From an uncultured Clostridia bacterium (lineage in GTDB: Bacteria > Bacillota > Clostridia > Christensenellales > CAG-138): DNA of 63,721 bases. The notes below the pieces were generated by a model that was given only the letters and a program-made list of their open reading frames with translations, was not told the DNA's origin and did not search any database. Position 1 is the first letter of the stretch; every line of letters starts with the position of its first letter. The translations under genes were made by a program, and so were the position numbers. Positions 1-63,721 of the stretch are shown here, one piece after another. The DNA is taken from the NCBI GenBank assembly GCA_905235205.1, contig CAJOKM010000001.1, positions 1 to 63,721 on the forward strand, given 5' to 3'.

Positions 1-708
1 TATAAGGAGAATGTGAAGGCGGGTACCGCGTACATCTTCATCACGTTCCCGAACAAGGACTACAAGGACTGCAGAACGTGGTTCAAGATCTATCTGCCGC
101 CAACGACTTCGACGAAGGTCGAGAACGTAGAGAACGGCATCAAGATCAGCTGGACGAAGGTGGAAGGCGCCGCGGGCTACGTGGTCTACCGCCGCGCATG
201 GAACCTGAAGGATGCGGGCTGGACAACGTTCGAGCGCTGGAACAACACGACGGGAACGTCGTGGGTCGACACGAAGGTCTACGCGGGCACGCGGTACCAG
301 TACGGCGTGAAGGCATACTTTGCAAGACGTGCGGATGCAGTGACGGGCGCGATGATCGGCGGCAACGTAGGCGACAACTACAACCTGGGTCTGGTCGGAC
401 CGCTGAAGACGACGGTACGCATCACGACGCGCGTGCTGAACAGCGTCACGCCGGGCAGCAAGAAGCTGACGGTGAAGTGGACGGGATCGAGCCTGTTCAC
501 GGGCTACCAGATACAGGTCGCAACGGATGCGAAGTTCACGCAGGATCTGAAGACGGTGACGGTCGACAACGCGAAGACGTACGAGAAAGCGGTCACGGGT
601 CTGAAGGCGAAGACGACGTACTATGTACGCGTGCGTTCGTACCACATCTTCGAAGGCATGACCTACTACGGCCAGTGGTCGAACGTTTTGAACGGCAAGA
701 CGAAGTAA
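1..708 (+). CDS. C-terminal fragment of a secreted/cell-surface protein with fibronectin-III-like repeats (5' end outside window)
   Basis: Frame is open from nt 1 (YKEN precedes the GTG listed at 13); stop TAA at 706-708. Two Fn3-like units (GIKISWTKVEGAAGYVVYRR; LTVKWTGSSLFTGYQIQVA...TTYYVRVRSY). Family call from motif memory only. Confidence 0.7.
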   Translation, partial: YKENVKAGTAYIFITFPNKDYKDCRTWFKIYLPPTTSTKVENVENGIKISWTKVEGAAGYVVYRRAWNLKDAGWTTFERWNNTTGTSWVDTKVYAGTRYQYGVKAYFARRADAVTGAMIGGNVGDNYNLGLVGPLKTTVRITTRVLNSVTPGSKKLTVKWTGSSLFTGYQIQVATDAKFTQDLKTVTVDNAKTYEKAVTGLKAKTTYYVRVRSYHIFEGMTYYGQWSNVLNGKTK

Positions 709-824
709 CGTCCTGAAAACAAAAGGCTCAATGTCAATAGTTGGGGTTGAGCTTGCAGAAAGAAATGAAACAGGGAACGAATCCACCGCCCTCGGGGCGG
801 TGGATTCGCCGCGTTTGAGGGGGT

Positions 825-908
825 GTTGAAAGATAAAAGGATGCGCTGCCGAAAGTTGGTAAAGTTACGGTACCCGAACGCGATCCGCTTCAGCACCTTG
901 ATCGAGCC
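825..908 (-). mobile_element. Scar of an ISL3-family transposase gene (last ~28 codons only)
   Basis: Minus-strand translation GSIKVLKRIAFGYRNFTNFRQRILLSFN resembles the conserved C-terminal end of ISL3 (DDE_Tnp_ISL3) transposases as I remember it (..KIK..KR.a.G(F/Y)RNF.NFR.RIL). No transposase body upstream in any frame. Confidence 0.4.
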
Positions 909-1056
909 TGTGAAATAAAGTCTGTAAATAGATACAATAGGAGGCCTTAGAAAATGGCAACAGTATCTCATAAAACCGCCTGCATTGCAAGCATGCTTTT
1001 ATCTCGGGACCCGTCGGAATACGCCGACTGACAGTATGTTTCGGGTACGAATGCGG

Positions 1057-2049
1057 TCAGTTGAAAGAACGCTCCAGATACGCTTCCGCGGCACGCACGG
1101 TCCGGACGAGATACCGGATCGCGGCAACAGGATACGCGCCGGTTGCCGTTTCACCGGTCAGCATCACGGACGCGGCGCCGTCGAGAACGGCGTTGAAGAT
1201 ATCGCATACCTCGGCGCGGGTCGGAATCGGGCGCCGGATCATGGAATCGAGCATCTGCGTCACGATCGTAAAGTCCCGCTCGGCGGCGCGGCAGGCTGCC
1301 GCGATGCGCTTCTGCACGGCAGGCAGCTCCCAAAGCGGCACGGCGTTACCGAGATCGCCGCGCGCGATCACGATCTCATCGCAATACGGGATCAGCTCCG
1401 AAAGCGCGTCAACGCCTTCCGTGCTTTCGATCTTCGCAAACAGGCGAATCTCCTTGCCGCCGGCGCGATCCAGAGCGCTGTGCACCTCAATCAGATCTTC
1501 CTTTCTGCGCACGAACGGCTGCATCACGGCGGTCACGCCGTAAGCCGCCGCAAGGCGGATATGCCGTCGATCCGTTTCCGTCATCGCGGGCGTATCAAAC
1601 GAACGCCCCGGCAGAGCGACGCTTTTTCTGCTTTCCAGTACGCCGCCGCGCGTCACCAGAAGACGATCGGACTCCTTAATCTTGAGCAGGATCTTTCCGT
1701 CGTCCAGGAGGATCTCCTGTCCGTGAGGACAGTCTGAAAGAACGGACAAAACCGCATCGGGAAACGGGATCGCGTCGATACAAACGGTTTCACCCGCGTT
1801 CAGACAAACGGGCTTTCCAAGACCGCCGATGCGAAGCTCGGGTCCCTGCATGTCGATCAGAAGCTGCGGTTTTTTTCCGCACGTCATTGCCGCATTCCGA
1901 TACGCGTCGATCAGATCCGAAGCGTCTTCCAAAGCGGCGTGCGACAGGTTCAGCCGCATGCCGTCCAGTCCTTCCGAGATCATCTGTTTTAAGGTGTCCG
2001 GTTCCCGGCATGCGGGCCCGAGCGTTCCGTATACGGTTACATGTTTCAT
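1057..2049 (-). CDS. Pyruvate kinase-like protein, barrel domains only (330 aa)
   Basis: Ordered pyruvate-kinase motifs GTLGPA, MRLNLSH, DMQGPELR, VIARGDLG, TQMLDSM. SD GGAAGGAG lies upstream of the ATG at 2049. The protein ends well before the usual C-terminal regulatory domain. Confidence 0.85.
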   Translation of the reverse strand: MKHVTVYGTLGPACREPDTLKQMISEGLDGMRLNLSHAALEDASDLIDAYRNAAMTCGKKPQLLIDMQGPELRIGGLGKPVCLNAGETVCIDAIPFPDAVLSVLSDCPHGQEILLDDGKILLKIKESDRLLVTRGGVLESRKSVALPGRSFDTPAMTETDRRHIRLAAAYGVTAVMQPFVRRKEDLIEVHSALDRAGGKEIRLFAKIESTEGVDALSELIPYCDEIVIARGDLGNAVPLWELPAVQKRIAAACRAAERDFTIVTQMLDSMIRRPIPTRAEVCDIFNAVLDGAASVMLTGETATGAYPVAAIRYLVRTVRAAEAYLERSFN

Positions 2050-2153
2050 ATCCGTGCTCCTTCCGGTTTGTCCTCAGTATAGCACATCCGGACCGCGCCG
2101 AAAAGATACGATCGAATGGCGGCGCCCGTTCCGGGTAATCTTTACTTTCTGCT

Positions 2154-2181
2154 TGAAGAAACACCGGGTTTCCGATATAAT
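2154..2181 (+). promoter_or_regulatory. Candidate sigma70-type promoter for the flavoprotein cluster
   Basis: TTGAAG (2154-2159), 16-nt spacer, TATAAT (2176-2181). It sits ~30 nt upstream of the ATG at 2210. Confidence 0.45.
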
Positions 2182-2209
2182 AGCAGTATCGAAAATCAAG
2201 GAGCGAAGA

Positions 2210-2836
2210 ATGGCAAACGTACTTTTACTCAACGGCAGTCCGCGCGCAAACGGCTGTACGGCGACGGCACTGCAGGAGATGATCGGCGTATTCCAAGCGG
2301 AGGGCGTCGAGACCGAACTGATCCACGTCGGAAACAGGGAGATTCGCGGGTGCATCGCCTGCAACCGGTGCGAACAATTGCAGCGGTGCGTGTTTGACGA
2401 CATCGTCAACGAGGTCGCGAAAAAGTTCGAAGCGGCGGACGGTCTGGTCGTGGGCAGCCCGGTTTATTACAGCTCGCCCAACGGCACGTTGCTGGCGTTT
2501 TTGGACCGGCTGTTTTACAGCACGCCGTTTTCCAAACACATGAAGGTCGGCGCAGCGGTCGTTTCATGCCGCAGGGGCGGGAACACCGCGTCGTTTGACG
2601 TGCTGAATAAGTATTTCACCATCAGCGGCATGCCGGTCGCGTCGTCGACATACTGGAACCAGGTGCACGGCTTTACGGCCGAGGACGTCAGAAAGGACCT
2701 GGAGGGACTTGAGACCATGCGAAATCTTGCCCGCAACATGGCGTTTCTGATCAAAGCGATTGCGGACGCGAAGCAGACCTACGGGCTGCCCGTACAGGAG
2801 CGCAAACAGTTCACCAGCTTCCCGGACGGCAAATAA
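2210..2836 (+). CDS. Flavodoxin-fold NAD(P)H-dependent FMN reductase / iron-sulfur flavoprotein family
   Basis: Internal start MANVLLLNGSPRANGCT preceded by SD AAGGAG (2197-2202). The upstream part of the listed ORF (1829-2209) overlaps the pyruvate kinase gene. Cys cluster CIACNRCEQLQRC is typical of this family. Confidence 0.8.
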   Translation: MANVLLLNGSPRANGCTATALQEMIGVFQAEGVETELIHVGNREIRGCIACNRCEQLQRCVFDDIVNEVAKKFEAADGLVVGSPVYYSSPNGTLLAFLDRLFYSTPFSKHMKVGAAVVSCRRGGNTASFDVLNKYFTISGMPVASSTYWNQVHGFTAEDVRKDLEGLETMRNLARNMAFLIKAIADAKQTYGLPVQERKQFTSFPDGK

Positions 2837-2865
2837 CAGGCAAAAAACCATACGGAGGTACTATC

Positions 2866-3429
2866 ATGAAACAGCAAATCAAAACCACAGAAGCTATTTT
2901 CCCGATGCCGGTCCTGCTCATCTCGACCTTCAATCCGGACGGAACCGTCGACGTCATGAACGCGGCGTGGGGTACCATGGTCGATCGCAACACGGTCGCG
3001 CTGAACCTGAGCGAGAGGCATCGGACCGTGCAGAACATCAAGGCGCGCAAGGGCTTTGTCGTGCATATCGCAGACGCGAAGCATGTGATCGAGGCGGACT
3101 GGTTCGGCGTTGTCAGCGGCAATCAGGAGCCGGAGAAGTTCCAAAAGACCGGCATGACCTATGTGACGTCCGAGCTCGTGGACGCGCCGGTCATCAACGA
3201 ACTGCCCATCGCGCTCGAATGCGAGTTTGTTGAATACCAGGACGGCGCGACGGGTCTCGGCGTCATCGGCAAAGTGCTGCGCACGTCGGTCGAGGAAGCC
3301 CATCTGAAGGATGGCAAGGTCGATATCGATTCGCTCGAAGCGATCGCGTTCGATCCGTATACGCACGGCTACTATAAGGTCGGCGGCAGAGTCGGCGACG
3401 CGTTCAAAGACGGTTTGAAGCTGAAATAA
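2866..3429 (+). CDS. Flavin reductase-like (FMN-binding split-barrel) protein
   Basis: PMPVLLISTFNPDGTVDVMNAAWG is the characteristic N-terminal pattern of flavin reductase-like domain proteins. SD GGAGG lies upstream. Confidence 0.75.
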   Translation: MKQQIKTTEAIFPMPVLLISTFNPDGTVDVMNAAWGTMVDRNTVALNLSERHRTVQNIKARKGFVVHIADAKHVIEADWFGVVSGNQEPEKFQKTGMTYVTSELVDAPVINELPIALECEFVEYQDGATGLGVIGKVLRTSVEEAHLKDGKVDIDSLEAIAFDPYTHGYYKVGGRVGDAFKDGLKLK

Positions 3430-3438
3430 GAGGCGCGT

Positions 3439-3981
3439 ATGAGCAACGTACTGGTCATTTCCACAAGCCTGCGCGGCAAGAGCAATTCCGATCTGTTTGC
3501 GGAGCGGGTGATCGCGGGCGCAGCGGACGCGGGACATACGGTCGAGCATATCAGCCTGAAGGGGAAGGAGATCCGGTTCTGCATCGGCTGTCTTGCCTGT
3601 CAGAGGACGCAGAAATGCATTCAAAAGGACGACGCCGTTTGGATCGCGGAGAAGGTCAAAGACGCGGATACCCTGGTCTTTGCAACGCCGATCTATTACT
3701 ATGAGATGAGCGGGCAGATGAAGACGCTGCTGGATCGACTGAACCCGCTGTTTCCGTCGGATTACCGGTTCCGCAACGTCTACCTGCTTGCGACGGCGGC
3801 GGAGGACGAAGCGGAAACGCCCGAGAAGGCGATAAACGGGCTAAAGGGTTGGATCGACTGCTTTGATAAAGCGGAATTATCCGGCACGCTGTTTCTCGGC
3901 GGCGTCAACGCTCCCGGAGAAGCCGCAAAACTGCCGGAGAAGCTGGAAAAAGCATATGCGTTCGGGAAAGCGCTTTTGTAA
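3439..3981 (+). CDS. NAD(P)H-dependent FMN reductase / iron-sulfur flavoprotein family
   Basis: MSNVLVISTSLRGKSNS...CIGCLACQRTQKCIQKDD...FATPIYYYEMSGQMK. Paralogous in style to the gene at 2210-2836. Confidence 0.8.
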   Translation: MSNVLVISTSLRGKSNSDLFAERVIAGAADAGHTVEHISLKGKEIRFCIGCLACQRTQKCIQKDDAVWIAEKVKDADTLVFATPIYYYEMSGQMKTLLDRLNPLFPSDYRFRNVYLLATAAEDEAETPEKAINGLKGWIDCFDKAELSGTLFLGGVNAPGEAAKLPEKLEKAYAFGKALL

Positions 3982-4528
3982 GCTTGCCATAGCGCTGCTT
4001 GCGCTTTTCGTGCTCGGCTGCGGGAGCTTGCCCGAGCCGGTCATGCCGGAAGCCGAAAAGGCGGACACGCCGCAAAACAGCGCCGCAGCAACAGCACGCG
4101 CGACACAGATCCCGACGGTCTCCGAACCGGACGCGAATGAGGACACAGAGGAGACAGACCGGATGATCTACGCGCATGTGAACGGCAGAACGCTTTCGAT
4201 CCTCCCGGAACAGAACACGTCCGCGGAGGCGTTAATCGAATTGCTTGAAGCCCAGGACGTGACGGTCGATATGCACGATTACGGTGCGTTCGAAAAGGTC
4301 GGCGCGCTCGGCGCGACGCTTGTGCGCAACGACGAGCAGATCACGACCGCGCCCGGCGACGTGATTCTGTATCAGGGCGATCAGATCACGATCTATTACG
4401 ACGTGAACAGCTGGAACTTCACGCGGCTCGGGAAGGTGCAGGGACTCACCCAATCGGAGCTCCGCGAGATTTTAGGCGACGGAGATGTAACGGTCACGTT
4501 TTCCCTCTCGACAGCGCCGCCCGCGTAA
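3956..4528 (+). CDS. Lipoprotein with cyclophilin-like (non-PPIase) C-terminal domain
   Basis: Internal ATG at 3956 gives MRSGKRFCKLAIALLALFVLGCGS (basic n-region, hydrophobic core, lipobox VLGC). The C-terminal part (HVNGRTLSILPEQNTSA...DVILYQGDQITIYY) resembles the cyclophilin-like fold family often found next to flavodoxins (from memory). Confidence 0.6.
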   Translation: MRSGKRFCKLAIALLALFVLGCGSLPEPVMPEAEKADTPQNSAAATARATQIPTVSEPDANEDTEETDRMIYAHVNGRTLSILPEQNTSAEALIELLEAQDVTVDMHDYGAFEKVGALGATLVRNDEQITTAPGDVILYQGDQITIYYDVNSWNFTRLGKVQGLTQSELREILGDGDVTVTFSLSTAPPA

Positions 4529-4542
4529 GGGATTCGAACAAT

Positions 4543-4567
4543 GATCCCCCGGCAAAGCCGGGGGATC
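4543..4567. terminator. Hairpin between convergent genes (bidirectional terminator candidate)
   Basis: GATCCCCCGGC-AAA-GCCGGGGGATC, a perfect 11-bp stem, followed by CTTGCTTTCTG. Confidence 0.5.
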
Positions 4568-4586
4568 CTTGCTTTCTGTCGGGCGC

Positions 4587-5822
4587 TCAGACGTGCAGCA
4601 GAGCGACGGCAACGTCATTGACGTTTGTGCCGGTCGGTCCGGTCAGAATGAGCCCGTTTGTCTTTTGCAGCGCGTGATACGCGTCGTTATTGCCGAGCAC
4701 CGCGTCCACGGTAAGACCGGCCGCGGCAAGTTCTTTTACGGTATCGGCGTCGACATAGCCGCCTGCGGCGTCGGTCGGTCCGTCGGTCCCGTCGCTGCCG
4801 ACCGAGAACACGGCGGCGTTCGGCATGTCCGAAATCCCCGCAGCGGCGGCAAGCGCCAGCTCCTGATTGCGTCCGCCGAGTCCCTTTCCGACCAGCTTGA
4901 CGACCGTTTCACCCCCGGCGATAAACGCAAGCGACTGTCCGTCAGACGCGTGTGTTTTGAGGACCGAGGCAAGGAAGCTTCCGGCTTCCTTCGCCTGACA
5001 GCAGAGCTGATCGGTCAGAAGCACGGGCGTATAGCCGAGCCGCGCGCAGGTGTTCGCCGCGGCGGCGCACAGCTCACGCACGCTGCCGTTGATCTGCGAA
5101 CGCACGTTGCTGAGGATCTTCGGCGTTTCGACGGCGAGCAGCGCGCGCGCCGCGTCGCTCATTTTAAGATCGTATTTTTTCGCGATGCGCTGCGCGTCCT
5201 CGGTCGTAGAGGAGTCCGGACATGCCGGACCGGACGCGATCATATCCAGCGGATCGCCGAGAATATCCGAGAGAATCACGGCTTCGACCTTCGCGGGCCA
5301 GACAATCTCGGCAAACCGACCGCCCTTGACGGCGGACAGGCGTTTGCGGATTGTGTTGATCTCCGTGATGTCGGCGCCGCAGGCAAGAAGCTGTCCGGTG
5401 ATATCCTGCAGCTCCCAAGCCGGGATCAGCGGCTTTTCAAACAGCGCGCTGCCGCCGCCGGAGAGCAGAAACAGCACCGTATCCTGTTCGGAGAGATCCG
5501 AAACCAGATCCAAAGCCGCCTGCGTGCCCCGAAACGAGTTTTCATCGGGAATCGGATGCCCGGCTTCGAAACAGTCGAAGTTCGCGATCGGACCTAAGAC
5601 GTGACCGTATTTTGTGACGACAACGCCCTTTTCAATGCGGCTTTTCAGCGCATCGGACGCTGCTTTTGCCATCTGCCAGGCGGCTTTACCCGCGGCAACG
5701 AGCAGGACCCGTCCGGGGAAGACCATCTTTTGGAGCGCACGCTGCACGGCGGCGTCCGGCTGCACGGCGGCGATCGCCTCCTTTACGATTTGATCCGCAT
5801 GGGAACGTAAGAGTTGATTCAT
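4587..5822 (-). CDS. Glycerate 2-kinase / hydroxypyruvate reductase family (DUF4147 + MOFRL)
   Basis: Start MNQLLRSHADQIV at 5822, overlapping the stop of the upstream gene as ATGA. Motifs LLVAAGKAA, GHPIPDENS, LFLLSGGGSAL, GGETVV, GLGGRNQELALAAA. Confidence 0.85.
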   Translation of the reverse strand: MNQLLRSHADQIVKEAIAAVQPDAAVQRALQKMVFPGRVLLVAAGKAAWQMAKAASDALKSRIEKGVVVTKYGHVLGPIANFDCFEAGHPIPDENSFRGTQAALDLVSDLSEQDTVLFLLSGGGSALFEKPLIPAWELQDITGQLLACGADITEINTIRKRLSAVKGGRFAEIVWPAKVEAVILSDILGDPLDMIASGPACPDSSTTEDAQRIAKKYDLKMSDAARALLAVETPKILSNVRSQINGSVRELCAAAANTCARLGYTPVLLTDQLCCQAKEAGSFLASVLKTHASDGQSLAFIAGGETVVKLVGKGLGGRNQELALAAAAGISDMPNAAVFSVGSDGTDGPTDAAGGYVDADTVKELAAAGLTVDAVLGNNDAYHALQKTNGLILTGPTGTNVNDVAVALLHV

Positions 5823-6100
5823 ATTAAAAACAATGTTTCTACCGCACGCCTCAGGTTTTGCTTGATGGCGGCGTAGTCGTGGGACGGACTGCATTCATAC
5901 AGCTTTTGCGTTCCTAAAAACACGCTCGGCACGCGGTAATAGTCGTATCGATCTGCAATCTCCGCGTTGCGCCGTTCCTCGATCCATTCGATCCGGTCGG
6001 CGGAAAAAGCCGGCAGCTCGGCCTCCAGCTCCCGAAAAGCGCGTTCGGCGTTGCGGCAATAGGGGCAGCCCTTTAGGTAAAAGACGGTCAGTTTATTCAT
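5819..6100 (-). CDS. Glutaredoxin/NrdH-like small thioredoxin-fold protein
   Basis: Internal start MNKLTVFYLKGCPYCRNAE (CPYC active site) at 6100 with SD GGAGGG. The upstream part of the listed ORF is Arg/Gly-rich and lacks an SD. Confidence 0.75.
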   Translation of the reverse strand: MNKLTVFYLKGCPYCRNAERAFRELEAELPAFSADRIEWIEERRNAEIADRYDYYRVPSVFLGTQKLYECSPSHDYAAIKQNLRRAVETLFLI

Positions 6101-6147
6101 AATAGCCCTCCGTACCAGTTCATGTACCGGTTCACGGTTTGGATTCC

Positions 6148-6729
6148 TTATGGCGCGATCCTGCGGATCAGTTCCTTTTGTCGAATTAGCTGATCCCGGA
6201 TGCTGCAAAACACATCCGCTTCGGTTGTTTCCGCTTCTCGGGAAGCCGGCATCGATCTGCTCCGGGCGATCGCGTCCGTATACGCCGCGATGCCTCTTTG
6301 CAAGGCACAAAGGGTTTCTTTGTCCAGGATCAACAGCTTTCCGTCCTGATAGTAGGCATGCATTTTTTCTGCTGTATCGATCAGCTCGTCAAGCGCTTCT
6401 TCTCTGATGATCCCGTCCTGTGCCGACTGAAGATACTCCAACAGCATCTCTTCCAGCGCAGCGCAGGTATTGTTGATCCGCACGGCTTCCTTTTCCGCGC
6501 GAAAGTCTTCCGCCGTTTTCCCCCGGTTTTTGAACTTCTTTCTGATCCACATGACGAAAGCGGTCAGAATGCCGAGAGAAATGCCGTAGGTAGCGGCTTC
6601 CAAAACAGCATCTCCGTCGATCCGGTTCTCGGAACCGTCGTCATGGACAGCACGACAAAGCGTTTTTCCCGAGCTGAGGCTCGAGAGCAAATCCGGGTGG
6701 ATTTCCGGATTCACACCGACTTCGATCAT
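6148..6729 (-). CDS. Hypothetical single-TM protein
   Basis: Start MIEVGVNPE at 6729 with SD GGGAGG. One hydrophobic helix (ATYGISLGILTAFVMWI) followed by a helical, acidic C-terminal half. No family recognised. Confidence 0.5.
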   Translation of the reverse strand: MIEVGVNPEIHPDLLSSLSSGKTLCRAVHDDGSENRIDGDAVLEAATYGISLGILTAFVMWIRKKFKNRGKTAEDFRAEKEAVRINNTCAALEEMLLEYLQSAQDGIIREEALDELIDTAEKMHAYYQDGKLLILDKETLCALQRGIAAYTDAIARSRSMPASREAETTEADVFCSIRDQLIRQKELIRRIAP

Positions 6730-6880
6730 CTTCAACGTTCCTCCCGACTTATCGAAAGCATTGTAGCATGAAAACCGCTGTAAAATCAACAGATATGCGA
6801 AAACGGACAGGAACCGCGGCGGAGCAAGGCGAAGCGATGATTCTTCGCATGTTTCTTGGGCATCAGAAAAAGATGCTTGG

Positions 6881-6905
6881 AGGCGCAGATACGCGCCTTT
6901 TTCTT
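6881..6905 (+). terminator. Orphan intrinsic-terminator-like hairpin
   Basis: AGGCGC-agatac-GCGCCT followed by TTTTCTT. No annotated plus-strand gene lies upstream. Confidence 0.3.
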
Positions 6906-6987
6906 ATGCTGGTTGAGGACCGTTCTCGGGGAATTGAAAGATGCGGAACCGCCGGAACGGAAATTGAGCGGAATGTGTGGCGTCGGG

Positions 6988-7020
6988 CCCGAAGGATTGT
7001 ATCACTTCGGGCAATTTTTT
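6988..7020 (+). terminator. Intrinsic-terminator-like hairpin just upstream of the TIR operon promoter
   Basis: CCCGAAG-gattgtatca-CTTCGGG followed by CAATTTTTT. Confidence 0.5.
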
Positions 7021-7028
7021 ATTTGGGA

Positions 7029-7057
7029 TTGACGGAAACAGCGGGCACGTATACAAT
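7029..7057 (+). promoter_or_regulatory. Sigma70-type promoter of the five-gene TIR operon
   Basis: TTGACG (7029-7034), 17-nt spacer, TACAAT (7052-7057). SD GGAGGA at 7097-7102; ATG at 7108. Confidence 0.6.
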
Positions 7058-7107
7058 ATATAATTGGAATAACAGAAGCGACAGCGAAGCGCACGGGGAG
7101 GATACGG

Positions 7108-7917
7108 ATGGTGAGGTTTTCGGAGCTTTTTCCGCCGTATGGGGGCGAACAGCCGTATCTGTATTTTTGCTTTTCAGACGCGGATGCGAGGCGACTGCGG
7201 TCGCTGTTTCGGCGGCTGTATGAACGCGGCTGCCGCATCTGGTACCCCATAGGGCACGGCAGCACCGCTTTAGAGCGGGAACTGCGCGATGCGCGTATGC
7301 GCAAGGCACGGCTTGTGGTCCTGTATCAGACCAAACGTGCGCGTATGGATCAGGCGGTAAAGAGCGCGGTGCTCGTTTGTCAGGAGAAGAGCATCCCGAT
7401 CATCAGCCTCGACGCGGACGACGCGGAAAGCACGCTGTCCATGGGGCTGGATTCACGCGCGGTCCATCTCAAAATGCGCAGCGTCGATGCGACGGAAACC
7501 GCATTGCTCCATGCGAACGGCTTTTCACAGGAGTTGATCGGTCCATCGTTGCCCGTTCGCAAAAAGCCGGTTCTTGCGATTGCAACCGCAATTTTCGCCG
7601 CTGTGTTTCTGATGATCGGCGCAGCGGCTCTGGTTCGGCGCCTTCGTCCGCCCCCGACGGAACAGCCCGGCGATACGGTTTTCTTTTCCGATCCCGTCCT
7701 GACCGCGGCGGTGCGGGACGCGCTTGGCGGCGAACCGATCACCGAAGAATCGCTTGAGACGGTTACGACGCTTCGTTTCGATGCGCTGCCCGAACATACG
7801 GATGAGCTTGCTTTGCTTTCCAATCTTTCCCGCATCAAATTGAATCAGGCGAATGCGGACGACGCCGCTTCGCTTCTCGAACGGTATGAAATCGTGCTGA
7901 CGGGAGGCGGGCTATGA
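7108..7917 (+). CDS. TIR-like domain / single TM / short LRR-cap protein (paralogue 1, degenerate TIR)
   Basis: The N-terminus LFPPYGGEQPYLYFCFSDAD...RIWYP...LVVLYQ parallels the gene-2 TIR core. TM helix at aa 154-176 (PVLAIATAIFAAVFLMIGAAALV). The C-terminus FFSDPVLTAAVRDALGGEPITEESLETVTTL is an internalin-type LRR N-cap. The stop overlaps the next start (ATGA). Confidence 0.8.
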   Translation: MVRFSELFPPYGGEQPYLYFCFSDADARRLRSLFRRLYERGCRIWYPIGHGSTALERELRDARMRKARLVVLYQTKRARMDQAVKSAVLVCQEKSIPIISLDADDAESTLSMGLDSRAVHLKMRSVDATETALLHANGFSQELIGPSLPVRKKPVLAIATAIFAAVFLMIGAAALVRRLRPPPTEQPGDTVFFSDPVLTAAVRDALGGEPITEESLETVTTLRFDALPEHTDELALLSNLSRIKLNQANADDAASLLERYEIVLTGGGL

Positions 7918-9089
7918 GCGTCTACTTTAAGCCGTACGAGGGCAACCGCCCCTACCTTTTCATCAGCTATTCGCACCGCGATTCCGAGGCGGTTCTCAAA
8001 ACCATCACGCTGCTGCACAATCGCAAGCTGCGGCTATGGTACGACGAGGGCATTCCGGCGGGCAGCGATTGGCCGAAAAATATCGAAGAGCATATGCAAA
8101 GCTGCTCGATGGTGCTGTTCTTTGTCTCCGAAGCCGCGTTGGATTCTCCCAACTGTCTGAGCGAGATCGAAGCCGCGCTTGCGCTGAAAAAGCCCGTTCT
8201 GCTGCTGCCGCTTTCGGATACGACGCCAAACGCAAAATGGAACGAGCTGCTTCCGCAATGTACAAGGCTTTCGTCCGGTTCCGATGCTTCTGCGCGTACC
8301 GAAACGGTTCTTTCCTGCAAACGGGTTACGCGTGCGTACTATCGCAGACCGCTTGAAAACCTGCGGTTCGATCGACTGATGCTTGTGTTCGCGCTGTTGC
8401 TGCTTGTTGCCGCCGCGACAGGACTGTATGCGCTGATAACGGGGCGGTTGGACCGCTACCTCCTTCCGCCGTCGACGCCCGTACCGACCGCGCGTCCGAC
8501 ACCGAGCGCTATGCCCGTGCCGACCGAAACGTCCGAACCGACGGCGACGCCGTACGTTCCCGGCATGGAAACGGTCACATTCCCGGATGTAAAGCAGGAA
8601 ACGGCGGTACGCAGCGCGCTGGGCGTTCCCGACGGCGATATAACGCTTTCCGATCTCGGCGGCGTGACGGAGCTGCATTTTTGCGGAACGATGGTGCTCA
8701 ACGATTTATCTGACGTCGCTTTCACAGAAGGCGCCTATGCCGTAAACGGCGCAAAACCGCTGACCGGTCCTGTCAAGGATCTCTCCGTGATCGGGCGGAT
8801 GCCGTATCTTGGGAGGCTTTCGCTGATCATGCAGCCGGTACAGTCGCTTGCCGCGCTCGATCGGCTCATGCTTCTGAACGAATTGAGCCTTGCGGGCTGC
8901 GAAAGCGTGGATCTTTCGACGCTGCCGGTGCTGCCGAGCCTCAATACGCTGCACCTTGAACACAGCAATGTGCGCGATCTTTCCGCGCTGAACACACAGC
9001 CCTCGCTTGAGACCGTGACTGTAAGTATCGATATGCTGCCGCTGACGTTTGCGGACGATGCGGCGTTTGACGTTGTTTTAGTACCGTAA
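7914..9089 (+). CDS. TIR domain / single TM / Pro-Thr linker / LRR protein (paralogue 2, canonical TIR)
   Basis: PYEGNRPYLFISYSHRDS...LWYDEGIPAGSDW...VLFFVSEAALDSPNCLSEIEAAL...PVLLLPL is a textbook bacterial TIR_2 pattern. TM at aa 155-177. Linker PPSTPVPTARPTPSAMPVPTETSEPTATP. Then LRRs (LSDLGGVTELHF, LSVIGRMPYLGRLSL, LAALDRLMLLNELSL...). Confidence 0.9.
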   Translation: MSVYFKPYEGNRPYLFISYSHRDSEAVLKTITLLHNRKLRLWYDEGIPAGSDWPKNIEEHMQSCSMVLFFVSEAALDSPNCLSEIEAALALKKPVLLLPLSDTTPNAKWNELLPQCTRLSSGSDASARTETVLSCKRVTRAYYRRPLENLRFDRLMLVFALLLLVAAATGLYALITGRLDRYLLPPSTPVPTARPTPSAMPVPTETSEPTATPYVPGMETVTFPDVKQETAVRSALGVPDGDITLSDLGGVTELHFCGTMVLNDLSDVAFTEGAYAVNGAKPLTGPVKDLSVIGRMPYLGRLSLIMQPVQSLAALDRLMLLNELSLAGCESVDLSTLPVLPSLNTLHLEHSNVRDLSALNTQPSLETVTVSIDMLPLTFADDAAFDVVLVP

Positions 9090-9119
9090 CCATTCGAACA
9101 CAGATGAAGGAGGCCTCTC

Positions 9120-12100
9120 ATGGTCAAGATTACGTACCGAAAAAAGAAGCTGTTCCCGCTGTATGCCAAGGCCGACGAGGAGAAGGTCATGCCGATCCTC
9201 GAAGCGTTGAAGGCAAAGGGATTTCCGATCGCAGACGAAAGTGATACGCCGAACAAGCGCTGCGTGATGCTGCTGTTCACGTCAGAACGGCTGAACGAAA
9301 CCCCTGCGCTTTCGGAAACGTTCTTCGCCAATGACGCGAAGGGGGTGGGGACGGTGCCGGTGAACCTCGACGGATCGATGCCGCCGGAGCTGCTGAAAAA
9401 CGCGCTCTATTCGCGCAACACGATCTTTGCCGAGCGCTACTCCGTAGACGAGCTTGCGGAACGCATAGCGACCGCAAAGCCGTTCGAAGTGTCGAAAAAG
9501 CCGCTTCCGATCATCCTTACGGCTGCCGCTGCCGTTCTCGTGATCGCCGGAGGCATTTTCTTTGCGACAAAGCTGCTGCCCGCAAAGGAAGCGGTCGCAC
9601 CTGAACCGACGGCGGAGCCGATCATTCCCACCGAAGCGGGGCTTACCGCGGCGGACCTTGAAAACGTCTATGAGCTGATCATCATCGGCGATGAATTGCA
9701 CTATTTCACCGGAACCGAAGGGATCGCGGAGAAAAACGGCTGGGCGCGCATCGGCGCCGAGTACTTTGCCAACCGCACCGAGGAGGATCTGCTCGTGCAC
9801 TGGTACAGCAAGGAGGACGGGCACGAGATCGGGCTTGCCGCATGGAACGACCTCGACTTTTTGCGGTACATGAAGAATGTGAAATTCATTACGCTTGTGC
9901 GTGTGGCGGGAGAACTTCCGGATCTTTCGGGTCTTGAAAGGCTCGACAATGTGGAACTGCTGGATTGCGACGTCACGAGCCTCGACGGACTGAAAAACGC
10001 CCGGATCGTCAATTTCGACTATTCCGGCAATACGCTGACGGACTTTTCGCCGCTGTCCGACTGCGAACGGCTTCGCTCTGCGTATCTGACGCTGTTCGAC
10101 CCGATCCCCGCCGATCTGACGTCCTTTGGGCCGCCGAGTTTGACCGAGCTTTACCTCGACACCGACAGCTCGGCAAGGACGATCGACCTTTCCGGCTTGC
10201 AGAACTGTCCCGATCTTTCGACTGTCAGGCTCGACAGCCTGCCTCTGACCGATCTTTCCTGCCTTTCCGCATGCAAAAAGCTGCACGAGCTGGAGCTTGT
10301 GACCATGCCGGAGCTTCGAAGCCTTGACGGATTACAGGATCATCAATATCTGTTTCGGCTCAGAGTCGATGAATGGAGCGAGGACCTGCGCGACTGCTCG
10401 GCGCTTTCGGACAACATAAGCCTCCATTACGTCGATCTGCATAACGGCGCATTAAACGATCTTTCGTGGCTTTCGAACGCAAAGAATCTCGAAGAGCTTG
10501 ATCTTTGGGGCATGAACGGCATGCGAAGCCTGCGTGGTCTCGAGGAGCATACAAGCTTACGGCGCGTGCATATCGAGGGGCTGGAACACCTCACCGACAT
10601 CTCTGCGCTCGAAAGCTGTACGGGACTTTTAGAGATCCATTTGAGCAGCGTCTTCGACCTTTCGGACGTCTCCCCCGTCGTGAAGCTTCCGAATCTCAAA
10701 AGTTTTGAAATCTACGGCTCGCAGCTTCGAGACGTCGGCTTCCTTTCGGATATCGTCAACAAGAACGGCTTCTCCTTCGGTATCGCGGAGGTTGACGACT
10801 GGTCGGGGCTGGAGGCGATTAAAAACTACGACTATCTGAACGTCACCGACCGCACCGGAAGCGCCCTGCCCTATCTCAGGGACGCAAAGATCCACACCTT
10901 CGAACTTTGGTGCCGCAGCGACTACAGCAATTGGAGCCGGGAGCCGCTCGACTGGTCGCAGTTCCCGAACGTCACGCAGAATCTGACGCTGCACGGGGTC
11001 GTGTCTTTGGAAGGCATGCCACAGCTTCCGATCACGGGGCTGTTCATCGACGATTCGCAGACGCTGACGTCGTTGGAGGGCATTCAGAATCTGTCAAATG
11101 CGAAAAACGGCATGCTGTGGCTGAATGTCAAGGGCTGTCCGCGTTTGACGGACTGGTCGGCGCTCGGCGGAATGAAGCTTGCCGAAATCTGCTGTGAAAA
11201 TACGTTCACGCTGCCGGACTTTGCGGCGATCGATACAAGTTCTATCGAGCTGATGGAGCCGGTCGATCTCTTCGACTTGCACTGTTTCGACGGCATGGAT
11301 CCGGATCGCAGCGTCTCCATCGAGCTGTTCCAGACGATGGACGTTACCGATCTAAAGCCGCTGTACGGAATCAAAAACGGCTACCTGCTGAAGGTCCCCG
11401 CGCATCTCGGGGAGCAGGCGCAGCTGCTGGTGGAAAGCGGCAATTTCCGCGATTACGAGATCGTCTATCCGGACGAGTGGTGGGAGCCCGCCGAGTTTCA
11501 TGTGGAGCTCCTGTCGTTCAACGAGCTCGACACGCTGCCGAGCGCGGTGTTAAGCCGTGTGAAGGATCTGAACGCGGTCGGCGATGTGATCTTTTCCTGG
11601 GAGGAGTATCGGCCGGATCAGCAATGGGACGGCGATCAGCCGACCTTTGTGCTGCAGTCGAACGACGGCGACGAAAGCCACGACATCGTGATCGAGCATC
11701 CCGGCACGCTGACCGATTTTTCCAAGCTGTCCAAACTGACCGGACTCGAACAGCTGAACCTGATCTGTCAGTCCTTTACATCGGTCGACGGCATTCAGAG
11801 TTTGCAGGAGCTTCGGGATCTTGAACTCTCCTTCACGCCGACGCTGACCGACGCGTCTCCTGCGTTCACGCTGCAGCAGCTCGAAGACCTGCACCTGCAG
11901 TATACCGGCGTGACAAGCATACAGGGCGTTCAGAATCTGCAGAATCTGCGCTGGATGGATCTGAACGGATTGAAGCTCGACGATCTCACCCCGCTCGGCG
12001 GCATACCGGAGGACTGCGGTTTCACGTTCGACTTCCCGCTGATGACGGTCGATGAATTCCTTGCGCTGCCGGACAGCGTGCTGTCTCGCATCCGCGAGAT

Positions 12101-12956
12101 CGGATTTTTCGGAAAATACGTGACAAAGGACCCGTGGGGCGATCTGTGGCTGGAGGAGGACTGGGACGGCGGCGACAGGCCGGAGCTGTATCTGCACGAC
12201 AATGCAACCGGCGAACGCTTCCCGATCGGGGAGGGACCGATTGCCGATCTTGGGCTTTTGACCCGCTTGCCGAATCTCGAAACGCTGTATTTGTACGGAC
12301 AGCCGATCGAATCGCTCGGCGGCATCGAAGCAGCCGGAAATCTCCGTCGGTTCGATTCGCGCTGGACAAATCTTTCCGATCTTTCGCCGCTGTATGATCT
12401 CCCGCAGATACAGGTCGTCTGTATCGAGAACACGGAAACGGTCACCTCGATCGAGGGCGTACAGAAGCTTCCGCATCTGACCGATCTGAACATCGGCGGC
12501 GACAACCTGACGGACATAAGCGCGATCGCAGAGATTAACTATTCGTTCTGCATGACGCCGGACGGGGACGGCAATGTGCCGTACTTCGTCCTCGGCGTGG
12601 ACAACCTGCAGGGGAAAATCCCGGATGAGCAGTATGCGGTTCTGTCCGCCGTGCCGGAGTATCAGAGCCTGAACGTGTTCAACACGGACTGCGCGCTGTG
12701 GATGGATGCTGTGAAGGATGTGAAAATCCATGAGATCCACGCGGGCAACTGCCGCTTTACCAACGAATCGTTCCGGCAGTTTATCGAACAGCACCCCGAG
12801 CTCGAATACATCAAGGTGTCGTGGACGCCGGAACTCACCGATATTTCGCCGCTTTTGACGCTTCCGAATCTGCGCGCGGCGTGCGTGTCGAACAATATGC
12901 AGCCCGCGATCCGGAGCCTGGGCGACGGATACGGGTTTGATCTCGAGATCGAATAA
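9120..12956 (+). CDS. Divergent TIR-like domain / single TM / very large LRR ectodomain protein (paralogue 3, 1278 aa)
   Basis: SD GAAGGAGG. The N-terminal ~120 aa (KKLFPLYAKADEEKVMPILEALKAKGFPI...VMLLFTSERLNETPALSETFF) is a diverged copy of the TIR core. TM at aa 129-150. More than 1,100 aa of 22-residue internalin-type LRRs follow (LTDFSPLSDCERL, LTDLSCLSACKKLHELEL, LNDLSWLSNAKNLEELDL...). Confidence 0.85.
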   Translation: MVKITYRKKKLFPLYAKADEEKVMPILEALKAKGFPIADESDTPNKRCVMLLFTSERLNETPALSETFFANDAKGVGTVPVNLDGSMPPELLKNALYSRNTIFAERYSVDELAERIATAKPFEVSKKPLPIILTAAAAVLVIAGGIFFATKLLPAKEAVAPEPTAEPIIPTEAGLTAADLENVYELIIIGDELHYFTGTEGIAEKNGWARIGAEYFANRTEEDLLVHWYSKEDGHEIGLAAWNDLDFLRYMKNVKFITLVRVAGELPDLSGLERLDNVELLDCDVTSLDGLKNARIVNFDYSGNTLTDFSPLSDCERLRSAYLTLFDPIPADLTSFGPPSLTELYLDTDSSARTIDLSGLQNCPDLSTVRLDSLPLTDLSCLSACKKLHELELVTMPELRSLDGLQDHQYLFRLRVDEWSEDLRDCSALSDNISLHYVDLHNGALNDLSWLSNAKNLEELDLWGMNGMRSLRGLEEHTSLRRVHIEGLEHLTDISALESCTGLLEIHLSSVFDLSDVSPVVKLPNLKSFEIYGSQLRDVGFLSDIVNKNGFSFGIAEVDDWSGLEAIKNYDYLNVTDRTGSALPYLRDAKIHTFELWCRSDYSNWSREPLDWSQFPNVTQNLTLHGVVSLEGMPQLPITGLFIDDSQTLTSLEGIQNLSNAKNGMLWLNVKGCPRLTDWSALGGMKLAEICCENTFTLPDFAAIDTSSIELMEPVDLFDLHCFDGMDPDRSVSIELFQTMDVTDLKPLYGIKNGYLLKVPAHLGEQAQLLVESGNFRDYEIVYPDEWWEPAEFHVELLSFNELDTLPSAVLSRVKDLNAVGDVIFSWEEYRPDQQWDGDQPTFVLQSNDGDESHDIVIEHPGTLTDFSKLSKLTGLEQLNLICQSFTSVDGIQSLQELRDLELSFTPTLTDASPAFTLQQLEDLHLQYTGVTSIQGVQNLQNLRWMDLNGLKLDDLTPLGGIPEDCGFTFDFPLMTVDEFLALPDSVLSRIREIGFFGKYVTKDPWGDLWLEEDWDGGDRPELYLHDNATGERFPIGEGPIADLGLLTRLPNLETLYLYGQPIESLGGIEAAGNLRRFDSRWTNLSDLSPLYDLPQIQVVCIENTETVTSIEGVQKLPHLTDLNIGGDNLTDISAIAEINYSFCMTPDGDGNVPYFVLGVDNLQGKIPDEQYAVLSAVPEYQSLNVFNTDCALWMDAVKDVKIHEIHAGNCRFTNESFRQFIEQHPELEYIKVSWTPELTDISPLLTLPNLRAACVSNNMQPAIRSLGDGYGFDLEIE

Positions 12957-12968
12957 GGAGGAAGAACC

Positions 12969-14999
12969 ATGGCATACACCGCTTTGGAGCAGATGCGAAC
13001 GGTCAACAGAGAGCGCTTCGGCGCGGATGTCGGACCGTTTGAACCGGCGCTGTACGGCGCGGGCAGAACGGGCAGCGATTTGAAATCCGCCGCGCTGCGG
13101 TTTTTGCACGAGCGCTGCGAGGGACTGCGCTTCTCGCCCGAAAAGGCGCAAAAGGAGAAACAGACCGGACAATATCTCGGCACGAGTTTCCGACCGAATC
13201 AGATTCCGTACAACATGCAGATGGATCTCGACCGACTTTGTCTTGAACGCGAACTGGAGAGCTTTATCGACTCCGGCGTCGCCGAGGACGCGTACACGGT
13301 CTATTACAGCTTTTTGAAGATGTTCCTCGGCGCCTACGGACGCTCGAGCAAGATGATCGAGCTTTTATCGGAGTTTGAATCGAACGCCAGCTCCCTTCTG
13401 ATGAAGCATCGCGATCACTATTCCCACTCGGTTTATGTGTTCGCGCTGGGGCTCGCGATCTACGAAACGAACGAGCGGTTCCGCACGACGTTTCAAAGAT
13501 TCTACGGCTTCACGTCCGATCGGGACGAGCATTCCGCCGCGGCGTTCTTCCTGGAATACTGGGGGCTGACCTCGCTGTTCCACGACATCGGCTACCCGTT
13601 TGAGATCCCGTTTGAACAGGTGCTCGCCTACTTCGAGGTCGACCGCAAAAAACGCGGCAACGGCAGCCTGTACCTTGCCTATCGCGACCTTGACTGCCTG
13701 TCCGGTCTGGACGAAATAACAAGCGCGCATCTTGCAGCGCTGTTCGGGAGACCGTTCGACACCGTGGAGGAGCTGCTCGCTTACGGAATCGGGAAACGGC
13801 TCGGCGCAGCATACGATGTGACGGAAGAATACCTGCTCGATACGATCCGCCGGAAACCCGTCGAACCGAACCGATTCGGATACTTCATGGATCACGCGTA
13901 TTTTTCCGCGACGCGGCTCTGTCAGGAGCTTTGCGAGGTGCTCGGCGAACAGGCGCTGACCGAAGCGCACGTCGACGCGCTGACCGCGATCATGCTGCAC
14001 AACAGCCTTTATAAGTTCGCGATCGCGTTTTATAAGGATCCGGACAGGCGAAAGCCGCCGCTCAAAGCCGAGCTGCATCCGCTTGCGTACCTTTTGATGC
14101 TGTGCGACGAGCTGCAATGCTGGGACCGTACCGCGTACGGCAGGAATTCTCGCACCGAGCTGCATCCGATGGACGCCGAGTTCGATTTCGGCAGGGGCAT
14201 GATCCACGCGCTCTACTGTTTCGACGCCGAGGAATCCGAAAAGATCGGCGAGTACGAAGCGCGCTACCGCGCGTGGGAACAGGGCGGCAAGCAGGATGCG
14301 CCCCCGCGCTTGAAGGCGTACAGCGACATGGCGGAAACCGAACAGCGCTTCCGCACGGACATCGAAAAGATCGTCGATCTAAGTGACTATCCGCTGTTTA
14401 TCACGACGTTTATGCGCACCGCGGACCGCAAGAGCAAGCATACCTATCTGTCCGGCAGCAGCTTTCTGCACATGTACGATTTTGCCGTGGCGATCAACGG
14501 ACGCTATCAGTATGAGGGCAGGGAGCAGGAAGTTTCCGTGGAGCAGCTCGAACGCGATTTTGATACGATGTCGCTCGAGTATCAGCTGAGCAACATCAAC
14601 CAGGTCAAGAGCTTCTCGAAGTACCTGAACGCGATCGGCTGCTTCTACACGGACCGCCCGGTCGATTTTGAAATGCTGCGCGCGTTTACCGCGGAACAGA
14701 CAGCCGTGTTCGCGCCGATGGAGCACGCCCGCTGGGTGCGGTCACATCGCGCGATGGACTGGACTGCCGGAAATCTCTATGAAACGGTTGCAGCGGACGG
14801 AGAAACGAACCGCTTTGTGCTGCGCGAGCAGATGCGGCAGCACAAGCTGTGCATGAACGGCGATTTCGGAGAGCTCGAGATCGCGCGGCACTATCTCAAC
14901 CTGTCCGAGGCGGATCAAGGCAAGGACTGGAAACCGTTCAATTCCATGTTGAAGCTGATCCGCAAGTTCGACGGACTGCGAATCTACAAACTCGGTTGA
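12969..14999 (+). CDS. HD-domain phosphohydrolase (SAMHD1/dGTPase-style motifs) with C-terminal RyR-type repeats
   Basis: SD AAGGAGG, 12 nt after the previous stop. HD motifs RDHYSHSVYV, LFHDIGYPFE, MLHNS, LCDELQCWDR. C-terminus MEHARWVRSHRAMDWTAGN...RQHKLCM...LSEADQGKDW...MLKLIRKFDG compares with the RyR repeat pattern (HE.W..GWTYG..K..HPCLV..LPE.EK...LKTLLALG). A degenerate first repeat is FAVAINGRY...LSNINQVKSFSKYLNAIGC. Confidence 0.85.
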   Translation: MAYTALEQMRTVNRERFGADVGPFEPALYGAGRTGSDLKSAALRFLHERCEGLRFSPEKAQKEKQTGQYLGTSFRPNQIPYNMQMDLDRLCLERELESFIDSGVAEDAYTVYYSFLKMFLGAYGRSSKMIELLSEFESNASSLLMKHRDHYSHSVYVFALGLAIYETNERFRTTFQRFYGFTSDRDEHSAAAFFLEYWGLTSLFHDIGYPFEIPFEQVLAYFEVDRKKRGNGSLYLAYRDLDCLSGLDEITSAHLAALFGRPFDTVEELLAYGIGKRLGAAYDVTEEYLLDTIRRKPVEPNRFGYFMDHAYFSATRLCQELCEVLGEQALTEAHVDALTAIMLHNSLYKFAIAFYKDPDRRKPPLKAELHPLAYLLMLCDELQCWDRTAYGRNSRTELHPMDAEFDFGRGMIHALYCFDAEESEKIGEYEARYRAWEQGGKQDAPPRLKAYSDMAETEQRFRTDIEKIVDLSDYPLFITTFMRTADRKSKHTYLSGSSFLHMYDFAVAINGRYQYEGREQEVSVEQLERDFDTMSLEYQLSNINQVKSFSKYLNAIGCFYTDRPVDFEMLRAFTAEQTAVFAPMEHARWVRSHRAMDWTAGNLYETVAADGETNRFVLREQMRQHKLCMNGDFGELEIARHYLNLSEADQGKDWKPFNSMLKLIRKFDGLRIYKLG

Positions 15000-15012
15000 A
15001 AAAGGAGAGCGT

Positions 15013-16602
15013 ATGGCAAAGCATGATACGATCCCGATCGTCGTCGGCGTGACCGGGCATCGGGATCTTCGCCCCGAGGATCGGAACGTTTTATCCGATG
15101 CCGTCAAACAGGAACTGACCGCGCTGCAGAAAAAGTGTCCTCATTCCGAGATTGTCTTGATGAGCAGTCTTGCCGCGGGCGCGGATCAGCTTTGTGCCGA
15201 GGCTGCGCGGGATTGTTCCGTTCCGCTGATTGCCGTTTTGCCGATGGAGCAGCCGGAATATGAACAGGATTTTTCGGGGGAGGAGCTTGTCGCGTTCCGC
15301 TCCATTTTGAGCGCTGCCGCGGATTGCTTTGTCGCACCTCGCACGGAGCAGGCACCGACCGCGCCGGATCGGGACTTTGCGTACCGGCAGGCGGGCATCT
15401 ATGTCGCTTCGCACGCGCACGTACTGCTTGCGCTTTGGGACGGAACCGAATCGCCCGCTTCCGGCTGCGGAACTGCGGCAACAGTGCATTTTGCGTTGGA
15501 CGGCGCATATATACCGGAGCATTCCATCCCGCTCGGCGGCGGCTGTCCCGTGCTGCAGATCCAAACGCCGCGCAACGGCACCGATGCAGTCAACGCCGGA
15601 GACGTGCGTTTTCTCGGCGATCGCGCCGCATTTGAGGAGATTTTGTCGCGAACCGACGAGTTCAACCGCCTTGCCGCAAAAACGTCCTCGTCCGGATCGG
15701 AGCTTTTGCCCGCGGACCGGGAACCGGACGCGCAGCTCGACCGGTTGGAAACGCTGTATGAAAAGGCGGACGCATTGAGCGTTCGCTTTGCAAAACAGTA
15801 CCGGAGGATTCTTGCCGCGCTCGCGGTCGTCAGCACGATCATCACGATCGCATTCCTTCTGTATGATGAAGCCGAACTGCATTGGATGATTCTCGTTTGC
15901 GGTTTTATGCTGCTGTCCGCGTGGCTGATTCAGTACAGCGGAAAACGGATCGCCTGCCATAGACGGTATCTGGAATACCGGACGCTTGCGGAAAGCATGC
16001 GCGTGCAGGCATTTCTGCGGTATGCAGGGAGCAGACTGCCCGTTTCCGGGATCCTGCCGTGGTCGGCGCGTTCGGAGACCGGATGGGTCGCCGCAGCGCT
16101 GAAGACCGGCGCCGTCAGCACGCCGTATCCCATGCACAGCATCCGTGCGCCGTGGGTGGAACAACAGAGGGATTATCACGTCCGCGCCGCGCAAAAGACG
16201 AAGCGCGCGCTGTTCTTCAGCGAGCGCATCGTCAAAGCCGCCCTTTGGATCAGTGTCGCTTTGTATCTGGGCGTTCTGGTATTCGAACTCGTTTGGGGCG
16301 ACCTGCTGCCGTTCGGCACGCATATTGCCGGTGCCGACCGCTATCGAACGCTGTCCAAACTGCTTCTCGGCGGCGTATCCGCGGCAACGCTGTTCATTTC
16401 CAATTATTTCGGGCGGCTGTCTCTCTCCCGCGCCGTTTCGGATCACAACAAAATGAAGCGGTTCTACAGCGCCGTGCTGAATCGACTCGATCGGTACGGT
16501 CAAACGGACGAACTGCTGCGGCAGCTTGCAAGGGAGGAACTGATCGAAAACGGCAGCTGGTGCTCCTACCGGCGCGACAATTCCGCCGAGTTCAGTTTGT
16601 GA
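15013..16602 (+). CDS. SLOG-like (DprA/LOG/YpsA-type Rossmann) domain fused to four TM helices (two SLATT/DUF4231-like 2-TM modules)
   Basis: SD AGGAGAG, 13 nt after the previous stop. N-domain: IPIVVGVTGHRDL, IVLMSSLAAGADQLCAEAA, PLIAVLP, VLLALWDGTESPASGCGTAATV. C-half: ILAALAVVSTIITIAFLLY / WMILVCGFMLLSAWLIQY followed by HRRYLEYRTLAESMRVQAFL. Then AALWISVALYLGVLVFELVW / LLLGGVSAATLFISNYF. Domain names from motif memory. Confidence 0.85.
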   Translation: MAKHDTIPIVVGVTGHRDLRPEDRNVLSDAVKQELTALQKKCPHSEIVLMSSLAAGADQLCAEAARDCSVPLIAVLPMEQPEYEQDFSGEELVAFRSILSAAADCFVAPRTEQAPTAPDRDFAYRQAGIYVASHAHVLLALWDGTESPASGCGTAATVHFALDGAYIPEHSIPLGGGCPVLQIQTPRNGTDAVNAGDVRFLGDRAAFEEILSRTDEFNRLAAKTSSSGSELLPADREPDAQLDRLETLYEKADALSVRFAKQYRRILAALAVVSTIITIAFLLYDEAELHWMILVCGFMLLSAWLIQYSGKRIACHRRYLEYRTLAESMRVQAFLRYAGSRLPVSGILPWSARSETGWVAAALKTGAVSTPYPMHSIRAPWVEQQRDYHVRAAQKTKRALFFSERIVKAALWISVALYLGVLVFELVWGDLLPFGTHIAGADRYRTLSKLLLGGVSAATLFISNYFGRLSLSRAVSDHNKMKRFYSAVLNRLDRYGQTDELLRQLAREELIENGSWCSYRRDNSAEFSL

Positions 16603-16815
16603 AAAAGATTCATACGCCGACGATACCGCGCTGAATGCTGCCGCACCGCTGACAAACGACGAGAAAACGGTCTGATCGATCTTTCTGTTGGAGCGATGCA
16701 TGAAGGAAAAGCTCTGCATACGTTTTCGGGACTGCGTCTGCACACGTCGTACGGATTCGTTTTTTTTACATTGTTTCGGAGATCATTTATCTGTTTTGGC
16801 TTTGGCATATAAACA

Positions 16816-16860
16816 CACCCCATTTGTCAGTGTTACGCCATAGGGCTGACAAATGGGGTG
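16816..16860. terminator. Hairpin between the convergent TIR operon and amylase gene
   Basis: CACCCCATTTGTCAG, 15-nt loop, CTGACAAATGGGGTG (15-bp perfect stem). On the minus strand it is followed by TGTTTATATG. Confidence 0.5.
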
Positions 16861-16903
16861 CAGTTCACAGTTGCGGCAATCCCGTATTTTCTCAGAAAGC
16901 CGG

Positions 16904-19900
16904 TTACGGCTGAAGCGGAAGCGAATCGATCAGCGCAATGACATAGCGCAGGATTGCCGCCGCATCGCCTGCAGTGACCTGTGTGTCACAGTCAACATCT
17001 GCGTTGAGCATGCCGAGCGGCGTGAGCGTCGAGAGCCCGACAATCGAGCGCAGGACCATCGCCGCGTCCGCGGAAGTGATCTTTCCGTCGCAGTTCGCAT
17101 CGCCGTACACGATCGGGATCATCGGAAGCACGACGTCCTTCGTCTGGGCCGTAAACGGCTCCTTCGTGAATACGGCGGTGTAGCGTCCGAGACCGTCCGC
17201 GCCGGGGGAGGGCTCGGTCACGACTTCATAGGTTACCGTACCCGTTTCTGTGACGATATGGCTTTCGTCATTTCTGCAGACGGCGGATGCTTCAACCGTA
17301 TAGCCCGTATCGGTCTCTGCCCATACATAGACGGGTTCGCCGTAATCGTGTCCCGTTGCGCCGAGCGTTTCGGCGACCGTATTTGTAAAGGCCTTTTCGT
17401 GGAAGACGACCGTCGCCGTATGTTTGCGCTCGCCTTCTGTCGTGCAGCCCGGATGAACCGTGATCTCGGTTTCGATCGCGTCGCCCGCGGCTGCAACATC
17501 GATCTTGAACGTTGCGTCATCCTTTGCGGTGAACGTCGCAGTTGCGGACGAATAATCTTCCGCCCACTGCCAGGTCGGCTCATTGTACAGCCGCGCAGAC
17601 TGCGTGTACGTCGCAGTGTAAACGGCGTTTCCGACGGCAGGACTCAACTGAGGGGTCCAACCGCTGAACGTGTAGAGATATGCTTCCGTCGGCGCCTTAA
17701 CCGGAGTTTCTCCGGTGTATACGGGCGTCTCTCCATGCTCCGTTTCCACGCGCAGCAGTTCGGTGCCGTCTTCATTTTGGAAGATGATCACGTAGACAGC
17801 CTTTTTAAACGTTGCGGAAACGGTGACATTGCCTTTCGGCATAACGAACGAAGCAGTGTTGTCATCGTTCAGTGTGACCTCAACCGTGTTCGATCCCTGT
17901 GTGACCGTGACCGTGTCGAGCACATAGCCGGTTTCCGGCTCGAAGGTCAGTGTGACGGTCTCGTTTTCTTCGGCGTAGGGCTTATCCGCCGAGACCGTGC
18001 CGTTCCCGGTTCCGGCGGAAACGGTGACCTGATACATCCGCGCTACCTTGATGTAGTTTGCAAACCATTCGCTTCCGGTGCCCTTGTGCGGGCGGAAGTA
18101 GACGCGATAGCGGCCGCTTGCGGTGATCTCGCCGTGTTCGCCGTAGTTGTTGCCCATGCCGGTCGGGTACCAGGTCGTTGTTGCCGAGCCGTTGGCAGAA
18201 TACACAACCTTGAACTGGCTGGACGTTGTCAGGTTGATTTCATGCTTGTATTCCTCGGGATCGACGCCGATCTTCGTCATCTTATATGCGGAGTTGACGC
18301 TCCAGCCGGTCATGCTGCCGACCAAATAATATCCGGACGCTGCCAGCGGAGAATTCGGATCCACATAGAGACAGTTCTTGAACCAGTCGTCGGGTCCGTC
18401 GTAGCCCGGACGGAAATAGACGCGGTAAACGCCGCCTTCGGTGATCTCGCCGTTCTCGCCGTAGTTCTCCGACGGATCGGGGTACCAGACCGTTTTCTCC
18501 ACGCCGTCATCGGAGTACACGACCTTGAACTGGTCGTTCGTCATCAGTTCAACGTCGAGATAGTATTCGTTCGTGCTGGCGAACTCGTTCTTCGTCAGCA
18601 TGTATTCCGGCTTGAGGCTCCAGCCGTTCATGGTGCCGACGAGGTAGTATCCTTCCGCCTCGATGGGTGTCGCCTCGATCAGTTCAATGTAAATGCAGTT
18701 TTTATACCAGTCGTCCCCGCCGGAATAATCCGGGCGGAAATAGACGTGATAGGTGCCGCGTACGGTAATCTGATCGTCTACGCCGAAGTTGTCCGCCGGA
18801 TCGGGGAACCACTTTGTTTTGGTCTCGCCGTCCGCAGAGTATACGACCTTGAACTCGTCGCCCGTCTTCAGTTCGAGGTCGATGACGTATTCGTTCGCAG
18901 CGGTTCCCTCGTTCTCGGACAGCTTGTAGGCCGGATTGATATTCCAGTCGCTCATCGTACCGACCAGATAATATCCCTCGCCGCCGACAGCGGTCTTTTC
19001 ATACCAGCTCCAGGTGCCGCTTCCGTTCCAGTCGTCTTCCGTGACCGTGAAACAGTTGGTGCCGTTATCCGGATACAGATCGGCCGTCTGGTTCCACCTG
19101 GCGTCCCAGTTGTTCTCGGCGGCGTCCGGATCCATTCGGCAGAAAATCACCTTATTCCATTCGCCCTCGGGAAGTTCCGCTTCATAGACGCCGTCCCCGT
19201 CCTCGTCGGTCATGCCGACCCATTGCTCGTCGAGGCCGGTGTTATAGACGTACATTGCAAAACGGGCGCCGTCCTGTTTCCAGGTTTCGCTCGGTATCAG
19301 ATACAGAGGGGAAACATTGAGACTGTCCGTCGGAGCGTTTTCCGGCGTGTAGATGACGGCAACGCCGCTTGCGCCGACGGTGCCGCTGATGACGCCCTGC
19401 GATACGGTGAACGTGTTCTTCGTGACCTGATCCGTGTAGACGCCGTCCTTCATCCGGTATACAGGCAAACTGACCGCGCCCGCGCCGTTGAGATTTGAAA
19501 TCACGATTCCGTTCGTGCCGCGCTCAATGTATGCAACGTTGCCCGAGGAGGAAAGGTATTCGCTGGTTCCGTCAAAGTGATTCTTGAACTTGTTGATCTC
19601 CGCGACCGAAGGATCCTTCCACGTTTCATCGGTACTCGCCATACCCATCGTCTCGTTCGGTCTTGCCAGGAACAGCGAGGTGGAATCCGCTCTCGCGCCG
19701 ACGATCGCCCATGTCCTGACGATCACTGCGTCGGAGATGCCGGACGAATTATTGTGCATATAGGTGTCGTGCGATTCCGCCCAGAGCACACAGTCCCGCG
19801 GGATCGCTTTTTTCTGATACTGGAAGCTTGCAAGTCCGGAGGCGTTTTTGCTGTTCGCGTTCGAGCGCGCGCTGTCGCCGGTGTCGTTGTCGGTCACGGC

Positions 19901-20749
19901 CATCAGGTCGGTGTAGTTCGAGATCTTCGTACCCGCGCCGCTGAGAACTTCGCCGTAGAAAAACAGCGGATCGCCGCCTTTTTGCGCATTGTACGCGCTG
20001 GCACCGTCAAGTACGTACGGCCAGAAATCGCTGGCGAAGCTTGCGTCGTCTGTAGGAAGCTCGATGTGCTTCGCCGCATCGAAGCGGAAGCCGTCGACGC
20101 CGCAGTCGACGCATTCCTTGAGCAGGTTCAGAACCTGCTGCTGAATATATGCGTTGCCGGTGTTCAGATCGGGCATACCCATATGATACTGCGTCATATT
20201 GAACCGGCTGCTGTCGTTGATGCTCTGCGTGTAAGGATGATAGTATTCCTCGACCTTGAGATCCTCGTCGACCGCTTCGCTCAAATGTGCAAAGGTGCCG
20301 CCCTCGGTATCGTTCGCGAGATGGTTGGCAACGATGTCGACAATGACCTTGATGCCGTATTGATCCGCTTCGGCGCAGAGCGCGGCCAATTCCGCTTTGG
20401 TGCCGAGCCACGACGTGGCGTTCTGCTCTGCGTCAGTCGGCGCAATGCGCAGACCGAGCGGCTGATACATTTTCCACCACTGACCGTCGAGATCCGTCCA
20501 CTCCGGAGAGTAGTCCTTCGGCTGCTGTGCGGGAGAGGTCTGTACGGCGGTATAGCCCGCAGCGGCGATCTCCGGCAAAGCGGCTTTGATCGAACTGTAG
20601 GACCAGTTGAAACAGTGCAGGATCGCACTGCCCTGAATAGTATCCTGCGCATAAGTCGTTGGGGTCGTTTCTGCAGACACGGCGATAGGAAGCAACGCCA
20701 GAAGCATACATAACGCCAGTAAAACGGAAACGCATTTTTTGAATCGCAT
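16904..20749 (-). CDS. Secreted GH13 alpha-amylase with tandem binding-module repeats, Ig-like/Listeria-Bacteroides repeats and a C-terminal type-I dockerin
   Basis: Signal peptide MRFKKCVSVLLALCMLLALLPIAVSA. GH13 motifs DIVANH, GFRFDAAKH, FYGEVL, WAESHD. Three GYYLVG.M..W modules. Dockerin GDANCDGKITSADAAMVLR...NADVDCDTQVTAGDAAAILR. Confidence 0.92.
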   Translation of the reverse strand: MRFKKCVSVLLALCMLLALLPIAVSAETTPTTYAQDTIQGSAILHCFNWSYSSIKAALPEIAAAGYTAVQTSPAQQPKDYSPEWTDLDGQWWKMYQPLGLRIAPTDAEQNATSWLGTKAELAALCAEADQYGIKVIVDIVANHLANDTEGGTFAHLSEAVDEDLKVEEYYHPYTQSINDSSRFNMTQYHMGMPDLNTGNAYIQQQVLNLLKECVDCGVDGFRFDAAKHIELPTDDASFASDFWPYVLDGASAYNAQKGGDPLFFYGEVLSGAGTKISNYTDLMAVTDNDTGDSARSNANSKNASGLASFQYQKKAIPRDCVLWAESHDTYMHNNSSGISDAVIVRTWAIVGARADSTSLFLARPNETMGMASTDETWKDPSVAEINKFKNHFDGTSEYLSSSGNVAYIERGTNGIVISNLNGAGAVSLPVYRMKDGVYTDQVTKNTFTVSQGVISGTVGASGVAVIYTPENAPTDSLNVSPLYLIPSETWKQDGARFAMYVYNTGLDEQWVGMTDEDGDGVYEAELPEGEWNKVIFCRMDPDAAENNWDARWNQTADLYPDNGTNCFTVTEDDWNGSGTWSWYEKTAVGGEGYYLVGTMSDWNINPAYKLSENEGTAANEYVIDLELKTGDEFKVVYSADGETKTKWFPDPADNFGVDDQITVRGTYHVYFRPDYSGGDDWYKNCIYIELIEATPIEAEGYYLVGTMNGWSLKPEYMLTKNEFASTNEYYLDVELMTNDQFKVVYSDDGVEKTVWYPDPSENYGENGEITEGGVYRVYFRPGYDGPDDWFKNCLYVDPNSPLAASGYYLVGSMTGWSVNSAYKMTKIGVDPEEYKHEINLTTSSQFKVVYSANGSATTTWYPTGMGNNYGEHGEITASGRYRVYFRPHKGTGSEWFANYIKVARMYQVTVSAGTGNGTVSADKPYAEENETVTLTFEPETGYVLDTVTVTQGSNTVEVTLNDDNTASFVMPKGNVTVSATFKKAVYVIIFQNEDGTELLRVETEHGETPVYTGETPVKAPTEAYLYTFSGWTPQLSPAVGNAVYTATYTQSARLYNEPTWQWAEDYSSATATFTAKDDATFKIDVAAAGDAIETEITVHPGCTTEGERKHTATVVFHEKAFTNTVAETLGATGHDYGEPVYVWAETDTGYTVEASAVCRNDESHIVTETGTVTYEVVTEPSPGADGLGRYTAVFTKEPFTAQTKDVVLPMIPIVYGDANCDGKITSADAAMVLRSIVGLSTLTPLGMLNADVDCDTQVTAGDAAAILRYVIALIDSLPLQP
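18040..18985 (-). repeat. Three tandem ~105-110-codon modules inside the amylase gene (putative starch-binding beta-sandwich repeats)
   Basis: Each unit starts (E/S)GYYLVG(T/S)M..W. The first two end DDW(Y/F)KNC(I/L)Y(I/V) and the third ends SEWFANYIKV. Boundaries are approximate. Confidence 0.6.
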
Positions 20750-20822
20750 ATGTTTTCCTCCCTGAATCGATTTCCGAAGGATGATCGGCCGCTTGCAAAA
20801 CGACCTCTCTGCCTAACTATAT

Positions 20823-20851
20823 AGTTTAGTATATTTGGTTTCGAATTACAA
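20823..20851 (-). promoter_or_regulatory. Candidate amylase promoter
   Basis: Minus strand: TTGTAA (20851-20846), 17-nt spacer, TAAACT (20828-20823), ~75 nt upstream of the ATG at 20749. Confidence 0.35.
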
Positions 20852-21034
20852 GAGTTTTCACATCTTTGGAGGAAATCTGTTCGGCGTTTATACGCCAAAT
20901 CGCGCATAACGGGCTGTTGTATTCTGTTGTTTGATCATCCGCTGGAAAAGCGTTAGTGGGAGGAAGAGACAGTAAAACAAAGCGTCGCAAAACGTATCTG
21001 TCCAATAAAAGATGCTGAAAAAAACGAAATAATA

Positions 21035-21043
21035 TGTTATACT
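21035..21043 (+). promoter_or_regulatory. Extended -10 element (TGTTATACT), candidate distal cas9 promoter
   Basis: TG-T-TATACT on the plus strand. A transcript from here would run antisense through the whole tracrRNA gene into cas9. Confidence 0.3.
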
Positions 21044-21138
21044 GTATTTACAGGCAAAGAAAAAAGCGGATTCGGAATACTCCGGGTTACCGCCATACCC
21101 TACGGCATAAAGCCTTATCTCAGGTCTCTGATGGATGT

Positions 21139-21147
21139 TGATAAACT
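21139..21147 (+). promoter_or_regulatory. Repeat-derived extended -10 element (TGATAAACT), candidate proximal cas9 promoter
   Basis: Same TG-n-TAAACT element as in every CRISPR repeat. It lies on the plus strand, ~100 nt upstream of the cas9 ATG. Confidence 0.25.
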
Positions 21148-21164
21148 GATAAGTCAACATTGAT

Positions 21165-21190
21165 TGGTTTGATGGATGTTGATAAACCGA
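21165..21190 (-). repeat. Second, degenerate anti-repeat-like copy upstream (5') of the functional anti-repeat
   Basis: 21170-21187 (TGATGGATGTTGATAAAC) is identical to repeat positions 13-30. The flanks are diverged and it lacks the part complementary to the repeat 5' end. Confidence 0.8.
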
Positions 21191-21212
21191 CATCATCCCT
21201 GAGCACAGAATC

Positions 21213-21241
21213 ACTATACCACAGAAACAGTAAGGAGTCAA
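21213..21241 (-). promoter_or_regulatory. Strong sigma70-type promoter for tracrRNA, overlapping the cas9 SD
   Basis: Minus strand: TTGACT (21241-21236), 17-nt spacer, TATAGT (21218-21213), with an upstream TG (extended -10 TGGTATAGT). The -35 overlaps the cas9 SD AAGGAG (21232-21237). Confidence 0.65.
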
Positions 21242-21243
21242 GT

Positions 21244-24200
21244 ATGGAACAGAAACTGAATTATGTGATCGGATTGGACATTGGCATCGGATCGGTCGGC
21301 TGGGCGGCAATCAATCTGGATAAACGCCGCATAGAGGATTTCGGCGTTCGCCTGTTTGACTCAGGAGAAGATACAAGGCAGAAAGAGCGAAAAAGCCAAC
21401 AACGCCGCGGATATCGCTCTGCGCGTCGGCTCGTCCGCCGCCGTGCGCACAGGACCGTACGCTTAAGGCAACTGTTCGACAAAATAGGGCTTGTGTCCGC
21501 AGATGTGCTTGATCGGTATTATCAGAACCCGACAGCAAATCCTTTGGAACTGCGCGTACGAGGGCTGACGGATAAGCTTTCGCCTGCAGAGCTCGCCGCT
21601 GCGCTGTTGCACATTGGAAAGCATCGCGGCTTTAATGAATTCTATTCTTTGCATGATGAGGAAAAGAAATTGCTCTCGAAAGACGAAAAAAATGATCTCA
21701 CCAGAGCGGAAGCATACGAAACGCTTAAGAAGTCTATGCCCGATATGACTCCGGCGCAGCTGTATCTTTCTCACCCGATGTTTATGTCGGAGTTCGGCGT
21801 ACGGTATCGCAACACAAAGAAGCAGGATGAAAGCAAAAAGGTGCTTGTCCCGAGATCGGAAATCGAGAAGGAAACGCACCGCATCTGCGAAAAGCAGGCG
21901 GCATTTTATCCGTGTCTTACGGAACAGAATCGTGAAAAGATCTATGAAATTCTGTTCCGCCAACGTGATTTTGAAGATGGTCCGGGCGATCCGAATGATG
22001 AAACGAGGCCGTACAAGGGCTTTTTGGAAACGATCGGAAACTGTCGGTTTTATCCGGAGCTGAAGCGCGGCGCAAGGCAATCCGTACTCGGCGATCTGTT
22101 TGTATTGATCAATCGTCTGTCACAGAATCGTTATTTTAACGCGGAAACCGGAGAGGTCGTTGATTCCGCCGACGCGTATCGTGAAATCATCGAGAAGGCG
22201 TTGCTGAGCGGATCGCTGGAAATAAAGGAAGCAGAAAAGATCCTGAAGCGCTATGGGACCGAAATGCTGAATACAAACGACAAGTCGGCGGATTCTCCGA
22301 ATCGCTGCCTTGCGTTTATACGAATGATCAAGCCGATTCTTGAGAAAAACGGATTTATCTGGGAGGATATCATCCGTGCTGAGTATCCGTTCGCGCCGTA
22401 CCGTGAGGATTCTTTTTTGAATCAGGTCGGAAAGATTCTTTCTGAAAACCGCACACCGCAGAGACGGGTTAATCTGCTGAAACAAGCGGGGATATCGGAC
22501 GCTGTTGCTAAAGCGCTTGCAAATCGCAAAACGAGCGGAACGGTCAGCGTCAGCAATCGATACATGCTCGAAGCGGTTGAAGCGTTTATGAACGGGGAAC
22601 TGTTCGGCGCTTATAATGCCCGCAGAGAAAAGGAACTGCTTGCCGAGACGCGCGCTGCAAAGAAGTATAAAAAGCTGCCGCCGATCGAGGAAGGCGATTA
22701 TATCGATAACCCTGTCGTGTTCCGCAGCATCAATGAAACGCGCAAAGTCCTTAACGCTGTTATAGAGAAATATGGTTCGCCGAATGCGATCAACATCGAG
22801 ATTGCAGCGGAATTATCCCGGACGTTTGATGAACGGGATCGCATGAACCGCGAAAAAACAAGGAATGAGAAAGAGAACAAGCGGCTGCAGGAACAGATCG
22901 CAGAGTTGCTTCATACAAAGGACGAGATCATGCCGACGCAGGTCGAACGCTATCGTCTCGGAGAATCACAGGGATGGAAGTGCCCATACTGCGGCGCGTC
23001 GATTGTGATGGAAACTGCGATCCGGAGGGATGATCATTCCTATGAGATCGATCATATCATTCCGTATTCGTTGATCCTCGACAATACGCTGCATAACAAG
23101 GTTCTTGTCCATCACGGCTGCAATCAGGCGAAGGGGCAGCGAACGCCGTTGATGTATCTCGGAAATGACGCGGCAAAGAAGGCCGATTTTGTGAAATGGG
23201 TGAATGCTGCATTCAATAAAGATTGCGTTTCCAAACGAAAACGCGAGTATCTTCTGCAGCCTGATTTGAATGATGAACGGATGCATGATTGGAAAACGCG
23301 CAATCTGAACGATACACGGTATATCGCAAAATATCTTGTCCGCTATCTGAACGAGAATCTGTTGTTCGATTCCGAGGAAAAGACCAATGTGTACGCCGTG
23401 AAAGGCGCGATCACCTCGCAGCTGCGCCGCGTGTGGCTGAACAAGGAAACATGGGGCTGCGAGGACAAGACGGGTCTTCGTAAGGAAAGCAATCTGCACC
23501 ACGCGGTCGACGCGGTTGTAATTGCAAATTGCATGCCGGGTTATATCGAACTTGCCGAAGAAGCGCTGCGGCTGCGGAGAATGTATCACGAGGAGGGAAA
23601 GCGCGAAACGGAGAAATGGACTGCCGTGCTGAACAACGCTGTTGACCGACTGTATCGGTATTATTGCATGCCGAAGGTGTATGCGGAACAGATGCTGCGC
23701 AATATCAAGCGGATCCCGTCGTTCATTCCGAACCTGCGCGAGGAGGTCGACACCCGGTTCTGCGGTTGCGGGCTTGAAAACGAAGCGGGTTACCGCTCCA
23801 AAATCCGCACATTCTATCGTGATGATCCTGCGTTTGCAGCTCAGATTCGCATGCCGCTTGTTTCATACAAGCCGAACAGGAAAGCAACCGGAAAGGTCAC
23901 GGCCGATAAAGCGGTGAAAAAAGGTGCATCGCAGGGCTTGCTGGTTAAGAAGATCGCGGAAGACAATACGACAACGTTGGATGATGCAAGCTACTACTGC
24001 ACGGAAGTGTATCGCAGAAAGGACGGAACGCTCGGCCTTCGCGGAATCCGGTATTCAATGCTGAAAAAGATGCAGGGTAAAATAGTCCTTGCAGATACGC
24101 TGCAGGAAGATTATGCAACGCATGAAGTGTATCTGTTCAAGAACGATTATATTAGGATTTACGATAAAAATAATAAGATCAAGTTTGAAGGTTATTATTT

Positions 24201-24384
24201 GTCCGTCTATGATATGAAAGCGCAGAGAATATACACGGCAGATCGAACCAAGGGCCGAAATGAAAAATCCATGGGCATCTTAAAAAACGATCGGGTGGAA
24301 AAACTGGACGTGTCGATCCTCGGTGATCTCGGAGGAATTGTGCCATGTGGAAAACCATTCTTGTCGGAAATGACGCGATCCTGA
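21244..24384 (+). CDS. cas9: Cas9, compact type II-C-like (1046 aa)
   Basis: ATG at 21244 with SD AAGGAG. RuvC-I IGLDIGIGSVGWA. Arg-rich bridge helix RRGYRSARRLVRRRAHR. HNH YEIDHIIPYS...LHNKVLV...CNQAKGQRTP. RuvC-III NLHHAVDAVVIAN. Only cas1 and cas2 follow (no csn2 or cas4). Confidence 0.97.
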   Translation: MEQKLNYVIGLDIGIGSVGWAAINLDKRRIEDFGVRLFDSGEDTRQKERKSQQRRGYRSARRLVRRRAHRTVRLRQLFDKIGLVSADVLDRYYQNPTANPLELRVRGLTDKLSPAELAAALLHIGKHRGFNEFYSLHDEEKKLLSKDEKNDLTRAEAYETLKKSMPDMTPAQLYLSHPMFMSEFGVRYRNTKKQDESKKVLVPRSEIEKETHRICEKQAAFYPCLTEQNREKIYEILFRQRDFEDGPGDPNDETRPYKGFLETIGNCRFYPELKRGARQSVLGDLFVLINRLSQNRYFNAETGEVVDSADAYREIIEKALLSGSLEIKEAEKILKRYGTEMLNTNDKSADSPNRCLAFIRMIKPILEKNGFIWEDIIRAEYPFAPYREDSFLNQVGKILSENRTPQRRVNLLKQAGISDAVAKALANRKTSGTVSVSNRYMLEAVEAFMNGELFGAYNARREKELLAETRAAKKYKKLPPIEEGDYIDNPVVFRSINETRKVLNAVIEKYGSPNAINIEIAAELSRTFDERDRMNREKTRNEKENKRLQEQIAELLHTKDEIMPTQVERYRLGESQGWKCPYCGASIVMETAIRRDDHSYEIDHIIPYSLILDNTLHNKVLVHHGCNQAKGQRTPLMYLGNDAAKKADFVKWVNAAFNKDCVSKRKREYLLQPDLNDERMHDWKTRNLNDTRYIAKYLVRYLNENLLFDSEEKTNVYAVKGAITSQLRRVWLNKETWGCEDKTGLRKESNLHHAVDAVVIANCMPGYIELAEEALRLRRMYHEEGKRETEKWTAVLNNAVDRLYRYYCMPKVYAEQMLRNIKRIPSFIPNLREEVDTRFCGCGLENEAGYRSKIRTFYRDDPAFAAQIRMPLVSYKPNRKATGKVTADKAVKKGASQGLLVKKIAEDNTTTLDDASYYCTEVYRRKDGTLGLRGIRYSMLKKMQGKIVLADTLQEDYATHEVYLFKNDYIRIYDKNNKIKFEGYYLSVYDMKAQRIYTADRTKGRNEKSMGILKNDRVEKLDVSILGDLGGIVPCGKPFLSEMTRS

Positions 24385-25262
24385 CGGTCGAAACCGGCTG
24401 GCTCTGCGTCAGCCGGCCGGACAAGCTGACGCGGATTCCGATCGAGGACGTGTATTCCGTTGTGATCGACGATCCGCGCTGCAGGATCAGCGCGGCAAGC
24501 ATGAATGCTCTTACGCAAAGCGGAGCGCATATCATCCTTTGCGACGAGAAGCATCTTCCGGCGACGCTGGTGCTTCCTCTTGCACGGCATTATAGGGCGG
24601 ATGCGGTTTTGAAAGAGCAGATTGCGCTCCCGGAAAACGTCAGGGACGAACTTTGGGCTGCTGTCGTTCGGGCAAAAATCAAAAATCAGATCACGGTACT
24701 AAAGCTTTGCGGTGTTCCTGCTGAAAGATGGAGCGATATCCCGCAATATGCGGATATCGTCCTTTCCGGTGATAAAAGAAATGCGGAAGCAACAGTTGCA
24801 AGAAAGTATTTCCGCGCGCTGTTCGGTTCGGTGTTTCGCCGTACAGACGAGGACGTTACAAACGCCGCTTTGAATTACGGATATGCGATCATGCGCTCTG
24901 CGATGGCGAAATCGCTGGCAGCATACGGTCTGAACTGCGCCCTGGGGATCCACCATACGGGAGAAGGGAATGCATTTCATCTTGCGGACGACCTGATGGA
25001 ACCGCTGCGCCCCTTGGTTGATTACTGGACGGATTCACATATAGATGAGCTGTTTGATACTCTGACGGCTTCCAATCGCAGGAATCTGATCGATCTTGTG
25101 AATCGTACGGTTCTGTTCGACGGAAAAAGAATGCGTGTTCGCTACGCGATCGATCTGTACGCATCTTCGCTTGCAAGGGCAATACGCGAACAGAAAGAGG
25201 AGTGCCTGAAGTTTCCCGAACTCCTGGCATTGGATGTGCCTCCGGAGGACGAGGGAGAATGA
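24345..25262 (+). CDS. cas1: Cas1 integrase
   Basis: SD GGAGGA at 24331-24336. Overlaps the cas9 3' end by 40 nt. Motifs NYGYAIMRS, GIHHTGEGNAFHLADDLMEPLRP. Confidence 0.95.
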   Translation: MWKTILVGNDAILTVETGWLCVSRPDKLTRIPIEDVYSVVIDDPRCRISAASMNALTQSGAHIILCDEKHLPATLVLPLARHYRADAVLKEQIALPENVRDELWAAVVRAKIKNQITVLKLCGVPAERWSDIPQYADIVLSGDKRNAEATVARKYFRALFGSVFRRTDEDVTNAALNYGYAIMRSAMAKSLAAYGLNCALGIHHTGEGNAFHLADDLMEPLRPLVDYWTDSHIDELFDTLTASNRRNLIDLVNRTVLFDGKRMRVRYAIDLYASSLARAIREQKEECLKFPELLALDVPPEDEGE

Positions 25263-25582
25263 TAAATCGATTTATGCGGGTGATGGTTTTTTTCGATTTG
25301 CCGGTGAATACGGCAAAGAAACGAAGGGAGTATACGCAGTTTCGACGTTATCTGATTCAGGACGGTTATTTCATGCTCCAGTATTCGGTATACGCCCGAA
25401 CGGTGCGAAACAGGGATGACGCAGAAAGTCACATCGCAAAACTGAAATCGGCGCTGCCGCCGGAAGGATCGGTTCGTGCTTTGCTTGTAACCGAGAAACA
25501 GTACGAAAACATGCGTGTTTTATTGGGAGATCGCTATGCGGAAGAAGCATATCTTGACTCAACCGATTTACTGGAGTTATAA
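25259..25582 (+). CDS. cas2: Cas2
   Basis: ATGA overlap with the cas1 stop. MRVMVFFDLPVNTAKKRREYTQFRRYLIQDGYFMLQYSVYAR is the typical Cas2 beta1-alpha1-beta2 pattern. Confidence 0.93.
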   Translation: MINRFMRVMVFFDLPVNTAKKRREYTQFRRYLIQDGYFMLQYSVYARTVRNRDDAESHIAKLKSALPPEGSVRALLVTEKQYENMRVLLGDRYAEEAYLDSTDLLEL

Positions 25583-25616
25583 TACTTGTGGCAGAAGGCC
25601 GGGAAATACCAAAAAA

Positions 25617-25636
25617 CCGCAAGATGTTGCGGTTTT
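25617..25636. terminator. Small bidirectional hairpin between cas2 and the first repeat
   Basis: AAAAAA-CCGCAA-gatg-TTGCGG-TTTT. The 3' G and the U-tract belong to repeat 1. On the minus strand the hairpin is followed by U6. Confidence 0.35.
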
Positions 25637-26918
25637 GGGCCTCTGATGGATGTTGATAAACTGATACCAATTTAGGGAGGTTTCGGATCAATGCGCGTTT
25701 TGGGCCTCTGATGGATGTTGATAAACTGATACCAAGCACAGACGAGACCGTCGTCGTCCGCGGTTTTGGGCCTCTGATGGATGTTGATAAACTGATACTG
25801 TTGGTACGAAAACATACCCGTGCCTAATGTTTTGGGCCTCTGATGGATGTTGATAAACTGATACAACCGTTGCAGTGTTTCGTCATCGTCCATGGTTTTG
25901 GGCCTCTGATGGATGTTGATAAACTGATACGTGCCAGCCTGTGCGGTGCCGACCTGTGCGGTTTTGGGCCTCTGATGGATGTTGATAAACTGATACACAT
26001 TAGATACATGCCGTATTCCGTGTCAAGTTTTGGGCCTCTGATGGATGTTGATAAACTGATACAGTATTCGTCCTCTCCTTCTTCTTCCATCAGTTTTGGG
26101 CCTCTGATGGATGTTGATAAACTGATACACTTGTACAGAATCCGGTCATAGTCTTTGGTTTTGGGCCTCTGATGGATGTTGATAAACTGATACACGGTTG
26201 ACGGACAGAATATCAACGTGTTTGTTTTGGGCCTCTGATGGATGTTGATAAACTGATACCGACCAATGCGTCCGTCGTTGTTACATACTGTTTTGGGCCT
26301 CTGATGGATGTTGATAAACTGATACATCAAGCGCAAGATTGCCGTTTTGCAATTTGTTTTGGGCCTCTGATGGATGTTGATAAACTGATACCAGCAAAGC
26401 CGGAACCTTTGCTTTCGGCTCGTTTTGGGCCTCTGATGGATGTTGATAAACTGATACTGTATTTCACGATTAGAGTCGTTGTGATTAGTTTTGGGCCTCT
26501 GATGGATGTTGATAAACTGATACTGCGACAATTGCAGACGAATTGTTCTCTCGTTTTGGGCCTCTGATGGATGTTGATAAACTGATACGCAGGTCTTCGC
26601 ATCCCGGAAAACATGACCGTTTTGGGCCTCTGATGGATGTTGATAAACTGATACTCAAAGCGCTAAGGGTCAAGTCTCACGACTGTTTTGGGCCTCTGAT
26701 GGATGTTGATAAACTGATACTACAACTTAGTCGGCACTACAGTTCGACCAGTTTTGGGCCTCTGATGGATGTTGATAAACTGATACTCATGAACTTGAAA
26801 CCCTCTTTGATCGCGTGTTTTGGGCCTCTGATGGATGTTGATAAACTGATACTGGTGCTGTCATTTGCTTGTCCATCTCGTCGTTTTGGGCCTCTGATGG
26901 ATGTTGATAAACTGATAC
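25632..26918 (+). CRISPR. CRISPR array, 20 identical 36-nt repeats, 19 spacers (29-30 nt)
   Basis: Repeat GTTTTGGGCCTCTGATGGATGTTGATAAACTGATAC starts at 25632, 25697, 25763, 25829, 25895, 25961, 26027, 26093, 26158, 26224, 26290, 26356, 26422, 26488, 26553, 26619, 26685, 26751, 26817 and 26883. The plus orientation follows from the GTTTT 5' end and from complementarity to the minus-strand tracrRNA. Confidence 0.98.
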
Positions 26919-27021
26919 CGGCGCAATGAACGAATTCTTGCGCACCTGCTCGATACGCCTTCTTGCGTCATCCAGGACCGCTGTGGAATAGCGAATCATA
27001 AAACCCTCCGTCGACTCGATG

Positions 27022-27035
27022 CGTAATCGTTTACC
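27022..27035. promoter_or_regulatory. Candidate LacI/GalR-type operator (near-palindrome of GGTAAACGTTTACC)
   Basis: CGTAATCGTTTACC: perfect right half-site, 5/7 left half-site, central CG. Confidence 0.35.
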
Positions 27036-27077
27036 TATGTTGTACCGCATCTCGGAAAACTGTCAAGCATCTGTTTG

Positions 27078-27091
27078 GGTAAACGATTGAC
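27078..27091. promoter_or_regulatory. Candidate LacI/GalR-type operator overlapping the -35
   Basis: GGTAAACGATTGAC: perfect left half-site. Overlaps TTGACT at 27087-27092. Confidence 0.35.
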
Positions 27092-27115
27092 TTTCCGGCG
27101 GCGGTGTGCTACCAT
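27087..27115 (+). promoter_or_regulatory. Candidate promoter of the YgjV-like/YesL-like genes
   Basis: TTGACT, 17-nt spacer, TACCAT. ATG at 27140 with SD GGAGGAAG. Confidence 0.45.
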
Positions 27116-27139
27116 CCAACCGAAGCGGAGGAAGTTTAC

Positions 27140-27679
27140 ATGCGGATTGCGGCACAGATCATCGGATATATTGCAGTTGCGGAAAACGTGCTGATCTACA
27201 TCAGCAACCGCAGGGAACGGATTCTGCTGTTCAAGTTTATCTCCGATGCGATGTGGCTCGTAAACTACCTTCTGATGGGAGGCTTCACCGGCGCGGCGCT
27301 CAACGGCGCCGCCATGACGCGCGAAGCCGTCTTTTCGGTGCGCGATCGATACCGCTGAGCGGGGGCGAAGTGGATCCCGGCGCTGTTCCTTTTGCTGACG
27401 TGGATCTCGCCTGTGCTGGAATGGGTGAGAGCCGGCGCGTTCAGTTGGCAGCCGCTGCTGCCGGCATTCGGAAGCATGATCTTTGTGCTCGGCTTTTATG
27501 CGCGAAGGACCATGCTCACAAAGGTAACTTCGCTGTTCGGGAACGCGCTTTGGCTGACCTATGCCCTGCTGCTGTCGAACTGGGCGGGCGCGGTCGGAAA
27601 CATTCTGATGCTGATCTCCGCCGGAATCGGGATCGTGCGCAAGCGCATGCCGAAGGCGCAGAAGGAGGGCGAGGCATGA
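27140..27679 (+). pseudogene. YgjV-like inner-membrane protein gene interrupted by one in-frame TGA (27356-27358), or two half-size genes
   Basis: ORFs 27140-27358 and 27392-27679 are in the same frame, and the intervening codons (AGAKWIPALFLL) are hydrophobic and continuous. Both halves look like 3-TM units of the YgjV family (from memory). Confidence 0.45.
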
Positions 27680-28302
27680 AACTGCCGAAAAAACGCATGT
27701 CCGAAAAACGCATCCGCCTGATGGCGCTGCTGCAGAAGATCACGGATTTTCTTCTGATCGGGCTGATCAGTCTGGTCTGCTCGCTGCCGATTGTCACGCT
27801 CGGCGCTGCCGCCGCTGCATTCTATACGGTCGGCGTCGCGATGCTCCGCGGGGAAGAGGGCTCAGTCTACAAGGACTATTTTGCTGGATTCAAGGCGCAG
27901 TTTCGGCATGTGACTCCGACGTGGCTGGTGCTTTTGCTGCTGCAAATCCTTGTGGCGGCCAACGCGGTTTTCTATTTTTATCTGGCGTCAAACGGTGCGG
28001 CATGGGCGCAGTTCGGGCTCGGCGTTTGCGTGATCGCGGCGCTGGCGCTGTCGTTTTCCGGCGCTTTTGTATTTCCGATTATGGCAAAGAACGATGATCT
28101 GAGAGGGATCGATGCCGTAAAGGTCTCCTGTTTTCTCGCAGGGAAGCAGTTTGGTTGGTGGCTTCTGAAGACCGTCGTTCAGGCGGCACTGTTTGCTTTG
28201 ATCTGGTTTTTCCCGTTTCTGATTATTCTTGTGCCCGGCATATTGCTGTTTACGAACAGCTATTGCTATAATCGCGCGTTTTTGCGGCAGTTTCCAAAAT
28301 AA
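27676..28302 (+). CDS. YesL/DUF624-family membrane protein
   Basis: Internal ATG at 27676 (ATGA overlap with the upstream stop). The N-terminal MKLPKKRMSEKRIRLMALLQKITDFLLIGLISLVCSLPIVTLGAA pattern is that of DUF624 proteins usually linked to sugar ABC loci. Confidence 0.75.
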   Translation: MKLPKKRMSEKRIRLMALLQKITDFLLIGLISLVCSLPIVTLGAAAAAFYTVGVAMLRGEEGSVYKDYFAGFKAQFRHVTPTWLVLLLLQILVAANAVFYFYLASNGAAWAQFGLGVCVIAALALSFSGAFVFPIMAKNDDLRGIDAVKVSCFLAGKQFGWWLLKTVVQAALFALIWFFPFLIILVPGILLFTNSYCYNRAFLRQFPK

Positions 28303-28326
28303 TCTGCCGGAAGCTGCAAATACCAT

Positions 28327-28355
28327 TTGACACATTGCCTGTTGTTGCGTAAAAT
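28327..28355 (+). promoter_or_regulatory. Strong sigma70-type promoter of the first ABC operon
   Basis: TTGACA (28327-28332), 17-nt spacer, TAAAAT (28350-28355). Confidence 0.55.
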
Positions 28356-28363
28356 ATACGTAA

Positions 28364-28377
28364 AGAAAACGTTTACC
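28364..28377. promoter_or_regulatory. Candidate LacI/GalR-type operator just downstream of the predicted TSS
   Basis: AGAAAACGTTTACC (AAACGTTT perfect core palindrome), followed by a second partial site TAAACGAT at 28378-28385. Confidence 0.4.
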
Positions 28378-28398
28378 TAAACGATAGAGAAGGTGCTT

Positions 28399-31317
28399 AT
28401 GAAAGGGAAACGAGCAATAGCATGGCTGCTGATCTGTCTGTTGATGAGCACCGTCGGGGGATTCCCTGCATTTACGGCATCGGCGGATGATGTTCCGCTT
28501 ACGGAGGAGCTGCCCGAGGCGCCGCAAACCGCCTACGGCACATATCTGCTGACACACGGCGATCCCGCCGCGCGGACGCCGGATGCGAGCATTACGCTTT
28601 TGCCGCAGGACGTCATGGAAAACGATGCGTTTTTGACCGATTATATGGGACAAAGCGGCGTGCTGATCATGGATGTGCCGGGACAAACGCATTCCTGGCG
28701 CTTTACGGTCACGCAGGCAGGATATTACAATCTTGCCCTGACCTATGCGGGCGTTGCCGCCAAGAATTACGACATCGCGCTCGATGTGCTGATCGACGGA
28801 GCGATTCCGTACGCCAACACGCAGGGCGTAAAGCTGCACCGACAGTTTCTGGATGAAACATACGTCGGAATGAACGATAATGTATTTCGGCAGAACATCA
28901 AGGGCGATGAGATCATGCCCTCGCTGATCGAGCAATATCTTTGGCAGAGACAGCTGCTGTATGATTCCCAGTCGATGTATCCCGCGCCGCTTTTGTACTG
29001 GCTGGACGCGGGCGAGCACACTTTTTCGCTTCGGCTCAAAGAGGAATCATTCGCGCTTGCGTCTGCCGTTTTTTGTCATTCGACGGAAGCGGACAGTTAC
29101 GCGAATGTGCTTGCCGTGCATGCCGGGGCAAAGGACACCAGCAGCGTTCTGAACGTCTATGAGGCGGAGAAGGGCTATCTCAAAAACGACGTTACCCTGT
29201 TTGCGACCTATGACACGGCGTACAGCCATGTAACGCCTGCAAGCGCCGAAAACATCCTGTATAACACGATCGGCAAGAACACATGGAAAAAGATTGGACA
29301 GGAGATCACGTGGGAGATCGAAGCGCCGCAGGACGGATTCTATGAGCTGGCATTCAAGGTCAAGCAGTACGACAAGAGTAACGCATACGTTACTCGCATG
29401 ATCACGATCGACGGCAGCGAAATCTGCCGTGAGGCAAACGCTGTGAAGTTCGTCTATAAAACCGGCTGGTATGTGCAGCGCCTGGCGACCGAAACGGGCG
29501 AGCCGATCAAGGTCTATCTGACCGCGGGGCGGCATGTTCTCGGCATGCGCGCGGTGATGGACGAGGAGCTTGCCGAGATCCTGCGCGGGACCATCCAAAC
29601 AATGGAGCGGCTGCAGGAATGGTATCGCGAGATCATCAAGATCACCGGTTTCAACGCGGACGCGGAACGCATCACCATCGACGCGAACCGTGATTTCCAG
29701 CTTGAAAAGAACGTGCCGGGACTGATTGACGGGCTTCAGCAATGCAAGAATGAGCTTGACGGTTATTATCGCCGCATCGATGAGATCAACGGCATCTCCG
29801 CGTCGAGCGCGTCGATCCTGTCGGAAACCTCCTCGCTTTTAGACAAGCTCATCAAGCGTCCGAAACGCATCGTCCCGCAGATCGAGACGCTCCGGGCAGA
29901 CATTTCGAGCCTTGCGACGTGGGCAATCGATATGCAGACGCAGCCGCTGCAGATGGATAAGTTTTTCCTGCTTTCGCCGGATGTGCCGACGCCCAAAACC
30001 GGCGAGCAGTTTTTCGAACAGTTCGGGTACCGGCTTCGGATGTTTTTCCATTCCTTCTCCGGATCGACGACGTCGGTCGCCGGAACGGTTGAAACCGATG
30101 CGTCCGCAAAAACGATCCGTGTGTGGATCTCCACCGCCGACATTACGACGACCGGCGCGTCCTCCGGCCGCGATCAGGCGATCATTCTAAAGCGGCTCAT
30201 TGACGAATCCTTTACGGCGCAGACGGGAATCAATGTGGAGGTGAGCCTTGTTTCCGGCTCGGATACTCTTGTGCAGGCGGTTCTGGCGGGCGAGGGACCC
30301 GACGTTGCGCTGTTTACCTCCACGGATACGCCGGTCAACCTTGCGATGCGCGGCGCGGTGCTGGATCTGAGCGAGTTTGATGGGTTTTCTGAAATCGTCT
30401 CGCAGTTTACCGAAAGCGCCGTAACGCCATTCTGGTATCGGGGCGGATGCTACGCGTTCCCGGAAACGCAGAATTTCAACGTGCTGTTCTACCGCACCGA
30501 CATCTATCGTGAGCTCGGTCTAAAACCGCCGAAAACATGGCAGGAGTTCTACGAGCAGGTCATCTTCCTTTCCAACAACAACTATATGGTCGGCGTTCCG
30601 CAAAATCAGAACATTTTCGAAACGTTCCTGTATCAGTCCGGCAGCAAGTTCTATACCGACGATTTTTCCGCCTCCACGTTCGACACCGAGCCGGCGCTGA
30701 ACGCGTTCGGAAGCTGGACGGGGCTGTACACAAAATACAGTCTGTCGCTGATTTTTGACTTCTTCAACCGGTTTCGCAGCGGCGAAATGGCGCTGGCGAT
30801 CGAGCCATACAATCAGGTCAATTATCTGTATTCGGCGGCGCCCGAGCTTGACGGGCTTTGGGACATCGCAGAGATCCCCGCGACCGTGCGCGAGGACGGG
30901 ACCAAAAGCGCTGTGGTGACGTGCTCGTCGACCGGATGCATCGCCCTTAAGAACACCGCGTATCCCGAGGAGGCGTATCGTTTTCTGTCATGGTGGGTCA
31001 GCGGGAAGACGCAGGGCGAGTTCGGCGTGCAGGTCGAGCAGACGCTCGGCGTGGCGGCGCGCTACGGGACGGCTAACCTGGAGGCGTTCGAGCGCATCCC
31101 GTGGAATGCCGAGCAGGCGGAGATTATCCGGAAACAGAGAGCTAACACGATTGCGGTCGAGCAGATCCCCGGCAACTACTACATCGCGAGAAACCTTGCG
31201 TTCGCCTTCCGTGCGGTTGTATACAACAAGGCAAACCTAAGGGAAACGCTCTATAGGTATAACATCGAGATCAACAAAGAGCTTGCGCGCAAGCAGAAGG
31301 AATTCGGCTATCGGTAA
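28399..31317 (+). CDS. Large extracellular solute-binding protein (N-terminal carbohydrate-binding-like region + family-1 SBP)
   Basis: Signal peptide MKGKRAIAWLLICLLMSTVGGFPAFTASA. The C-terminal ~450 aa resemble a sugar SBP. Two MalF/MalG-type permeases follow directly. Confidence 0.8.
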   Translation: MKGKRAIAWLLICLLMSTVGGFPAFTASADDVPLTEELPEAPQTAYGTYLLTHGDPAARTPDASITLLPQDVMENDAFLTDYMGQSGVLIMDVPGQTHSWRFTVTQAGYYNLALTYAGVAAKNYDIALDVLIDGAIPYANTQGVKLHRQFLDETYVGMNDNVFRQNIKGDEIMPSLIEQYLWQRQLLYDSQSMYPAPLLYWLDAGEHTFSLRLKEESFALASAVFCHSTEADSYANVLAVHAGAKDTSSVLNVYEAEKGYLKNDVTLFATYDTAYSHVTPASAENILYNTIGKNTWKKIGQEITWEIEAPQDGFYELAFKVKQYDKSNAYVTRMITIDGSEICREANAVKFVYKTGWYVQRLATETGEPIKVYLTAGRHVLGMRAVMDEELAEILRGTIQTMERLQEWYREIIKITGFNADAERITIDANRDFQLEKNVPGLIDGLQQCKNELDGYYRRIDEINGISASSASILSETSSLLDKLIKRPKRIVPQIETLRADISSLATWAIDMQTQPLQMDKFFLLSPDVPTPKTGEQFFEQFGYRLRMFFHSFSGSTTSVAGTVETDASAKTIRVWISTADITTTGASSGRDQAIILKRLIDESFTAQTGINVEVSLVSGSDTLVQAVLAGEGPDVALFTSTDTPVNLAMRGAVLDLSEFDGFSEIVSQFTESAVTPFWYRGGCYAFPETQNFNVLFYRTDIYRELGLKPPKTWQEFYEQVIFLSNNNYMVGVPQNQNIFETFLYQSGSKFYTDDFSASTFDTEPALNAFGSWTGLYTKYSLSLIFDFFNRFRSGEMALAIEPYNQVNYLYSAAPELDGLWDIAEIPATVREDGTKSAVVTCSSTGCIALKNTAYPEEAYRFLSWWVSGKTQGEFGVQVEQTLGVAARYGTANLEAFERIPWNAEQAEIIRKQRANTIAVEQIPGNYYIARNLAFAFRAVVYNKANLRETLYRYNIEINKELARKQKEFGYR

Positions 31318-31326
31318 GGAGGAGTT

Positions 31327-32241
31327 ATGGAAACCGCACCAATCGTACAAAAAACAAAAAAGCGCGGCAAGCTAAAAAAACAGCTCCCGAGCATCCTCTT
31401 TTTATCGCCGTTTACCGTTTTCTTCCTGATGTTCACGATCGTGCCGATCCTTTCGGCAATCGTGCTGAGCTTCACGTATTTCAACATGGTCAGCGTACCG
31501 ACGTTCGTCGGGTTCGACAACTATATCCGGCTGTTCTTCAACGACGATGTATTTTTGACCGCATTGAAGAACACGGCGATCTTCGCGATGATCACGGGAC
31601 CGATCAGCTATGTGCTGTCGTTCTTCGTCGCCTGGCTGATCAACGAATTCAACCACACGGTCCGCACGATCTTGACGCTGATCTTTTATCTGCCGTCGCT
31701 TGCCGGAAATGTGTATTTTGTATGGACGTACATTTTTTCGGGCGACAGCTACGGCTTTTTGAACAGCATTCTTCTGCGGCTCGGCGTAGTGTTCGGGCCG
31801 GTGCAGTGGCTGACCGATACGAAATACATGATGGCGGTCGTCATCGTCGTGATCCTGTGGCTTTCGCTCGGCACAGGATTTCTTTCGTTTGTGGCCGGTC
31901 TACAGTCCCTGAACCGCGAGTTGTATGAGTCCGCGGCGATCGACGGCATTCCGAACCGCTTCGCAGAGCTCTGGTACATCACGCTGCCGCAGATGGGGCC
32001 GCAGCTTCTGTTCGGCGCCGTCATGCAGATTTCCGCGTCGTTTGCGATCGGCTATGAGTGTATGAACCTGACGGGGTTCCCAAGCACGGACTATGCGACG
32101 CAGACGCTGGTACTGCATATTTTGGACTTCGGACAGGTCCGCTTTGAAATGGGCTATGCCTGCGCCATCGCGGTCGTGTTGTTCGGCATCATGCTGCTGA
32201 TGTGGAAGGTCGTCAACAAGGTCCTTTCCAAGTGGCTCTAA
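31327..32241 (+). CDS. Sugar ABC transporter permease (MalF-type)
   Basis: Six hydrophobic segments. EAA loop YESAAIDGIPNRFAELWYITLP. Confidence 0.88.
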   Translation: METAPIVQKTKKRGKLKKQLPSILFLSPFTVFFLMFTIVPILSAIVLSFTYFNMVSVPTFVGFDNYIRLFFNDDVFLTALKNTAIFAMITGPISYVLSFFVAWLINEFNHTVRTILTLIFYLPSLAGNVYFVWTYIFSGDSYGFLNSILLRLGVVFGPVQWLTDTKYMMAVVIVVILWLSLGTGFLSFVAGLQSLNRELYESAAIDGIPNRFAELWYITLPQMGPQLLFGAVMQISASFAIGYECMNLTGFPSTDYATQTLVLHILDFGQVRFEMGYACAIAVVLFGIMLLMWKVVNKVLSKWL

Positions 32242-32254
32242 GGGGGGTGAAGCG

Positions 32255-33145
32255 ATGGGAACAATGGTTCGTAAAACGCCCAAACGGGATAAAAAATACC
32301 GCCGCGTCGTGCTTTCCCGATCGAAGGGCGGCACGGTGCTGATCTTAGCGTTCCTTACGCTGATCGGCGCGTTCATGGTGCTGCCGCTGGTTTATGTGCT
32401 TGTCACCGCCTTCAAGCCGCTGAATGAGATTCTGACCTATCCGCCGAAGTTCTTTGTGCAGCATCCGACGCTGTCCAACTTCCGCGATCTGATCGAGATC
32501 ACACAGGAAACGTGGGTGCCGTTCGAACGCTCGCTGTTCAACTCTCTGATGCTTGCGATCCTCGGAACCTTTGTATACATAATCATCGCGTCGCTGGCGG
32601 CATATCCGCTGGCGAAGAACCGCAGCAAATGGGTCTATGTGTATTACCAGATTGTCGTGCTCGCGATCCTGTTCCGCCCCGAAGTCACGCGGACGCCTCT
32701 GTATATCATCATTTCTCGGCTGGGGCTGATCAACACCTACTGGTCGCTGCTGCTACCCGTGCTCGCGGGCAGCTTCGGCGTGTTCCTGATGCGCCAGTTT
32801 ATGATGACGATCCCGGATGAAATGATCGAAGCGGCGCGCATCGACGGCGCAAATGAGTTCGTGATCTTCTGGAAGTTCATTATGCCGTCGGTCAAGCCCG
32901 CATGGATGACGTTGATGATCTTCACATTCAAGGATCTTTGGAACACAGGCGAATCGCAGTACATCTACGAAGAAACGCTGAAAACGCTGACCGCCGTGAT
33001 GCAGTCCATCTCGTCGGCGGGCATCGCACGCGCAGGCGCAGGCGCGGTCGTCGCGCTGATCATGATGATCCCGCCGGTCGTCGTATTCATCATCTCTCAG
33101 TCATCCGTGATCGAAACGATGGCGACCTCAGGCATCAAGGGATAG
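32255..33145 (+). CDS. Sugar ABC transporter permease (MalG-type)
   Basis: EAA loop IEAARIDGANEFVIFWKFIMP. Multiple TM segments. Confidence 0.88.
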   Translation: MGTMVRKTPKRDKKYRRVVLSRSKGGTVLILAFLTLIGAFMVLPLVYVLVTAFKPLNEILTYPPKFFVQHPTLSNFRDLIEITQETWVPFERSLFNSLMLAILGTFVYIIIASLAAYPLAKNRSKWVYVYYQIVVLAILFRPEVTRTPLYIIISRLGLINTYWSLLLPVLAGSFGVFLMRQFMMTIPDEMIEAARIDGANEFVIFWKFIMPSVKPAWMTLMIFTFKDLWNTGESQYIYEETLKTLTAVMQSISSAGIARAGAGAVVALIMMIPPVVVFIISQSSVIETMATSGIKG

Positions 33146-33156
33146 GGGGCGGCGAT

Positions 33157-34596
33157 ATGAAGAAGCTGAAAACCGTTGCGATCCTGCTCCTTGCCGTTGT
33201 GCTGCTCGTACCTTTGACCGTGCACGCGGAGGATTCCGAAGTGCCGTATCAGACTTATACATACGACAGATGGGGCAACCCGACGCCGACGCCGAACGCC
33301 TATCTGCCGACCCGCAGCATCGGCGGCGCGCAGATCGGCTGCGGAAACTTCAACGCCGCGCAGGACCTATTTTACAGCGAAGCGCGGCATGAGATCTACG
33401 TTGTCGATTCCGGCAATGCGCGCGTGCTGGTGCTGGATGAGAGCTTTGCCCTGCTGCGCGAGCTGACCGGCTTTTCGGGAGCGGACGAGGCGTTCGAGTT
33501 CTCGAACCCGCAGGGGATTTTCGTACAGGACGACGGCAGAATGTTCCTTTGCGACATGGGCAGGCAGCAGGTTGCCGAAGCGGACGCGGAGGGAAATCTA
33601 ATCCGGATTCTGCCGACGCCGGAATCGTCGTTGCTGCCGGACAACTTCAATTACCTGCCGACAAAGGTCGTCGTCGACGCGAACGACCGCATCTATATCC
33701 TTTCGCGCGGGGTCTATCAGGGACTGATTTATCTCGAACCGGACGGCACGTTCATCAAGTTTTTCGGCGCCAACGAGGTCGAGATGACGTTCGGACGACG
33801 CATTCAAAAACTTTGGAAATCGATCCTGTCAGACAAAGCCGCAGCTTCCATGCAGTCGTTCAACCCGATCGAGTACAGCAACATCTTCATGAGCGATGAG
33901 GGCTACATCTTTGCCACCGCTGCAGGCAGCGAAAACGGCGCAAGGGTTCTGACACAGCTGAATCCGCTCGGCATCAACGTGCTGAGCTGGACGGGCGGCA
34001 GCGAAACGCTGCTTTACTCAGACGTCACGGAGCGGGACGGCATCCTCATGCTGCTTGACACCAACGGCGGATATCTGATCCAGACGACCGTACAGTACGA
34101 TAGGGGCATATCGATGCAGATCACCTTCGGCGGCATCGGCGACCAGCTCGGCTTGTTCCGCAAGCCGGTTTCGCTCATGGAGGTCGGTGACAACCTGTAT
34201 GTGCTCGACGCCGAGAAGAACACGATCACCGAGTTTGTGCTGACTGATTTCGGCAGGGAGATCCATTCGGCGATCAAATATTATAATCAGGGACTGTACA
34301 CCGAGAGCATCGAGCCTTGGGAACAGGTCATTCATCACAATACCAACTACCTGCCCGCGTATACGGGCCTCGGCAAGGCGTACTACCAGCTGTACTATTA
34401 CGAAACCGCGATGTACTACTTCAAGCTCGCGGGTGACCGCCAGAACTACTCGCTGGCGTTCAAGGAACACTCGCTCACCGTCATGCGCGAAGCGTTCCCG
34501 TATATCGCAACGGCGATCATCGTTCTGGTGATCGGAGGGCTGATCCTCGCCCGCATCCTGAAAAAAAGAAAGAAGGCGCGCCATGGAAAGAAGTAA
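33157..34596 (+). CDS. Secreted beta-propeller (NHL-like) + TPR-like protein with C-terminal TM anchor
   Basis: Internal ATG at 33157. Signal peptide MKKLKTVAILLLAVVLLVPLTVHA. Repeated blades IYVVDSGNARVLVLD, MFLCDMGRQQVAEAD, IYILSRGVYQGLIYL, LYVLDAEKNTITEF. C-terminus YIATAIIVLVIGGLILARIL-KKRKKARHGKK. Confidence 0.7.
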   Translation: MKKLKTVAILLLAVVLLVPLTVHAEDSEVPYQTYTYDRWGNPTPTPNAYLPTRSIGGAQIGCGNFNAAQDLFYSEARHEIYVVDSGNARVLVLDESFALLRELTGFSGADEAFEFSNPQGIFVQDDGRMFLCDMGRQQVAEADAEGNLIRILPTPESSLLPDNFNYLPTKVVVDANDRIYILSRGVYQGLIYLEPDGTFIKFFGANEVEMTFGRRIQKLWKSILSDKAAASMQSFNPIEYSNIFMSDEGYIFATAAGSENGARVLTQLNPLGINVLSWTGGSETLLYSDVTERDGILMLLDTNGGYLIQTTVQYDRGISMQITFGGIGDQLGLFRKPVSLMEVGDNLYVLDAEKNTITEFVLTDFGREIHSAIKYYNQGLYTESIEPWEQVIHHNTNYLPAYTGLGKAYYQLYYYETAMYYFKLAGDRQNYSLAFKEHSLTVMREAFPYIATAIIVLVIGGLILARILKKRKKARHGKK

Positions 34597-35233
34597 GCTG
34601 TTCCGCAAAGAGGATATCGGCGCGGGGTTCAGACACATCTTTTACACGATGTTCCATCCGTTCAACGGCTTCGACCAGGTCAAATGGGAAGACAAGGGAA
34701 GCGTTGTCGCATGCATCGTGATCCTGCTCGTATTTTTCCTGACCAACGTGTTCGAGCAGGTGCTGACCGGCTTCATCTTCAACACGTTCAATCCGGACAA
34801 GGTTTCCGTTCCGTCGATCTTTCTGATCACGATGGGCGGGTTCGCCATCGTATATATCGCCAACTGGGCGGCAGGCTCGCTGCAGTTCTCGGAGGGCGAG
34901 AACCGGGACGTTTTCATCACGCTCTGCTACACGCTGGTGCCGAGCACCTTCTTCAAACTGGTGCAGATCCTGCTGACGAACTTTGCCAATGCCGAGCTGA
35001 ACGCATTCCTGGTCGCGCTTATGGTGATCGGATATATCTGGAGCGGCATGATCCTCGTTGTGGGGCTGTACTACGTCCACCAGTTCAGCTTCGGTGGGTT
35101 GCTTCTGAACCTGCTGTTGACGGTCATCGGCGTTGCGATCATCCTGTTTCTGCTGCTGCTCGGCTATTCGCTCGTGCAGCAGATCATCACATTCGTCGTC
35201 ACGATCTATAACGAGATCGTGTTCCGACTGTAA
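34583..35233 (+). CDS. Yip1-domain multi-pass membrane protein
   Basis: Five hydrophobic helices. The N-terminus FYTMFHPFNGFDQVKWEDKGS is typical of Yip1-family proteins in such loci (from memory). Confidence 0.65.
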   Translation: MERSKLFRKEDIGAGFRHIFYTMFHPFNGFDQVKWEDKGSVVACIVILLVFFLTNVFEQVLTGFIFNTFNPDKVSVPSIFLITMGGFAIVYIANWAAGSLQFSEGENRDVFITLCYTLVPSTFFKLVQILLTNFANAELNAFLVALMVIGYIWSGMILVVGLYYVHQFSFGGLLLNLLLTVIGVAIILFLLLLGYSLVQQIITFVVTIYNEIVFRL

Positions 35234-35245
35234 GGAGGGATCGGC

Positions 35246-37555
35246 ATGAAACGAATGACAAAACGGTTGCTGCCGCTTCTGCTCCTGTGTGCGCTGCTCC
35301 TTCTTGGGTGCGCCTCGAATCGTCCGCAGATTCCCGCAAGAAGTGTTCATGTGGACGCTACGCAGGGCTTCAGCCCCGCCGAAAAGGAAAACGAGTTCGT
35401 TCCGATCTCCGAGAACGGACGGCTTGCGCTTTCGGCGAATCTGAAGACCGGTGAAGCGGCTGTGACCGATCTCAGAGCCGGTGTGACCTGGTATACGAAT
35501 CCCGTCGACAAGTTCGACGATACGCTTGCGAGCGGGTACCACAAAAATGCGCTGCTCTCTGCGATCACGGTCGTTTATACGACGGCACAGAGCGTGGAAA
35601 TGACATGCGGCGGATACTTGCAGAGCGTCCAGAAGGACGGGCTGTATTATCGCATCGAGCCGGACGGATCGGTTTTGTTTCTCTTTGATTTTCCGAACGA
35701 ACAGTTCCGCGTGCCGATCCGTTACGCGATCGAGAACGATCATTTCAACGCTTCGATCCTCACCGACGGTATCCTCGAATACGGTACGAACAAGATCAAA
35801 TCGATCGAGTTTCTGCCGTACTTCGGCGCAGGCAGCGCCGACGAGGACGGATATCTCTTCGTGCCGGACGGCTGCGGCGCGCTGATCTATTTCAACAACG
35901 AACGCCTGACCGCACGCACCTATTCACAGAGCCTGTACGGGTTCGACAACGGTACGAACGACAAAACGATGGGCGGATTTGCGCTGTCCGGTTACTTCAC
36001 ACTGTCGCAGAACGCGTACATGCCGGTGTTCGGCATTCATAAGGGCGACGACGGATTTCTCGCCGTCGTTTCGGAAGGCGCTGCCCGCGCAACGGTAAAC
36101 GCGAACGTTTCGGGCAAGTACAGCAATTATAATTCGGTCTGGACGACCTATTCCTACCGCACGATCGGCACGGTCCGCCAGACGCAGAAGGACGGAACCG
36201 ATCAGGTCGTTTCGATCGGCGAAAAGAACATCGAAACATACCGTGACTATACCGTTTCGTATTATCCCCTTGAAACCGGTGCATCGGGCTACAGCGAAAT
36301 GGCGGCGCGGTATCGGGACTATCTCATTGCGAACGAAGGACTCGAAGTCCGCACGACAGAAGCGGAGAGCATTCCGCTGTATCTCGACGTATACGGACAT
36401 ATCGAAAGGACCAAGTCCGTTATGGGCATCCCGGTCGACGTGAAAATCACGACCGCTTCCGTGAAGGATGTCGGCAAAATGCTCGACGCGCTTTCGGAGA
36501 AGGGGCTCGAGCGCGTGGTGGTGAAATACAACTACTGGTCGGAAAGCAGCTTTTACCGCAAGGTCCCGACGGGTGCAAAGCCGGACGGCAAGGTCGGCTC
36601 GAAATCCGAACTGCTTGATCTTCAGCAGCGTCTGATCGACGCGGGCGGCGAACTGTACCTCGGAGCGGATCTTCTGAACATCTACCGATCCGGACGCGGC
36701 GTGAACCAGTACCGCGACGCGCTGCAGTCGGTGGCAAACACTGTGCAGCGGCAGTATGTGTTCCGCCTTGATTCGGCAATGGTCGATTCGCGCTACGATC
36801 CGTGGTACCTTCTGAGACTCGGTTCCGTGCAGCGCATTTTCGCGCAGTACGCGCAAAATCTCAGCAAGGCGGGCTTCTCGGGCGCAGCGCTCGATACCGT
36901 GGGCGAAAAGCTCTATTCCGAACTCGGAACAAACGGAACGGGACGCAACCAGGCGCGCGAGATCATGGCAAACGCGGTGCGGACCGCAAAGGACACGGCA
37001 GGAAGCGTGCTGCTGACAGGCGCGAACGAGTATGCGGCAAACTACGCGTCGCATATCCTCGTCACGCCGGCGCGCGCAAGCGGCTACGACCTCGAGGATG
37101 TTTCGATCCCGTTTTATCAGATGGTGTATCACGGATGTGTTTCCTACTCGCTGCGTGCCTCAAACCTGTCCAGCAATCCGAAAAAACTGATGCTGAGCTG
37201 CATCGAATACGGCGCATACCCGATGTTCTCCCTGATCTATGAGAATGCCGACGAGCTGATCGGCTCGCGGCTGAACGGAATCTATTCCGCGGATTTCAAA
37301 AACTGGGAGCAGGACATCTTAATGCAGTATGCTATGATAAACGACGTGCTTGCCCCGGTGCAGACCGCGCATGCGGAGCAGCATGTGATTGTTTCGGACG
37401 ATGTGCGCTGCACGGTATATGACAACAGCGTAATGATCTGGGTCAATTACGGGGAGGAAGCGTATCAGGCGGAGGGTATCACCGTTCCGGCGCTCGGTTT
37501 CACCGCGACACAAAACGGACAGGTTTACGCAAGCGCGCAGCCGATCGGAAACTGA
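35246..37555 (+). CDS. Large lipoprotein of unknown function (DUF5696-like by memory)
   Basis: SD AAGGAGGG. MKRMTKRLLPLLLLCALLLLGCAS lipobox. 769 aa with no catalytic motif recognised. Confidence 0.7.
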   Translation: MKRMTKRLLPLLLLCALLLLGCASNRPQIPARSVHVDATQGFSPAEKENEFVPISENGRLALSANLKTGEAAVTDLRAGVTWYTNPVDKFDDTLASGYHKNALLSAITVVYTTAQSVEMTCGGYLQSVQKDGLYYRIEPDGSVLFLFDFPNEQFRVPIRYAIENDHFNASILTDGILEYGTNKIKSIEFLPYFGAGSADEDGYLFVPDGCGALIYFNNERLTARTYSQSLYGFDNGTNDKTMGGFALSGYFTLSQNAYMPVFGIHKGDDGFLAVVSEGAARATVNANVSGKYSNYNSVWTTYSYRTIGTVRQTQKDGTDQVVSIGEKNIETYRDYTVSYYPLETGASGYSEMAARYRDYLIANEGLEVRTTEAESIPLYLDVYGHIERTKSVMGIPVDVKITTASVKDVGKMLDALSEKGLERVVVKYNYWSESSFYRKVPTGAKPDGKVGSKSELLDLQQRLIDAGGELYLGADLLNIYRSGRGVNQYRDALQSVANTVQRQYVFRLDSAMVDSRYDPWYLLRLGSVQRIFAQYAQNLSKAGFSGAALDTVGEKLYSELGTNGTGRNQAREIMANAVRTAKDTAGSVLLTGANEYAANYASHILVTPARASGYDLEDVSIPFYQMVYHGCVSYSLRASNLSSNPKKLMLSCIEYGAYPMFSLIYENADELIGSRLNGIYSADFKNWEQDILMQYAMINDVLAPVQTAHAEQHVIVSDDVRCTVYDNSVMIWVNYGEEAYQAEGITVPALGFTATQNGQVYASAQPIGN

Positions 37556-37567
37556 CAGGAGGCGGCA

Positions 37568-38485
37568 ATGGCAAAGAAAAGAAAGCAGTATTCGCTAATC
37601 AAAAAACAGAACCGTGCAGGCTGGCTGTTTGTACTGCCGTTTGTGATCGGATTTGTCATCTTCTTTCTGAAACCGATGGTGGAAAGCTTCTGGTATACGT
37701 TCAACGACGTAACGATGGGGCAGAACGGATTGGAAACGAAATTCGTCGGGCTTCAAAATTTCCGTTATCTGCTTTTAGAGGACAGTAACTTTTTGAGAAA
37801 CCTCTGGACGGTCACGGGATCGATGCTCGCGCAGGTCGCGATCTGCACGATTCTGAGCCTGTTCATCGCGATTGTTTTGGTGCAGAATTTCCGCGGACGC
37901 ACGATCTACCGCGCGATCTTCTTCCTGCCGATCATTATGACCAGCGGCGTTGTGTATTCGATGGTCAGCTCGGTCGTCGGCTCATCCGGGCTGTCCGGTA
38001 CCGGCAACGCGTACATCTATTCCTCGACGTCGATGACGACGCTGATGCAGCAGGGCGGACTTCCGACCGCGTTCATCAACATCCTTACACAGATCATCGA
38101 CGCGATCTTCTCGATGGTCGTGAACTGCGGCGTGCCGATCCTGCTGTATATTTCGGGATTGCAGAAGATCCCGCAAAGCGCATATGAGGCGGCGCGCATC
38201 GAAGGCGCAAGCACGTGGGATATCTTCTGGCGCATCACGATTCCGAAAATTTCGCCGATCATCTTCCTGAATGTCGTCTATTGCGTGATCGACGCTTCGA
38301 CCGCGTACGGCAGCACGGCGGGCGGAAACATCATGATGGCGGCGATCCAGCAGATGGGCTTCGGCAAGACGATGAAGTTCGGCATGAGCGCCGCGATGGC
38401 ATGGATGTACTTCCTTGTGATCGCGGTATTCCTCGGACTTGCCTATCTCACGATCGGCAGACGCGCTGCCAAGATCGAGAACTGA
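37568..38485 (+). CDS. Sugar ABC transporter permease (MalF-type), second system
   Basis: EAA loop YEAARIEGASTWDIFWRITIP. Confidence 0.88.
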   Translation: MAKKRKQYSLIKKQNRAGWLFVLPFVIGFVIFFLKPMVESFWYTFNDVTMGQNGLETKFVGLQNFRYLLLEDSNFLRNLWTVTGSMLAQVAICTILSLFIAIVLVQNFRGRTIYRAIFFLPIIMTSGVVYSMVSSVVGSSGLSGTGNAYIYSSTSMTTLMQQGGLPTAFINILTQIIDAIFSMVVNCGVPILLYISGLQKIPQSAYEAARIEGASTWDIFWRITIPKISPIIFLNVVYCVIDASTAYGSTAGGNIMMAAIQQMGFGKTMKFGMSAAMAWMYFLVIAVFLGLAYLTIGRRAAKIEN

Positions 38486-38499
38486 GAGGAGGGAGCCGT

Positions 38500-39492
38500 A
38501 TGAAACGTAAAAAGACCGGTTTCAAACAAAAGCAGGTCAACGCGCTTGTTCGCAAACGGAAGATCATCGGTATCATTCTTGCGATCCTTCGGCACGTGTT
38601 CCTGATCGGGCTGTGCTATGTGGTACTCTATCCGGTGCTGTACATGATCAGCAACGCGTTCAAACCGATCTCACAGTACTACGATCCGTCGGTCGTGTGG
38701 ATTCCGCGCAGCCTGACGCTGGACAACTTCTTCATCGTGTTCAAGGTCATGGACGTGGGCAAGGTGTTCCTGAATACGCTTGTGATCGAGATCCTGCCGG
38801 CGTTCATCTCCACATTCATCGCGATGTTTGTGGGCTACGGGCTGGCGAGATTCCGCTTCCGCGGGCGCGGACTGATCCTTGCGTGCGTGATCCTCACCAT
38901 TATCGTTCCGCCGCAGACGATTTCTACCTCGCTTTATTCCAGCTACAGGTACTTTGATTTTCTCGGGATTCTGTCGCTGCTGCATCGGGTTTTCCCGTCG
39001 ATCGGGCCGATCAATCTGATCGGCACGCCGTGGGTGACGATTTTGCCTGCGATCTTCGGCGTCGGACTCAAAAACGGCATCTTTATCTTTATCTTCATGC
39101 AGTTTTTCACCGGGATTCCGAAGGAGCTGCAGGAAGCGGCCGCGATCGACGGCTGCGGACCGCTGCGTACATTTTTGAAAATCATCCTGCCGACGGCAAA
39201 GAACATCATCATCGCGGTGCTGCTCCTTGCGGTTGTCTGGAACTGGAACGATTATTATACGCCCGCCATGTACATCCGCACCACAGACACGATGGCAACG
39301 GCAATGGCGTCGTTCCAGGCGAACCTTGAAAACCTGCACAATATGGGAACCGGATTGGAAAACATTCAAACGGCAAACACGCAGATTCAGGCGGCGGCGC
39401 TGATCGCGATCCTGCCGTTGGTGATCCTGTATGTGTTCCTGCAGAAACGTTTCTCGGAGGGCATCGAAGACTCCGGTTTAACAGGCATTTAA
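38500..39492 (+). CDS. Sugar ABC transporter permease (MalG-type), second system
   Basis: Internal ATG at 38500 with SD GAGGAGGGAG. EAA loop QEAAAIDGCGPLRTFLKIILP. Confidence 0.85.
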   Translation: MKRKKTGFKQKQVNALVRKRKIIGIILAILRHVFLIGLCYVVLYPVLYMISNAFKPISQYYDPSVVWIPRSLTLDNFFIVFKVMDVGKVFLNTLVIEILPAFISTFIAMFVGYGLARFRFRGRGLILACVILTIIVPPQTISTSLYSSYRYFDFLGILSLLHRVFPSIGPINLIGTPWVTILPAIFGVGLKNGIFIFIFMQFFTGIPKELQEAAAIDGCGPLRTFLKIILPTAKNIIIAVLLLAVVWNWNDYYTPAMYIRTTDTMATAMASFQANLENLHNMGTGLENIQTANTQIQAAALIAILPLVILYVFLQKRFSEGIEDSGLTGI

Positions 39493-39520
39493 CAGCATTT
39501 CTTTCAGGAGGGAAATCAAC

Positions 39521-40933
39521 ATGAAAAAAGCAGCTATCAAATTCGTCGGTATGGCGCTTGCACTTATCATGTGCCTTGCGCTCTTTGCGGCGTGCACGAG
39601 CGAACTGAACCAGGGCGGCTCCGATACGCCTTCGAATCCCGCGGGCAATGTCACGGATCCAACCGGCGGCAATCCCGCGACCGACGACGAGCCGCAGAAC
39701 GGCGAAGTTGCAGGTGAGATCGTAACCGGCGGCGGCGCCGAAGTCGGGTTCCTCGACAACGTCGAAGGCCTTCCGGAAACGCTTGAAAACCCGAACATCA
39801 CGATCGTGTACTGGTACAACCCGAAGCAGTACGCGGTCGACATCCGCAAGCAGGCGGATGTTTACGATCCGATCCTCGAAGCAATCCCGTACTATGAAGA
39901 AAAATACGGCGGCAAGGTCACGGTCATCTACTCCGCATGGGGCGACATGCTCGAAACCGTTACGTCGCTTCAGAACGCAGACGATGCTCCCGATCTCTTT
40001 GAGGTCTACGACGAAACACTGTACAGCGTGATCCTGTCCGGCGTCGCACAGAACCTTGACGCGTATACGACCGATCTCGATTACGGCTACTACAAGATCA
40101 ACCGGGAGACCTTCCAATGGAAGGGCAGCAACTACGCGATTCCGCTGAAGCCGTACGCGTTCTACATCATGTACAACAAAGATCTGTTTGACCTCGAAGG
40201 CCTTGACGATCCCGCAACGCTGTATCAGCAGGGCAAGTGGAACTGGACGACCTTCCGCGACGTCTGCAAGCGCCTTACCAAGACCACGGACGGCGAGCTT
40301 TCGCAGGTCGCATACGGTTCGTGGGAGGACACGATCCTTTCGTTCATGTACGCGAACGGGGGGTCGCTTCTCAACATCGATACCAAGACCGGCGAAGTCA
40401 GCTCGAACCTCGGTTCCGTAAAAACACAGAACACGATCAACTATCTCATCGAGCTCAAGGACTGCTTCATCTACGGCAACGATATGTGGGGTTGGTTTGA
40501 CAACGGCGCAATGGCGATGATCCGCGGCAAGGAATATCCGGTCGACGTTCCGTTTGATACCGGCATGGTACCGTTCCCGACCGGCGACGATTACGAGGGC
40601 AAGAACCTCGTCGTTTATCCGCAGGGCATGGCGGTTCCGACCGGCGCAAAGAACCCCGAGGGCGCGGTGGCGTTTATGCGGATCGTCAACGAACTGCAGC
40701 AGAACGTCGGCAACCAGAAGGAAGCAAACCGCATCGGGCAGGAAAACTACGACATGATCTATGCGGACGACGTGAACCTCGTCTATCAGTACGACAAAGG
40801 ACTGAACGATATCGCCACGATCATCGCTTCGATCGTAAACTACATCAACGACGGCGTTCCGGCGGCAACGATCAACGCGAACCTCGAAACGCAGATCCAG
40901 TCCGAGATCAATCTGATGTACAACGACAGATAA
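39521..40933 (+). CDS. ABC transporter substrate-binding lipoprotein, second system
   Basis: MKKAAIKFVGMALALIMCLALFAAC lipobox. Family-1 SBP-like body. Confidence 0.85.
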   Translation: MKKAAIKFVGMALALIMCLALFAACTSELNQGGSDTPSNPAGNVTDPTGGNPATDDEPQNGEVAGEIVTGGGAEVGFLDNVEGLPETLENPNITIVYWYNPKQYAVDIRKQADVYDPILEAIPYYEEKYGGKVTVIYSAWGDMLETVTSLQNADDAPDLFEVYDETLYSVILSGVAQNLDAYTTDLDYGYYKINRETFQWKGSNYAIPLKPYAFYIMYNKDLFDLEGLDDPATLYQQGKWNWTTFRDVCKRLTKTTDGELSQVAYGSWEDTILSFMYANGGSLLNIDTKTGEVSSNLGSVKTQNTINYLIELKDCFIYGNDMWGWFDNGAMAMIRGKEYPVDVPFDTGMVPFPTGDDYEGKNLVVYPQGMAVPTGAKNPEGAVAFMRIVNELQQNVGNQKEANRIGQENYDMIYADDVNLVYQYDKGLNDIATIIASIVNYINDGVPAATINANLETQIQSEINLMYNDR

Positions 40934-40951
40934 CGACCGCGAGGAAAACCT

Positions 40952-43129
40952 GTGGAAAGAGGCATATACTTTGACGGGTGGTATCATGACAATCACTGCT
41001 ACCACCCCGGTCTTCCTTTTCGCTCCATGCAGATGGTGGAGGATCTGGAACGCTACCGCGCAACGATCCTTGTGTGGTCGGTGATGGGTGGCGGTTCGAT
41101 TTCGCTGCCGTATCTCGAAAATGAAGCGTTCGGCGAACTGGATCCCAGGCTGCGTTTTTACGGCTTCATGAACGATTCCGAGTTCATCGCCGAATGCAAC
41201 AAACGCGGCATTCGCGCCATGGGCATCGTCTTTGAGGTGCAGGGCTGGGAATTTCCGGTTGAGGTCAGCGAAGACGGCAGACATATGAAGGCGTTCAACG
41301 TCATGCGGGAAGGTCCGTCCGACCGCGCGGCGCAGTATTACGGACTGAACGAGTTCTCATCCGGCAAGTTCGACGGGCTGTTTCGCACTTCCTTAAAGGA
41401 TTATTATCCGGAAGGCATCGTCAACAGCGACGGCGAACGCGTGACAATGCTTCAGGAAGAGGTCGCGGCGCGTACGTTCCGCGGCGAGCCCGTGCATGCC
41501 GGGTGGGTCGAGGTGAAGAATCATTCCAGAACCTGCTACCAGACCTGCCGCAACAACCCTGTGTGGCGTAATTATCTCAAAAAGATCATGGAACTGCAGA
41601 TCGATGCCGGCGTCATGGGCATTCAGCTCGACGAGGCGGAGCTTCCGATCACGTCGATGGGCGCGGGCGGCTGTTTCTGCAAGGACTGCGTCAAGCAGTT
41701 CCGCGCCTATCTTTTGGAAAAACGCGCAAACGGCACGCTGCCGAAGGGATACGAGTCGTTCGATCTCGACACGTTCGACATCGGGCAGTATCTGCGCGAC
41801 TGCAACGTCGGGCATCCCACGGAATCCTGGACGTACCGCGACGTTTATGAGTTTCAGATGCGCGCGGTCAAAAAGCATTTCACGGAGCTGGTCGACCATG
41901 CGCGCGCCTATGCAAAGGAGAAGTACGAGCGTGACATCTGGATGAGCGGGAATTTCTTCACCTGCATGCCTGTCTACTATCCGTTCGAGAATACCGTCGA
42001 TTGCGTGATCACCGAAATGGATCACACGCTGTTCCGTCAGCCGCATTGGTACCGCTACATCTCCGGCTTTTCGGGAAACAAGCCCGTCATCGTTGCGGAA
42101 AACCCGTACGGCGGCATCATTCCGCAGCTGCTCGATGAGCTGAATCACGGCAGGGGATACGACCTCTATCGGCTGCTGCTGCTGGAGGCGGCGGTTTACG
42201 GCTGCAACATGAGCGTGCCCTACGGCGGATGGATGGGCAATACGATCAAGACGGGATTCTGGCCGCCGCGCGATGTGACCGAGCAGGTACAGTCGTTCCT
42301 TGCGGATCACGACAGACTGTTCAGCAAAAACAGCGGCGCACAGATCATGGTTGCGTATTCGTTCCCGAGCAATTACTGGCGCGAGGTCACGAAAAAGGGC
42401 GGCGACCAGTTTACGGACGTCGATTCGATCCTGTTTTATCGTTCCGTCGAGGAGCAGAACGAACACGCGTCGCGCCTGCCTTTTTGGGAAGTCATTCAGC
42501 GCATGAGCGAGGAGCAGGCGGTCTATGACGTACGCATGTTCGGTGACGACGAGCTGCGCCCGGATCGCGTTTCGGCAAACGACTGGAAACAGTATAAGCT
42601 GATCGTTCTGCCCGAATGCACGGTGCTTACCGCGAACCAGCGCGAGGAGCTCGAACGTTATGCAAAGAATGGCGGCAAGGTGCTGCTGTTCGGCAGAACG
42701 GCGGAGGATCATCCCGAATGGGCTCTGCATATGGCGGCGATCCCCACCGTGACGTCCGTCGAAAACCCGGATTCGCTGCGCGACGCAATGCGCGCGTTTT
42801 CCGAAGCATTCCGCGAGGCGGTGAAAGGAGAGGAGCAGCTCTGTATCGAGACCGCGCGCAGGGAGGACAGCGCGTTTATCGGCGCGCATCTGCACACGGG
42901 CGAACAGACGAAAAGCCTGCAGATTCTGAACTACCGCTATGACAAAGAGACCGACCGCGTGCTGCCGATCGAACAGGTCACCATACGGCTCAGGGACGCA
43001 TCGGCAGCCGGAGCAAAGGCGATCGATCTGAACGGAGATCCCGTTCATGCCGACGTAAAGGCGGAGGACGGCGTTCTGACAGTGATGTTTCCGTCGCTGC
43101 CGCTGTACACGGCAATTGAACTATTCTGA
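40952..43129 (+). CDS. Cytoplasmic TIM-barrel glycoside-hydrolase-like protein, family unassigned (GH42-like Cys cluster)
   Basis: GTG start. No signal peptide. CYQTCRNNP...GGCFCKDC Cys cluster and alpha/beta pattern. 725 aa. Confidence 0.6.
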   Translation: MERGIYFDGWYHDNHCYHPGLPFRSMQMVEDLERYRATILVWSVMGGGSISLPYLENEAFGELDPRLRFYGFMNDSEFIAECNKRGIRAMGIVFEVQGWEFPVEVSEDGRHMKAFNVMREGPSDRAAQYYGLNEFSSGKFDGLFRTSLKDYYPEGIVNSDGERVTMLQEEVAARTFRGEPVHAGWVEVKNHSRTCYQTCRNNPVWRNYLKKIMELQIDAGVMGIQLDEAELPITSMGAGGCFCKDCVKQFRAYLLEKRANGTLPKGYESFDLDTFDIGQYLRDCNVGHPTESWTYRDVYEFQMRAVKKHFTELVDHARAYAKEKYERDIWMSGNFFTCMPVYYPFENTVDCVITEMDHTLFRQPHWYRYISGFSGNKPVIVAENPYGGIIPQLLDELNHGRGYDLYRLLLLEAAVYGCNMSVPYGGWMGNTIKTGFWPPRDVTEQVQSFLADHDRLFSKNSGAQIMVAYSFPSNYWREVTKKGGDQFTDVDSILFYRSVEEQNEHASRLPFWEVIQRMSEEQAVYDVRMFGDDELRPDRVSANDWKQYKLIVLPECTVLTANQREELERYAKNGGKVLLFGRTAEDHPEWALHMAAIPTVTSVENPDSLRDAMRAFSEAFREAVKGEEQLCIETARREDSAFIGAHLHTGEQTKSLQILNYRYDKETDRVLPIEQVTIRLRDASAAGAKAIDLNGDPVHADVKAEDGVLTVMFPSLPLYTAIELF

Positions 43130-43146
43130 AGAAAAGGAAACAGTTT

Positions 43147-46100
43147 ATGGAAGAAAACATTCTTGTCACCGGAGAACCGCTCAGCAGAGCAAAGTTCAAG
43201 AATCCGAGCGTGGAGTTCGGCATCATGCCGTTCTGGTTCTGGAACGGCGAAATGTCCTACGACGAGATCGCCTATCAGATTCGGGAATACAAAGCAAAGG
43301 GCTGCCCTGGCTTTTATATCCATGCGCGTTTCGGCGTGCGCGAAGAGCTTGGATATATGAACGAGGACTGGCTGGACCGGGTGAAGTTCACCATCGAAAC
43401 GGCGCAGGCGGAGGGGCTGCAGATCTGGATCTACGACGAGTACAACTGGCCGAGCGGGACCTGCGGACAGACGCTCATGAAGGACCATCCCGAAATGACG
43501 AACGTCTATCTCGAACTGGTCGAGGGAAATCTGCCGGGGCAGTTCTTTACGTTCATGGAAGGCACGGACTCGCGGTACAATGACCTTGAACAGTCCGAGC
43601 CGGTCTATGCCTGCGCAATCAAGCTTGCCGATCTCGAATCCGGCAACTATGAGATCGTCGATCTGATGCCCTCGCTGTCGTTCGACAAGGTTATCACGTG
43701 GGAAGCGCCGAAAGGACCGTGGAAGCTCTTTTATTTCATCGAGCGGAAGAGCACCTGGTATGCGGACGTGCTGAATCCCGAAACGACAAAGAAGTTTATC
43801 GAATACACGCACGACCGCTACAAGGCGTATCTCGAAGGCGACTTTGCAAAGCAGGTCAAGGGCTTCTTCACCGACGAGCCGGCAATGCATTATTTCGAGA
43901 CCGGACGCGACAACTTCATCGTTCCGTGGACGCACGGCATGTTCAAGATCTTCCGCGAGCACAACGGCTACGATCTCAAGAAAAATCTGCCGAAGCTGTT
44001 CTTCGACTGCGGCGGCGACACCGAACAGGTTCGCTACGATTTCTGGAGCACGCTGACCGATCAGTACGAAAAATCGTACTTCAAGCAGCTCGAAGACTGG
44101 TGCGCGGATCACGACGTGATCTCCACCGGACACCTGCTGTACGAGGAATCGCTCCGCATGCATGCACGCGTCGACGGCAATCTTTTCAAACATTTGCAGC
44201 ATTTCCATATGACGGGCGTCGATCACCTGTATCCGCGCATCGGAACGCGTGAAATGGAAAACGAGCACGTCGCTCTGAAGATCGCGTCGAGCGCGGCGCA
44301 TCAGAACGGCAGCGCGCGCCTTGTGTGCGAATCGATGGGCGGCTCGTATTGGGACTGCACCATGGAACGCATGAAATGGATCGGCGACTGGGAGTACGTG
44401 CTCGGCGTCAACCAGTTCATTCCGCATGGGTTCCACTATACCATCGAGGGCGAGCGCAAGCGCGACTGGCCCCCGTCCATGTTCTGTCAGTTTACGTGGT
44501 GGGAGCAGTACGGACAGTTCAACGAATACATGACGCGTCTCGGCTATACGCTGTCGGGCGGCGATCATGTGGCGAAGATCGCGGTGCTGTATCCGATGAA
44601 CTCGATCTGGGCGAACTATATGCCCAATCAGAGAACCAAGATCTCCGAATGCATCGAGCGCGAATTCAACTACATGGCGGACCGCATGCTGCGGCTGCAC
44701 ATCGACTATGACTACATCGACGAGGATGTTCTGAACAAGCGTACCGAGATCAGGGACGGTAAGCTCTGCATCGCGGGGGAGCGGTACGAAATGCTGCTTT
44801 TGCCGCCGTGCACGCATATCAAGGCGGACACGCTCAAAACGATGGAAGCTTTCGTCAATGCGGGCGGCAAGCTCGGCGGTGACGCGCTGCTGCCGTACAG
44901 GTGTGTCGAAGGCGAGGCAACTGATTTTGAAAAGCGCATCGAAGCGCTGTTCGGCGTCGATCCTGCGGCATTGCGCGAGGCGTTTCTTACAAAGGAAGAC
45001 TGCGCACAGCAGATGTGCGAGCGCAGCGTCGGCGACGGCAAAGTCGTATTTGTTTCCGGAGAGGGATTCAAGCGCAATCCGAATGAAGCGGAAGGACTCG
45101 GACTGCTTGATCGCATGCTTCGCGCGTGCGTCACGCCGGAAATCGAGATCGACAGCGAAGAGGTCTTTTATCTCCATCGCGTCAAGGACGGTATGGATCT
45201 GTTCTTCCTGATCAATCCCGTCAATGAGCCGGCGGACATCACGATCCGTTTCCTCGGCGAGCACACGCCGGAACTGTGGGATCTCGAAACCGGCGACATC
45301 CGCGTTGCGCCTGTATACGCGTTCGAAAGCGGCTATACGGCGCTGAAAACGCATCTGGAACCGTTCGGATCCGCCATGTTCTCGTTTGCGAAGAAGGTCG
45401 AACCGGCGCACATTTCGGCGTCGGACATCACGGTCGAATCGTTCGACCCCGAAACGCGTACCGCGAAGGGCTTTGCAAGGCTTCAGAAGAACGGCTCGAT
45501 CACCCTGACCGAAGAAAACGGCGTCGCGACGGAACGGCGCATCCTGGCGGCGCATCCCGAAGAGCCGATCGTGCTTTCCGGACCGTTTGCCTTTGCGGCG
45601 GACAAACCGAACAGCATCAATACCGACGCATGGAAGATGACCTATGCTTCGGAAAGCGACGACGTTAAAACGATCACAACCGGAAGGGCGGACATGTCCG
45701 GCTGGTTTGATATGCGCATGGGCGCATGGGAAATGCAGCTGCCCGTTGAGCGTGACGAGGAGACATATCCGGTTACGCTGTGGTACGTCACAAAGATCTG
45801 TGCGGCGTTCGTGCCGGATGATCTGAAGCTGATGATCGACGGGTTCAAGGGCAAGTGCCATACGCTGTACGTGAACGGCAGGGAAGTCACGGAAACGCCG
45901 GAACGCAGCTATCTGGATGCCGAGATCCGGACCGTTCCGATGAAGCCGTACTTTGTGATCGGCGAGAACACCGTTGCGGTGAAGCTTACGGTCACCAAAA
46001 AGAGCGACGGCATGACCGACCTTCTCAAGATCATCGGAAGCTTTGCGGTCGAGACGCGCGACGGCGTTGAAACGATCGTCGAGCCAAAAGCTGAACTTCC

Positions 46101-46440
46101 GCTCGGCGACTGGAACGCATACGGCTATCCGTACTATTCCGGCACGGGACTGTATACCGCAAAGGTCGTTCTTTCAAAGGAACAGCTTGAAAAGAAACTC
46201 CTTCTGCGCGCCGATATCGGACGCGACGTGCTGACCGTTTCGGTAAACGGCATCCCTGTCAGGACCTGCCTGTGGCGTCCGTATGAAGCCGATCTTACGC
46301 CGTACCTGCACGCAGGCGAAAACGAGATCACGCTCGGCGTCGTCAACACGCTGATGAACCTGCTCGAATCGACGCACAACCCATCCGGTCTGTTCGCAGC
46401 GGAGATCGTGCCGTTCGACCGCTACAGCGTGCAATTCTGA
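43147..46440 (+). CDS. Large cytoplasmic glycoside-hydrolase-like protein (PFWFWNG N-terminal motif; GH2-type sugar-binding-like C-terminus)
   Basis: GIMPFWFWNGEMSYDEIAYQIREYKAKGCPGFYIHARFG. The C-terminus ends LTVSVNGIPV...PYEADLTPYL..GENEITLGV. 1097 aa; family uncertain. Confidence 0.65.
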   Translation: MEENILVTGEPLSRAKFKNPSVEFGIMPFWFWNGEMSYDEIAYQIREYKAKGCPGFYIHARFGVREELGYMNEDWLDRVKFTIETAQAEGLQIWIYDEYNWPSGTCGQTLMKDHPEMTNVYLELVEGNLPGQFFTFMEGTDSRYNDLEQSEPVYACAIKLADLESGNYEIVDLMPSLSFDKVITWEAPKGPWKLFYFIERKSTWYADVLNPETTKKFIEYTHDRYKAYLEGDFAKQVKGFFTDEPAMHYFETGRDNFIVPWTHGMFKIFREHNGYDLKKNLPKLFFDCGGDTEQVRYDFWSTLTDQYEKSYFKQLEDWCADHDVISTGHLLYEESLRMHARVDGNLFKHLQHFHMTGVDHLYPRIGTREMENEHVALKIASSAAHQNGSARLVCESMGGSYWDCTMERMKWIGDWEYVLGVNQFIPHGFHYTIEGERKRDWPPSMFCQFTWWEQYGQFNEYMTRLGYTLSGGDHVAKIAVLYPMNSIWANYMPNQRTKISECIEREFNYMADRMLRLHIDYDYIDEDVLNKRTEIRDGKLCIAGERYEMLLLPPCTHIKADTLKTMEAFVNAGGKLGGDALLPYRCVEGEATDFEKRIEALFGVDPAALREAFLTKEDCAQQMCERSVGDGKVVFVSGEGFKRNPNEAEGLGLLDRMLRACVTPEIEIDSEEVFYLHRVKDGMDLFFLINPVNEPADITIRFLGEHTPELWDLETGDIRVAPVYAFESGYTALKTHLEPFGSAMFSFAKKVEPAHISASDITVESFDPETRTAKGFARLQKNGSITLTEENGVATERRILAAHPEEPIVLSGPFAFAADKPNSINTDAWKMTYASESDDVKTITTGRADMSGWFDMRMGAWEMQLPVERDEETYPVTLWYVTKICAAFVPDDLKLMIDGFKGKCHTLYVNGREVTETPERSYLDAEIRTVPMKPYFVIGENTVAVKLTVTKKSDGMTDLLKIIGSFAVETRDGVETIVEPKAELPLGDWNAYGYPYYSGTGLYTAKVVLSKEQLEKKLLLRADIGRDVLTVSVNGIPVRTCLWRPYEADLTPYLHAGENEITLGVVNTLMNLLESTHNPSGLFAAEIVPFDRYSVQF

Positions 46441-46445
46441 ATCGT

Positions 46446-47315
46446 ATGGAACACTATCGCATTCTGATCGATACCGACATCGGCGGCGACGTGGACGATG
46501 CGCTTGCGCTTGCCATGGCGCTGAACACGGAAAATGTCGAGATCGTCGGCATCACGAACGTATACCTTGCGAACGCATGGCGCGCGGGAGTTACAAAAGA
46601 ACTCCTGCGCGTGTACAGGCGCGAGGATATTCCGGTCTCAACCGGCGCGGAGAAGCCTCTGATCGGCTGGTGGGACGAGTCCCGCATTCCGAACAGTTCG
46701 CCGGATTACGGCGCGTATCGCGGCGAAAAACTGCCGCATGCATCGGATTTCATCATCAAAAAGGCAGAGGAGATCGACGATCTGATCCTGCTTGCGATCG
46801 GACCGCTGACGAACGTCGGCATCGCGCTTGCAAAAGCGCCGCATATCGCAAAGCGGCTGCGCATCTTCTTAATGGGCGGTCAGCTCAACAAGGCGCATCC
46901 GGAATGGAACATCTACTGTGACCCGGAAGCGGCGCGCATCGTCTTTGAAAGCGGTGCGGACATAACGATGGTGGGACGTGACGTCACCCTGCGCTGTCAG
47001 TTCACGCGCGAAGAGGTCGACGAGGTGAAAAACGCCGGCAATCCGCGTGCAGAACGTCTCGGACAGATGATGGAGCAGTTCATCACAAATTTCGGATACC
47101 TGCCGATCCTGCACGACCCGTTGGCGCTTGCCGCGCTGCTGTGGCCGGAGTTTCTGAAGCTCGAACACAAGCGGATCCTGATCGAAACGCGCGGTGCGCA
47201 TACGCGCGGCGTGACGGTCGACTGTGACTGGGGCGAAGGACAGGAAGTGCTGGCAGCAACGGATGTTGATGCCGAAGGCTTCAAACGGCGACTTATCGAG
47301 GTGTTGAAACGGTAA
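46446..47315 (+). CDS. Inosine/uridine-preferring nucleoside hydrolase family protein
   Basis: ILIDTDIGGDVDDALALAMAL (DxDxxxDD signature). Confidence 0.88.
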   Translation: MEHYRILIDTDIGGDVDDALALAMALNTENVEIVGITNVYLANAWRAGVTKELLRVYRREDIPVSTGAEKPLIGWWDESRIPNSSPDYGAYRGEKLPHASDFIIKKAEEIDDLILLAIGPLTNVGIALAKAPHIAKRLRIFLMGGQLNKAHPEWNIYCDPEAARIVFESGADITMVGRDVTLRCQFTREEVDEVKNAGNPRAERLGQMMEQFITNFGYLPILHDPLALAALLWPEFLKLEHKRILIETRGAHTRGVTVDCDWGEGQEVLAATDVDAEGFKRRLIEVLKR

Positions 47316-48733
47316 TGGCAAAGAAACTGGCTCTGATCGGCGGCGGCAGCGTCCGGACGTATTACTTCATCGAATCGCTTCTGAAGTTCTACCGCGAGAT
47401 GGACATCGGCGAAGTATCCGTGATGGACGTTGATGCGGAGAAGCTTGCGTACTTCGGCGGGATCGCAAAGCATCTCGTTACGCGGGCGAAGGAGGATCTG
47501 CGCGTCACGCTGACGGATGACGCAGAAACAGCGCTTTCGGATGCGGATTACGTTGTCACAACGGTGCGCGTCGGCGGCGACGCCGTGCGCACGCGGGACG
47601 AGCGCATCGCGCTTTCTTTGGGCGTCATCGGACAGGAAACGACGGGAGCGGGGGGATTTTCCTATGCGATCCGAACGATCCCGGTCATGCTGGACTATAT
47701 GCGCATGATTCGTGCATACGCAAAGCCGGACGCGACGGTATTCAACTTCACAAATCCGTCCGGATTGGTCACGCAGGCGCTTTACGATGCGGGCTATGAC
47801 AACATCATCGGCATCTGCGACAACGCGACCGGCATCAAAACGGACGTTGCGGGCGCGCTGGGCGTCAACGCAAGCGACGTTCTGGTCAAGGTATACGGAC
47901 TGAACCATCTTTCCTGGGCAAATCGCATCGAGATCGGCGGCGTCGACATTCTGCCGAAGCTGCTCGAAAACGATGCGTTCGTGCAGAATTTCCACCAGTT
48001 TCTGTACTTCGACCGCGATCTTGTGCGGCGGCTCGGCTGCATCCCGAACGGTTATCTGTACTACTACTATCACCGCGAGCGCGCGCTTGCAAATCTGCAG
48101 CGTGCGCCGGAAACACGCGGCGAGTTCATTCTGCGCAACAACACGGCAATGATGGAAGCGCTGCGTGCGCACAGCATCGAAACGGAGCCGGAAACCTGTC
48201 TTGGGATCTATCGCGATTATATGCATCGGCGCGAGAGCAGCTATATGTCGATCGAGCTCGGCGGCGAAACGCTGCATCCGGAACGCATCGATCCCAAATC
48301 GCTCGGCATCGACGAACTGCTCGGACAAAAGCCGGTCACGGAAATCTACGAAGGCTATGCGGGCGTTGTGTTCAATTACATCGACAGTCGCAAAAACAAC
48401 AAAAATATCGATCTTGCCGTCAGCGTTCCCAATTGCGGCGCGGTGCCCGGCATGGCGGATGACGACATTCTGGAGATCACCTGCCTTGTGGGCAGAGACG
48501 GCGCGCAGCCGATGCGCTTTGGTGACGCCGAGATTGACGAAACGAACCTTGCGCTGATGAAAACGATCAAGCGTTACGAAAAGCTGACCGTGGAAGCAGT
48601 GCGGACGCGGTCGAAAGCGGCCGCGCGGGAGGCACTGATGCAGCATCCGCTCGTCGGAGATTATGCGCTTGCAAAAGCGCTTGTCGAACAATACGCATCA
48701 TTGAATGCGCCGTGGATCGGAGAATGGAAATGA
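47315..48733 (+). CDS. Glycoside hydrolase family 4 (NAD+/Mn2+-dependent glycosidase)
   Basis: KLALIGGGSVRT Rossmann start. FNFTNPSGLVTQAL. ICDNATG. YGLNHLSW. Confidence 0.85.
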   Translation: MAKKLALIGGGSVRTYYFIESLLKFYREMDIGEVSVMDVDAEKLAYFGGIAKHLVTRAKEDLRVTLTDDAETALSDADYVVTTVRVGGDAVRTRDERIALSLGVIGQETTGAGGFSYAIRTIPVMLDYMRMIRAYAKPDATVFNFTNPSGLVTQALYDAGYDNIIGICDNATGIKTDVAGALGVNASDVLVKVYGLNHLSWANRIEIGGVDILPKLLENDAFVQNFHQFLYFDRDLVRRLGCIPNGYLYYYYHRERALANLQRAPETRGEFILRNNTAMMEALRAHSIETEPETCLGIYRDYMHRRESSYMSIELGGETLHPERIDPKSLGIDELLGQKPVTEIYEGYAGVVFNYIDSRKNNKNIDLAVSVPNCGAVPGMADDDILEITCLVGRDGAQPMRFGDAEIDETNLALMKTIKRYEKLTVEAVRTRSKAAAREALMQHPLVGDYALAKALVEQYASLNAPWIGEWK

Positions 48734-49608
48734 AACGCGTTCTGTGCATTGCCGAAAGCTGCTGCGACCTGGTGTTCGGCGGGCTGTCGAAATTGCCCGC
48801 CCCGGGCGAGGAGATCTTCGGCTCACATTTTTCCGTGCAGCCCGGCGGCGGCGCAAACACCGCTGTTCTGCTTGCAAGAAGCGGCGTGCCGACTGCGTTC
48901 TGGACGCTGCTTGCCGACGACTTTGCAGGTCGGATGGTGCGGTCTGCATTACAGCGGTACGGCGTACAGCTTGCCGCGCATGGGCAAAAAACGGAACGCA
49001 CGCCGGTTTCCGCCGTTCTCAGCACGAAAGAGGATCGCGCGTTTGCCTCGCTTTCAAGCACCGCGGAACTGATCGGCGATCTCGACGTGCTCGACCGCGC
49101 AATCGGCGAAACGGAGATCGTGCATACATATCTCGGATACTGCGACGCTTATCCGATCGCCGCGCTTTGTGCGCGTCACGGTTCGCTGCTGTCCGTGGAC
49201 ACGTCCTTTTGCGATGCAAGAACGACGCTTTTCGAAACGGTTCTGCCGCACGTGGACTGGTGGAAGGGAAATGAATCGGAAGCGATGCGGCTGACCGGTG
49301 CGAGCAACGCGGAGGATGCGCTCGATGCGATTGCAAATCGCGTTCGCAGGGGTGCGGTCGTCACATGCGGCGCGCGCGGAAGCATCGGAAAAGAACGCGG
49401 CGGGACGATCCTAAAACAGGCGGCGATCCCGTCCGGACCGTTTCTGGACGCATGCGGCGCGGGCGACGCGTTTGCGGCGGGATTCCTGCACGCCCTTGCG
49501 CGCGGCGAATCGCTTGAACGGGGAATGCTGCGCGGCGCGCTGCTTTCCGGACGCGTTGTCGCGGCATACGGAGGGTGTCCGCCGGAGATCGATGTTCCGG
49601 TTGAGTAA
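48730..49608 (+). CDS. PfkB/ribokinase-family carbohydrate kinase
   Basis: ATG at 48730 (ATGA overlap with the GH4 stop). GGGANTAV...DACGAGDAFAAGFLHAL. Confidence 0.85.
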   Translation: MKRVLCIAESCCDLVFGGLSKLPAPGEEIFGSHFSVQPGGGANTAVLLARSGVPTAFWTLLADDFAGRMVRSALQRYGVQLAAHGQKTERTPVSAVLSTKEDRAFASLSSTAELIGDLDVLDRAIGETEIVHTYLGYCDAYPIAALCARHGSLLSVDTSFCDARTTLFETVLPHVDWWKGNESEAMRLTGASNAEDALDAIANRVRRGAVVTCGARGSIGKERGGTILKQAAIPSGPFLDACGAGDAFAAGFLHALARGESLERGMLRGALLSGRVVAAYGGCPPEIDVPVE

Positions 49609-49617
49609 ACGATTACG
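49604..49617. promoter_or_regulatory. Candidate LacI/GalR-type operator upstream of the -35
   Basis: AGTAAACGATTACG (6/7 + 5/7 match to GGTAAAC/GTTTACC). Confidence 0.35.
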
Positions 49618-49636
49618 TTATTTTTCCGAAAAATGC

Positions 49637-49665
49637 TTGCAAGCAAAACAGTTCTGTGCTATGAT
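49637..49665 (+). promoter_or_regulatory. Sigma70-type promoter of the three-module lipoprotein gene
   Basis: TTGCAA, 17-nt spacer, TATGAT, with upstream TG (TGCTATGAT). Confidence 0.5.
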
Positions 49666-49673
49666 GCAATTGG

Positions 49674-49687
49674 GGAAAAGGTTTACC
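49674..49687. promoter_or_regulatory. Candidate LacI/GalR-type operator just downstream of the predicted TSS
   Basis: GGAAAAGGTTTACC (perfect right half-site). Confidence 0.3.
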
Positions 49688-49736
49688 CAATTTTTACAAA
49701 CAAGGACAAAAATCAAACACAATCATGGGAGGACGT

Positions 49737-51557
49737 ATGAAGAAACTATCATTGATTTTGGCAGTTTTGATGCTGTTCGTTGCGTTCGGCTGCTCGGGCA
49801 ATCAGCCTGCACCGGCAACGCCGAGCGAAGCTCCCGCGGAACCGACCGCGGAACCGGCAGCGGAGCCCGAACCGGCAATGGAACCGGCTGTGTACAACAG
49901 CGTGGAAGGCTTCCACACCGACAGCGCAACCGAAGGCGAGTGGCAGTACTACTTCAGCATTGACGACGGCGCGAGCGTCACCGATCCGTGCGAAGACATG
50001 ACCGATTACGGCACGTACGGCGGATGGCATCCGTGGGAAGGCGCCTATACGGGCGTCGGCTTCAATCATGACGTTGAAGGGTATCTGGAATTCAACACCG
50101 ACATGCGCGGCGGCATCATGGGCGTCCTTGTGTTTGTCGCACCGGCAACCGGCAAGTACGTTGTAACCGCACAGCTTTGGAATCCCTGGGGTCAGGATCT
50201 GGACAACTTCACGGTCAAGACCGATACAGGCGTTGTCGTGGAACGACCCATGGATGATCTCGTCGACGTATACGGCTTCCTTACGCCGACCGACGTCGAG
50301 CTGAAAGAGGGCGATCGCCTGTACTTCATGTGCAACTCCATGGGCGAGTCCTGGGCAAGCGCATACTCCAACGTCACGATTTACTTCGAGCCGCAGGATG
50401 ATTCCGTGTATGACATTCCCGAGGTCGTGATGCCCGAGAAGGAAGTGCTCGGCGTCGATCCGGATTGGACGCAGGAAGCAAAGTGGAACGCGGTGAAGGA
50501 CTTTGACCGCACCGCAGCGGACGGCAGCAACACGCCTTGGGTCTACGCAACGACCGTTGCTTGGGGCGAGTTCGCGACCAATAAGAAATACGACGAGCCG
50601 GATTGGGACGGCGACGGCGCAGCGGATGCAAACCAGTGGTATTCCGCAGACGGCACCGGCATGGGCTTCAACCTCAACGAAGCGTATGAGGGCAACTATC
50701 TCGAGCTGAACACGACCGATTACGGCGCGACCGTATCCGCGCTCGGCTTCAAGGCACCGGCAGCCGGCAACTATGCGTTCAACGGCTACGTCAGAAACAT
50801 CTGGGGCGCAAGCGCAGGCATGCTCCGCGTCTATAAGGGCAGCGAATCCTTCAAGGAATTCGACGTGAAGGACTATAAGGAAAAGCCCAACGAGTTCTCG
50901 TTCACCGTCGCGCTTGATGAGGGCGAAGTGATCTGGCTGTTTGTCGATTCCGAAGGCGGCTGGGTATCCTCCGCGCTTGCCGTATTCGTCAACGAAGCGG
51001 AAGAGACTCCCGCAGCGGAAGTCAATCTGCTCCAGGATGCGCAGTGGGCTGCGTTCCGTGATTTCGACCGCACCTCGGCAGACGGCAGCAACACGCCGTG
51101 GATCTACGCAACGACCGTTGAATGGGGCACGTTTGCAACCAACGTCAAGTATGACGAACCCGATTGGGACAGCGACGGCACACCAGATGCGAACCAGTGG
51201 TATTCCGAAGACGGAACAGGAATGGGCGTTTCGTTCTCCTATGACGAGGGCTATCTCGAGCTGAACACGACCGATTACGGCGCGACCGTCTCCTGCCTCG
51301 GCTTCAAAGCCCCGGCGGCAGGCACCTATGTGTTCAACGGTTATGTGCGCAATCCGTGGGAGCAGGATATGAACATGCTGCGCGTTTATAAGAATGCGGA
51401 GTACTTCATGGACTTCCCGGCAGGCGAATTCATCGACGCGCCGAATGCGTTCGAGTTCGAAGTTGAGCTTGCGGAAGGCGAAATCGTTTGGGTGTTCGTC
51501 GATTCCAACGGTGGCTGGGTCAGCGCGGCGCTCGCACTGTTCGTAAACCAGAAATAA
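49737..51557 (+). CDS. Lipoprotein built from three ~180-aa homologous modules, function unknown
   Basis: MKKLSLILAVLMLFVAFGCSG lipobox. Pro/Ala/Glu linker. Modules share ...LE(F/L)NT....G....L.F.AP..G.Y......N.W. The last two are nearly identical in long stretches (DFDRT.ADGSNTPW.YATTV.WG.FATN.KYDEPDWD). Confidence 0.8.
   Translation: MKKLSLILAVLMLFVAFGCSGNQPAPATPSEAPAEPTAEPAAEPEPAMEPAVYNSVEGFHTDSATEGEWQYYFSIDDGASVTDPCEDMTDYGTYGGWHPWEGAYTGVGFNHDVEGYLEFNTDMRGGIMGVLVFVAPATGKYVVTAQLWNPWGQDLDNFTVKTDTGVVVERPMDDLVDVYGFLTPTDVELKEGDRLYFMCNSMGESWASAYSNVTIYFEPQDDSVYDIPEVVMPEKEVLGVDPDWTQEAKWNAVKDFDRTAADGSNTPWVYATTVAWGEFATNKKYDEPDWDGDGAADANQWYSADGTGMGFNLNEAYEGNYLELNTTDYGATVSALGFKAPAAGNYAFNGYVRNIWGASAGMLRVYKGSESFKEFDVKDYKEKPNEFSFTVALDEGEVIWLFVDSEGGWVSSALAVFVNEAEETPAAEVNLLQDAQWAAFRDFDRTSADGSNTPWIYATTVEWGTFATNVKYDEPDWDSDGTPDANQWYSEDGTGMGVSFSYDEGYLELNTTDYGATVSCLGFKAPAAGTYVFNGYVRNPWEQDMNMLRVYKNAEYFMDFPAGEFIDAPNAFEFEVELAEGEIVWVFVDSNGGWVSAALALFVNQK
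50458..51554 (+). repeat. Tandem duplication (~560 nt period) inside the lipoprotein gene
   Basis: Module 2 (from ~50458) and module 3 (from ~51018) align along their whole length at protein level. Confidence 0.7.
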
Positions 51558-51586
51558 TCCTTACATCGAAACGTACAGCGAATCTC

Positions 51587-51631
51587 GCAGGAGGTCCGGT
51601 GGAGAAATGCCTCCGCCGACCTCCTGCTTTT
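51587..51631 (+). terminator. Strong intrinsic terminator
   Basis: GCAGGAGGTC(C)GGTGGAG-aaatgc-CTCCGCCGACCTCCTGC (17 bp, one bulge) followed by TTTT. Confidence 0.8.
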
Positions 51632-51650
51632 GAACCGCACGGAGGGGCAG

Positions 51651-54600
51651 ATGGAACCGTTTCGCAGAAAAGAACAGCATTTTACGCATATCCGCACGCT
51701 TCTGGAACGCGGCGTCTATCATGCGGCGCAGCCGCTTTCGATGCATGCACGCATCACAAAGGATCCCGTTCCCTATGAGGACCGTGCAGAGGGCGCGCTC
51801 GTCCCGCTCACGCCCGGCATGCATTGGGGCGATCTGTTCGACTGCGCATGGGTGCATTTCGAGGGGGAGATTCCGGATGCGTATCCGGACGAAGCTGCCC
51901 CGTGCAGCCGGAAGCATCATGCGGTGCTCGTCGACCTTTCCGCGGAAGGGCTTGTGTACAACGCCGGCGGCGAACCGGTGCAGGGATTGACGAGCGCAAC
52001 CTCTCGCAATGAATTCCCGCTCGGACTATGGGGCAAGCGCACTGTTGAGCTCAGGGACTGCGTACAGAACGGACGCATCGATTTCTGGGCGGATTTCACC
52101 TGCTGCGACGTCGAGGGACAGTATCGCAACGGCGGTCGCGTCAAGGAAGCCTGTCTTGCGTGGGTAGACGATCTGTGCCGCGATACGTTCTACGACTGGG
52201 TCATCTGTCAAAGCCTGTTTGTCGGGCTGATGGAAAACGGCGATGCATACGGCGAAACGGTCGGCGCGTTCCTCGAACGGGCGGCGCGCGAGTTTGAATC
52301 GGCGCATGGGCTGACCTATTCCGAAACAAGCGGCGCGATGCAGGGCGATCCGGCGTTTTTGAAGCGAGACGCATACTTTGCGCCCGACAGCGACAGCGCC
52401 GTCGAACAGGCGGGGGAACGCATATCGATCCTGCCGGACGCCGAAACAGAGCCTACGCGAAAGACGCAGCTTGTTCTCGACGGGGATGCGCTGCAGCGCA
52501 TCCGCGACATTCTCGACGAGATCCTGTCCGAACCGAACAGAAATCCATCGATGGTCTATTCGTCGATCGGACACAGCCATCTCGATCTGCTGTTTCTCTG
52601 GACCGAACGCGAGACGTACCGCAAATGTGCGAGGACGCTCGCTAACGTGCTTCGGATCATGGATATCGATCCGACATATAAGTTTACCATGAGCCAGGCA
52701 CCGGTCTACGCATGGCTCAAAGAACGGTACCCGTCGCTGTACGCGCGGATGCTGCGCCGCATCGAAGAAGGACGGTTCGAGATCATCGGCTCGCTGTATA
52801 TCGAGTGCGATACCAATCTGCCCTGCGGCGAATCGCTTGTGCGTCAGCTCCTGTACGGAAAACGCTTTTTCCGCAGGGAGTTCGGGCGCGACATGCGCGT
52901 CTGCTTTCTGCCGGACGTGTTCGGCTATACGGCGGCGCTTCCGCAGCTTCTGAAACTGGCGGACGTACCGTACTTTACGACCAACAAACTTTCCATGAAC
53001 GACACGAACCGCTTCCCGCGCTACACGTTCTGGTGGTACGGGCTCGACGGCTCGCGCGTTCTGACACATATGCTTCCCGAAAACAGCTATACAAGCGCCG
53101 TCGTGCCGCAAATGGCAATCTACGGCGAGCATCATTACACCGACCGGGATCTTTGTCCGCGCGGACTGGAGCTGTTCGGGCTCGGCGACGGCGGAGGAGG
53201 TCCGGGATATGAGCACGTCGAACGCCGCAAACGCATGCGAAACCTGAAGGGCTGTCCCACATTGGAAGACGAGGGCGTCGAAGACTTTTTCGACCGCATC
53301 GCAAAAGGCGCGGAGCGGTATCGCGCATGGCACGGCGAGCTGTATTTCGAGCGGCATCAGGGAACCTATACATCGATTGCAAAGCAAAAGCAATGGAACC
53401 GTACGCTGGAACAGGATCTGCACGCTCTTGAGTTCTGCGCGGCGCTTGCAAACGGAACCGACGGCTACGCGTATCCGTCCGAGTGGCTTCAAAAGGCTTG
53501 GGAGGACGTGCTGCTGTATCAGTTCCACGACTGCCTGCCGGGCAGCGCGATCCGTGAGGTATACGAACAGACGCAGGAGCGCTATGCGCAGCTGCACGAA
53601 ACGGCGCGGGTGCTGACGTTGGAAGCGATGCGAACGCTCGGCAATGGCATGGGCGAAAGCGGCGCGAAGGGCGCGCTGATTCTGAACGCGTCGCCGTTTG
53701 CGCAAAACGGAGAAAACGGCATGCTGCCGCCGTATTCGATCGTTTTCGAACAGGATGCGCCGCGCGATGCGGAAAGAATACCGCTTACCGCGAACGTTTT
53801 CGAAAACGACGCCATTCGCATTCGGATCGAACCGGACGGCACGCTTTCGGAGATTTTCGACCGGCATGCGAATCGCTCACTGTTAAAACCCGGAATGCAC
53901 GGCAATGTGCTGACGCTGTATCCGGATGAACTGACGCACTGGGACATCAACAAGGCTTATCTGACAGAGCCGGGCGAACGCGCCGTGTGCACGGAGCAGA
54001 CGTTCTATCGGCAGGGAAGCAAACAGATCGTGTTATGCGCGTTTCGCGTCGGCGCGGCATCGACGATCCGGCAGCGCATCGTGTTGGAGGATCAAAGCGC
54101 TGCGGTCCGGTTCGAAACGGAGGTCGACTGGCAGGAGGAATACCAAATGCTGCGCGTCGCGTTTCCGACGGACATCGTTTCGGATCATGCATCGTGCGGT
54201 ATTCAGTTCGGGCATATCGAACGGCCGACGCACCACAATACAAGCTGGGACGAAGCGAAGTTCGAGGTGTGCGCGCATAAGTGGGTCGACATGGCGGACG
54301 CTGCGGGCGGGCTTGCGCTGCTGTCGGATTACAAATACGGATATAAGATCTGGGACAATGTACTCGACCTGTGCCTGCTGCGCAGCCAGAACTGCCCCGC
54401 GGAACACGGCGATCGCGGGACGCATGCATTCGCATACGCGATCCTGCCGCACAGCGGCGACGCGTGGGAGGGCGGCGTGATCGCGGAAGGGTATCGGATG
54501 ACCGTTCCGATCATCGCAGAACCGTGGGTTGGCGCGGGCGGCACATCGCGGCATGTGCCGTTTGCCGTGACGGAAGGGACGGCGATTCTTGAAACCGTCA

Positions 54601-54827
54601 AAAAGGCGGAGGACAGCGACGACCTGCTGCTGCGTCTATACGAAGCGCGCGGCGGGGCAACGGTTTCGCGGCTCAGACTCGTCGGCTATGATGCGGTTGC
54701 GCTTTGCAATTTGCTGGAGGAAACGCTTGATGAACCGCTTGAAACGGACGGCGACACGGTCGTACTGCCGTTTCATGCGTTTGAAATCAAAACCGTTCGG
54801 ATTCGAAAGAAGGGAGAAACAAGATGA
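51651..54827 (+). CDS. GH38 alpha-mannosidase (cytoplasmic, 1058 aa)
   Basis: ATG at 51651 with SD GGAGGGG. GHSHLDLLFLW N-terminal metal-site motif. The size and domain order are typical of bacterial GH38. Confidence 0.88.
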   Translation: MEPFRRKEQHFTHIRTLLERGVYHAAQPLSMHARITKDPVPYEDRAEGALVPLTPGMHWGDLFDCAWVHFEGEIPDAYPDEAAPCSRKHHAVLVDLSAEGLVYNAGGEPVQGLTSATSRNEFPLGLWGKRTVELRDCVQNGRIDFWADFTCCDVEGQYRNGGRVKEACLAWVDDLCRDTFYDWVICQSLFVGLMENGDAYGETVGAFLERAAREFESAHGLTYSETSGAMQGDPAFLKRDAYFAPDSDSAVEQAGERISILPDAETEPTRKTQLVLDGDALQRIRDILDEILSEPNRNPSMVYSSIGHSHLDLLFLWTERETYRKCARTLANVLRIMDIDPTYKFTMSQAPVYAWLKERYPSLYARMLRRIEEGRFEIIGSLYIECDTNLPCGESLVRQLLYGKRFFRREFGRDMRVCFLPDVFGYTAALPQLLKLADVPYFTTNKLSMNDTNRFPRYTFWWYGLDGSRVLTHMLPENSYTSAVVPQMAIYGEHHYTDRDLCPRGLELFGLGDGGGGPGYEHVERRKRMRNLKGCPTLEDEGVEDFFDRIAKGAERYRAWHGELYFERHQGTYTSIAKQKQWNRTLEQDLHALEFCAALANGTDGYAYPSEWLQKAWEDVLLYQFHDCLPGSAIREVYEQTQERYAQLHETARVLTLEAMRTLGNGMGESGAKGALILNASPFAQNGENGMLPPYSIVFEQDAPRDAERIPLTANVFENDAIRIRIEPDGTLSEIFDRHANRSLLKPGMHGNVLTLYPDELTHWDINKAYLTEPGERAVCTEQTFYRQGSKQIVLCAFRVGAASTIRQRIVLEDQSAAVRFETEVDWQEEYQMLRVAFPTDIVSDHASCGIQFGHIERPTHHNTSWDEAKFEVCAHKWVDMADAAGGLALLSDYKYGYKIWDNVLDLCLLRSQNCPAEHGDRGTHAFAYAILPHSGDAWEGGVIAEGYRMTVPIIAEPWVGAGGTSRHVPFAVTEGTAILETVKKAEDSDDLLLRLYEARGGATVSRLRLVGYDAVALCNLLEETLDEPLETDGDTVVLPFHAFEIKTVRIRKKGETR

Positions 54828-55513
54828 AACGTTCGGAAATCAACCGGATCATCCGGGAAACCGAAGCACTTTTGAAGGCGCATCAAATCGAGCTTCCGCC
54901 GTTCTTCGGCTGGACGCCGGAGGAATGGACACAAAAAGGACACGAATGCGATGAGATCCGGGACAATGCGCTCGGCTGGGACGTCACGGACTTCGGCGCC
55001 GGACAGTTCGCGTCGATCGGATTGACGGCGCTGACCATCCGCAACGGCAACGCTTCAAACCCGAAGCAGTATCCGAAGCCTTATGCGGAGAAGATCCTGA
55101 TCGCAAAAGAAGGACAGGTCACCCCGCTGCACTTCCATTGGTACAAGATGGAGGACATCATCAATCGCGGCGGCGGCATTCTGAAGATGCAGCTGTTCAA
55201 CGCGACCGAAAACGAAGAACTCGATCTTGTCAATCCGGTCGAGATCGTTTCGGACGGGGTCAGGATGACGATCCCCGCAGGCGGTTTTCTCGAACTGAAG
55301 CCGGGGCAGAGCGTGACCTATACGCAGTACCTGTATCATAAATTCTGGGGCAAAGAGGGGTGCGGCGACGTGATCATAGGTGAAGTTTCGATGTGCAACG
55401 ACGATAATACGGACAACCGGTTCCTCGACGTGCCGGGCAGATTTCCCGCAATCGACGAGGATGAACCGCCGTATCGCCTGCTGTGCAACGAATATCCGTC
55501 GACAAAGGCATGA
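54824..55513 (+). CDS. D-lyxose/D-mannose ketol-isomerase (cupin)
   Basis: ATGA overlap with the GH38 stop. KPYAEKILIAKEGQVTPLHFHWYKMEDIINRGGG cupin motif. Confidence 0.75.
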   Translation: MKRSEINRIIRETEALLKAHQIELPPFFGWTPEEWTQKGHECDEIRDNALGWDVTDFGAGQFASIGLTALTIRNGNASNPKQYPKPYAEKILIAKEGQVTPLHFHWYKMEDIINRGGGILKMQLFNATENEELDLVNPVEIVSDGVRMTIPAGGFLELKPGQSVTYTQYLYHKFWGKEGCGDVIIGEVSMCNDDNTDNRFLDVPGRFPAIDEDEPPYRLLCNEYPSTKA

Positions 55514-56568
55514 GCTGCTGGATCGACGCGCACGTACACGCCTTCGGGGAGACGGATTCGCTTGAGATGCTTCAAAGCATCGAACGGCATTTCGGATACG
55601 ACACGGCGAATTTCCTCAGCGTGGAGGGCATGGGTGACGCGGCGCAGAACGCGCTCGCGATCGGTTGGAAGCTGCTCGACGGGCGCCATTACGCGTTCGG
55701 CGGACTGCACCACAGGTTTGCGTACGATTACGCGGAAGAGATGCGAACGCTTTATGCGATCGGGCTCGACGGCATGAAGATGATTGAAAACAAGCCGACG
55801 GAGCGAAAGCGTCTCGGGATCGCGCAAAACGACCCGTCGCTCGACGCGATGTATGCCGCAGCGGAGGAGATAGGCATTCCGTTCCTCATTCATGTGAACG
55901 ATCCGAAGGAGTTCTGGGACAACGCGGCGATCCCGGATTGGGCAAGAAATGCCGGATACTTTTACGGCGCGGACGGCTTTACGGGCTACGAACAGATCCT
56001 TTCGGAATCGCTTGCAATGTGCGAAAAGCATCCGAAGCTTCGCGTCTGCTTTGCACATTTTCTGTTTCTTTCGGACGATCACGATCGGCTCAGGCGGATC
56101 ATGGACGCGCACGAAAACCTGATGCTGGACGTAACGGCGGGAACGGAAATGTATCCGAACTTCTCGCGGAATGTTCCGCTGTGGCGGCGGTTCTTCGCCG
56201 ATTATGCCGACCGCATCCTGTACGGCACGGACAACTGCGCGCCGATGCGGGGCGAGGACGTGCATATCGCGGAGGTGCTGAATGGGCTTGAACGCGCCTT
56301 CTTCGGAAGCGACGGGGCGATCCCGCTTTGGGACGGTACGGTTTTCGGGCTCGGACTTCCGGAAGCCGCGGTGCAAAAGCTGACGCATGACAACTTCCGG
56401 CGCTTCGCGGGCGATACGCCGCGAGCGATCGACTGCGCGGCGGCAGCGGCATATCTTGAAAAACGGCTGTCGGATCCGCGCTATCGCCTGACCGAAGCGG
56501 AGCGCGCGGTAACGGCAAATATACAAAAAGAGTGCTTGCGAAGGAGCAGTGCTTCCAGTATACTATAA
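55510..56568 (+). CDS. Amidohydrolase-superfamily (TIM-barrel metal hydrolase) protein
   Basis: ATG at 55510 (ATGA overlap). CWIDAHVHAF metal-binding start, with later H/D motifs. Confidence 0.7.
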   Translation: MSCWIDAHVHAFGETDSLEMLQSIERHFGYDTANFLSVEGMGDAAQNALAIGWKLLDGRHYAFGGLHHRFAYDYAEEMRTLYAIGLDGMKMIENKPTERKRLGIAQNDPSLDAMYAAAEEIGIPFLIHVNDPKEFWDNAAIPDWARNAGYFYGADGFTGYEQILSESLAMCEKHPKLRVCFAHFLFLSDDHDRLRRIMDAHENLMLDVTAGTEMYPNFSRNVPLWRRFFADYADRILYGTDNCAPMRGEDVHIAEVLNGLERAFFGSDGAIPLWDGTVFGLGLPEAAVQKLTHDNFRRFAGDTPRAIDCAAAAAYLEKRLSDPRYRLTEAERAVTANIQKECLRRSSASSIL

Positions 56569-56600
56569 ATGGATTCATCATACAGAAAAGGAGCTTTGCT

Positions 56601-57596
56601 ATGGAGAAGCATATCTCGATCAGGGAGATTTCCGAACAGGCGGGGGTTTCCATCGCCACGGTGTCTCGCGTGCTGAACAAGAACGGCCGCTACTCAAAGG
56701 AAACGGAGGAGCGGGTTCTGCGTATTGTTGCCGAGAACAACTACCAGCCGAATCTGATCGCCAAAGGACTTCGCGTGCAGAGCATGAAAAACATCGGTAT
56801 TCTGGTACCGGACATAAACAACGAGTTCTTTACCAAACTGATCTATGAGATCGAACGGCATCTGTTCGCGGCGGGATATGAAACCTTTGTCTGCAATACC
56901 GACGAAGACGAAACGATCGAAAAGACGCATGTTGAGATGATGCAGATGCAGCGCGTCTGCGGGCTTGTGTTTATCTCCGGCACCCCGCACGAACTGACCG
57001 CACAGATCCCGACCGTGTTTATCGACCGTATTTCGGTCGAACCGGACTCGATCGGGTGCATGATTACGAGTGACAATGTAGCGGGCGGTTATCTTGCGAC
57101 GAAGGAACTTTTGGAGCAGGGCGCAAGGCGCATCCTGTTTATGACGAGCCAAAAACGCGTCTCGGCATACGAAGAACGTTTTATGGGCTACTGCAAGGCG
57201 CTGGAGGAATTCGGACTGCCCGAATCGGAACGCCGCGTCGCCGCGCTTAACAGCCTGCATTACGAGGGCGCAAAGGGAAAAATGAGCGAGCTTCTGGATG
57301 CGGGACTGGACATCGACGGCGTGTTCGCCGGATCCGACTGGCTGGCGCTCGGCTGCTACAAGGCGCTTTGCGAACACGGAAAACGGATCCCGGAGGATGT
57401 CAGACTTGCGGGATACGACGATATTTCCATCACGTCGTTCAACGCAATTCCGATTACGACCGTGCATCAGAATGTAGACGAAATGGGGCGTATTGCTGCG
57501 GAGCGGCTGATCGGCGCAATGGCCGGAAAATCAATGGAAACAAGCACCGTTCGGGTTCCCGTGTATCTTGTCCCGCGCGCATCGACCCGCGGATAA
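56601..57596 (+). CDS. LacI-family transcriptional regulator
   Basis: ATG at 56601 with SD AAAGGAG. HTH ISIREISEQAGVSIATVSRVLNKN. Periplasmic-binding-protein-like sugar domain. Confidence 0.9.
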   Translation: MEKHISIREISEQAGVSIATVSRVLNKNGRYSKETEERVLRIVAENNYQPNLIAKGLRVQSMKNIGILVPDINNEFFTKLIYEIERHLFAAGYETFVCNTDEDETIEKTHVEMMQMQRVCGLVFISGTPHELTAQIPTVFIDRISVEPDSIGCMITSDNVAGGYLATKELLEQGARRILFMTSQKRVSAYEERFMGYCKALEEFGLPESERRVAALNSLHYEGAKGKMSELLDAGLDIDGVFAGSDWLALGCYKALCEHGKRIPEDVRLAGYDDISITSFNAIPITTVHQNVDEMGRIAAERLIGAMAGKSMETSTVRVPVYLVPRASTRG

Positions 57597-57637
57597 GCCG
57601 TTCGACCGTCGGACGGCGGATCATCATCGGAGGAACT

Positions 57638-58549
57638 ATGGATCAGACAGAAGTCATGCTCTGCATGGATATCGGAGGAACCAACTGCCGCATCGGCTTA
57701 TGCGACAGATCTTTTGCGCTGCACGAAAAGGAGATCGTATCAACGGAGCGCATGACGGAGAACGGGTTTTCGTCTGCGCTTGTGACGCTGCTCAGAACAT
57801 TTTTGTCGCGTTGCAAAGAAAGGTACTCGGTTCGCGGGATTTCTCTGGGGTTTCCTGCGACGATCGACAAAGCGCGCCGCACCGTTTTGCAGGCGCCGGC
57901 GATTCCGGGCGTGGATAATCTTGCGGTATGCGACCTTTTGGAACGTGAATTTCACCTGCCGGTCTGGCTTGAAAAGGACGTCAACCTGCTGTTTCAGTAT
58001 GATCTGCAGTTTTTGGGACTTCCGAGCGAAGGGCTTCTGATCGGTATTTATTTCGGAACGGGGATCGGCAATGCGATCTTCTTCGACGGCAAGCCGTTTA
58101 TGGGACGCAACGGCGTTGCGGGAGAGCTCGGACACATCCCACAGCTGGGCAACGAACGGGAGTGCGCTTGCGGAAACGTCGGCTGCCTCGAACCGTTCGG
58201 CGGCGGAAAACGGCTCAACGAGCTGTGCAGAAACGTCTTTTCGGAGGACAGTATCCGCACCATTTACCGCGATCATCGCGAGACAGAGCAGGTGCGCGCG
58301 CAGATCGACGCGATGGCGATTGCGGTCGCGACCGAGGTGAACATCCTCGATCCGGAGTATGTCGTGCTCGGCGGGGGACTGCTCCAGATGGAAGGGTTCC
58401 CGACGGAAACGTTTGAAGAACGCATCCGCAGGTATGTGCGCAAGCCGTATCCGGAACGGAACCTGCGCCTCGTGTATTCAAGGCCCAATCAGGAAAACGG
58501 AATCATCGGCGCAGGCATCTACGGATGGGCGCAGATCGACCGGAAGTAA
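57638..58549 (+). CDS. ROK-family sugar kinase
   Basis: ATG at 57638 with SD GGAGGAA. MDIGGTNCRIG ATP motif. Zn motif CACGNVGCLE. Confidence 0.85.
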   Translation: MDQTEVMLCMDIGGTNCRIGLCDRSFALHEKEIVSTERMTENGFSSALVTLLRTFLSRCKERYSVRGISLGFPATIDKARRTVLQAPAIPGVDNLAVCDLLEREFHLPVWLEKDVNLLFQYDLQFLGLPSEGLLIGIYFGTGIGNAIFFDGKPFMGRNGVAGELGHIPQLGNERECACGNVGCLEPFGGGKRLNELCRNVFSEDSIRTIYRDHRETEQVRAQIDAMAIAVATEVNILDPEYVVLGGGLLQMEGFPTETFEERIRRYVRKPYPERNLRLVYSRPNQENGIIGAGIYGWAQIDRK

Positions 58550-58557
58550 CGCGGCGC

Positions 58558-59442
58558 TCAACGCGAAAGCGCATCCCTGAGCCAGCCGTTCCAAAGATCG
58601 ATTTGTTCCGGGGAGGCGGCGGGCAGCGCTGCCAGCGGCGTTTGCGAGCCGATGCCGGTCCACTTGCTGTTGCCGATCGTGTGATACGGGAGCAGCTCGA
58701 TGTTTTGAATACAGGCGTACCGACGGGCAAGCTCCGCGGCAAATGCGATATGCGCCTCGGTATCGTTGAACGTGGGGATGATCGGCAGACGCAGCCATAC
58801 CTTGCCGCCGCTGCGCTCGATCGTGTCCAGCGTGTTCTGCCAGCGCGCAAAGTCGCCGTCGGTCCATAAACGAAGCGTTTGCGCATCATCTGCTTTGAGG
58901 TCGAGCAGAAACAGATCGGTCGCCGGCAGGATCGCAAGAAGCGTCTCCGCCGTTATGCAGCCGTTGGTTTCGATCGCGGTATGGATGCCGGCACCGCGGC
59001 ACTTTTCGAGCAGCTCAAGAAGAAACGCCGCCTGCAGGGTCGGTTCGCCGCCTGTGAAGGTCACGCCGCCGCCGCTTGCTTCATAATAGGCGCGATCACG
59101 AAGGACAATGGAAAGCACCTCGTCGGAGGACATCTCTTTGCCCGCGATTTTCAGCGCGTGTGAGGGGCAGACGTTCAGGCATGCGCCGCATGCGACGCAC
59201 GCGGAAGAGGACAGCAGATGCATTCCGTTCTCGATGCGGTGTACGCCTTTTTGGCAGACGTTTTGACACGCGCCGCAAAGCACGCAGAGTTTTGGCGCAA
59301 GCTCAATCTGTGGGCGCGGCGCAATCGATTCCGGGTTGTGACACCACGGACAATGCAGATTGCAGCCCTTCAGAAAGACCGCGGTGCGAATGCCCGGACC
59401 GTCATGATAGGAACAGCGTTGAATGTCAAAAACGATCCCCAT
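58558..59442 (-). CDS. Glycyl-radical enzyme activating protein (radical SAM, two extra 4Fe-4S motifs)
   Basis: Start MGIVFDIQRCSYHDGPGIRT at 59442 with SD GGAGGG. CNLHCPWC radical-SAM cluster. CVLCGACQNVC and CVACGACLNVCP ferredoxin motifs. Confidence 0.9.
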   Translation of the reverse strand: MGIVFDIQRCSYHDGPGIRTAVFLKGCNLHCPWCHNPESIAPRPQIELAPKLCVLCGACQNVCQKGVHRIENGMHLLSSSACVACGACLNVCPSHALKIAGKEMSSDEVLSIVLRDRAYYEASGGGVTFTGGEPTLQAAFLLELLEKCRGAGIHTAIETNGCITAETLLAILPATDLFLLDLKADDAQTLRLWTDGDFARWQNTLDTIERSGGKVWLRLPIIPTFNDTEAHIAFAAELARRYACIQNIELLPYHTIGNSKWTGIGSQTPLAALPAASPEQIDLWNGWLRDALSR

Positions 59443-59519
59443 CGGAACCCTCCTGCAACGGTTTTTCCCATTATAGCAAAGTTTATCGACCGTGTCCATA
59501 TCACGGAAAAGAGGCGCAT

Positions 59520-61706
59520 ATGACTTTCTATCAATATCTCAAAGCGTTCACGAAAACATACAAGACACATGAAAACGACGACGTATCGCTTCGCGAAGCG
59601 TATTGCATTCAGGTGCAGAGCCGCTACGCTTTTTTGCCGATGCAAAACGGAGAACAGCTTGCGGGGCGCATGCGCGTCCTGCCTGTAGGCTTCTCCAACG
59701 AACCGCTGCTCGGCAGAAGCGTAAGCTGGTTTTACGACGTTCCGCGCGCTTTGCAGGCGCTGGAAGCGGACGGCGCAACAGAAGCGGAGATCGCGGAAGC
59801 AAAGGAAATGCTTGCGTTCTGGGAAACGCAGGAAACGCGCAAAAACCTGCGCGCCGCGTATCCGGAGGACGTCGCTGAAGCGCTGCCCGAGGACATCTAT
59901 TGGGAGCACAGCGAGGTCGCGTTTCCGCTGTACCGCGTGGTCGGCGCGTATATGGATTATGAGAAGCTGATGCAGCTCGGTATCGGCGGTTTGAAAGCCG
60001 AGGTCGAAGCATGCCGCGCGCGTATGCCGCAGGAATGCGACGGTTTCTATCGCGGGTGTCTGATCGCTCTGGACGCGCTCTCTGATGTTGCCCGGCGCTA
60101 TGCGGAAAACGCGCGGACACTGAAAAACGAGACGCTTGCCGACGCGCTGGAACGGATCGCGACGGATCGCCCGGAAACGTTTCTCGAGGCAATCCAGCTT
60201 GCATGGCTGTACAGCCTGATTTCCGGCGTTCTGAACTACGGACGTATGGACGATTATCTCGGCGGCTTCCTTGCGCGCGATCTCGACGAAAAGAGGATCG
60301 AAGAGGAACAGGCTCTGGACATTCTCTGCTGTCTGTGGCGGCTCATCGACGAGCGCAAGACCGTGTTCCACGGGCGCGTCATCATCGGCGGACGGGGACG
60401 AAAGAACGAAGCGGATGCGGATCGGTTTGCGATGCTTGCGATGGAAGCATCGCGCATCGTGGCGGAGGCGGAGCCGCAGCTTTCCCTGCGCTTCTATGAG
60501 GGGCAGGATCCCGCGCTGATGCAGAAGGCGCTCGACGTGATCGGCGAGGGCAAGGTCTACCCGATGCTCTACAACGACGACGTTAACATCCCCTCCGTGG
60601 AAAAAGCGTTCTGCGTTCCCTATGCGGAAGCAGAGGAGTATTGCTTCTTCGGCTGCGGTGAATACGTGATCAATCACAAGAGCATCGGATCGCCGAACGG
60701 CATCATCAACCTTTTGAAAGCACTGGAAGTCACGCTCTTTAATGGAACCGACATGCTGTACGGGAAACCCTGCGGACTGAAAAAAGGAGATTTCAAGTCG
60801 TTTGAAACGTTCGAGGACTTCTACGCCGCCTACCGCGAACAGCTTGCATACTATATCGGAATCTTAGCGAGGCAGGAACGGCAGGAGTACGCGTACTGCG
60901 CGGAGGTCGGCTCGTTCCTGTTCATCTCCATGCTGATGGACGATTGCCTTGCGCGCGGCAAGTCGCTCCTGAACGGCGGGGTCAAGTATCTCGGCGGAAC
61001 GCTGGAAACCTACGGAAACATCAATACGGCGAACAGCCTGTATGCAATCAAAACGCTTGTGTTCGAGCAGCGGCAAATCGAAAAGCAAACGCTTCTGGAT
61101 GCGCTTCGCGCGAATTTTGAGGGCTATGAAGCGGAGCGCGAGCTGCTGCTGAACGCCGAAAAATACGGCAACGATCAGGACGGCGTGGATGCGCTTGCGG
61201 TCGAGCTGCACGAATATGTCTGCAACACGGTACGCAATCAGAAGGTGGGACTGCATTCGTATATGGTCGTCATCATCAACAATGAGGCAAACACGGTGCT
61301 CGGACGCTTCACCGGTGCGTCTGCGGACGGACGCAAAGCGCGCGAGCCGATGGCGAACGCGAACAATCCGGCGGGAGGCACCGACCGAAACGGTGTAACC
61401 GCCATGCTGAACTCACTCGTGAAGCTGAAAACCGATATCCACGCCGGGGCGGTACAGAACATGACGTTTTCGCCTGAGCTGTTCAATGAGAACCGCCCGA
61501 TCCTGGAAGCGCTCTTAAAAACATATTTCCGTAACGGAGGACAGCAGTGCATGATCAACGTGCTGCGGCGCGGCGATTTAGAGGACGCGATCGCACATCC
61601 GGAACGGCACCAAAGCCTTTTGGTGCGCGTAGGCGGGTTCTCCGCACGGTTTGTGACGCTGTCGCCGGACGTGCAGCGCGAGATCGCTTCACGCACCCTA
61701 TATTGA
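59520..61706 (+). CDS. Glycyl radical enzyme, short (728 aa), dehydratase/lyase-like Cys loop
   Basis: ATG at 59520. C-terminal glycine-radical motif RVGGFSARF. Cys loop FFGCGEY (GCxE type rather than the PFL CC type). Divergent from its activase. Confidence 0.9.
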   Translation: MTFYQYLKAFTKTYKTHENDDVSLREAYCIQVQSRYAFLPMQNGEQLAGRMRVLPVGFSNEPLLGRSVSWFYDVPRALQALEADGATEAEIAEAKEMLAFWETQETRKNLRAAYPEDVAEALPEDIYWEHSEVAFPLYRVVGAYMDYEKLMQLGIGGLKAEVEACRARMPQECDGFYRGCLIALDALSDVARRYAENARTLKNETLADALERIATDRPETFLEAIQLAWLYSLISGVLNYGRMDDYLGGFLARDLDEKRIEEEQALDILCCLWRLIDERKTVFHGRVIIGGRGRKNEADADRFAMLAMEASRIVAEAEPQLSLRFYEGQDPALMQKALDVIGEGKVYPMLYNDDVNIPSVEKAFCVPYAEAEEYCFFGCGEYVINHKSIGSPNGIINLLKALEVTLFNGTDMLYGKPCGLKKGDFKSFETFEDFYAAYREQLAYYIGILARQERQEYAYCAEVGSFLFISMLMDDCLARGKSLLNGGVKYLGGTLETYGNINTANSLYAIKTLVFEQRQIEKQTLLDALRANFEGYEAERELLLNAEKYGNDQDGVDALAVELHEYVCNTVRNQKVGLHSYMVVIINNEANTVLGRFTGASADGRKAREPMANANNPAGGTDRNGVTAMLNSLVKLKTDIHAGAVQNMTFSPELFNENRPILEALLKTYFRNGGQQCMINVLRRGDLEDAIAHPERHQSLLVRVGGFSARFVTLSPDVQREIASRTLY

Positions 61707-61715
61707 GGAGAAACT

Positions 61716-63467
61716 ATGATTGATCGAAGTGATTATCCGCGCCCGCAGCTTCGGCGGGACGCATGGACGAGCCTGAATGGAGAATGGGACTTTGCGTTCG
61801 ACGACGCCGATACGGGACTGCATGAAGGATGGCAGAACGGCTTTTTGCCGACGCACCGTATCCGCGTGCCGTTTTCGTATGAAACGAAAGCGAGCGGCGT
61901 CGGCGATACGTCCGCGCATCGGACCGTCTGGTATCAGAAACGCCTCGAAACGGACGATATTATGCCGAATGAAACGATGCTCGTGCATTTCGAAGGCTGT
62001 GACTACCGCACCGACGTTTATGCAAACGGGGTTCTGCTTTGTTCGCATATCGGCGGCTATGAGCGGTTCTCGGTCGATCTGGCGCCGGTATTGCCGACGG
62101 AAGCTGTGCTGCTGGTTCTGCGTGTCACAGACTCGCTTTCCGAAGAACAGCCGCGCGGGAAGCAGCGCTTTAAGCCCGAAAGCTGGGGCTGCTGGTATGT
62201 GCAGACGACCGGAATCTGGAAAACGGTCTGGGCGGAGCGCGTGCGCAGAGAGCATATCGACGCGCTGCATGTGAATCCTGACCCCGCGCATGGCATGGTT
62301 GCCGTGTCCGCCGCTTCATCCCGCATGGATTGCTTTTCGGATCGCACCCTGCGCGTAACCGTATTTGACGGAGAAAAGCCGATCGCGACGATCACGGATC
62401 AAAGCGGCGATAAGGGGCGCTGGCTATGCGAAGCAGCGATCCCCTCACCGCATCTCTGGTCGCCGGAGGATCCGCATCTTTATGACGTCAAGATCGAGCT
62501 GCTTTTCGGCGAAACGGTGCTCGACACGGTCTGGTCATATTTCGGATTCCGCACCGTTTCGTGGGATCGGAACGGGCTTTATCTGAACGGCAGACGCACC
62601 TTCCTGCGGCTCGTGCTCGATCAGGGGTACTGGCCGGAATCGGGACTGACGCCGCCGGACCTTGCGGCGCTCGAAACCGATCTCGACGCGGTCGTGCGCT
62701 ACGGCTACAACGGTGTCAGAAAGCATCAGAAGATCGAGGACGAACGGTTCCTGTATCTGTGCGACGTGCGCGGGATACTGGTCTTTTCCGAAATGGCGGC
62801 GGCATATTCGTATTCGGAAGCGGTGGCACGCGCATTCCTTTCGGAGTGGGGGACGATCGTGGAGCAGAACAAGCAGCATCCGTGCATCGTTGCATGGGTG
62901 CCGTTCAACGAGTCGTGGGGCGTCGGAAGCATTGCGAACGACAAGGCACAGCAAGCGTTTATCGAGCAGGCGTACCGTTTGACAAAGTCGCTCGATCCGA
63001 CGCGTCCGGTGATCTCCAACGACGGATGGGAGCATACCGTATCCGACCTTGTAACGATTCATGACTATCGCGAAACCGGAGAGGAGCTGCTTGCCTTGCA
63101 CGGCGACGGGGACGTGGCGGTCCTTCGCGGCGAACGAAGCTATTCCTGGTACGGACAAAAGCTGTTTGCAAACGGGTACGGCTACAACGGTCAGCCGCTG
63201 CTTTTGAGCGAGTACGGCGGGATCGCGTTCCGCACCGAAGAAGGATGGGGATACGGCGAACAGGTTGCGGACGAGCAGGCGTTTTTGCGGCGCTTCCTTT
63301 CGCAAAATGACGCGATAAAAGCCATGCCGCAGTTTTCCGGGTTTTGCTACACCCAGCTCACGGACGTGGAACAGGAAAAAAACGGTCTGCTGACCGCAGA
63401 CCGCAAGGATAAGCTGAGCGAGGCGGGCATCGAAGCCGTCCGCAATTCCAACCGCTCATTTAATTAA
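61716..63467 (+). CDS. Glycoside hydrolase family 2 enzyme (583 aa)
   Basis: N-terminal sugar-binding domain pattern MLVHFEGCDYRTDVYANGVLLCSHIGGYERFSVDL. Catalytic-region motif WVPFNESWG. Confidence 0.85.
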   Translation: MIDRSDYPRPQLRRDAWTSLNGEWDFAFDDADTGLHEGWQNGFLPTHRIRVPFSYETKASGVGDTSAHRTVWYQKRLETDDIMPNETMLVHFEGCDYRTDVYANGVLLCSHIGGYERFSVDLAPVLPTEAVLLVLRVTDSLSEEQPRGKQRFKPESWGCWYVQTTGIWKTVWAERVRREHIDALHVNPDPAHGMVAVSAASSRMDCFSDRTLRVTVFDGEKPIATITDQSGDKGRWLCEAAIPSPHLWSPEDPHLYDVKIELLFGETVLDTVWSYFGFRTVSWDRNGLYLNGRRTFLRLVLDQGYWPESGLTPPDLAALETDLDAVVRYGYNGVRKHQKIEDERFLYLCDVRGILVFSEMAAAYSYSEAVARAFLSEWGTIVEQNKQHPCIVAWVPFNESWGVGSIANDKAQQAFIEQAYRLTKSLDPTRPVISNDGWEHTVSDLVTIHDYRETGEELLALHGDGDVAVLRGERSYSWYGQKLFANGYGYNGQPLLLSEYGGIAFRTEEGWGYGEQVADEQAFLRRFLSQNDAIKAMPQFSGFCYTQLTDVEQEKNGLLTADRKDKLSEAGIEAVRNSNRSFN

Positions 63468-63721
63468 GATCCAGAATCACACCGGCATAGGGCGCAAGCT
63501 CCGTGCCGGTTTCGTTTACCGTGACGTTCCCGACAGCGCACAGCATCGTGCCCGTTGCGGCATAGGTTTCGGCATGATCGGAAAGATTGACCAGCACAAG
63601 CCGGTTCGTGTTTGCATCGAAGCGGCGGCAGGCAAAGATGCCGGTGCCGCTGTACAGGTATTCGGTGTCGAGCGTGTTCGGCACATATGCGCGTTTGTCC
63701 GCAATCAGTTCTTTGAAAAAC
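63460..63721 (-). CDS. C-terminal fragment of a glycoside-hydrolase-like protein (5' part outside window)
   Basis: The minus-strand frame stays open to the window edge (..FFKELIADKRAYVPNTLD..). The tail RLVLVNLSDHAETY...LAPYAGVILDL looks like the C-terminal beta-sandwich of GH13-type enzymes. Confidence 0.5.
   Translation of the reverse strand, partial: FFKELIADKRAYVPNTLDTEYLYSGTGIFACRRFDANTNRLVLVNLSDHAETYAATGTMLCAVGNVTVNETGTELAPYAGVILDLN

Follow-up and report, generated by a model that had tools for sequence, protein, structure and literature searches.

The window analyzed here, a stretch of 63,721 nt from an uncultured Clostridia bacterium, contains a five-gene cassette that appears to be a receptor-driven and undescribed relative of Thoeris, a group of anti-phage systems. 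On balance, the cassette is probably a Thoeris-like TIR second-messenger system in which the sensor is a membrane receptor and not a cytosolic protein. The evidence comprises the domain identities, the conservation of catalytic and ligand-binding residues, and the tight, recurrent linkage of genes in a cassette that is conserved in rumen and gut Firmicutes. The core logic put forward in the first-pass annotation of this DNA, a TIR enzyme and nucleotide-messenger receivers in one operon, holds, and a RyR domain in gene 4 adds a second candidate receiver. The features of the operon are as follows.

7029..7057, + strand: sigma-70-type promoter candidate TTGACG-17-TACAAT (10/12 matches; 51 nt 5' of gene 1)
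7108..7917, + strand: gene 1, 269 aa; TIR-like domain, one TM helix, short LRR-cap ectodomain
7914..9089, + strand: gene 2, 391 aa; TIR (aa 16-100), one TM helix, Pro/Thr-rich linker, LRRs
9120..12956, + strand: gene 3, 1278 aa; degenerate TIR-like N-terminus, TM helix, long internalin-type LRR ectodomain
12969..14999, + strand: gene 4, 676 aa; HD-like domain, beta-rich middle, C-terminal RyR (Repeat12)-like domain
14466..14963, + strand: RyR/Repeat12-like domain of gene 4 (MAFFT alignment)
15013..16602, + strand: gene 5, 529 aa; N-terminal YpsA-type SLOG domain, C-terminal four-TM helical module

As annotated at first pass, the region from 7108 to 16602 carries five same-strand open reading frames (ORFs) with intergenic gaps of -4, 30, 12, and 13 nt along genes 1-5. 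Each has its own Shine-Dalgarno site (GGGGAGGA, GGGAGG, GAAGGAGG, AAGGAGGA, and AAAGGAGA for genes 1-5, in order). Judged from this arrangement, genes 1-5 form one real operon. The sequence earlier called one good promoter is present upstream, but such sites are no more common here than in shuffled sequence, with 3 seen across the region against 3.8 expected. TTGACG-17-TACAAT is thus supported by its position and not by statistics, as a plausible promoter of the five-gene operon.

Gene 2 matched Pfam TIR_2 with an E value of 4.6e-17 (63 bits against a cut-off of 28), and S83-E84 was invariant in 14 orthologues (Glu84 codon, 8163-8165). As a TIR domain with the catalytic Glu, it is predicted to be an active NADase and the signal generator. 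In PADLOC, weak ThsB-like matches were returned for gene 2, and none for genes 1, 3, and 4. Gene 1 reached an E value of 0.028 at best against TIR_2, and only profile-profile comparison made its TIR-like domain clear (99.6% and E 2e-24 with the gene-2 TIR family in hhalign); another residue stands in place of Glu84. Its orthologues lie directly 5' of gene-2 orthologues at many loci. The N-terminus of gene 3 (aa 1-125) aligned with the gene-2 TIR at 91.8% (hhalign, E 7e-7), and the catalytic Glu is not conserved across the gene 3 family, which occurs in tandem duplicates at several loci. The gene 3 ectodomain matched LRR_4 (E 3e-26) and internalin_A (E 1e-26). On these alignments, only gene 2 appears capable of catalysis; genes 1 and 3 probably act as TIR-like partners that lack this activity. 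Gene 3 is predicted to be the main ligand-binding subunit.

One TM helix apiece was found in genes 1, 2, and 3 (~aa 155-173, ~aa 157-175, and ~aa 131-149, respectively), and a hydrophobic N-terminal stretch in none of them. Positive charge favors the N side of the TM helix in genes 2 and 3, as expected from the positive-inside rule for a cytoplasmic N side; for gene 2, K/R was 3.5 on the N side versus 1.05 on the C side. The TIR domains would accordingly lie in the cytoplasm and the LRRs outside. In sibling loci, Hanks kinases share the TM-LRR layout of genes 1-3, which supports LRRs that face outward. The earlier description of genes 1-3 as TIR-TM-LRR proteins is therefore right as to the TM helix in all three, the TIR of gene 2, and the LRRs of gene 3, but genes 1 and 3 are without the conserved Glu, and the ectodomain of gene 1 is just a short LRR cap.

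In gene 4, the RyR/Repeat12-like domain spans ~aa 500-665. Gene 4 itself gave no match to Pfam RyR (PF02026), and the matches of 12 of 37 gene-4 orthologues were all sub-threshold, at 20.9 bits or less against 27.4. By contrast, a colinear gene-4 paralogue (25% identity, E 2e-32) matched Pfam RyR above threshold at 50.5 bits and PDB RyR Repeat12 structures with an E value of 4e-23. Through this paralogue, the RyR domain read in gene 4 at first pass gained support, and transitive homology favors a RyR (Repeat12) assignment for the C-terminus. Candidate ligand residues are His586 (14724-14726), Trp589 (14733-14735), His625, and Asp653 (14925-14927); of these, H625 is kept in at least 90% of the 37 orthologues and the other three in all. 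In a MAFFT alignment of gene 4 with the B. thetaiotaomicron RyR protein, RyR2 repeats, and paralogues, H586/W589/H625/D653 align with H75/W78/H100/D117 of RyDEP, which are ligand or catalytic residues (PMC13232231), and with the RyR Tad counterparts H129/W132/H154/D171 (10.64898/2026.06.04.730250). Two 2026 preprints report that RyR domains of phages bind 2'/3'cADPR and cADPR or cleave them (PMC13232231; 10.64898/2026.06.04.730250). Since the RyR family of gene 4 handles cADPR isomers in this way, the operon has two candidate receivers, RyR and SLOG, and gene 4 is predicted to receive or process the signal that the TIR makes.

The N-terminal part of gene 4 appears to be HD-type metal-dependent phosphohydrolase-like, with profile and fold evidence that is sub-threshold throughout. 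The HD-type motif residues are H150/H153, H205-D206, D308-H309, H344, and D380, among which H150/H153, H205-D206, and D380 are invariant in the 37 orthologues. Pfam HD matched 7 of the 37, all below the cut-off (14-18 bits against 22; profile positions 3-41). Gene 4 alone had no Pfam, NCBIfam, PADLOC, or PDB sequence match, and the PDB sequence search was negative with the single sequence and with a profile. Fold searches with the AF2 model (pLDDT 79) gave nothing significant, the weak Foldseek matches being HD-like (PPX C-terminal, PDE10; E > 0.04). A specific dGTPase/SAMHD1 affinity found no support, as hhalign against E. coli Dgt gave 2.9% over 15 aligned columns. Thus, from the earlier label of a SAMHD1/dGTPase-style HD domain, the invariant HD-type motifs remain, but homology to Dgt is not supported. 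Gene 4 shares 60-90% identity between Lachnospiraceae, Oscillospiraceae, and Erysipelotrichaceae, and conservation of this degree is unusually high for an immune effector.

By its AF2 model (pLDDT 87.8), gene 5 is a YpsA-type SLOG domain (aa 1-225; 15013-15687) followed by a module of four TM helices (aa 240-529). Foldseek matched it to YpsA (2nx2; prob 1.0, TM 0.63, E 6e-5) and also to DprA, ShosA, LOG-like proteins, TM1055, and TT1887, and the match to the ThsA SLOG fold was weak (E 0.12). Scores against curated families fell below the cut-offs: 23.9 versus 28.2 bits for Pfam YAcAr (E 3.6e-5), 24.0 versus 24.7 bits for Pfam DUF4231, and 21.4 versus 45 bits for NCBIfam SLATT_3. PF14015 is precomputed on many gene 5 orthologues, and PADLOC returned a marginal ShosA match only. 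The DUF4231/SLATT-like match covers the first 2-TM module alone, and a search for internal duplication of the 2-TM modules gave no support. From the proposal of a SLOG domain with two DUF4231/SLATT-like 2-TM modules, we therefore retain the SLOG domain and the four TM helices, but not the second SLATT-like module. ThsA senses 3'cADPR through its SLOG domain, and SLATT modules, known as membrane-disrupting effectors, include the cADPR-responsive effector of type VII Thoeris (bioRxiv 10.64898/2025.12.03.692087). Gene 5 is predicted to be a messenger-gated membrane effector.

The cassette recurs in many Bacillota, and a gene-4 relative was found in 521 of 185,579 species-level genomes. Among 47 well-flanked gene-4 loci, a TIR gene was close by in 40, a SLATT gene in 22, and either in 42, whereas about 20 had a TIR gene and gene 4 without a SLATT gene or other recurrent neighbor. 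A SLATT-only protein of ~320 aa occurs in about one-third of gene-4 loci. On metagenome contigs anchored on gene 2, gene 4 or its paralogue was present in eight of nine informative cases, and so was gene 5. The co-occurrence of genes 1-3 with genes 4-5 in other genomes, set beforehand as a refutation test, was thus strongly borne out. The same five genes recur in differing chromosomal neighborhoods and in permuted order, sibling loci add a Ser/Thr kinase-TM-LRR receptor, and the sensor domains on partner TIR proteins vary (TM-LRR, TM-WD40 propeller, TM-GH88-like, TPR/Sel1, and BspA-LRR). In viral contigs (IMG/VR), gene 4 was nearly absent, with one locus. These results indicate that the conserved core across genomes is TIR plus HD-RyR, not TIR plus SLOG-4TM, so that gene 4 is a primary receiver more probably than an accessory component.

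A type II CRISPR-Cas locus begins ~4.5 kb downstream of the operon, and an immune system near CRISPR-Cas had been suggested. The distance is correct, but this proximity is specific to the window. Around the cassette in 33 other species, the 102 nearest-neighbor ORFs had mostly housekeeping Pfam annotations (raw tally), the few PADLOC matches among them were generic, of ATPase or kinase type, and no defense-island signal was seen. Housekeeping flanks were also found at loci L001, L004, L007, L090, and L092. Because the flanks are mostly housekeeping, the immune role of the cassette is unproven.

From these data, we infer a topology, a messenger, an activation mechanism, and an outcome. Genes 1-3 would be type II membrane proteins that each have an N-terminal TIR or TIR-like domain in the cytoplasm, a single TM helix, and an LRR region outside the cytoplasm, and they probably form a hetero-oligomer. 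An envelope or extracellular cue would be bound by the long LRR of gene 3, aided by the short LRRs of genes 1 and 2. Clustering driven by the ligand would join the TIR domains and switch on gene 2, the sole TIR that appears catalytically intact, which, as TIR biochemistry suggests, would convert NAD+ to a cADPR-type messenger. In gene 4, the messenger would be read by the RyR/Repeat12 domain, and this domain would control the HD-like hydrolase or supply it with substrate. In gene 5, the second reader would be the YpsA-type SLOG domain, causing the four-TM SLATT-like module to open or oligomerize and to perturb the membrane. Most likely, the cell would cease to grow or would die, as part of a conflict or anti-phage response; as an alternative outcome, a non-lethal signaling pathway is equally possible.

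Read without cell killing, the cassette would serve general transmembrane signal transduction in gut Firmicutes, which is possible but in our judgment doubtful. The cue, sensed at the surface by LRR or beta-propeller receptors, would come from the environment, the host, the cell wall, or other cells, and a cADPR-type messenger would regulate a channel-like SLOG-4TM protein and the HD enzyme. Such a role fits the extracytoplasmic sensors, the kinase-TM-LRR receptor of sibling loci, the housekeeping flanks described above, the high conservation of gene 4, and the near-absence of the cassette from phage contigs, and a synthase, a hydrolase, and a ligand-gated membrane protein may resemble other second-messenger modules. 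However, all bacterial TIR+SLOG or TIR+SLATT operons characterized to date are anti-phage, SLATT modules disrupt membranes, and the patchy spread of the cassette, its permuted order, its tandem LRR receptor duplicates, and its swapped sensors are typical of conflict systems.

With the signaling chain otherwise the same, gene 4 might be the terminator of the signal and not an effector. Its RyR domain would then be a RyDEP-like glycosidase that linearizes cyclic ADPR, and the HD domain would hydrolyze the resulting ADPR, providing a built-in off-switch or threshold like the phosphodiesterase in a second-messenger pathway; the sole output would be gene 5 or, at loci without it, an unlinked protein. 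HD domains are classic hydrolases of signaling nucleotides (HD-GYP, PgpH, SpoT), and the very high conservation of gene 4 suits an enzyme with an unchanging small-molecule substrate. Locus L106, with genes 2, 3, and 5 but without gene 4, indicates that a minimal chain can do without gene 4. The catalytic dyad of RyDEP is kept in full, as the invariant His586 and Asp653, but the same His and Asp also occur in non-catalytic RyR sponges and animal RyRs and do not discriminate. Moreover, the ~20 loci with a TIR gene and gene 4 but no SLATT gene would combine a generator and a degrader with no output nearby, and we consider termination unlikely. Least probable, and in our view very unlikely, is that the gene-2 TIR is itself the effector and depletes NAD+, as in TIR-pAgo, CBASS-TIR, and AVAST, with genes 4 and 5 unrelated or accessory. 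Many bacterial TIR domains do act in this manner, and cyclase and hydrolase are not separable by sequence alone, but SLOG and RyR, both binders of TIR products, are tightly linked to TIR genes in hundreds of species, a linkage not readily accounted for unless a diffusible product is made.

The preferred reading, a receptor-driven TIR second-messenger system, agrees with the general definition of Thoeris in that gene 2 is a TIR with the catalytic Glu and the adjoining genes encode putative effectors with domains predicted to bind the TIR product (SLOG in gene 5, RyR-like in gene 4); enrichment beside defense genes was not seen among the 102 ORFs from 33 species. No PADLOC-catalogued system (2023) was matched beyond the weak ThsB-like and marginal ShosA matches of genes 2 and 5. 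Type VII Thoeris consists of a ThsB TIR and a ThsH SLATT protein with a canonical cADPR signal (Yirmiya et al., bioRxiv 10.64898/2025.12.03.692087). In both, the TIR gene is accompanied by a multi-TM effector of SLATT or SLATT-like kind, and binding of the TIR product is predicted to make that effector breach the membrane. However, ThsH is described as SLATT without SLOG, whereas gene 5 has a SLOG domain and scores below the curated SLATT_3 and DUF4231 cut-offs; ThsB is a soluble phage-sensing TIR, and type VII has neither the HD-RyR gene nor the TM-LRR receptors present here. A counterpart of gene 5 is found in the predicted configuration '4TM SLOG' or 'SLOG and 4TM', with SLOG and four TM helices beside a TIR, the effectors being likened by architecture alone (Yirmiya et al., 10.64898/2025.12.03.692087, Tables S1 and S2). 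Examples of '4TM SLOG' are Streptomyces sp. GKU 895 and Ca. Nitrospira nitrosa (Yirmiya et al., 10.64898/2025.12.03.692087), and two 'SLOG and 4TM' examples gave no defense when tested in E. coli (Yirmiya et al., 10.64898/2025.12.03.692087, Table S2). Against 24 ThsB representatives, the gene-2 TIR profile scored highest with the Nitrospira TIR of this class (25.8 bits), and type III (SLOG-effector) TIRs were also among the best. The '4TM SLOG' configuration is an unnamed two-gene operon with a soluble TIR, whereas five genes and a membrane TIR are found here. The claim of an undescribed system thus no longer covers the pairing of TIR with SLATT or with 'SLOG and 4TM', but it stands for the TM-LRR receptors and the host HD-RyR partner, which were not found in the literature searched.

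In types I and III Thoeris, a SLOG domain receives a TIR-made cADPR isomer, the role proposed for gene 5. Type I pairs ThsB with the SIR2-SLOG protein ThsA, and type III combines several TIR proteins with a SLOG effector, so that several TIR paralogues per operon are shared with the present cassette; their output is SIR2 or another domain, whereas that of gene 5 would be four TM helices. Gene 2 scored 15.3 bits against NCBIfam ThcB4 (cut-off 220), and the type III equivalog models were not matched. To our knowledge, extracytoplasmic sensing has no precedent in Thoeris. RyDEP and RyR Tad belong to the PF02026 Repeat12 fold family, to which gene 4 is assigned through its paralogue, and have the His-x-x-Trp, His, and Asp residues in common with it. 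They are small phage-encoded sponges or glycosidases that turn Thoeris off, whereas the 676-aa gene 4 protein is encoded on the host chromosome beside a TIR gene and has an HD-like fusion.

Animal TLRs resemble the layout predicted for genes 1-3, with LRRs outside the cell, one TM helix, and a TIR in the cytoplasm, and in the animal cADPR/ADPR axis NAD-derived messengers are read by RyR Repeat12 and by a SLOG-type domain (MHR1/2 of TRPM2), the counterparts of genes 4 and 5. The polarity is reversed, with the TIR N-terminal and the LRR C-terminal here; the TLR TIR is a scaffold, whereas that of gene 2 is predicted to be enzymatic; and animal RyR is a Ca2+ channel, whereas the RyR domain of gene 4 is fused to a putative hydrolase. 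No evidence was obtained for common descent of the whole pathway with TLR, RyR, and TRPM2. We tentatively suggest a bacterial 'outside-in' TIR pathway, in which surface LRR or beta-propeller receptors would detect an extracellular event, for example phage adsorption or a foreign cell, and a cADPR-type messenger would act on the RyR protein and a SLOG-gated membrane protein. If so, the cassette would be a first in two respects, as a Thoeris-like system that senses extracytoplasmically and as the source of a RyR-domain effector encoded by a host, and it would be a prokaryotic assembly of the three modules of animal TLR and cADPR/ADPR-RyR/TRPM2 signaling.

The cassette occupies 7029-16602 of the window, promoter candidate included, and its features and immediate neighbors are as follows.

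5819-6310, − strand, ORF of 163 aa upstream of the promoter candidate, contains a CPYC motif
6148-6789, − strand, ORF of 213 aa upstream of the promoter candidate
7029-7057, + strand, promoter candidate TTGACG-17-TACAAT, intergenic, downstream of a divergent gene
7108-7917, + strand, gene 1, ORF of 269 aa
7914-9089, + strand, gene 2, ORF of 391 aa
9120-12956, + strand, gene 3, ORF of 1278 aa
12969-14999, + strand, gene 4, ORF of 676 aa
15013-16602, + strand, gene 5, ORF of 529 aa
16904-20749, − strand, amylase with dockerin, next gene after gene 5, convergent

The five genes are spaced by −4, 30, 12, and 13 nt, and a purine-rich Shine-Dalgarno site was present ahead of all five start codons. 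A motif scan detected no excess of promoter-like or terminator-like sites in the cassette region over shuffled sequence, and no clear terminator was found 3′ of gene 5 by terminator scan. The single operon proposed in the first-pass annotation is thus favored by gene spacing, Shine-Dalgarno sites, and conservation of the gene cluster, but not by signal statistics, as promoter-like counts were at chance level. The two − strand ORFs 5′ of the promoter candidate (within 5819-6789) overlap each other, and neither gave a Pfam match at E ≤ 1e-5. The convergent gene, lying between the cassette and a CRISPR locus, encodes a secreted alpha-amylase of 1281 aa that also has an InlB B-repeat-like domain and, at its C-terminus, a type I dockerin; this protein points to a cellulosome-type organism.

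TIR cores had been assigned to all of genes 1-3. This assignment held for gene 2, which matched Pfam TIR_2 (E 4.6e-17) and, more weakly, ThsB_TIR and PADLOC ThsB. Its Glu84 (codon 8163-8165), already singled out in the first-pass annotation, was located in a C-x-S-E motif invariant in 14 orthologues, and the TIR domain is followed by one transmembrane (TM) helix, a Pro/Thr-rich linker, and LRRs. Genes 1 and 3, by contrast, proved TIR-like without a family-conserved Glu. Gene 1 reached only E 0.028 at best against Pfam TIR but aligned with the gene-2 TIR family at 99.6% probability in profile-profile comparison; the window protein has Ala in place of the catalytic Glu, and no Glu is conserved at that position in its family. 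The same comparison with the gene-2 TIR revealed a shortened TIR-like domain at the N-terminus of gene 3 (91.8%, E 7e-7), beyond which lie a single TM helix and a very long LRR region of internalin type. The window protein has Glu at the aligned catalytic position, which is variable across the gene-3 family. Since the Glu is conserved in neither family, gene 2 looks to be the only catalytically competent member, with genes 1 and 3 apparently serving as non-catalytic TIR-like partners. None of the three proteins carries a hydrophobic N-terminal stretch, and Lys/Arg residues flanking the TM helix are more numerous on the N side than on the C side (3.5 versus 1.05 in the gene-2 family; 3.8 versus 2.0 in gene 3). 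Because of these two features, we infer a topology with the TIR domains in the cytoplasm and the LRRs outside it.

The AlphaFold model of gene 5 (pLDDT 87.8) showed a SLOG fold at residues 1-225 and four long TM helices at residues 240-529. Gene 5 had no match among PDB sequences. The SLOG domain claimed earlier was upheld by Foldseek, whose best match was Bacillus subtilis YpsA (2nx2; E 6e-5, probability 1.0, TM score 0.63). DprA, ShosA, and the LOG-like proteins TM1055 and TT1887 were also matched, as was, weakly, the SLOG domain of ThsA. Of the two DUF4231/SLATT modules proposed, the first TM pair resembles DUF4231/SLATT slightly below threshold, and PF14015 is present on many gene-5 orthologues, but the second pair could not be supported as a duplicate of the first (hhalign probability between the pairs 1.9%).

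Gene 4 had no match in Pfam, NCBIfam, PADLOC, or PDB sequences, and a PDB profile search with an alignment of its family (A1) also gave no match. In 37 gene-4 orthologues, H147-R-D-H150-Y-S-H153, F-H205-D206-I-G-Y-P, D308-H309, H344-N, and C-D380-E-L-Q-C-W-D-R are invariant. This set, to judge from the residues, is the H...HD...D pattern of HD phosphohydrolases, so that the HD motifs noted earlier stand as invariant residues, but every formal HD test was sub-threshold, including Pfam HD matches in seven orthologues (residues about 152-211, profile positions 3-41). A Foldseek search of the AF2 model against PDB and BFVD returned nothing at E ≤ 0.001, leaving HD and RyR alike unconfirmed by fold; the motif loops at 137-148, 210-237, and 387-400 have low pLDDT in this model. 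The proposed SAMHD1/dGTPase affinity failed when A1 was compared with Escherichia coli Dgt (hhalign probability 2.9%), and we dropped the label because the alignment was confined to the 'HDIG' motif.

The RyR (Repeat12) assignment of the C-terminal third of gene 4 appears better supported than that of the HD part. Direct Pfam RyR matches were weak (12 orthologues), but the repeats reported in the first-pass annotation gained support through a 582-aa paralogue that, in other genomes, stands at the operon position of gene 4, with which it is colinear (25% identity, E 2e-32). The paralogue passes Pfam RyR (50.5 bits) and matches RyR Repeat12 structures and a Bacteroides thetaiotaomicron RyR-like protein (E 4e-23 to 7e-11). 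In the joint RyR alignment, gene 4 has two insertions and retains E-H586-x-x-W589, G-W-x-x-G, H625, and D653. Among 10 distant relatives (781-1070 aa), a Pfam scan found RyR in two only and no informative fusions. In the phage PF02026 protein RyDEP, the catalytic residues are His75 and Asp117, with Trp78 stacking against the adenine and His100 holding the phosphates; of eight homologues tested, six bind cADPR-type signals, some being sponges (PMC13232231). Another such phage protein, RyR Tad, binds 3′cADPR with a Kd of 43 nM, as well as 2′cADPR and cADPR, through H129/W132, K147/H154, and K170/D171 (10.64898/2026.06.04.730250). Four equivalents of the RyDEP/RyR Tad ligand residues are conserved in gene 4. 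On the strength of this conservation, the operon can be read as a predicted TIR enzyme together with two domains, RyR and SLOG, that are linked experimentally elsewhere to TIR-made ADPR derivatives.

Relatives of gene 4 form a large, uncharacterized family: more than 2,000 when clustered at 90%, none of them named, and 1,210 clusters at 50% identity (E ≤ 1e-3). Among GTDB species representatives, 521 carry one, and nearly all of these are MAGs of Bacillota from rumen or gut (Clostridia, Lachnospiraceae, Oscillospiraceae, Erysipelotrichaceae, and Blautia). The named members encountered are annotated only as hypothetical, and the top 120 homologues include none with a precomputed Pfam match. Gene-4 identity is 60-90% across Lachnospiraceae, Oscillospiraceae, and Erysipelotrichaceae, well above that of gene 5 (about 50-70%) and of genes 1-3 (about 45-55% for gene 2), a difference that may stem from strong constraint or from a recent horizontal spread between rumen bacteria.

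We examined 47 gene-4 loci with at least 5 kb of flank on each side. A TIR ORF was found near gene 4 in 40 of them, usually right beside it and in the same orientation, a SLATT protein in 22, and one or the other in 42. When nine metagenome contigs with informative flank were anchored on gene 2, gene 4 or its paralogue was present in eight, gene 5 in eight, and both in seven. Genes 1-3 therefore co-occur with genes 4-5 in other genomes from either anchor. The one informative exception, L106 (JAEEGH010012501.1), carries orthologues of genes 2, 3, and 5 but lacks gene 4 over the 8.5 kb upstream and the 9 kb downstream. Besides the five genes in unchanged order, the arrangements comprise a permuted 4-1-2-3-5 order, often with a Ser/Thr kinase-TM-LRR gene ahead; TIR-TM-coiled coil-WD40 propeller with genes 4 and 5; gene 4 with a soluble TIR-TIR-TPR/Sel1 or BspA-LRR-TIR-Sel1 protein, in some cases together with a SLATT-only protein of about 320 aa; and gene 4 with a TIR-receptor alone. 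The sensor domains of the partner TIR proteins were confirmed by Pfam. TIR plus HD-RyR is the most constant pair, while the TIR sensor part and the membrane effector vary.

ORF clustering recovered only TIR, LRR, SLATT, TIR-WD40, and kinase-TM-LRR (seven loci) as recurrent gene-4 neighbors. The last, a 572-aa Ser/Thr kinase of receptor-kinase-like layout (L003:8150-9862, L092:8146-9864, and five other loci), is encoded immediately before gene-4 orthologues in the cassette of permuted order and may either feed in a second receptor signal or phosphoregulate the HD-RyR protein; a small conserved gene (185-201 aa) follows gene 4 in these kinase-bearing cassettes. Long gene-3-type LRR receptors stand in two or three tandem copies at L013, L016, L033, L050, and L054, which suggests a diversifying ligand-binding subunit. 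TIR-TM-coiled coil-WD40 proteins (813-941 aa) replace the LRR receptors at L001, L024, L027, L029, L031, L087, L088, and L090, and L043 encodes a 1154-aa TIR-TM-PT linker protein with a GH88-like ectodomain; the design of TIR inside and sensor outside thus recurs with unrelated ectodomains. The TIR-WD40 and gene-4 pair of L090 is flanked upstream by a 176-aa LOG-like SLOG protein (Lysine_decarbox/LDcluster4, 6612-7142) and downstream by a 451-aa FMN-reductase-like protein (12041-13396). These were rejected as recurrent partners, being restricted to close relatives (L025, L030).

The CRISPR-Cas locus noted about 4.5 kb downstream of the operon was confirmed as type II (21160-26919).

21160-24384, Cas9, 1074 aa, HNH and RuvC_III
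24345-25262, Cas1
about 25632-26919, CRISPR array, 20 copies of a 36-nt repeat, period 65-66 nt

GC content is 0.49-0.51 over 20-28 kb versus about 0.57 elsewhere in the window, which suggests horizontal acquisition of the CRISPR-Cas region. In other genomes, the cassette is flanked by housekeeping genes, including those for purine biosynthesis, spoVA, tgt/queA, transketolase, IF-2, and ABC transporters. The two nearest ORFs per side in 33 species (102 ORFs, counted without a background rate) belonged mostly to metabolic Pfam families, with few PADLOC matches, generic ATPase/kinase type in appearance; this is absence of evidence for a defense setting rather than evidence of absence. PADLOC (2023) recognized no system in the cassette. 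Patchy distribution, permuted gene order, tandem LRR duplication, and sensor swapping favor a role in conflict, whereas the 60-90% conservation of gene 4 and the predicted extracytoplasmic placement of the sensors argue the other way. A phage origin of gene 4 was rejected, with one locus in 2.9 million viral contigs.

Taken together, the most likely mechanism is a series of predicted steps. The products of genes 1-3 would form one membrane receptor complex, in which an outside ligand would cluster the cytoplasmic TIR domains and switch on gene 2. Both the gene-4 RyR domain and the gene-5 SLOG domain would bind the resulting NAD-derived cyclic product, and gene 5 would then perturb the membrane in the manner suggested for SLATT effectors and for ThsH, the SLATT effector of type VII Thoeris (Yirmiya et al., bioRxiv 10.64898/2025.12.03.692087). 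Gene 4 may act as a hydrolytic effector or remove the signal, and different lines of evidence favor each. About 20 of the 47 loci consist of TIR and gene 4 with no other recurrent partner, which argues for an effector. Conservation of the RyDEP-type His/Asp dyad argues instead for a signal terminator, as does the fact that HD domains generally degrade signaling nucleotides.

If this mechanism is correct, TIR/Thoeris signaling extends from cytosolic phage sensing to surface receptor sensing, and the RyR domain, whose bacterial form has so far been assigned only to phage counter-defense proteins, is a receiver or processor of NAD-derived messengers in cells. Such a role would bear on whether the Repeat12 of animal RyR senses cADPR. 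A conserved TIR system outside defense islands would also have been missed by guilt-by-association screens.

The first-pass annotation regarded the system as undescribed, which is true only in part. TIR with SLATT constitutes type VII Thoeris, with canonical cADPR as the signal; TIRs with SLOG effectors constitute types I, III, and IX; and a 'SLOG and 4TM' effector beside TIR is among 29 predicted configurations, two tested examples of which gave no protection in E. coli (10.64898/2025.12.03.692087). RyR, HD, LRR, or WD40 partners are not mentioned in the text of that survey or in the tables examined. Elsewhere in the literature searched, RyR and Thoeris were linked only in two phage anti-defense preprints; an earlier computational SLOG/SLATT survey may already mention this gene neighborhood. 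When the gene-2 TIR profile was compared with 24 ThsB representatives (Table S1 of the Thoeris survey), the best match was the '4TM SLOG' TIR of Ca. Nitrospira nitrosa, followed by type III TIR1 and TIR4, a weak result but consistent with genes 2 and 5 falling within the predicted '4TM SLOG' class. The cassette is real and widely conserved and is best filed as TIR/Thoeris-type signaling with new features: apparently membrane-anchored TIR receptors with extracytoplasmic sensor domains, what look like non-catalytic TIR-like co-receptors, and an HD-RyR protein, encoded by the host itself, that is the partner most constantly found with TIR. Like '4TM SLOG' Thoeris, it pairs a TIR gene with a SLOG and four-TM protein, and its predicted receptors would echo the layout of Toll-like receptors with the polarity reversed.

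Follow-up and report, generated by a model that had tools for sequence, protein, structure and literature searches.

The 63,721-nt window analysed here carries five closely spaced genes, g1 to g5, whose products may form a surface receptor complex in which binding by extracellular LRRs leads to a TIR-made nucleotide signal that gates a SLOG-SLATT pore, a reading in which we place somewhat better than even confidence. Each of the first three genes codes for an N-terminal TIR-type domain, one hydrophobic segment and an internalin-type LRR ectodomain, with g2 alone keeping the catalytic Glu; g4 and g5 are linked to this trio at most of the loci where enough flanking sequence is available, and they also occur with a different TIR-bearing sensor.

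Organization of the cassette

The three open reading frames described in the earlier note, all in the same direction, were confirmed at their coordinates, and the three-gene unit proposed there stands in so far as 86 of the 89 non-duplicate loci read preserve the order g1-g2-g3; the unit as we now see it, however, has five genes, including g4 and g5 (Table 1). A GGAGG-type ribosome-binding site lies ahead of each of g1, g2 and g3, the g1 stop and g2 start overlap as ATGA (an overlap that recurs at other loci), and the remaining gaps within the cassette are only 12-30 nt, features which suggest that all five genes are co-expressed as one operon. The promoter-like site ahead of g1 is offered as a candidate only, since such sites are no more frequent across the region than in shuffled sequence. 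Purifying selection acts on every one of the five genes, with dN/dS of 0.13-0.33 for g1-g3 and g4 the most constrained (0.08-0.11); this, together with the gene order kept across loci, argues that the trio is not a chance arrangement.

Table 1. Predicted features of the five-gene cassette (positions in the window)
Feature	Position (nt)	Strand	Details
Candidate promoter-like site	7029..7057	+	TTGACG-17-TACAAT; consensus scan, 10/12 matches; ~50 nt 5' of g1
g1, 269 aa	7108..7917	+	Degenerate TIR-like aa 1-150; TM aa 155-173; ectodomain aa 180-269
g1 TM helix	7570-7626	+	
g2, 391 aa	7914..9089	+	Canonical TIR aa 1-150; TM aa 157-175; stalk aa 178-218; LRR aa 219-391
g2 TIR	7914-8363	+	
g2 catalytic Glu	8163-8165	+	E84
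g2 TM helix	8382-8438	+	
g3, 1278 aa	9120..12956	+	Truncated TIR-like aa 1-125; TM aa 131-149; ~1128-aa LRR ectodomain
g3 TIR-like domain	9120-9494	+	
g3 TM helix	9510-9566	+	
g4, 676 aa	12969..14999	+	HD-like region, then RyR/R12-type domain at C-terminus
g4 HD-like metal-binding signature	about 13386-14138	+	H150, H153, H205-D206, H309, H344, D380
g4 RyR/R12-type domain	14691-14966	+	aa ~575-666; E585, H586, W589, W598, D653 conserved
g5, 529 aa	15013..16602	+	SLOG aa ~8-222; SLATT/DUF4231-type membrane domain aa ~240-529
g5 SLOG domain	15034-15678	+	GVTGHR loop
g5 helical membrane domain	15730-16599	+	SLATT/DUF4231 type

TIR-type domains

The g2 product matches Pfam TIR_2 with an E value of 4.6e-17 and also matches the PADLOC ThsB-like and SAVED_TIR models; g1 gives a weak TIR_2 match (E 0.028) and g3 none. 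Profile-profile comparison by hhalign shows homology to the g2 TIR for both of the other N-terminal domains (99.3% probability, E 2.7e-20 against the g2 family for g1; 96.4%, E 1.3e-9 for g3). S83-E84 and the segment WYDEGIxAGxDWP are invariant in g2 (22 homologues), with E84 aligned to the Glu of the WCxxE motif in the Cat1 TIR NADase. The TIR-type core that had been ascribed to all three proteins thus holds as far as homology goes, but is literally true of g2 only, since in g1 the position of the Glu is occupied by A87 (hhalign against the g2 TIR family), and the g3 domain lacks the catalytic Glu, the BB-loop segment and the 'WYDEGIPAGSDWP' segment. By sequence, g2 is the sole canonical TIR of the trio and the one predicted to be catalytically intact, the domains of g1 and g3 being degenerate. 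It is also the best conserved of the three TIR-type domains, and the g3 ectodomain is the least conserved part.

Membrane helix and orientation

As had been stated, none of the three proteins has a signal peptide. The N-terminus is not hydrophobic in any of them, and each has one strongly hydrophobic 19-aa segment at the TM position; the basic stretches ahead of it (VRKK; RAYYRRP..RFDR; SKK) and the Pro/Thr stalk of g2 also read as quoted. In all three families the position of this segment (~19 aa, KD around 2.5) is conserved, and its sequence is not. Counts of K+R in the 15 residues before and after the helix, taken over the family members of each gene, average 3.72 before versus 1.00 after for g2 (more before in 75/78) and 3.72 versus 2.03 for g3 (63/78); in g1 the bias is weak (2.57 versus 1.73; more before in 41/74, with 22 ties). 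The g2 stalk (aa 178-218) lies directly past the helix and is hypervariable across the family. At 7 loci there is, in addition, a paralogue in which an N-terminal Ser/Thr kinase is followed by a TM helix and the same LRR module; its kinase domain is best matched by PASTA kinases, and it has the PASTA-kinase topology. From the family-level positive-inside bias, the stalk, the LRR N-cap and the kinase paralogue we infer a type II arrangement, with the TIR inside, one TM helix and the LRRs outside, so that the inverted Toll-like-receptor layout of the earlier note is upheld as a prediction.

LRR ectodomains

The very unequal ectodomains, put earlier at roughly 90, 210 and 1,125 aa, were found to be ~93, ~214 and ~1128 aa for g1, g2 and g3 respectively, and are mutually homologous. 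The LRRs seen after the helix are of the internalin type, as judged from Pfam LRR_4 and from matches to PDB internalins (1e-20 to 1e-32) that cover the N-terminal cap. The ectodomain of g1 has roughly one or two repeats besides its LRR N-cap motif, FSDPVLTAAVRDAL; this cap is homologous to that of g2 (82.5%, 46% identity over 37 columns). In g2 an internalin-type cap is followed by about 5-6 LRRs and a conserved C-terminal cap, and the ectodomain profile matches 4fmz at 2.4e-32, FPD...IR..L cap included. The g3 ectodomain is built of several internalin-type LRR blocks (Pfam LRR_4 3e-26 and LRR_EndoS 4.8e-15; Internalin A 2.8e-20; NCBIfam internalin A/H 1e-26 and 2.4e-25, below cut-off), the first module being homologous to the entire g2 ectodomain (98.3%). 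No other part of the cassette varies as much as g3 (median identity 26%, with 7% of columns conserved), and other genomes hold 1-3 copies of it in tandem, each of roughly 900-1950 aa; gene-wide positive selection was not found on the g3 ectodomain, dN/dS being 0.18-0.26.

The g4 and g5 proteins

The g4 product is predicted to be soluble and all-alpha, with an HD-superfamily-like region, so called from motifs and sub-threshold matches only. The copy in the window, too divergent for PF02026 itself, gave no Pfam or PDB match; it is homologous (E 4e-32) to a 575-aa variant from the cassette family whose C-terminal part is matched by Pfam RyR (2e-14) and by RyR Repeat12 structures (1e-21), and it retains the RyR/R12 His/Trp/Asp pattern. 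Within the family of 27 members RyR is matched in 13 and HD in 8, all weakly. The AF2 model of g4 has a pLDDT of 75 and a pTM of 0.83, and fold searches returned no significant structural neighbour. Proteins with RyR/R12 domains bind or cleave 2'/3'cADPR (PMC13232231).

For the g5 product of the window, the Pfam matches to YAcAr (3.6e-5) and DUF4231 (5.4e-5) both fall slightly under the curated cut-offs, and NCBIfam SLATT_3 is matched at 2e-4; across the 26 family members DUF4231 is matched in 21 and YAcAr in 17. TM segments are present, and the AF2 model (pLDDT 83) has SLOG-fold proteins as its top PDB matches, namely YpsA (2nx2; E 4e-5, TMt 0.63), DprA and ShosA, with the ThsA SLOG carrying 3'cADPR low in the list. 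In ThsA the SLOG domain binds 3'cADPR, and in type VII Thoeris a TIR is paired with a SLATT effector that responds to the cADPR signal (bioRxiv 10.64898/2025.12.03.692087). By analogy, g4 and g5 look like the kinds of protein that read or clear TIR-made nucleotide signals.

Distribution and genomic setting

The survey that the earlier note had proposed, of the TIR-TM-LRR architecture and what follows it, found relatives of g2 in 202 species-level genomes. All 80 of the loci fetched for them come from MAGs of uncultured Clostridia, mostly of ruminant guts, and the cassette carriers span several families of rumen Clostridia. A g1-like ORF is immediately 5' of g2 in nearly all loci; the exceptions to the trio order are L054 and L080, both at the g1 position and the latter assembly-disrupted, and L091, which has no trio. 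Among the 30 loci that are fully flanked (at least 4.5 kb on both sides), g4 and g5 are both linked to the trio in 21, the trio stands amid housekeeping genes only in 7, and g5 is missing in two more, so the trio may act without g4/g5 or have its partners elsewhere. The gene orders seen are 12345, 41235 and 41253, and the flanking genes differ between loci, even for relatives at 79-85% identity. In the window, dockerin-bearing surface enzymes are encoded near the cassette.

At two loci g4 is found with another sensor. At L087, g4 and g5 (77% and 61% identity) lie directly 3' of a gene encoding a TIR-TM-WD40/beta-propeller protein, and at L091 g4 is again directly 3' of such a gene. The sensor of the g4-g5 pair is thus swappable between the LRR trio and a TIR-TM-beta-propeller, and since the latter is unrelated, the common denominator is TIR and not adhesion. 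Viral contigs yielded no relatives and the neighbours are mostly housekeeping genes, so the usual 'defence island' signal lends no support to a defence role; in this window the exception is a type II CRISPR-Cas locus 4.5 kb from the cassette.

Proposed mechanism and alternatives

We picture g1-g5 as a single operon-encoded signalling system, with g1, g2 and g3 as type II proteins whose N-termini would be cytoplasmic and whose LRRs would lie outside the membrane of a monoderm cell. The likely ligand-binding receptor would be g3, with its huge ectodomain, variable in sequence, length and copy number; g2, combining a short conserved LRR ectodomain with the only intact TIR, would be the likely signalling co-receptor, and g1, with its degenerate TIR and minimal ectodomain, an adaptor or regulator. 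A ligand outside would gather the subunits, whereupon the g2 TIRs, scaffolded by the non-catalytic TIR-like domains, would build an active site and turn cytoplasmic NAD+ into an ADP-ribose-derived messenger. With this messenger on the SLOG domain of g5, the SLATT membrane domain would open or oligomerise, ending in membrane permeabilisation, growth arrest or death. The RyR/R12-type domain of g4 may bind the same messenger and, with the HD-like domain, either degrade it, providing a threshold or reset, or serve as a second effector. The likely role is to answer some extracellular threat, for instance phage adsorption, and this is the least certain part. The outside-in signalling proposed in the earlier note has gained strong circumstantial support from the g4/g5 coupling and the beta-propeller swap, but with three TIRs that are not equivalent.

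The adhesin alternative raised at that time would have the LRRs bind host, plant-fibre or neighbour-cell ligands, the TIR-like domains do no more than anchor or oligomerise the proteins in the cytoplasm, and g4/g5 be a separate system, adjacent by chance. It is in keeping with LRRs of a type known from adhesins and invasins, the dockerin-bearing surface enzymes near the cassette, the 7 of 30 loci with the trio alone and the loss of the catalytic residue from g1 and g3. We nevertheless consider it unlikely and give it low weight, given that g2, whose TIR is the trio's most conserved part, shows no variation across the family in the catalytic Glu or the BB-loop region, that the linkage to g4/g5 persists through permuted gene order and changed flanks, and that g4/g5 also sit beside the beta-propeller protein. 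A reversed or non-membrane topology, with a hydrophobic segment that does not span the membrane, or with the N-terminus outside and the LRRs cytoplasmic as in Roco-type proteins, is scarcely credible: the LRR profile does also match the cytoplasmic Roco LRR of Chlorobium (5il7), and the g3 ectodomain contains 1.85% Cys, but the positionally conserved hydrophobic segment and the N-in charge bias speak against it, as does the same domain order in the kinase-TM-LRR paralogue; moreover, TIR requires cytoplasmic NAD+, and a folded N-terminal domain of ~150 aa is unlikely to be exported without a signal peptide.

Rather unlikely, in our view, is that the same outside-in wiring serves a non-immune pathway, with an environmental or cell-cell cue sensed by the LRR or beta-propeller ectodomains, the TIR product as an ordinary second messenger, a SLOG-SLATT ion channel that it gates reversibly and g4 as a phosphodiesterase-like 'off' enzyme. 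The broad, conserved occurrence under purifying selection in several rumen Clostridia families, the mostly housekeeping neighbours with no viral copies, a dedicated and very highly conserved candidate signal-degrading enzyme, and the receptor-kinase-like paralogue at the same loci all agree with this; pointing the other way, none of them decisively, are the SLATT and TIR-SLOG pairings characterised to date, every one of which is a defence module that kills the cell, the genomic position, which varies even between close relatives, and the copy number and length of g3, which vary as in immune receptors. To our knowledge, every bacterial TIR sensor characterised so far works inside the cytoplasm, as the earlier note presumed, and a Thoeris-like system might likewise have a phage component activate the g2 TIR inside, with the anchor and LRRs serving only to localise the complex at the envelope, or else to block adsorption as effector or decoy. 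The conserved short ectodomain of g2 is what would be expected of a structural part. Such an arrangement, however, leaves unexplained the upkeep under purifying selection, the duplication and the beta-propeller swap of ectodomains of roughly 1000-1900 aa on small cytoplasmic parts, and g3 has little room for an intracellular sensor, its cytoplasmic part being merely a degenerate domain of ~125 aa; we regard it as quite improbable.

Comparison with known systems

Nucleotide-signal systems of the SLOG-SLATT type were reportedly treated in a 2015 study (NAR 43:10633). As in g5, they join a SLOG sensor to a SLATT domain, which is predicted to form pores upon a nucleotide signal (Kaur et al. 2020, PMC7159879); in the papers searched, this combination was not found partnered with membrane-anchored ectodomain TIRs and an HD-like/RyR protein. 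The C-terminus of g4 belongs to the domain family of phage RyDEP and other RyR/R12 proteins (PF02026) and shares the His...Trp...Asp pattern that in RyDEP binds adenine and forms a glycosidase dyad acting on 2'/3'cADPR (PMC13232231). Unlike RyDEP, g4 is encoded by the host, and in its 676 aa this domain is joined to a large helical region of HD-like type.

The best sequence matches of the ectodomains are the Listeria internalins (InlA, InlB, InlH, InlK; PDB 4fmz, 2omx, 1h6u), which have the same LRR class and N-terminal cap. Those proteins, however, have a signal peptide, LPXTG/GW anchoring and no cytoplasmic part, whereas the cassette proteins appear to be anchored by an N-terminal TM helix with the TIR domain ahead of it. 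Plant LRR receptor kinases combine a long-LRR receptor with a short-LRR (about 5 repeats) SERK/BAK1 co-receptor whose cytoplasmic domain is the key catalytic one. The proposed pairing of long-LRR g3 with short-LRR, catalytic g2 is similar, and a true kinase-TM-LRR paralogue is in the neighbourhood at the 7 loci mentioned, but the output of the cassette would be TIR rather than kinase and its membrane orientation would be opposite.

With Thoeris the cassette shares a TIR with a catalytic Glu adjoining an effector with a SLOG sensor and a SLATT killing domain, several TIR-family genes per operon, and the ThsB-like PADLOC matches of g2. Type I Thoeris combines ThsB with the SIR2-SLOG protein ThsA, and type III has several TIR genes and a SLOG effector (bioRxiv 10.64898/2025.12.03.692087). 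None of the PADLOC and NCBIfam system models, Thoeris included, picked out the cassette, which differs in that its TIR-family proteins all seem to be membrane-anchored with large extracytoplasmic repeats, two of its three TIR-type domains are catalytically degenerate, the single protein g5 combines SLOG with SLATT, and a conserved HD-like/RyR gene, g4, is added. If the proposed pathway is correct, it would be Thoeris-like signalling with membrane TIR receptors and LRRs outside.

Animal Toll-like receptors, of the IL-1R family group, also link an LRR ectodomain through a single TM helix to a TIR in the cytoplasm, and the cassette would share with them the ligand-induced assembly of several TIRs, some purely scaffold. 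Its chain order is inverted with respect to Toll-like receptors (type II, no signal peptide), its LRRs, internalin cap included, belong to the bacterial internalin class, its signalling TIR, g2, retains the NADase Glu, and nucleotide-binding proteins would act downstream in place of death-domain adaptors or kinases. The resemblance is most simply taken as convergent. The system, if it works as we propose, would give rumen Clostridia a bacterial counterpart, in inverted layout, of Toll-like-receptor sensing at the cell surface.

Organization of the gene cluster

The trio g1, g2 and g3, each encoding a protein with a TIR-type domain, one TM helix and LRRs, forms the first part of a cassette of five genes, which continues with g4, encoding a protein with an HD-like and an RyR/R12-type part, and g5, encoding a protein with a SLOG domain and a SLATT-type membrane part. 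The trio stands as the earlier note described it, but the extent of the unit does not, as neither g4 nor g5 was reported there. The five ORFs are co-directional and closely packed: the g1 stop and the g2 start overlap in ATGA, the remaining intergenic gaps are 12-30 nt, and a GGAGG-type ribosome-binding site lies ahead of each of g1, g2 and g3. A promoter-like site is present ~50 nt 5' of g1; the region as a whole has no excess of such sites.

The cassette is bordered upstream by a divergent glycerate-kinase-type gene (DUF4147/MOFRL) and downstream by a convergent gene for an alpha-amylase with a dockerin, which points to an amylosome-type organism of the Ruminococcaceae/Oscillospiraceae. The 213-aa ORF on the upstream side has no match in Pfam or PADLOC and is not kept beside the cassette in other genomes. 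The carbohydrate-utilisation region that makes up much of the rest of the window is what would be expected of a rumen bacterium that degrades fibre or starch. GC content is ~0.50 across 20-28 kb, as compared with 0.55-0.60 in the rest of the window.

Features of the cassette, of its surroundings in the window, and of related loci in other genomes (L-numbers)
Feature	Location	Strand	Description
213-aa ORF	6148-6789	-	divergent, directly upstream of the cassette
g1	7108-7917	+	269 aa ORF
g2	7914-9089	+	391 aa ORF
g3	9120-12956	+	1278 aa ORF
g4	12969-14999	+	676 aa ORF
g5	15013-16602	+	529 aa ORF
Long ORF	16853-19498	+	opposite the alpha-amylase; no Pfam match; probably not a gene
Alpha-amylase	16904-20749	-	1281 aa; divergent InlB B-repeat domain and C-terminal type I dockerin; convergent with g5
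Type II CRISPR-Cas locus	21160-26919
Cas9-like gene	21160-24384		HNH_4, RuvC_III
Cas1	24345-25262
CRISPR array	~25632-26919		20 copies of the 36-nt repeat GTTTTGGGCCTCTGATGGATGTTGATAAACTGATAC, period 65-66 nt
Carbohydrate-utilisation region	28393-54827		GH106 rhamnosidase/GH2, GH38 alpha-mannosidase, GH42-like protein, DUF5696; SBP_bac_1 solute-binding protein fused in a 974-aa ORF
TIR-TM-beta-propeller genes	L087:7209-9989; L091:5266-7971		~900 aa; mutually 58% identical
Kinase-TM-LRR genes	L035:4715-6433; L040:4550-6268; L068:4717-6435; L070:7214-8935; L075:5331-7079; L088:8150-9862; L092:6146-7864		570-582 aa
Conserved 185-aa ORF	L088:12039-12596; L092:10039-10596		between g4 and g1; no Pfam match
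Insertions between g3 and g4	L009:15061-16506; L054:5254-8405; L060:8628-11790		~1.4-3.2 kb

The TIR-TM-LRR proteins

The TIR domain of g2 is recognized by Pfam (TIR_2, E 4.6e-17, 63 bits vs. a cut-off of 28) and also gives ThsB-like matches in PADLOC. That of g1 matches TIR_2 weakly and under the cut-off (E 0.028), and the N-terminus of g3 gave no TIR_2 match in the Pfam scan. When the three families, gathered from 80+ loci, were compared profile to profile, the g1 and g3 profiles matched the g2 TIR profile at 99.3% (E 2.7e-20) and 96.4% (E 1.3e-9), respectively, and by these alignments the N-terminal domains of g1 and g3 share homology with the g2 TIR. Across 22 g2 homologues, 46-84% identical to the window copy, there is hardly any change in the TIR core, with FxSYSH, WYDEGIxAGxDWPxNI and SxNCxSE invariant; the last of these holds E84, which aligns with the 'WCxxE' Glu ('SDWCWDELE') of Cat1, a CRISPR-associated TIR protein and NADase. 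Such a conserved alpha-C Glu, characteristic of catalytic (NADase/cyclase) TIRs, is found in g2 and is lacking in its two partners: the column is an unconserved Ala in g1, and in g3 it has no conserved residue and a 13-residue BB-loop segment is missing. The simplest reading is that g2 is the catalytic subunit and that g1 and g3 are two non-catalytic TIR partners, g3 bearing a large variable receptor domain and g1 almost none. The g2 TIR is the best-conserved part of the trio (median identity 52%, with 31% of columns at least 90% conserved, in 77 orthologues), and conservation is lowest in the g3 ectodomain (26% and 7%, respectively, also in 77 orthologues).

Each protein has one strongly hydrophobic segment of ~19 residues (155-173 in g1, 157-175 in g2 and 131-149 in g3), and the N-termini of all three are free of hydrophobic segments. 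The LRRs of g3 match LRR_4 (3e-26) and InlA structures (~3e-20), the g2-family profile matches internalin 4fmz (2.4e-32) in an alignment that begins at the cap motif 'FPD..L...IR..L', and the ectodomains of g1, g2 and g3 are mutually homologous; by these matches they are of the internalin type. The earlier note had described three TIR-TM-LRR proteins without signal peptides, with a basic stretch before each helix and a Pro/Thr stalk after that of g2. This observation is confirmed by the hydrophobic segments, the TIR profile matches and the internalin-type LRRs, and the quoted basic stretches and stalk agree with the sequence; the TIR-type core it saw in all three holds for g2, and for g1 and g3 as homology but with the catalytic Glu lost. 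The P/T-rich linker behind the g2 helix is hypervariable. In other genomes g3 occurs in 1-3 tandem copies of roughly 900-1950 aa; no defined module count is claimed for it, since a self-BLAST gave zero off-diagonal matches at E 1e-3.

A TIR enzyme requires cytoplasmic NAD+, and the hypervariable P/T-rich linker of g2 likewise speaks for LRRs that lie outside. The number of K+R in the 15 residues before and after the TM helix, compared at the family level, is 3.72 vs. 1.00 for g2 (with an excess before the helix in 75 of 78), 3.72 vs. 2.03 for g3 (63 of 78) and 2.57 vs. 1.73 for g1 (41 of 74, with 22 ties). An analogy is provided by the kinase-TM-LRR protein encoded beside the cassette in seven loci, in which an N-terminal Ser/Thr kinase, with the PASTA kinase Stk1 as its top NCBIfam match, is joined to RKKRKR, one TM helix and the same capped, internalin-type LRR module, ~30% identical to the g2 ectodomain; kinase inside, TM helix and repeats outside is the established orientation of PASTA kinases. 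From the charge bias and this analogy we infer that the TIR domains of g1-g3 lie in the cytoplasm and their LRRs outside the cell, although internalin-type LRRs are found in cytoplasmic Roco proteins too. The 185-aa ORF sits in loci that also carry the kinase-LRR gene, and may be an extra component of this variant of the cassette.

The g5 and g4 proteins

The window copy of g5 matches YAcAr, a SLOG family (3.6e-5), and DUF4231, or SLATT (5.4e-5; 24.0 bits vs. a cut-off of 24.7), both slightly below curated cut-offs, and NCBIfam SLATT_3 at 2e-4, also under cut-off. Within the family (n=26) DUF4231 is found in 21 members (best E 2.6e-7) and YAcAr in 17, the motif GVTGHR is invariant, and some database homologues carry the DUF4231 annotation. 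In the AF2 model (pLDDT 83) a Rossmann-like domain at the N-terminus is followed by long helices that include hydrophobic segments. The top PDB match of this domain is YpsA (2nx2; E 4e-5, probability 1.0, TMt 0.63), with DprA, ShosA and LOG-like proteins as other good matches and ThsA-SLOG with 3'cADPR as a weak, distant one. A Rossmann-like fold in the model together with a Gly-rich nucleotide loop identifies the N-terminal part as a SLOG domain.

For g4, the window copy had no match in Pfam, NCBIfam or the PDB sequences (the last searched with the g4 profile as well), and a Foldseek search of its AF2 model against PDB and BFVD gave no significant neighbour (best E 0.3 and 0.07), the best PDB fold match, at E 0.3, being the HD-like C-terminal domain of PPX. 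It is homologous (E 4e-32), however, to a 575-aa protein that fills the same cassette slot in other loci and ends in a clear RyR/R12 domain (Pfam 2e-14; RyR Repeat12 structures 1e-21; 3nrt of B. thetaiotaomicron 2e-10). Among 27 close g4 homologues, 13 give weak RyR matches (PF02026, best E 4e-4) and 8 weak HD matches (best E 0.003). Residues at least 93% conserved over 45 sequences of both variants are H150, H153, H205-D206, H309, H344 and D380, an HD-like pattern, and, in the RyR-like part, E585, H586, W589, W598 and D653. An hhalign comparison of the central region with two single HD-domain proteins from the fetched loci was misaligned (2% probability) and uninformative; the HD assignment remains motif-based, because the fold searches gave nothing significant. 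The g4 family is large, with 2176 matches among the candidates scored, and g4 is far more conserved than its partners, with 84-90% identity where g2 shows 50-85% and g1 39-83%, and with the lowest dN/dS of the five genes (0.08-0.11 vs. 0.13-0.33 for the other four).

Both of these families have been connected with TIR signals. The SLOG domain of type I Thoeris reads 3'cADPR, and in type VII Thoeris the partner of the TIR is a SLATT effector and the signal is canonical cADPR (bioRxiv 10.64898/2025.12.03.692087); SLATT has been predicted to be a nucleotide-responsive pore (PMC7159879). According to a 2026 preprint, phage proteins with RyR/R12 domains (RyDEP) bind or cleave 2'/3'cADPR by means of a His/Asp dyad, a Trp stacked on the adenine and a His on the phosphates (PMC13232231). 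On the RyR consensus these residues fall at H, H+3 (W), H+25 (HP) and H+42 (YD), and g4 keeps the His, Trp and Asp positions. Both non-TIR genes of the cassette thus appear to fall into domain families that handle TIR-derived ADPR signals.

Distribution and gene order

Clustered at 90% identity, the homologues of g2 make up at least 361 groups; a search of 1.84 billion representatives at 50% identity gave 107 matches at E ≤ 1e-30, roughly 45 of them apparently full-length. The earlier note had raised the question of how often the TIR-TM-LRR architecture occurs and what adjoins it: g2 relatives are present in 202 of 185,579 species-representative genomes, and where at least 4.5 kb was available on both sides of the locus (n=30), g4 and g5 are both found in 21 cases, g4 alone in 2 and neither in 7. 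The best 80 loci all come from MAGs of uncultured Clostridia, most of them from ruminant gut sites according to their records, with the labels Oscillospiraceae, Ruminococcaceae, 'Lachnospiraceae', Christensenellales, Ca. Limivicinus and Saccharofermentans.

The order g1-g2-g3 is kept in 86 of 89 non-duplicate loci (L054, L080 and L091 are the exceptions), and the order of the whole set is permuted across loci (by gene number, 12345, 41235 and 41253). The linkage of g4 and g5 to the trio outlives this rearrangement, which argues for a functional connection. The genes flanking the cassette vary between genomes; nine of the closest loci (g2 identity 79-85%), L007, L009 and L010 among them, were searched for the flanks seen in the window, and none had a counterpart. 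A replacement effector was sought in the loci that have the trio alone, where nothing but genes of the housekeeping kind turned up (Maf, YfbR-like HD_3, Nramp, DctP and others). The insertions between g3 and g4 in three loci could hold further components or mobile DNA.

A different kind of sensor is found in two loci, L087 and L091, in the form of TIR-TM-beta-propeller proteins, which have a TIR_2 domain (E 1e-11) of catalytic type ('SRWCMRELE'), the basic stretch RRRERRRRIR, one TM helix and WD40-like beta-propellers. Homologues of g4 (77% and 70% identity) lie directly downstream of them, followed in L087 by a g5 orthologue (61% identity). Taken with the trio, these contexts show what the g4/g5 neighbourhoods have in common: a TIR that is anchored in the membrane and carries a large repeat domain at its C-terminus. 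The beta-propeller is another ectodomain serving the same downstream genes; the sensor can be exchanged.

Proposed signalling and biological role

In the mechanism that we propose, an extracellular ligand would bind the g3 ectodomain, and g3 would then join g2, with g1 modulating the assembly. The g2 TIR domains would assemble and convert NAD+ to an ADPR-type messenger, which would be bound by the SLOG domain of g5, its SLATT part then permeabilising the membrane; g4 would bind and probably destroy the messenger, as a reset or a threshold, or might be a second effector. This wiring from receptor to messenger to pore we consider probable, though by a small measure. The biological role is less certain.

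The kinship of its parts suggests that the cassette serves in defence, but g4 and g5 are missing from 7 of the 30 loci. Its genomic position and the copy number of its receptor vary, which also speaks for defence, but the adjoining genes are mostly housekeeping, and g3 has a gene-wide dN/dS of 0.18-0.26 (Nei-Gojobori, three close relatives), so that positive selection over the whole gene is not seen. In the window, the cassette is followed at ~4.5 kb by a type II CRISPR-Cas locus; on the other hand, the scan for g2 relatives found none on viral contigs. On these grounds we hold defence less firmly than the wiring itself.

More tentatively still, and with somewhat less than an even chance of being right, we suggest that these proteins are bacterial cell-surface TIR pattern-recognition receptors: hetero-oligomers of a large LRR or beta-propeller receptor that diversifies, a co-receptor with short LRRs and a catalytic TIR, and an adaptor whose TIR is degenerate. 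Such complexes would sense an extracellular agent (adsorbing phage, predators or competitors) before entry and signal by way of an ADP-ribose-derived messenger to a SLOG-gated SLATT pore, with clearance by an endogenous HD/RyR enzyme. To our knowledge, the bacterial TIR immune systems characterised so far all sense infection in the cytoplasm, and extracellular recognition coupled to a TIR has hitherto been regarded as an animal invention. If the suggestion is true, prokaryotes would have their first outside-in TIR signalling pathway and Thoeris-like systems their first extracellular sensor, and the signal-degrading RyDEP enzymes of phages would have a counterpart encoded by the host. A conserved LRR/beta-propeller-TM-TIR system wired to SLOG-SLATT and RyR-type proteins would show that outside-sensing logic exists in bacteria. 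It would also offer a tractable model of how ligand binding outside becomes TIR activation inside, could reveal how an active TIR is regulated by catalytically dead ones, and would give a possible host role to the RyR/R12 domain, whose binding and cleavage of cADPR-type signals has only lately been demonstrated in phages. The cassette has so far been seen only in uncultured Clostridia of the herbivore gut, where phage and protozoal pressure is high, and it may matter for rumen ecology.

Comparison with known systems

Toll-like receptors share with g1-g3 the LRRs, the single TM helix and the TIR, and the predicted sidedness agrees. However, Toll-like receptors are type I proteins with a signal peptide, whereas in g1-g3 the TIR comes first and there is no N-terminal hydrophobic segment; moreover, the LRRs match internalins rather than the ectodomains of Toll-like receptors with their LRRNT/LRRCT caps. 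The three proteins would thus be Toll-like in their working without being members of that family. The proposed pairing of g3 with g2 recalls plant FLS2/BAK1, in which a long-LRR receptor is combined with a short-LRR catalytic co-receptor, and the kinase-TM-LRR paralogue is a bacterial counterpart of the plant LRR receptor kinases.

The 'type III' Thoeris systems are described simply as several TIR proteins and a SLOG effector (bioRxiv 10.64898/2025.12.03.692087). Membership of g2 in this type was rejected, because it scores 15 bits with NCBIfam ThcB4 vs. a cut-off of 220. None of the five proteins passed a curated cut-off in the PADLOC and NCBIfam scans, and no system was recognised; the ThsB-like matches of g2 in PADLOC are sub-threshold (E 1e-5 to 1e-3), so that it falls outside the curated Thoeris models, and there are no ThsA-type matches in either collection, g5 matching only ShosA, weakly. 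As in Thoeris, a TIR gene (g2) shares its operon with the gene of an effector carrying a signal-binding domain (g5), an arrangement that is not universal, given the 7 of 30 loci without g4 and g5. In public databases the proteins go under 'TIR domain-containing protein', 'DUF4231 domain-containing protein' or 'hypothetical protein', and the literature searched held no prior description of bacterial TIR-TM-LRR receptors or of the cassette, an earlier mention in Burroughs et al. 2015 being possible. The parts are of known kinds; what is new is the combination of membrane-anchored TIR proteins with ectodomains, two of them degenerate, with a putative SLOG-SLATT fusion and a host HD-like/RyR-type protein.

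Follow-up and report, generated by a model that had tools for sequence, protein, structure and literature searches.

Does a bacterial protein that combines an HD-like putative hydrolase domain with a ryanodine-receptor (RyR) domain receive the nucleotide signals of TIR proteins, or does it remove them? We addressed this question for a 676-aa ORF that runs from ATG to TGA in a window of 63,721 nucleotides, the whole stretch of DNA analysed here, from an uncultured Clostridia bacterium. A previous sequence-only reading had described it as a SAMHD1/dGTPase-style HD phosphohydrolase fused to RyR repeats, and a check of the translation showed that the ORF and all the peptides quoted for it are real and occur in the proposed order (Table 1). 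The product is a soluble multidomain protein that has no transmembrane (TM) segment, and its full-length AF2 model reaches pLDDT 81 and pTM 0.87. The stop codon of the gene located 5' overlaps the ribosome-binding site, so the two genes are tightly coupled and belong to one operon.

Table 1. Positions of the 676-aa protein gene, its regions and residues, and its operon partners in the window
Feature	Position (nt)	Strand	Residues (aa)	Basis or remark
First operon gene, 269 aa	7108..7917	+		degenerate TIR-like N-terminal domain (Pfam TIR_2 E=0.028)
TIR - TM - LRR protein, 391 aa	7914..9089	+		Pfam TIR_2 4.6e-17; PADLOC ThsB-type matches
1278-aa protein	9120..12956	+		short N-terminal cytoplasmic domain, TM helix aa 131-149, long internalin-type LRR ectodomain
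Ribosome-binding site AAGGAGG	12955..12961	+		7 nt between its end and the ATG
676-aa ORF	12969..14999	+	1-676	ATG to TGA
N-terminal region	12969..13208	+	1-80	conserved among close relatives
All-alpha HD-like putative metal-dependent hydrolase domain	13209..14168	+	81-400
Near-invariant H153	13425-13427	+	153	in RDHYSHSVYV (aa 148-157)
Near-invariant H205-D206	13581-13586	+	205-206	in LFHDIGYPFE (aa 203-212)
Near-invariant D308-H309	13890-13895	+	308-309
Near-invariant H344	13998-14000	+	344	in MLHNS (aa 342-346)
Near-invariant D380	14106-14108	+	380	in LCDELQCWDR (aa 378-387)
Middle alpha/beta region	14169..14456	+	401-496	secondary structure of AF2 model
Helical region preceding RyR domain	14457..14690	+	497-574
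RyR domain (Pfam PF02026 / R12-type)	14691..14996	+	575-676	profile searches, hhalign
RyDEP-equivalent H586	14724-14726	+	586	in MEHARW (aa 584-589)
RyDEP-equivalent W589	14733-14735	+	589	in MEHARW (aa 584-589)
Peptide DWTAG			597-601
RyDEP-equivalent H625	14841-14843	+	625	in RQHKLCM (aa 623-629)
RyDEP-equivalent D653	14925-14927	+	653	in LSEADQGKD (aa 645-653)
Peptide MLKLIRKFDG			660-669
SLOG (YAcAr) - SLATT/DUF4231 membrane protein, 529 aa	15013..16602	+		Pfam, NCBIfam, TM helices

The C-terminal RyR domain

Profile searches confirmed the proposed RyR assignment of the C-terminus. Scans of the protein itself against Pfam, PADLOC, NCBIfam and PHROGs returned neither an HD nor a RyR match, the single sequence staying below the Pfam RyR threshold. 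Pfam RyR matches 35 of 62 relatives (best 1.2e-12); when ten relatives were scanned one by one, four exceeded the gathering score, and a relative that is 61% identical to the protein (P0221) scores 30.1 bits against a gathering score of 27.4. In the PDB sequence search, a diverse family alignment (A2) retrieved RyR proteins only: repeats of RyR1/2/3 (E from 1e-13 to 1.1e-20), the bacterial entry 3NRT (9e-11) and the structure of the phage protein RyDEP, 35TM (0.0038). The same search with the single protein or with a shallow alignment (A1) gave no match.

An hhalign comparison of this domain with RyDEP (95% probability, P=3.8e-8) places H75, W78, H100 and D117 of the phage protein opposite H586, W589, H625 and D653. 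These four residues are invariant among 34 close relatives and are kept in 71-76 of the 87-91 aligned members of a diverse set of 92 (~80-85%). In the GW.YG loop, Asp (D597) occupies the place of the usual Gly, a substitution that might change ligand binding. RyDEP and six of eight assayed phage homologues bind 2'/3'cADPR, and RyDEP cleaves it to ADPR (PMC13232231, a May 2026 preprint), so the sequence-only reading is now out of date where it calls the role of this repeat in bacteria unknown. Cleavage was seen for only one of the nine assayed proteins (RyDEP and the eight homologues) despite conservation of the residues (PMC13232231), which means that catalysis cannot be predicted from the His/Asp dyad. 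In the 676-aa protein, the catalytic pair H75/D117 of RyDEP is retained as H586/D653. By analogy, the ligand of the domain would be a TIR product. The connection between TIR and RyR, put forward earlier as pure speculation, has thus become the best-supported part of that proposal, given that phage RyR proteins bind or cleave TIR-made 2'/3'cADPR (PMC13232231) and that the four residues are kept.

Only one recognisable RyR copy is present, and the plural "repeats" is not supported. In this domain family the two-fold symmetric unit would be a tandem pair of repeats or a homodimer. In hhalign, the supposed degenerate first copy (aa 497-574) reaches a probability of 1.4% with the real copy and of 0.2% with RyDEP, and the extended alignment over it is of low confidence. 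This helical region stays together with the RyR domain in deletion variants, and it may be either a strongly degenerate repeat or the N-terminal helices of a RyR-type fold. Natural deletion variants of the family also retain the N-terminal aa 1-80. Pfam, PADLOC and NCBIfam scans of the protein gave no family match for aa 401-496.

The HD-like domain

The HD-like domain contains a set of extremely conserved His and Asp residues. Among 92 relatives, with identity to the protein as low as 28%, D308 is found in 86 of 86 aligned sequences, H309 in 85 of 85 and H344 in 86 of 86, followed by D206 (88/89), H205 (85/89), H153 (84/89) and D380 (86/90); Q383 and R387 are likewise near-invariant. As judged from these alignments, conservation of the H/D motifs is far above chance. 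The order H...HD...D is present, with H153, H205-D206 and D380 collinear with H69, H117-D118 and D268 of E. coli Dgt, the metal ligands of that enzyme. Weak matches to Pfam HD (PF01966) occur in 10 of the 62 relatives at E<=1 (best 0.0037) and to NCBIfam HDIG (TIGR00277) in five (best 0.064); the only other recurrent families apart from RyR and SLOG were Hydantoinase_A (three relatives) and V-ATPase_V1_A (two).

Searches for an HD fold were negative. Neither PF01966 nor PF13286 (HD_assoc) appeared in the Pfam scan of the protein, no HD protein was retrieved from the PDB by sequence (single protein, A1 or A2), and a regular expression for canonical HD proteins found none across the collected loci. 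The domain model is good (pLDDT 89.5), and Foldseek found no HD-fold protein among its 50 listed PDB matches, and none at E<=0.001; the matches were unrelated all-alpha proteins. The full-length model gave nothing significant in the PDB or BFVD, its weak matches being the C-domain of PPX (E=0.086) and PDEs (E 0.3-1). This negative result lowers the HD claim, although Foldseek is weak for all-alpha folds. Thus, of the HD domain proposed earlier, the near-invariant motifs and the weak HD and HDIG matches in relatives stand: the assignment appears to hold at the motif level only, and the domain would be a very atypical one. That it is a hydrolase is predicted solely from the conserved H and D residues, because the search for an HD fold was negative. 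With D308-H309 and H344 also invariant, the metal site appears to be of another kind, perhaps a multinuclear one. A trinuclear zinc site of the P1-nuclease/PLC type was considered and dropped, as no match supported it.

Membership in the Dgt/SAMHD1 family was rejected. True Dgt and SAMHD1-like proteins recognise each other in hhalign at 100% (P=1.7e-42), whereas the 676-aa protein scores 9-62% against these sets, driven by one 10-residue block. Alignments shuffled in blocks of 10 columns reached the real score in 19 of 150 and 7 of 60 trials, which shows that the similarity reflects this one motif block. The 62% was obtained with a SAMHD1-like reference set collected via the signature HDxG[NH]xPFxH, the same motif as the one scored, and, given the shuffle controls, is not counted as proof of homology; the E. 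coli Dgt homologues that served as the other HD reference are 84-99% identical to each other, which is too similar, and a search for related loci yielded a single viral Dgt. The peptide HDIGYPF does resemble HDIGNPPF and HDLGHGPF, so the label "SAMHD1/dGTPase-style" is apt for the motif and fails for the family. Nothing specifically indicates dNTP depletion.

Association with TIR genes

The gene is the fourth of five in the operon, with intergenic gaps of -4, 30, 12 and 13 nt in gene order. In the 269-aa protein, a single TM helix and a short C-terminal stretch come after the TIR-like domain; this gene type accompanies the family in 20 of 83 loci. The 391-aa TIR protein has a TM helix at aa 157-175 and is the likely signal producer because it keeps the catalytic-Glu-type motif SPNCLSE (aa 78-84). 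The 529-aa SLOG-SLATT protein encoded downstream (Pfam YAcAr 3.6e-5, DUF4231 5.4e-5; NCBIfam SLATT_3 2e-4) is, by its domains, a second candidate signal-gated effector. The remaining partners found in operons of the family were considered as hidden effectors and rejected, being kinases, small LRR proteins and spurious ORFs. Upstream of the window operon lie DUF4147/MOFRL, cyclophilin-like and FMN-reductase ORFs, and an amylase gene lies downstream. Cas9 is encoded 4.5 kb downstream, which offers a defence context.

The family comprises 1,210 clusters at 50% identity from 463 species-level genomes, and no account of it turned up in the literature searched. Among the 50 complete loci (flanked by 5 kb or more on each side), a TIR-sensor gene adjoins the family member in 41, as the earlier grouping of the protein with TIR genes had implied. 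The TIR partners are fused to TM-LRR, WD40 or TPR regions, and Pfam TIR_2 was found in all three kinds; the TIR-WD40 partners were recognised by clustering and Pfam and are missed by jackhmmer started from the window TIR. A SLATT gene is present in 22 of the complete loci, and TIR without detectable SLATT in 23, some of which may have been clipped by the 8-kb flank (e.g. L028, L040, L048). In such loci, among them clean units of just two genes, TIR-WD40 and family member (L019, L023-L025), the protein is often the sole effector candidate. Gene order is altered in L003 and L027, where the family member precedes the TIR genes.

Distant relatives are HD-RyR-SLOG fusions with an adjoining or following TIR gene, which also speaks for the TIR connection. 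The operon of one distant relative encodes a NUDIX protein, a type of protein that processes ADPR. In relatives of ~900 aa, the HD-like core persists with a swapped RyR end and outside the TIR context, which fits the usual pattern of an effector core with exchangeable sensors. Natural variants that lack the HD core retain the RyR module, so this module functions in its own right. Ser/Thr kinases recur in operons of the family. The family is patchily distributed, with Cas9 and integrases near some loci.

Candidate roles and comparison with known systems

At chances only just short of even, we favour the reading that this soluble protein receives the signal in a Thoeris-like TIR operon, where its RyR domain would do the sensing and its HD-like hydrolase would deliver the output. 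It may act on the host side as a receptor of TIR signals or as their effector. Membrane-anchored TIR proteins with outward LRR domains (WD40 or TPR sensors in relatives) would sense the trigger, and a catalytically competent TIR would convert NAD+ to a cyclic-ADP-ribose-type nucleotide. The RyR domain would capture this nucleotide in the H586/W589/H625/D653 pocket, and binding would activate the HD-like domain, a metal-dependent hydrolase on the N-terminal side; phage replication would stop as this domain destroys its substrate, an essential nucleotide or nucleic acid. In the window operon, the SLOG-SLATT neighbour would be a second, parallel effector under the same signal. This scheme starts from what the analysis shows: the identity of the RyR domain and the retention of its four ligand residues, an H/D-rich site that is conserved to an extreme degree, and the conserved linkage to TIR genes. 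We infer that ligand binding by the RyR domain activates the protein and does not serve signal degradation; the kind of substrate assigned to the HD-like domain and a role in phage defence are likewise presumed.

Several points weigh against the effector reading. The retained RyDEP catalytic dyad would suit signal cleavage equally well, and with SLOG-SLATT already a plausible effector, the protein could be an accessory; the negative searches for an HD fold, the loci that may have been clipped, D597 in the GW.YG loop and the lack of a match to PADLOC and NCBIfam defence models also count against it. Effector and signal degrader, the two options of the sequence-only reading, remain the leading hypotheses. 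As a degrader, which we consider unlikely although it is the main rival, the protein would be a host off-switch or timer, in which a RyDEP-like RyR glycosidase opens the ribose-ribose bond of a cADPR isomer and the HD-like phosphohydrolase splits ADPR or another phosphoester of the signal; signalling would end and the cell would be spared its own SLOG-SLATT effector, much as with the ring nucleases of type III CRISPR. The invariance of H586/D653 among close relatives fits this, as do the conversion of 2'/3'cADPR into ADPR by RyDEP (PMC13232231), the conventional SLOG-SLATT effector encoded directly after the protein in the window and the SLATT genes of other loci, the NUDIX protein of the distant relative and the RyR-module variants without the HD core. 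Against it, a producer and a degrader alone would be pointless in the 23 complete loci where TIR and the family member were found with no separate effector detected, conserved residues did not make eight of the nine assayed phage proteins cleave (PMC13232231), and the two-gene units of HD-RyR-SLOG and TIR resemble effector plus sensor.

The other explanations carry less weight. A non-immune transmembrane signalling system, with LRRs outside, TIR inside and a nucleotide second messenger that governs physiology through this protein as receptor or phosphodiesterase, is improbable: its three TIR-type partners, each with one TM helix and extracytoplasmic LRRs, the recurrent Ser/Thr kinases and the housekeeping or metabolic type of the flanking genes would suit it, but partners of the SLATT type typically act as cell-suicide effectors, the sensor part changes between LRR, WD40 and TPR as in immune receptors, and the patchy distribution of the family and the Cas9 and integrase genes near some loci also argue against it. 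The dNTP triphosphohydrolase of the SAMHD1/dGTPase family proposed previously, which would deplete dNTPs under RyR regulation, we regard as still less probable; the motif register shared with Dgt, the HDIGYPF peptide and the hhalign values of up to 62% are outweighed by a score that block shuffles reproduce, by the missing PF01966/PF13286, PDB sequence and Foldseek matches, and by the extra invariant residues, which suggest a different metal site. Least probable of all appears to be a signal-maturation enzyme that turns the primary TIR product into the SLOG-SLATT ligand. In window-type operons its gene keeps a fixed place, after the TIR genes and before SLOG-SLATT, and one protein with two potential nucleotide-processing activities would be suited to the task; however, many loci have no SLATT, known Thoeris TIRs need no helper enzymes for signal synthesis (10.64898/2025.12.03.692087), and the order of genes is changed in L003 and L027.

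A bolder form of the favoured receptor reading, which we put forward tentatively, is that host RyR domains are the physiological receptors of the cADPR-type messenger made by TIR proteins, a complete bacterial pathway that would lead from a Toll-like-receptor-type sensor (LRR outside, one TM helix, TIR inside) through the signal to a RyR effector. This would be a prokaryotic counterpart, and possibly the evolutionary source, of animal cADPR-RyR signalling, with either an unrecognised, highly derived HD-like domain or a new metal-enzyme fold as its output. RyR domains that bind or cleave Thoeris cADPR signals have so far been seen only in phage counter-defence proteins (PMC13232231, May 2026). 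The intact ligand residues in a large host family inside TIR operons suggest that bacteria themselves may read or reset TIR signals by RyR domains. If so, the family would represent a new receptor/effector class in Thoeris-like immunity and a simple soluble test system for the recognition of cADPR isomers by RyR domains. Whether animal ryanodine receptors recognise cADPR is a long-disputed question. As the TIR-TM-LRR/WD40 partners are membrane-anchored, the cell surface may be where infection, or some other cue, is detected. The HD-like region would be a conserved enzyme domain that escapes current profile and fold libraries.

The operon resembles Thoeris in having a catalytic-Glu-type TIR gene next to an effector-type partner with a putative nucleotide-binding module; in the window, several TIR-like genes are combined with SLOG-SLATT. 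Type I Thoeris pairs ThsA (SIR2-SLOG) with ThsB, type III has multiple TIRs with SLOG, and type VII has TIR with SLATT and uses canonical cADPR as signal. The HD-RyR-SLOG plus TIR units mirror the ThsA/ThsB pair, the HD-like part taking the place of the effector. Unlike in Thoeris, the TIR proteins of these operons are membrane-anchored, and their LRR or WD40 domains are extracytoplasmic. With the Thoeris models of PADLOC and NCBIfam, matches to the TIR protein were only weak and none was obtained for the 676-aa protein, and no RyR or HD effector was found in the main text or the covered portions of the supplements of a survey predicting 29 Thoeris types. With HD phosphohydrolases (PF01966, Dgt/SAMHD1) the protein has the H...HD...D pattern and an all-alpha domain in common, but it differs in the extra invariant D308-H309, H344, Q383 and R387 and lacks the HD_assoc domain. 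It belongs to the same Pfam family as Repeat12 (R12) of animal RyRs, in which the ligand-pocket residues are conserved (PMC13232231); R12 is a tandem pair in a Ca2+ channel of ~5,000 aa, whereas here one recognisable copy is part of a soluble enzyme-like protein. The closest known systems also include the phage RyR-domain sponges and RyDEP (Mycobacterium phage DyoEdafos gp78, PDB 35TM), which has the PF02026 domain in common with the 676-aa protein and shares with it the H, W, H and D that contact or cleave 2'/3'cADPR in RyDEP (PMC13232231); both are tied to TIR/Thoeris signalling. However, RyDEP is a stand-alone phage anti-defence protein of 138 aa, whereas the protein described here is encoded by the host within TIR operons, joins its RyR domain to a large HD-like domain and further regions, and by analogy is presumably a receptor or regulator on the side of defence.

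Organization of the operon and its surroundings

The RyR-domain protein is the product of the fourth gene in an operon of five tightly packed, co-directional genes separated by gaps of -4, 30, 12 and 13 nt, and its start codon is preceded, at a distance of 7 nt, by the ribosome-binding site AAGGAGG. The open reading frame and all of the peptides quoted in an earlier, sequence-only reading are present in the translation (aa 148-157, 203-212, 342-346, 378-387, 584-589, 597-601, 623-629, 645-653 and 660-669), and no transmembrane (TM) segment was found in the protein. Each of the three proteins encoded upstream combines an N-terminal cytoplasmic TIR or TIR-like domain (~130-155 aa) with one TM helix and C-terminal leucine-rich repeats (LRRs), an arrangement of the Toll-like-receptor type, found here in a Bacillota MAG. 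This layout suggests that the predicted sensing would take place at the cell surface. Downstream of the operon, the dockerin-bearing amylase fits a host among rumen Clostridia that bear cellulosomes, and the proximity of a Cas9-like gene to the TIR operon lends the region a modest defence-island flavour.

Features of the operon and of its flanks in the window
Feature	Position	Strand	Remarks
Sigma-70-like site	7029-7057		Before the first operon gene
269-aa degenerate TIR-like + TM protein	7108-7917		TIR_2 E=0.028; TM helix aa 155-173
391-aa TIR-TM-LRR protein	7914-9089		TIR_2 E=4.6e-17; TM helix aa 157-175; catalytic-Glu-type motif SPNCLSE, kept in this one only of the three upstream proteins
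1278-aa TM-LRR protein	9120-12956		TM helix aa 131-149
676-aa RyR-domain protein	12969-14999	+	ATG to TGA
Codon of aa 597	14757-14759		Asp
SLOG (YAcAr) + SLATT/DUF4231 membrane protein	15013-16602		Directly downstream of the RyR-domain gene
1281-aa secreted alpha-amylase	16904-20749	-	InlB B-repeat-like and dockerin domains; convergent with the operon
Cas9-like protein	21160-24384	+	HNH and RuvC domains; just past the amylase gene
305-aa ORF	24345-25262	+	Overlaps the Cas9-like gene

The RyR domain

The Pfam RyR model does not match the window protein itself even at E≤1. PF02026 matches 35 of 62 diverse relatives (best E=1.2e-12), and P0177, P0182, P0201 and P0221, the last a fragment 61% identical to window aa 502-678, exceed its gathering score of 27.4 bits. 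A profile built from 92 relatives matched 59 distinct PDB sequences, every one of them an RyR repeat protein (RyR1 chimera, 1.1e-20; RyR2, 9e-19; bacterial 3NRT, 9e-11; 35TM, 0.0038), and all of these matches fall in a single profile region corresponding to window aa ~580-676. On this evidence from the relatives and the PDB, the RyR assignment made in the sequence-only reading holds for one copy. The degenerate first copy proposed in that reading (aa ~497-574) found no support: in hhalign this segment scored 1.4% when compared with the true copy and 0.2% when compared with the phage protein RyDEP. Alignments of this segment with the RyR copy were found only in the register of an L-S-x-E-x-K half-motif, and a beta-strand ends both halves, so that it may still represent a very degenerate RyR repeat.

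RyDEP (Mycobacteriophage DyoEdafos gp78, PDB 35TM) is a PF02026 protein that binds and cleaves TIR-made 2'/3'cADPR; its catalytic dyad consists of H75 and D117, with W78 stacking on the adenine and H100 holding the phosphates. Of eight further homologues from phages, six are sponges that bind the signals without cleaving them (PMC13232231, preprint of 29 May 2026). With the gp78 sequence taken from MN234187, hhalign aligned RyDEP to the C-terminal region of the family with a probability of 95% (P=3.8e-8), matching H75 to H586, W78 to W589, H100 to H625 and D117 to D653. All four are invariant among 34 close relatives and are retained in most of the diverse ones (H586 in 73/91, W589 in 76/91, H625 in 74/87 and D653 in 71/88). 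At aa 597, which is the Gly of the GW.YG loop in 71 of 84 relatives, the window protein has Asp; this substitution may account for its score below the Pfam RyR threshold and could affect ligand binding.

The HD-like N-terminal region

In the all-alpha region at the N-terminus (aa ~81-400), several His and Asp residues are exceptionally conserved, namely H153 (84/89), H205 (85/89), D206 (88/89), D308 (86/86), H309 (85/85), H344 (86/86) and D380 (86/90), together with Q383 (86/87) and R387 (87/87). Such conservation argues strongly for a predicted active site, and the additional putative ligands D308-H309 and H344 suggest that it may be bi- or multinuclear. Scans of the protein against Pfam, PADLOC, NCBIfam and PHROGs gave no match, and no HD proteins were among the PDB sequence matches. 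Foldseek, which the sequence-only reading had proposed as a check, produced no significant HD-fold match with either structural model: the matches of the full-length model (pLDDT 81, pTM 0.87), to the C-domain of exopolyphosphatase, which is HD-like (E=0.086), and to PDEs (E 0.3-1), were all non-significant, and the model of the HD region only (pLDDT 89.5, pTM 0.90) had no HD-fold protein among the 50 matches listed. Among 62 relatives, weak matches to PF01966 recur in 10 at E≤1 (best 0.0037) and to NCBIfam HDIG in 5 (best 0.064); nearly all other families, RyR and SLOG aside, appear once, the exceptions being Hydantoinase_A (3) and V-ATPase_V1_A (2).

Comparison with E. coli Dgt by hhalign yielded 8.9% (P=0.0037), with H153 collinear with H69, H205/D206 with H117/D118 and D380 with D268, which we take to be the Dgt metal ligands. 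With viral Dgt-like and SAMHD1-like sets of greater diversity the probability was 26% and 62% (P=7.5e-5), values to be read in the light of a reference set that was fished with the very motif that drives the score. Single-column shuffles of the reference never reached the real score (14.9 ± 2.6 vs 42.3); shuffles in 10-column blocks did so in 19/150 and 7/60 trials, so the signal is essentially the 'hhHDhGxPF' block. In a positive control, true Dgt and SAMHD1-like proteins matched each other at 100% (P=1.7e-42), as opposed to the 9-62% that the RyR-domain protein owes to one motif block, and membership of the Dgt/SAMHD1 family was therefore rejected. Of the earlier observations, the ORF, the near-invariant HD motifs and one RyR domain stand, while neither a second RyR repeat nor an HD fold was confirmed. 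The region is probably a very divergent HD-superfamily hydrolase, although it may be a convergent new fold.

Relatives, gene neighbourhoods and proposed role

More than 2,000 close homologues exist, all unannotated and without a precomputed Pfam domain. An exhaustive profile search placed the family in 1,210 clusters at 50% identity (E≤1e-3), 268 of them at E≤1e-30. Scanning the GTDB species representatives with a pattern located it in 463 genomes; the best 80 of these come exclusively from MAGs of rumen or gut Bacillota (Clostridia, Lachnospiraceae, Oscillospiraceae, Erysipelotrichaceae). We examined 83 loci, restricting neighbour counts to the 50 whose flanks extend for 5 kb or more on each side. 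A TIR-sensor gene adjoins the RyR-domain gene in 41 of these and a SLATT gene lies nearby in 22; both are present in 18, TIR without detectable SLATT in 23 (in some of these the flank limit may hide a SLATT gene), SLATT without TIR in 4 and neither in 5. Fusion partners of the TIR domain are TM-LRR (29 loci), TM-WD40 (11) and TPR (12), and clean two-gene units of TIR-WD40 and the RyR-domain gene occur at loci L019 and L023-L025. Some loci have a short SLATT partner (~320 aa) without SLOG. Ser/Thr kinases that carry TM domains or repeats (TPR, beta-propeller-like) also recur in these operons (kinase cluster L003, L027, L029, L053 and L068; also L062, L066 and L083).

Distant relatives (29-35% identity) are HD-RyR-SLOG fusions. 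One of these, P0182, is directly followed by a TIR_2 gene; another, P0226 (L206 1-9292), adjoins a 130-aa ThsB-type TIR (ThsB_TIR); its long operon also encodes a 684-aa NUDIX protein along with several proteins lacking annotation, and looks like a larger system centred on nucleotides. In relatives of ~900-1070 aa the HD-like core is present and the RyR end is missing. The neighbours of one of them, P0178 (915 aa, L210 7001-9748), are genes for an AAA ATPase, a Metallophos protein and an HSP90-like HATPase with no TIR nearby, so the HD-like module also occurs in non-TIR settings. Conversely, relatives of ~360-400 aa (P0179, P0193, P0206, P0251 and P0257) are internal deletions that keep the N-terminus and the RyR module but have lost the HD-like catalytic core, HD being changed to ED or DD; these may be sponge-like or regulatory versions.

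In Thoeris, a TIR sensor-producer is paired with a partner bearing a signal-binding module (10.64898/2025.12.03.692087), and by analogy the layout of the present operon is Thoeris-like. Beyond the observed domain identities, residue conservation and gene linkage, we infer the ligand of the protein, its activation, its substrate and its role in defence: the RyR domain would bind a TIR-made cADPR-type signal, this binding would switch on the HD-like hydrolase as the effector, and SLOG-SLATT, where present, would act as a second effector. We hold this scheme with middling confidence. The TIR-RyR link, called speculation in the sequence-only reading, has become the best-supported inference, while the dGTPase/SAMHD1 attribution is reduced to a motif resemblance. 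In the main rival scheme the protein would be an off-switch of the host, its RyR part acting as a glycosidase and its HD part as a phosphohydrolase that jointly degrade the signal. Retention of the His/Asp dyad and the separate effector encoded in the window favour this scheme, but many loci have only TIR and the RyR-domain gene, and we consider it rather unlikely. Lesser rivals are that the protein is a true dNTPase or a signal-maturation enzyme, or that the operon is a non-immune transmembrane signalling pathway.

No RyR, PF02026 or PF01966 effector was found in the main text and supplements (one in part) of a systematic Thoeris survey, in which 'SLOG and 4TM' effectors do appear; the RyDEP paper covers only virus-encoded proteins (PMC13232231), and the searched literature contained nothing linking RyR with SLATT, SLOG or SMODS. 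We therefore see here a putative Thoeris-like system in which a host protein would serve as receptor/effector through its RyR domain and carries a predicted enzyme domain not recognised before. The SLOG-SLATT protein of the operon resembles both ThsH, the SLATT effector of type VII, and the putative 'SLOG and 4TM' effectors of Thoeris. The closest known counterparts are Thoeris types I, III and VII, whose logic matches the one proposed here, and the phage RyR proteins. Compared with phage RyDEP and the RyR-domain sponges, the window protein has the same domain and residues but would stand on the opposite side of the conflict.
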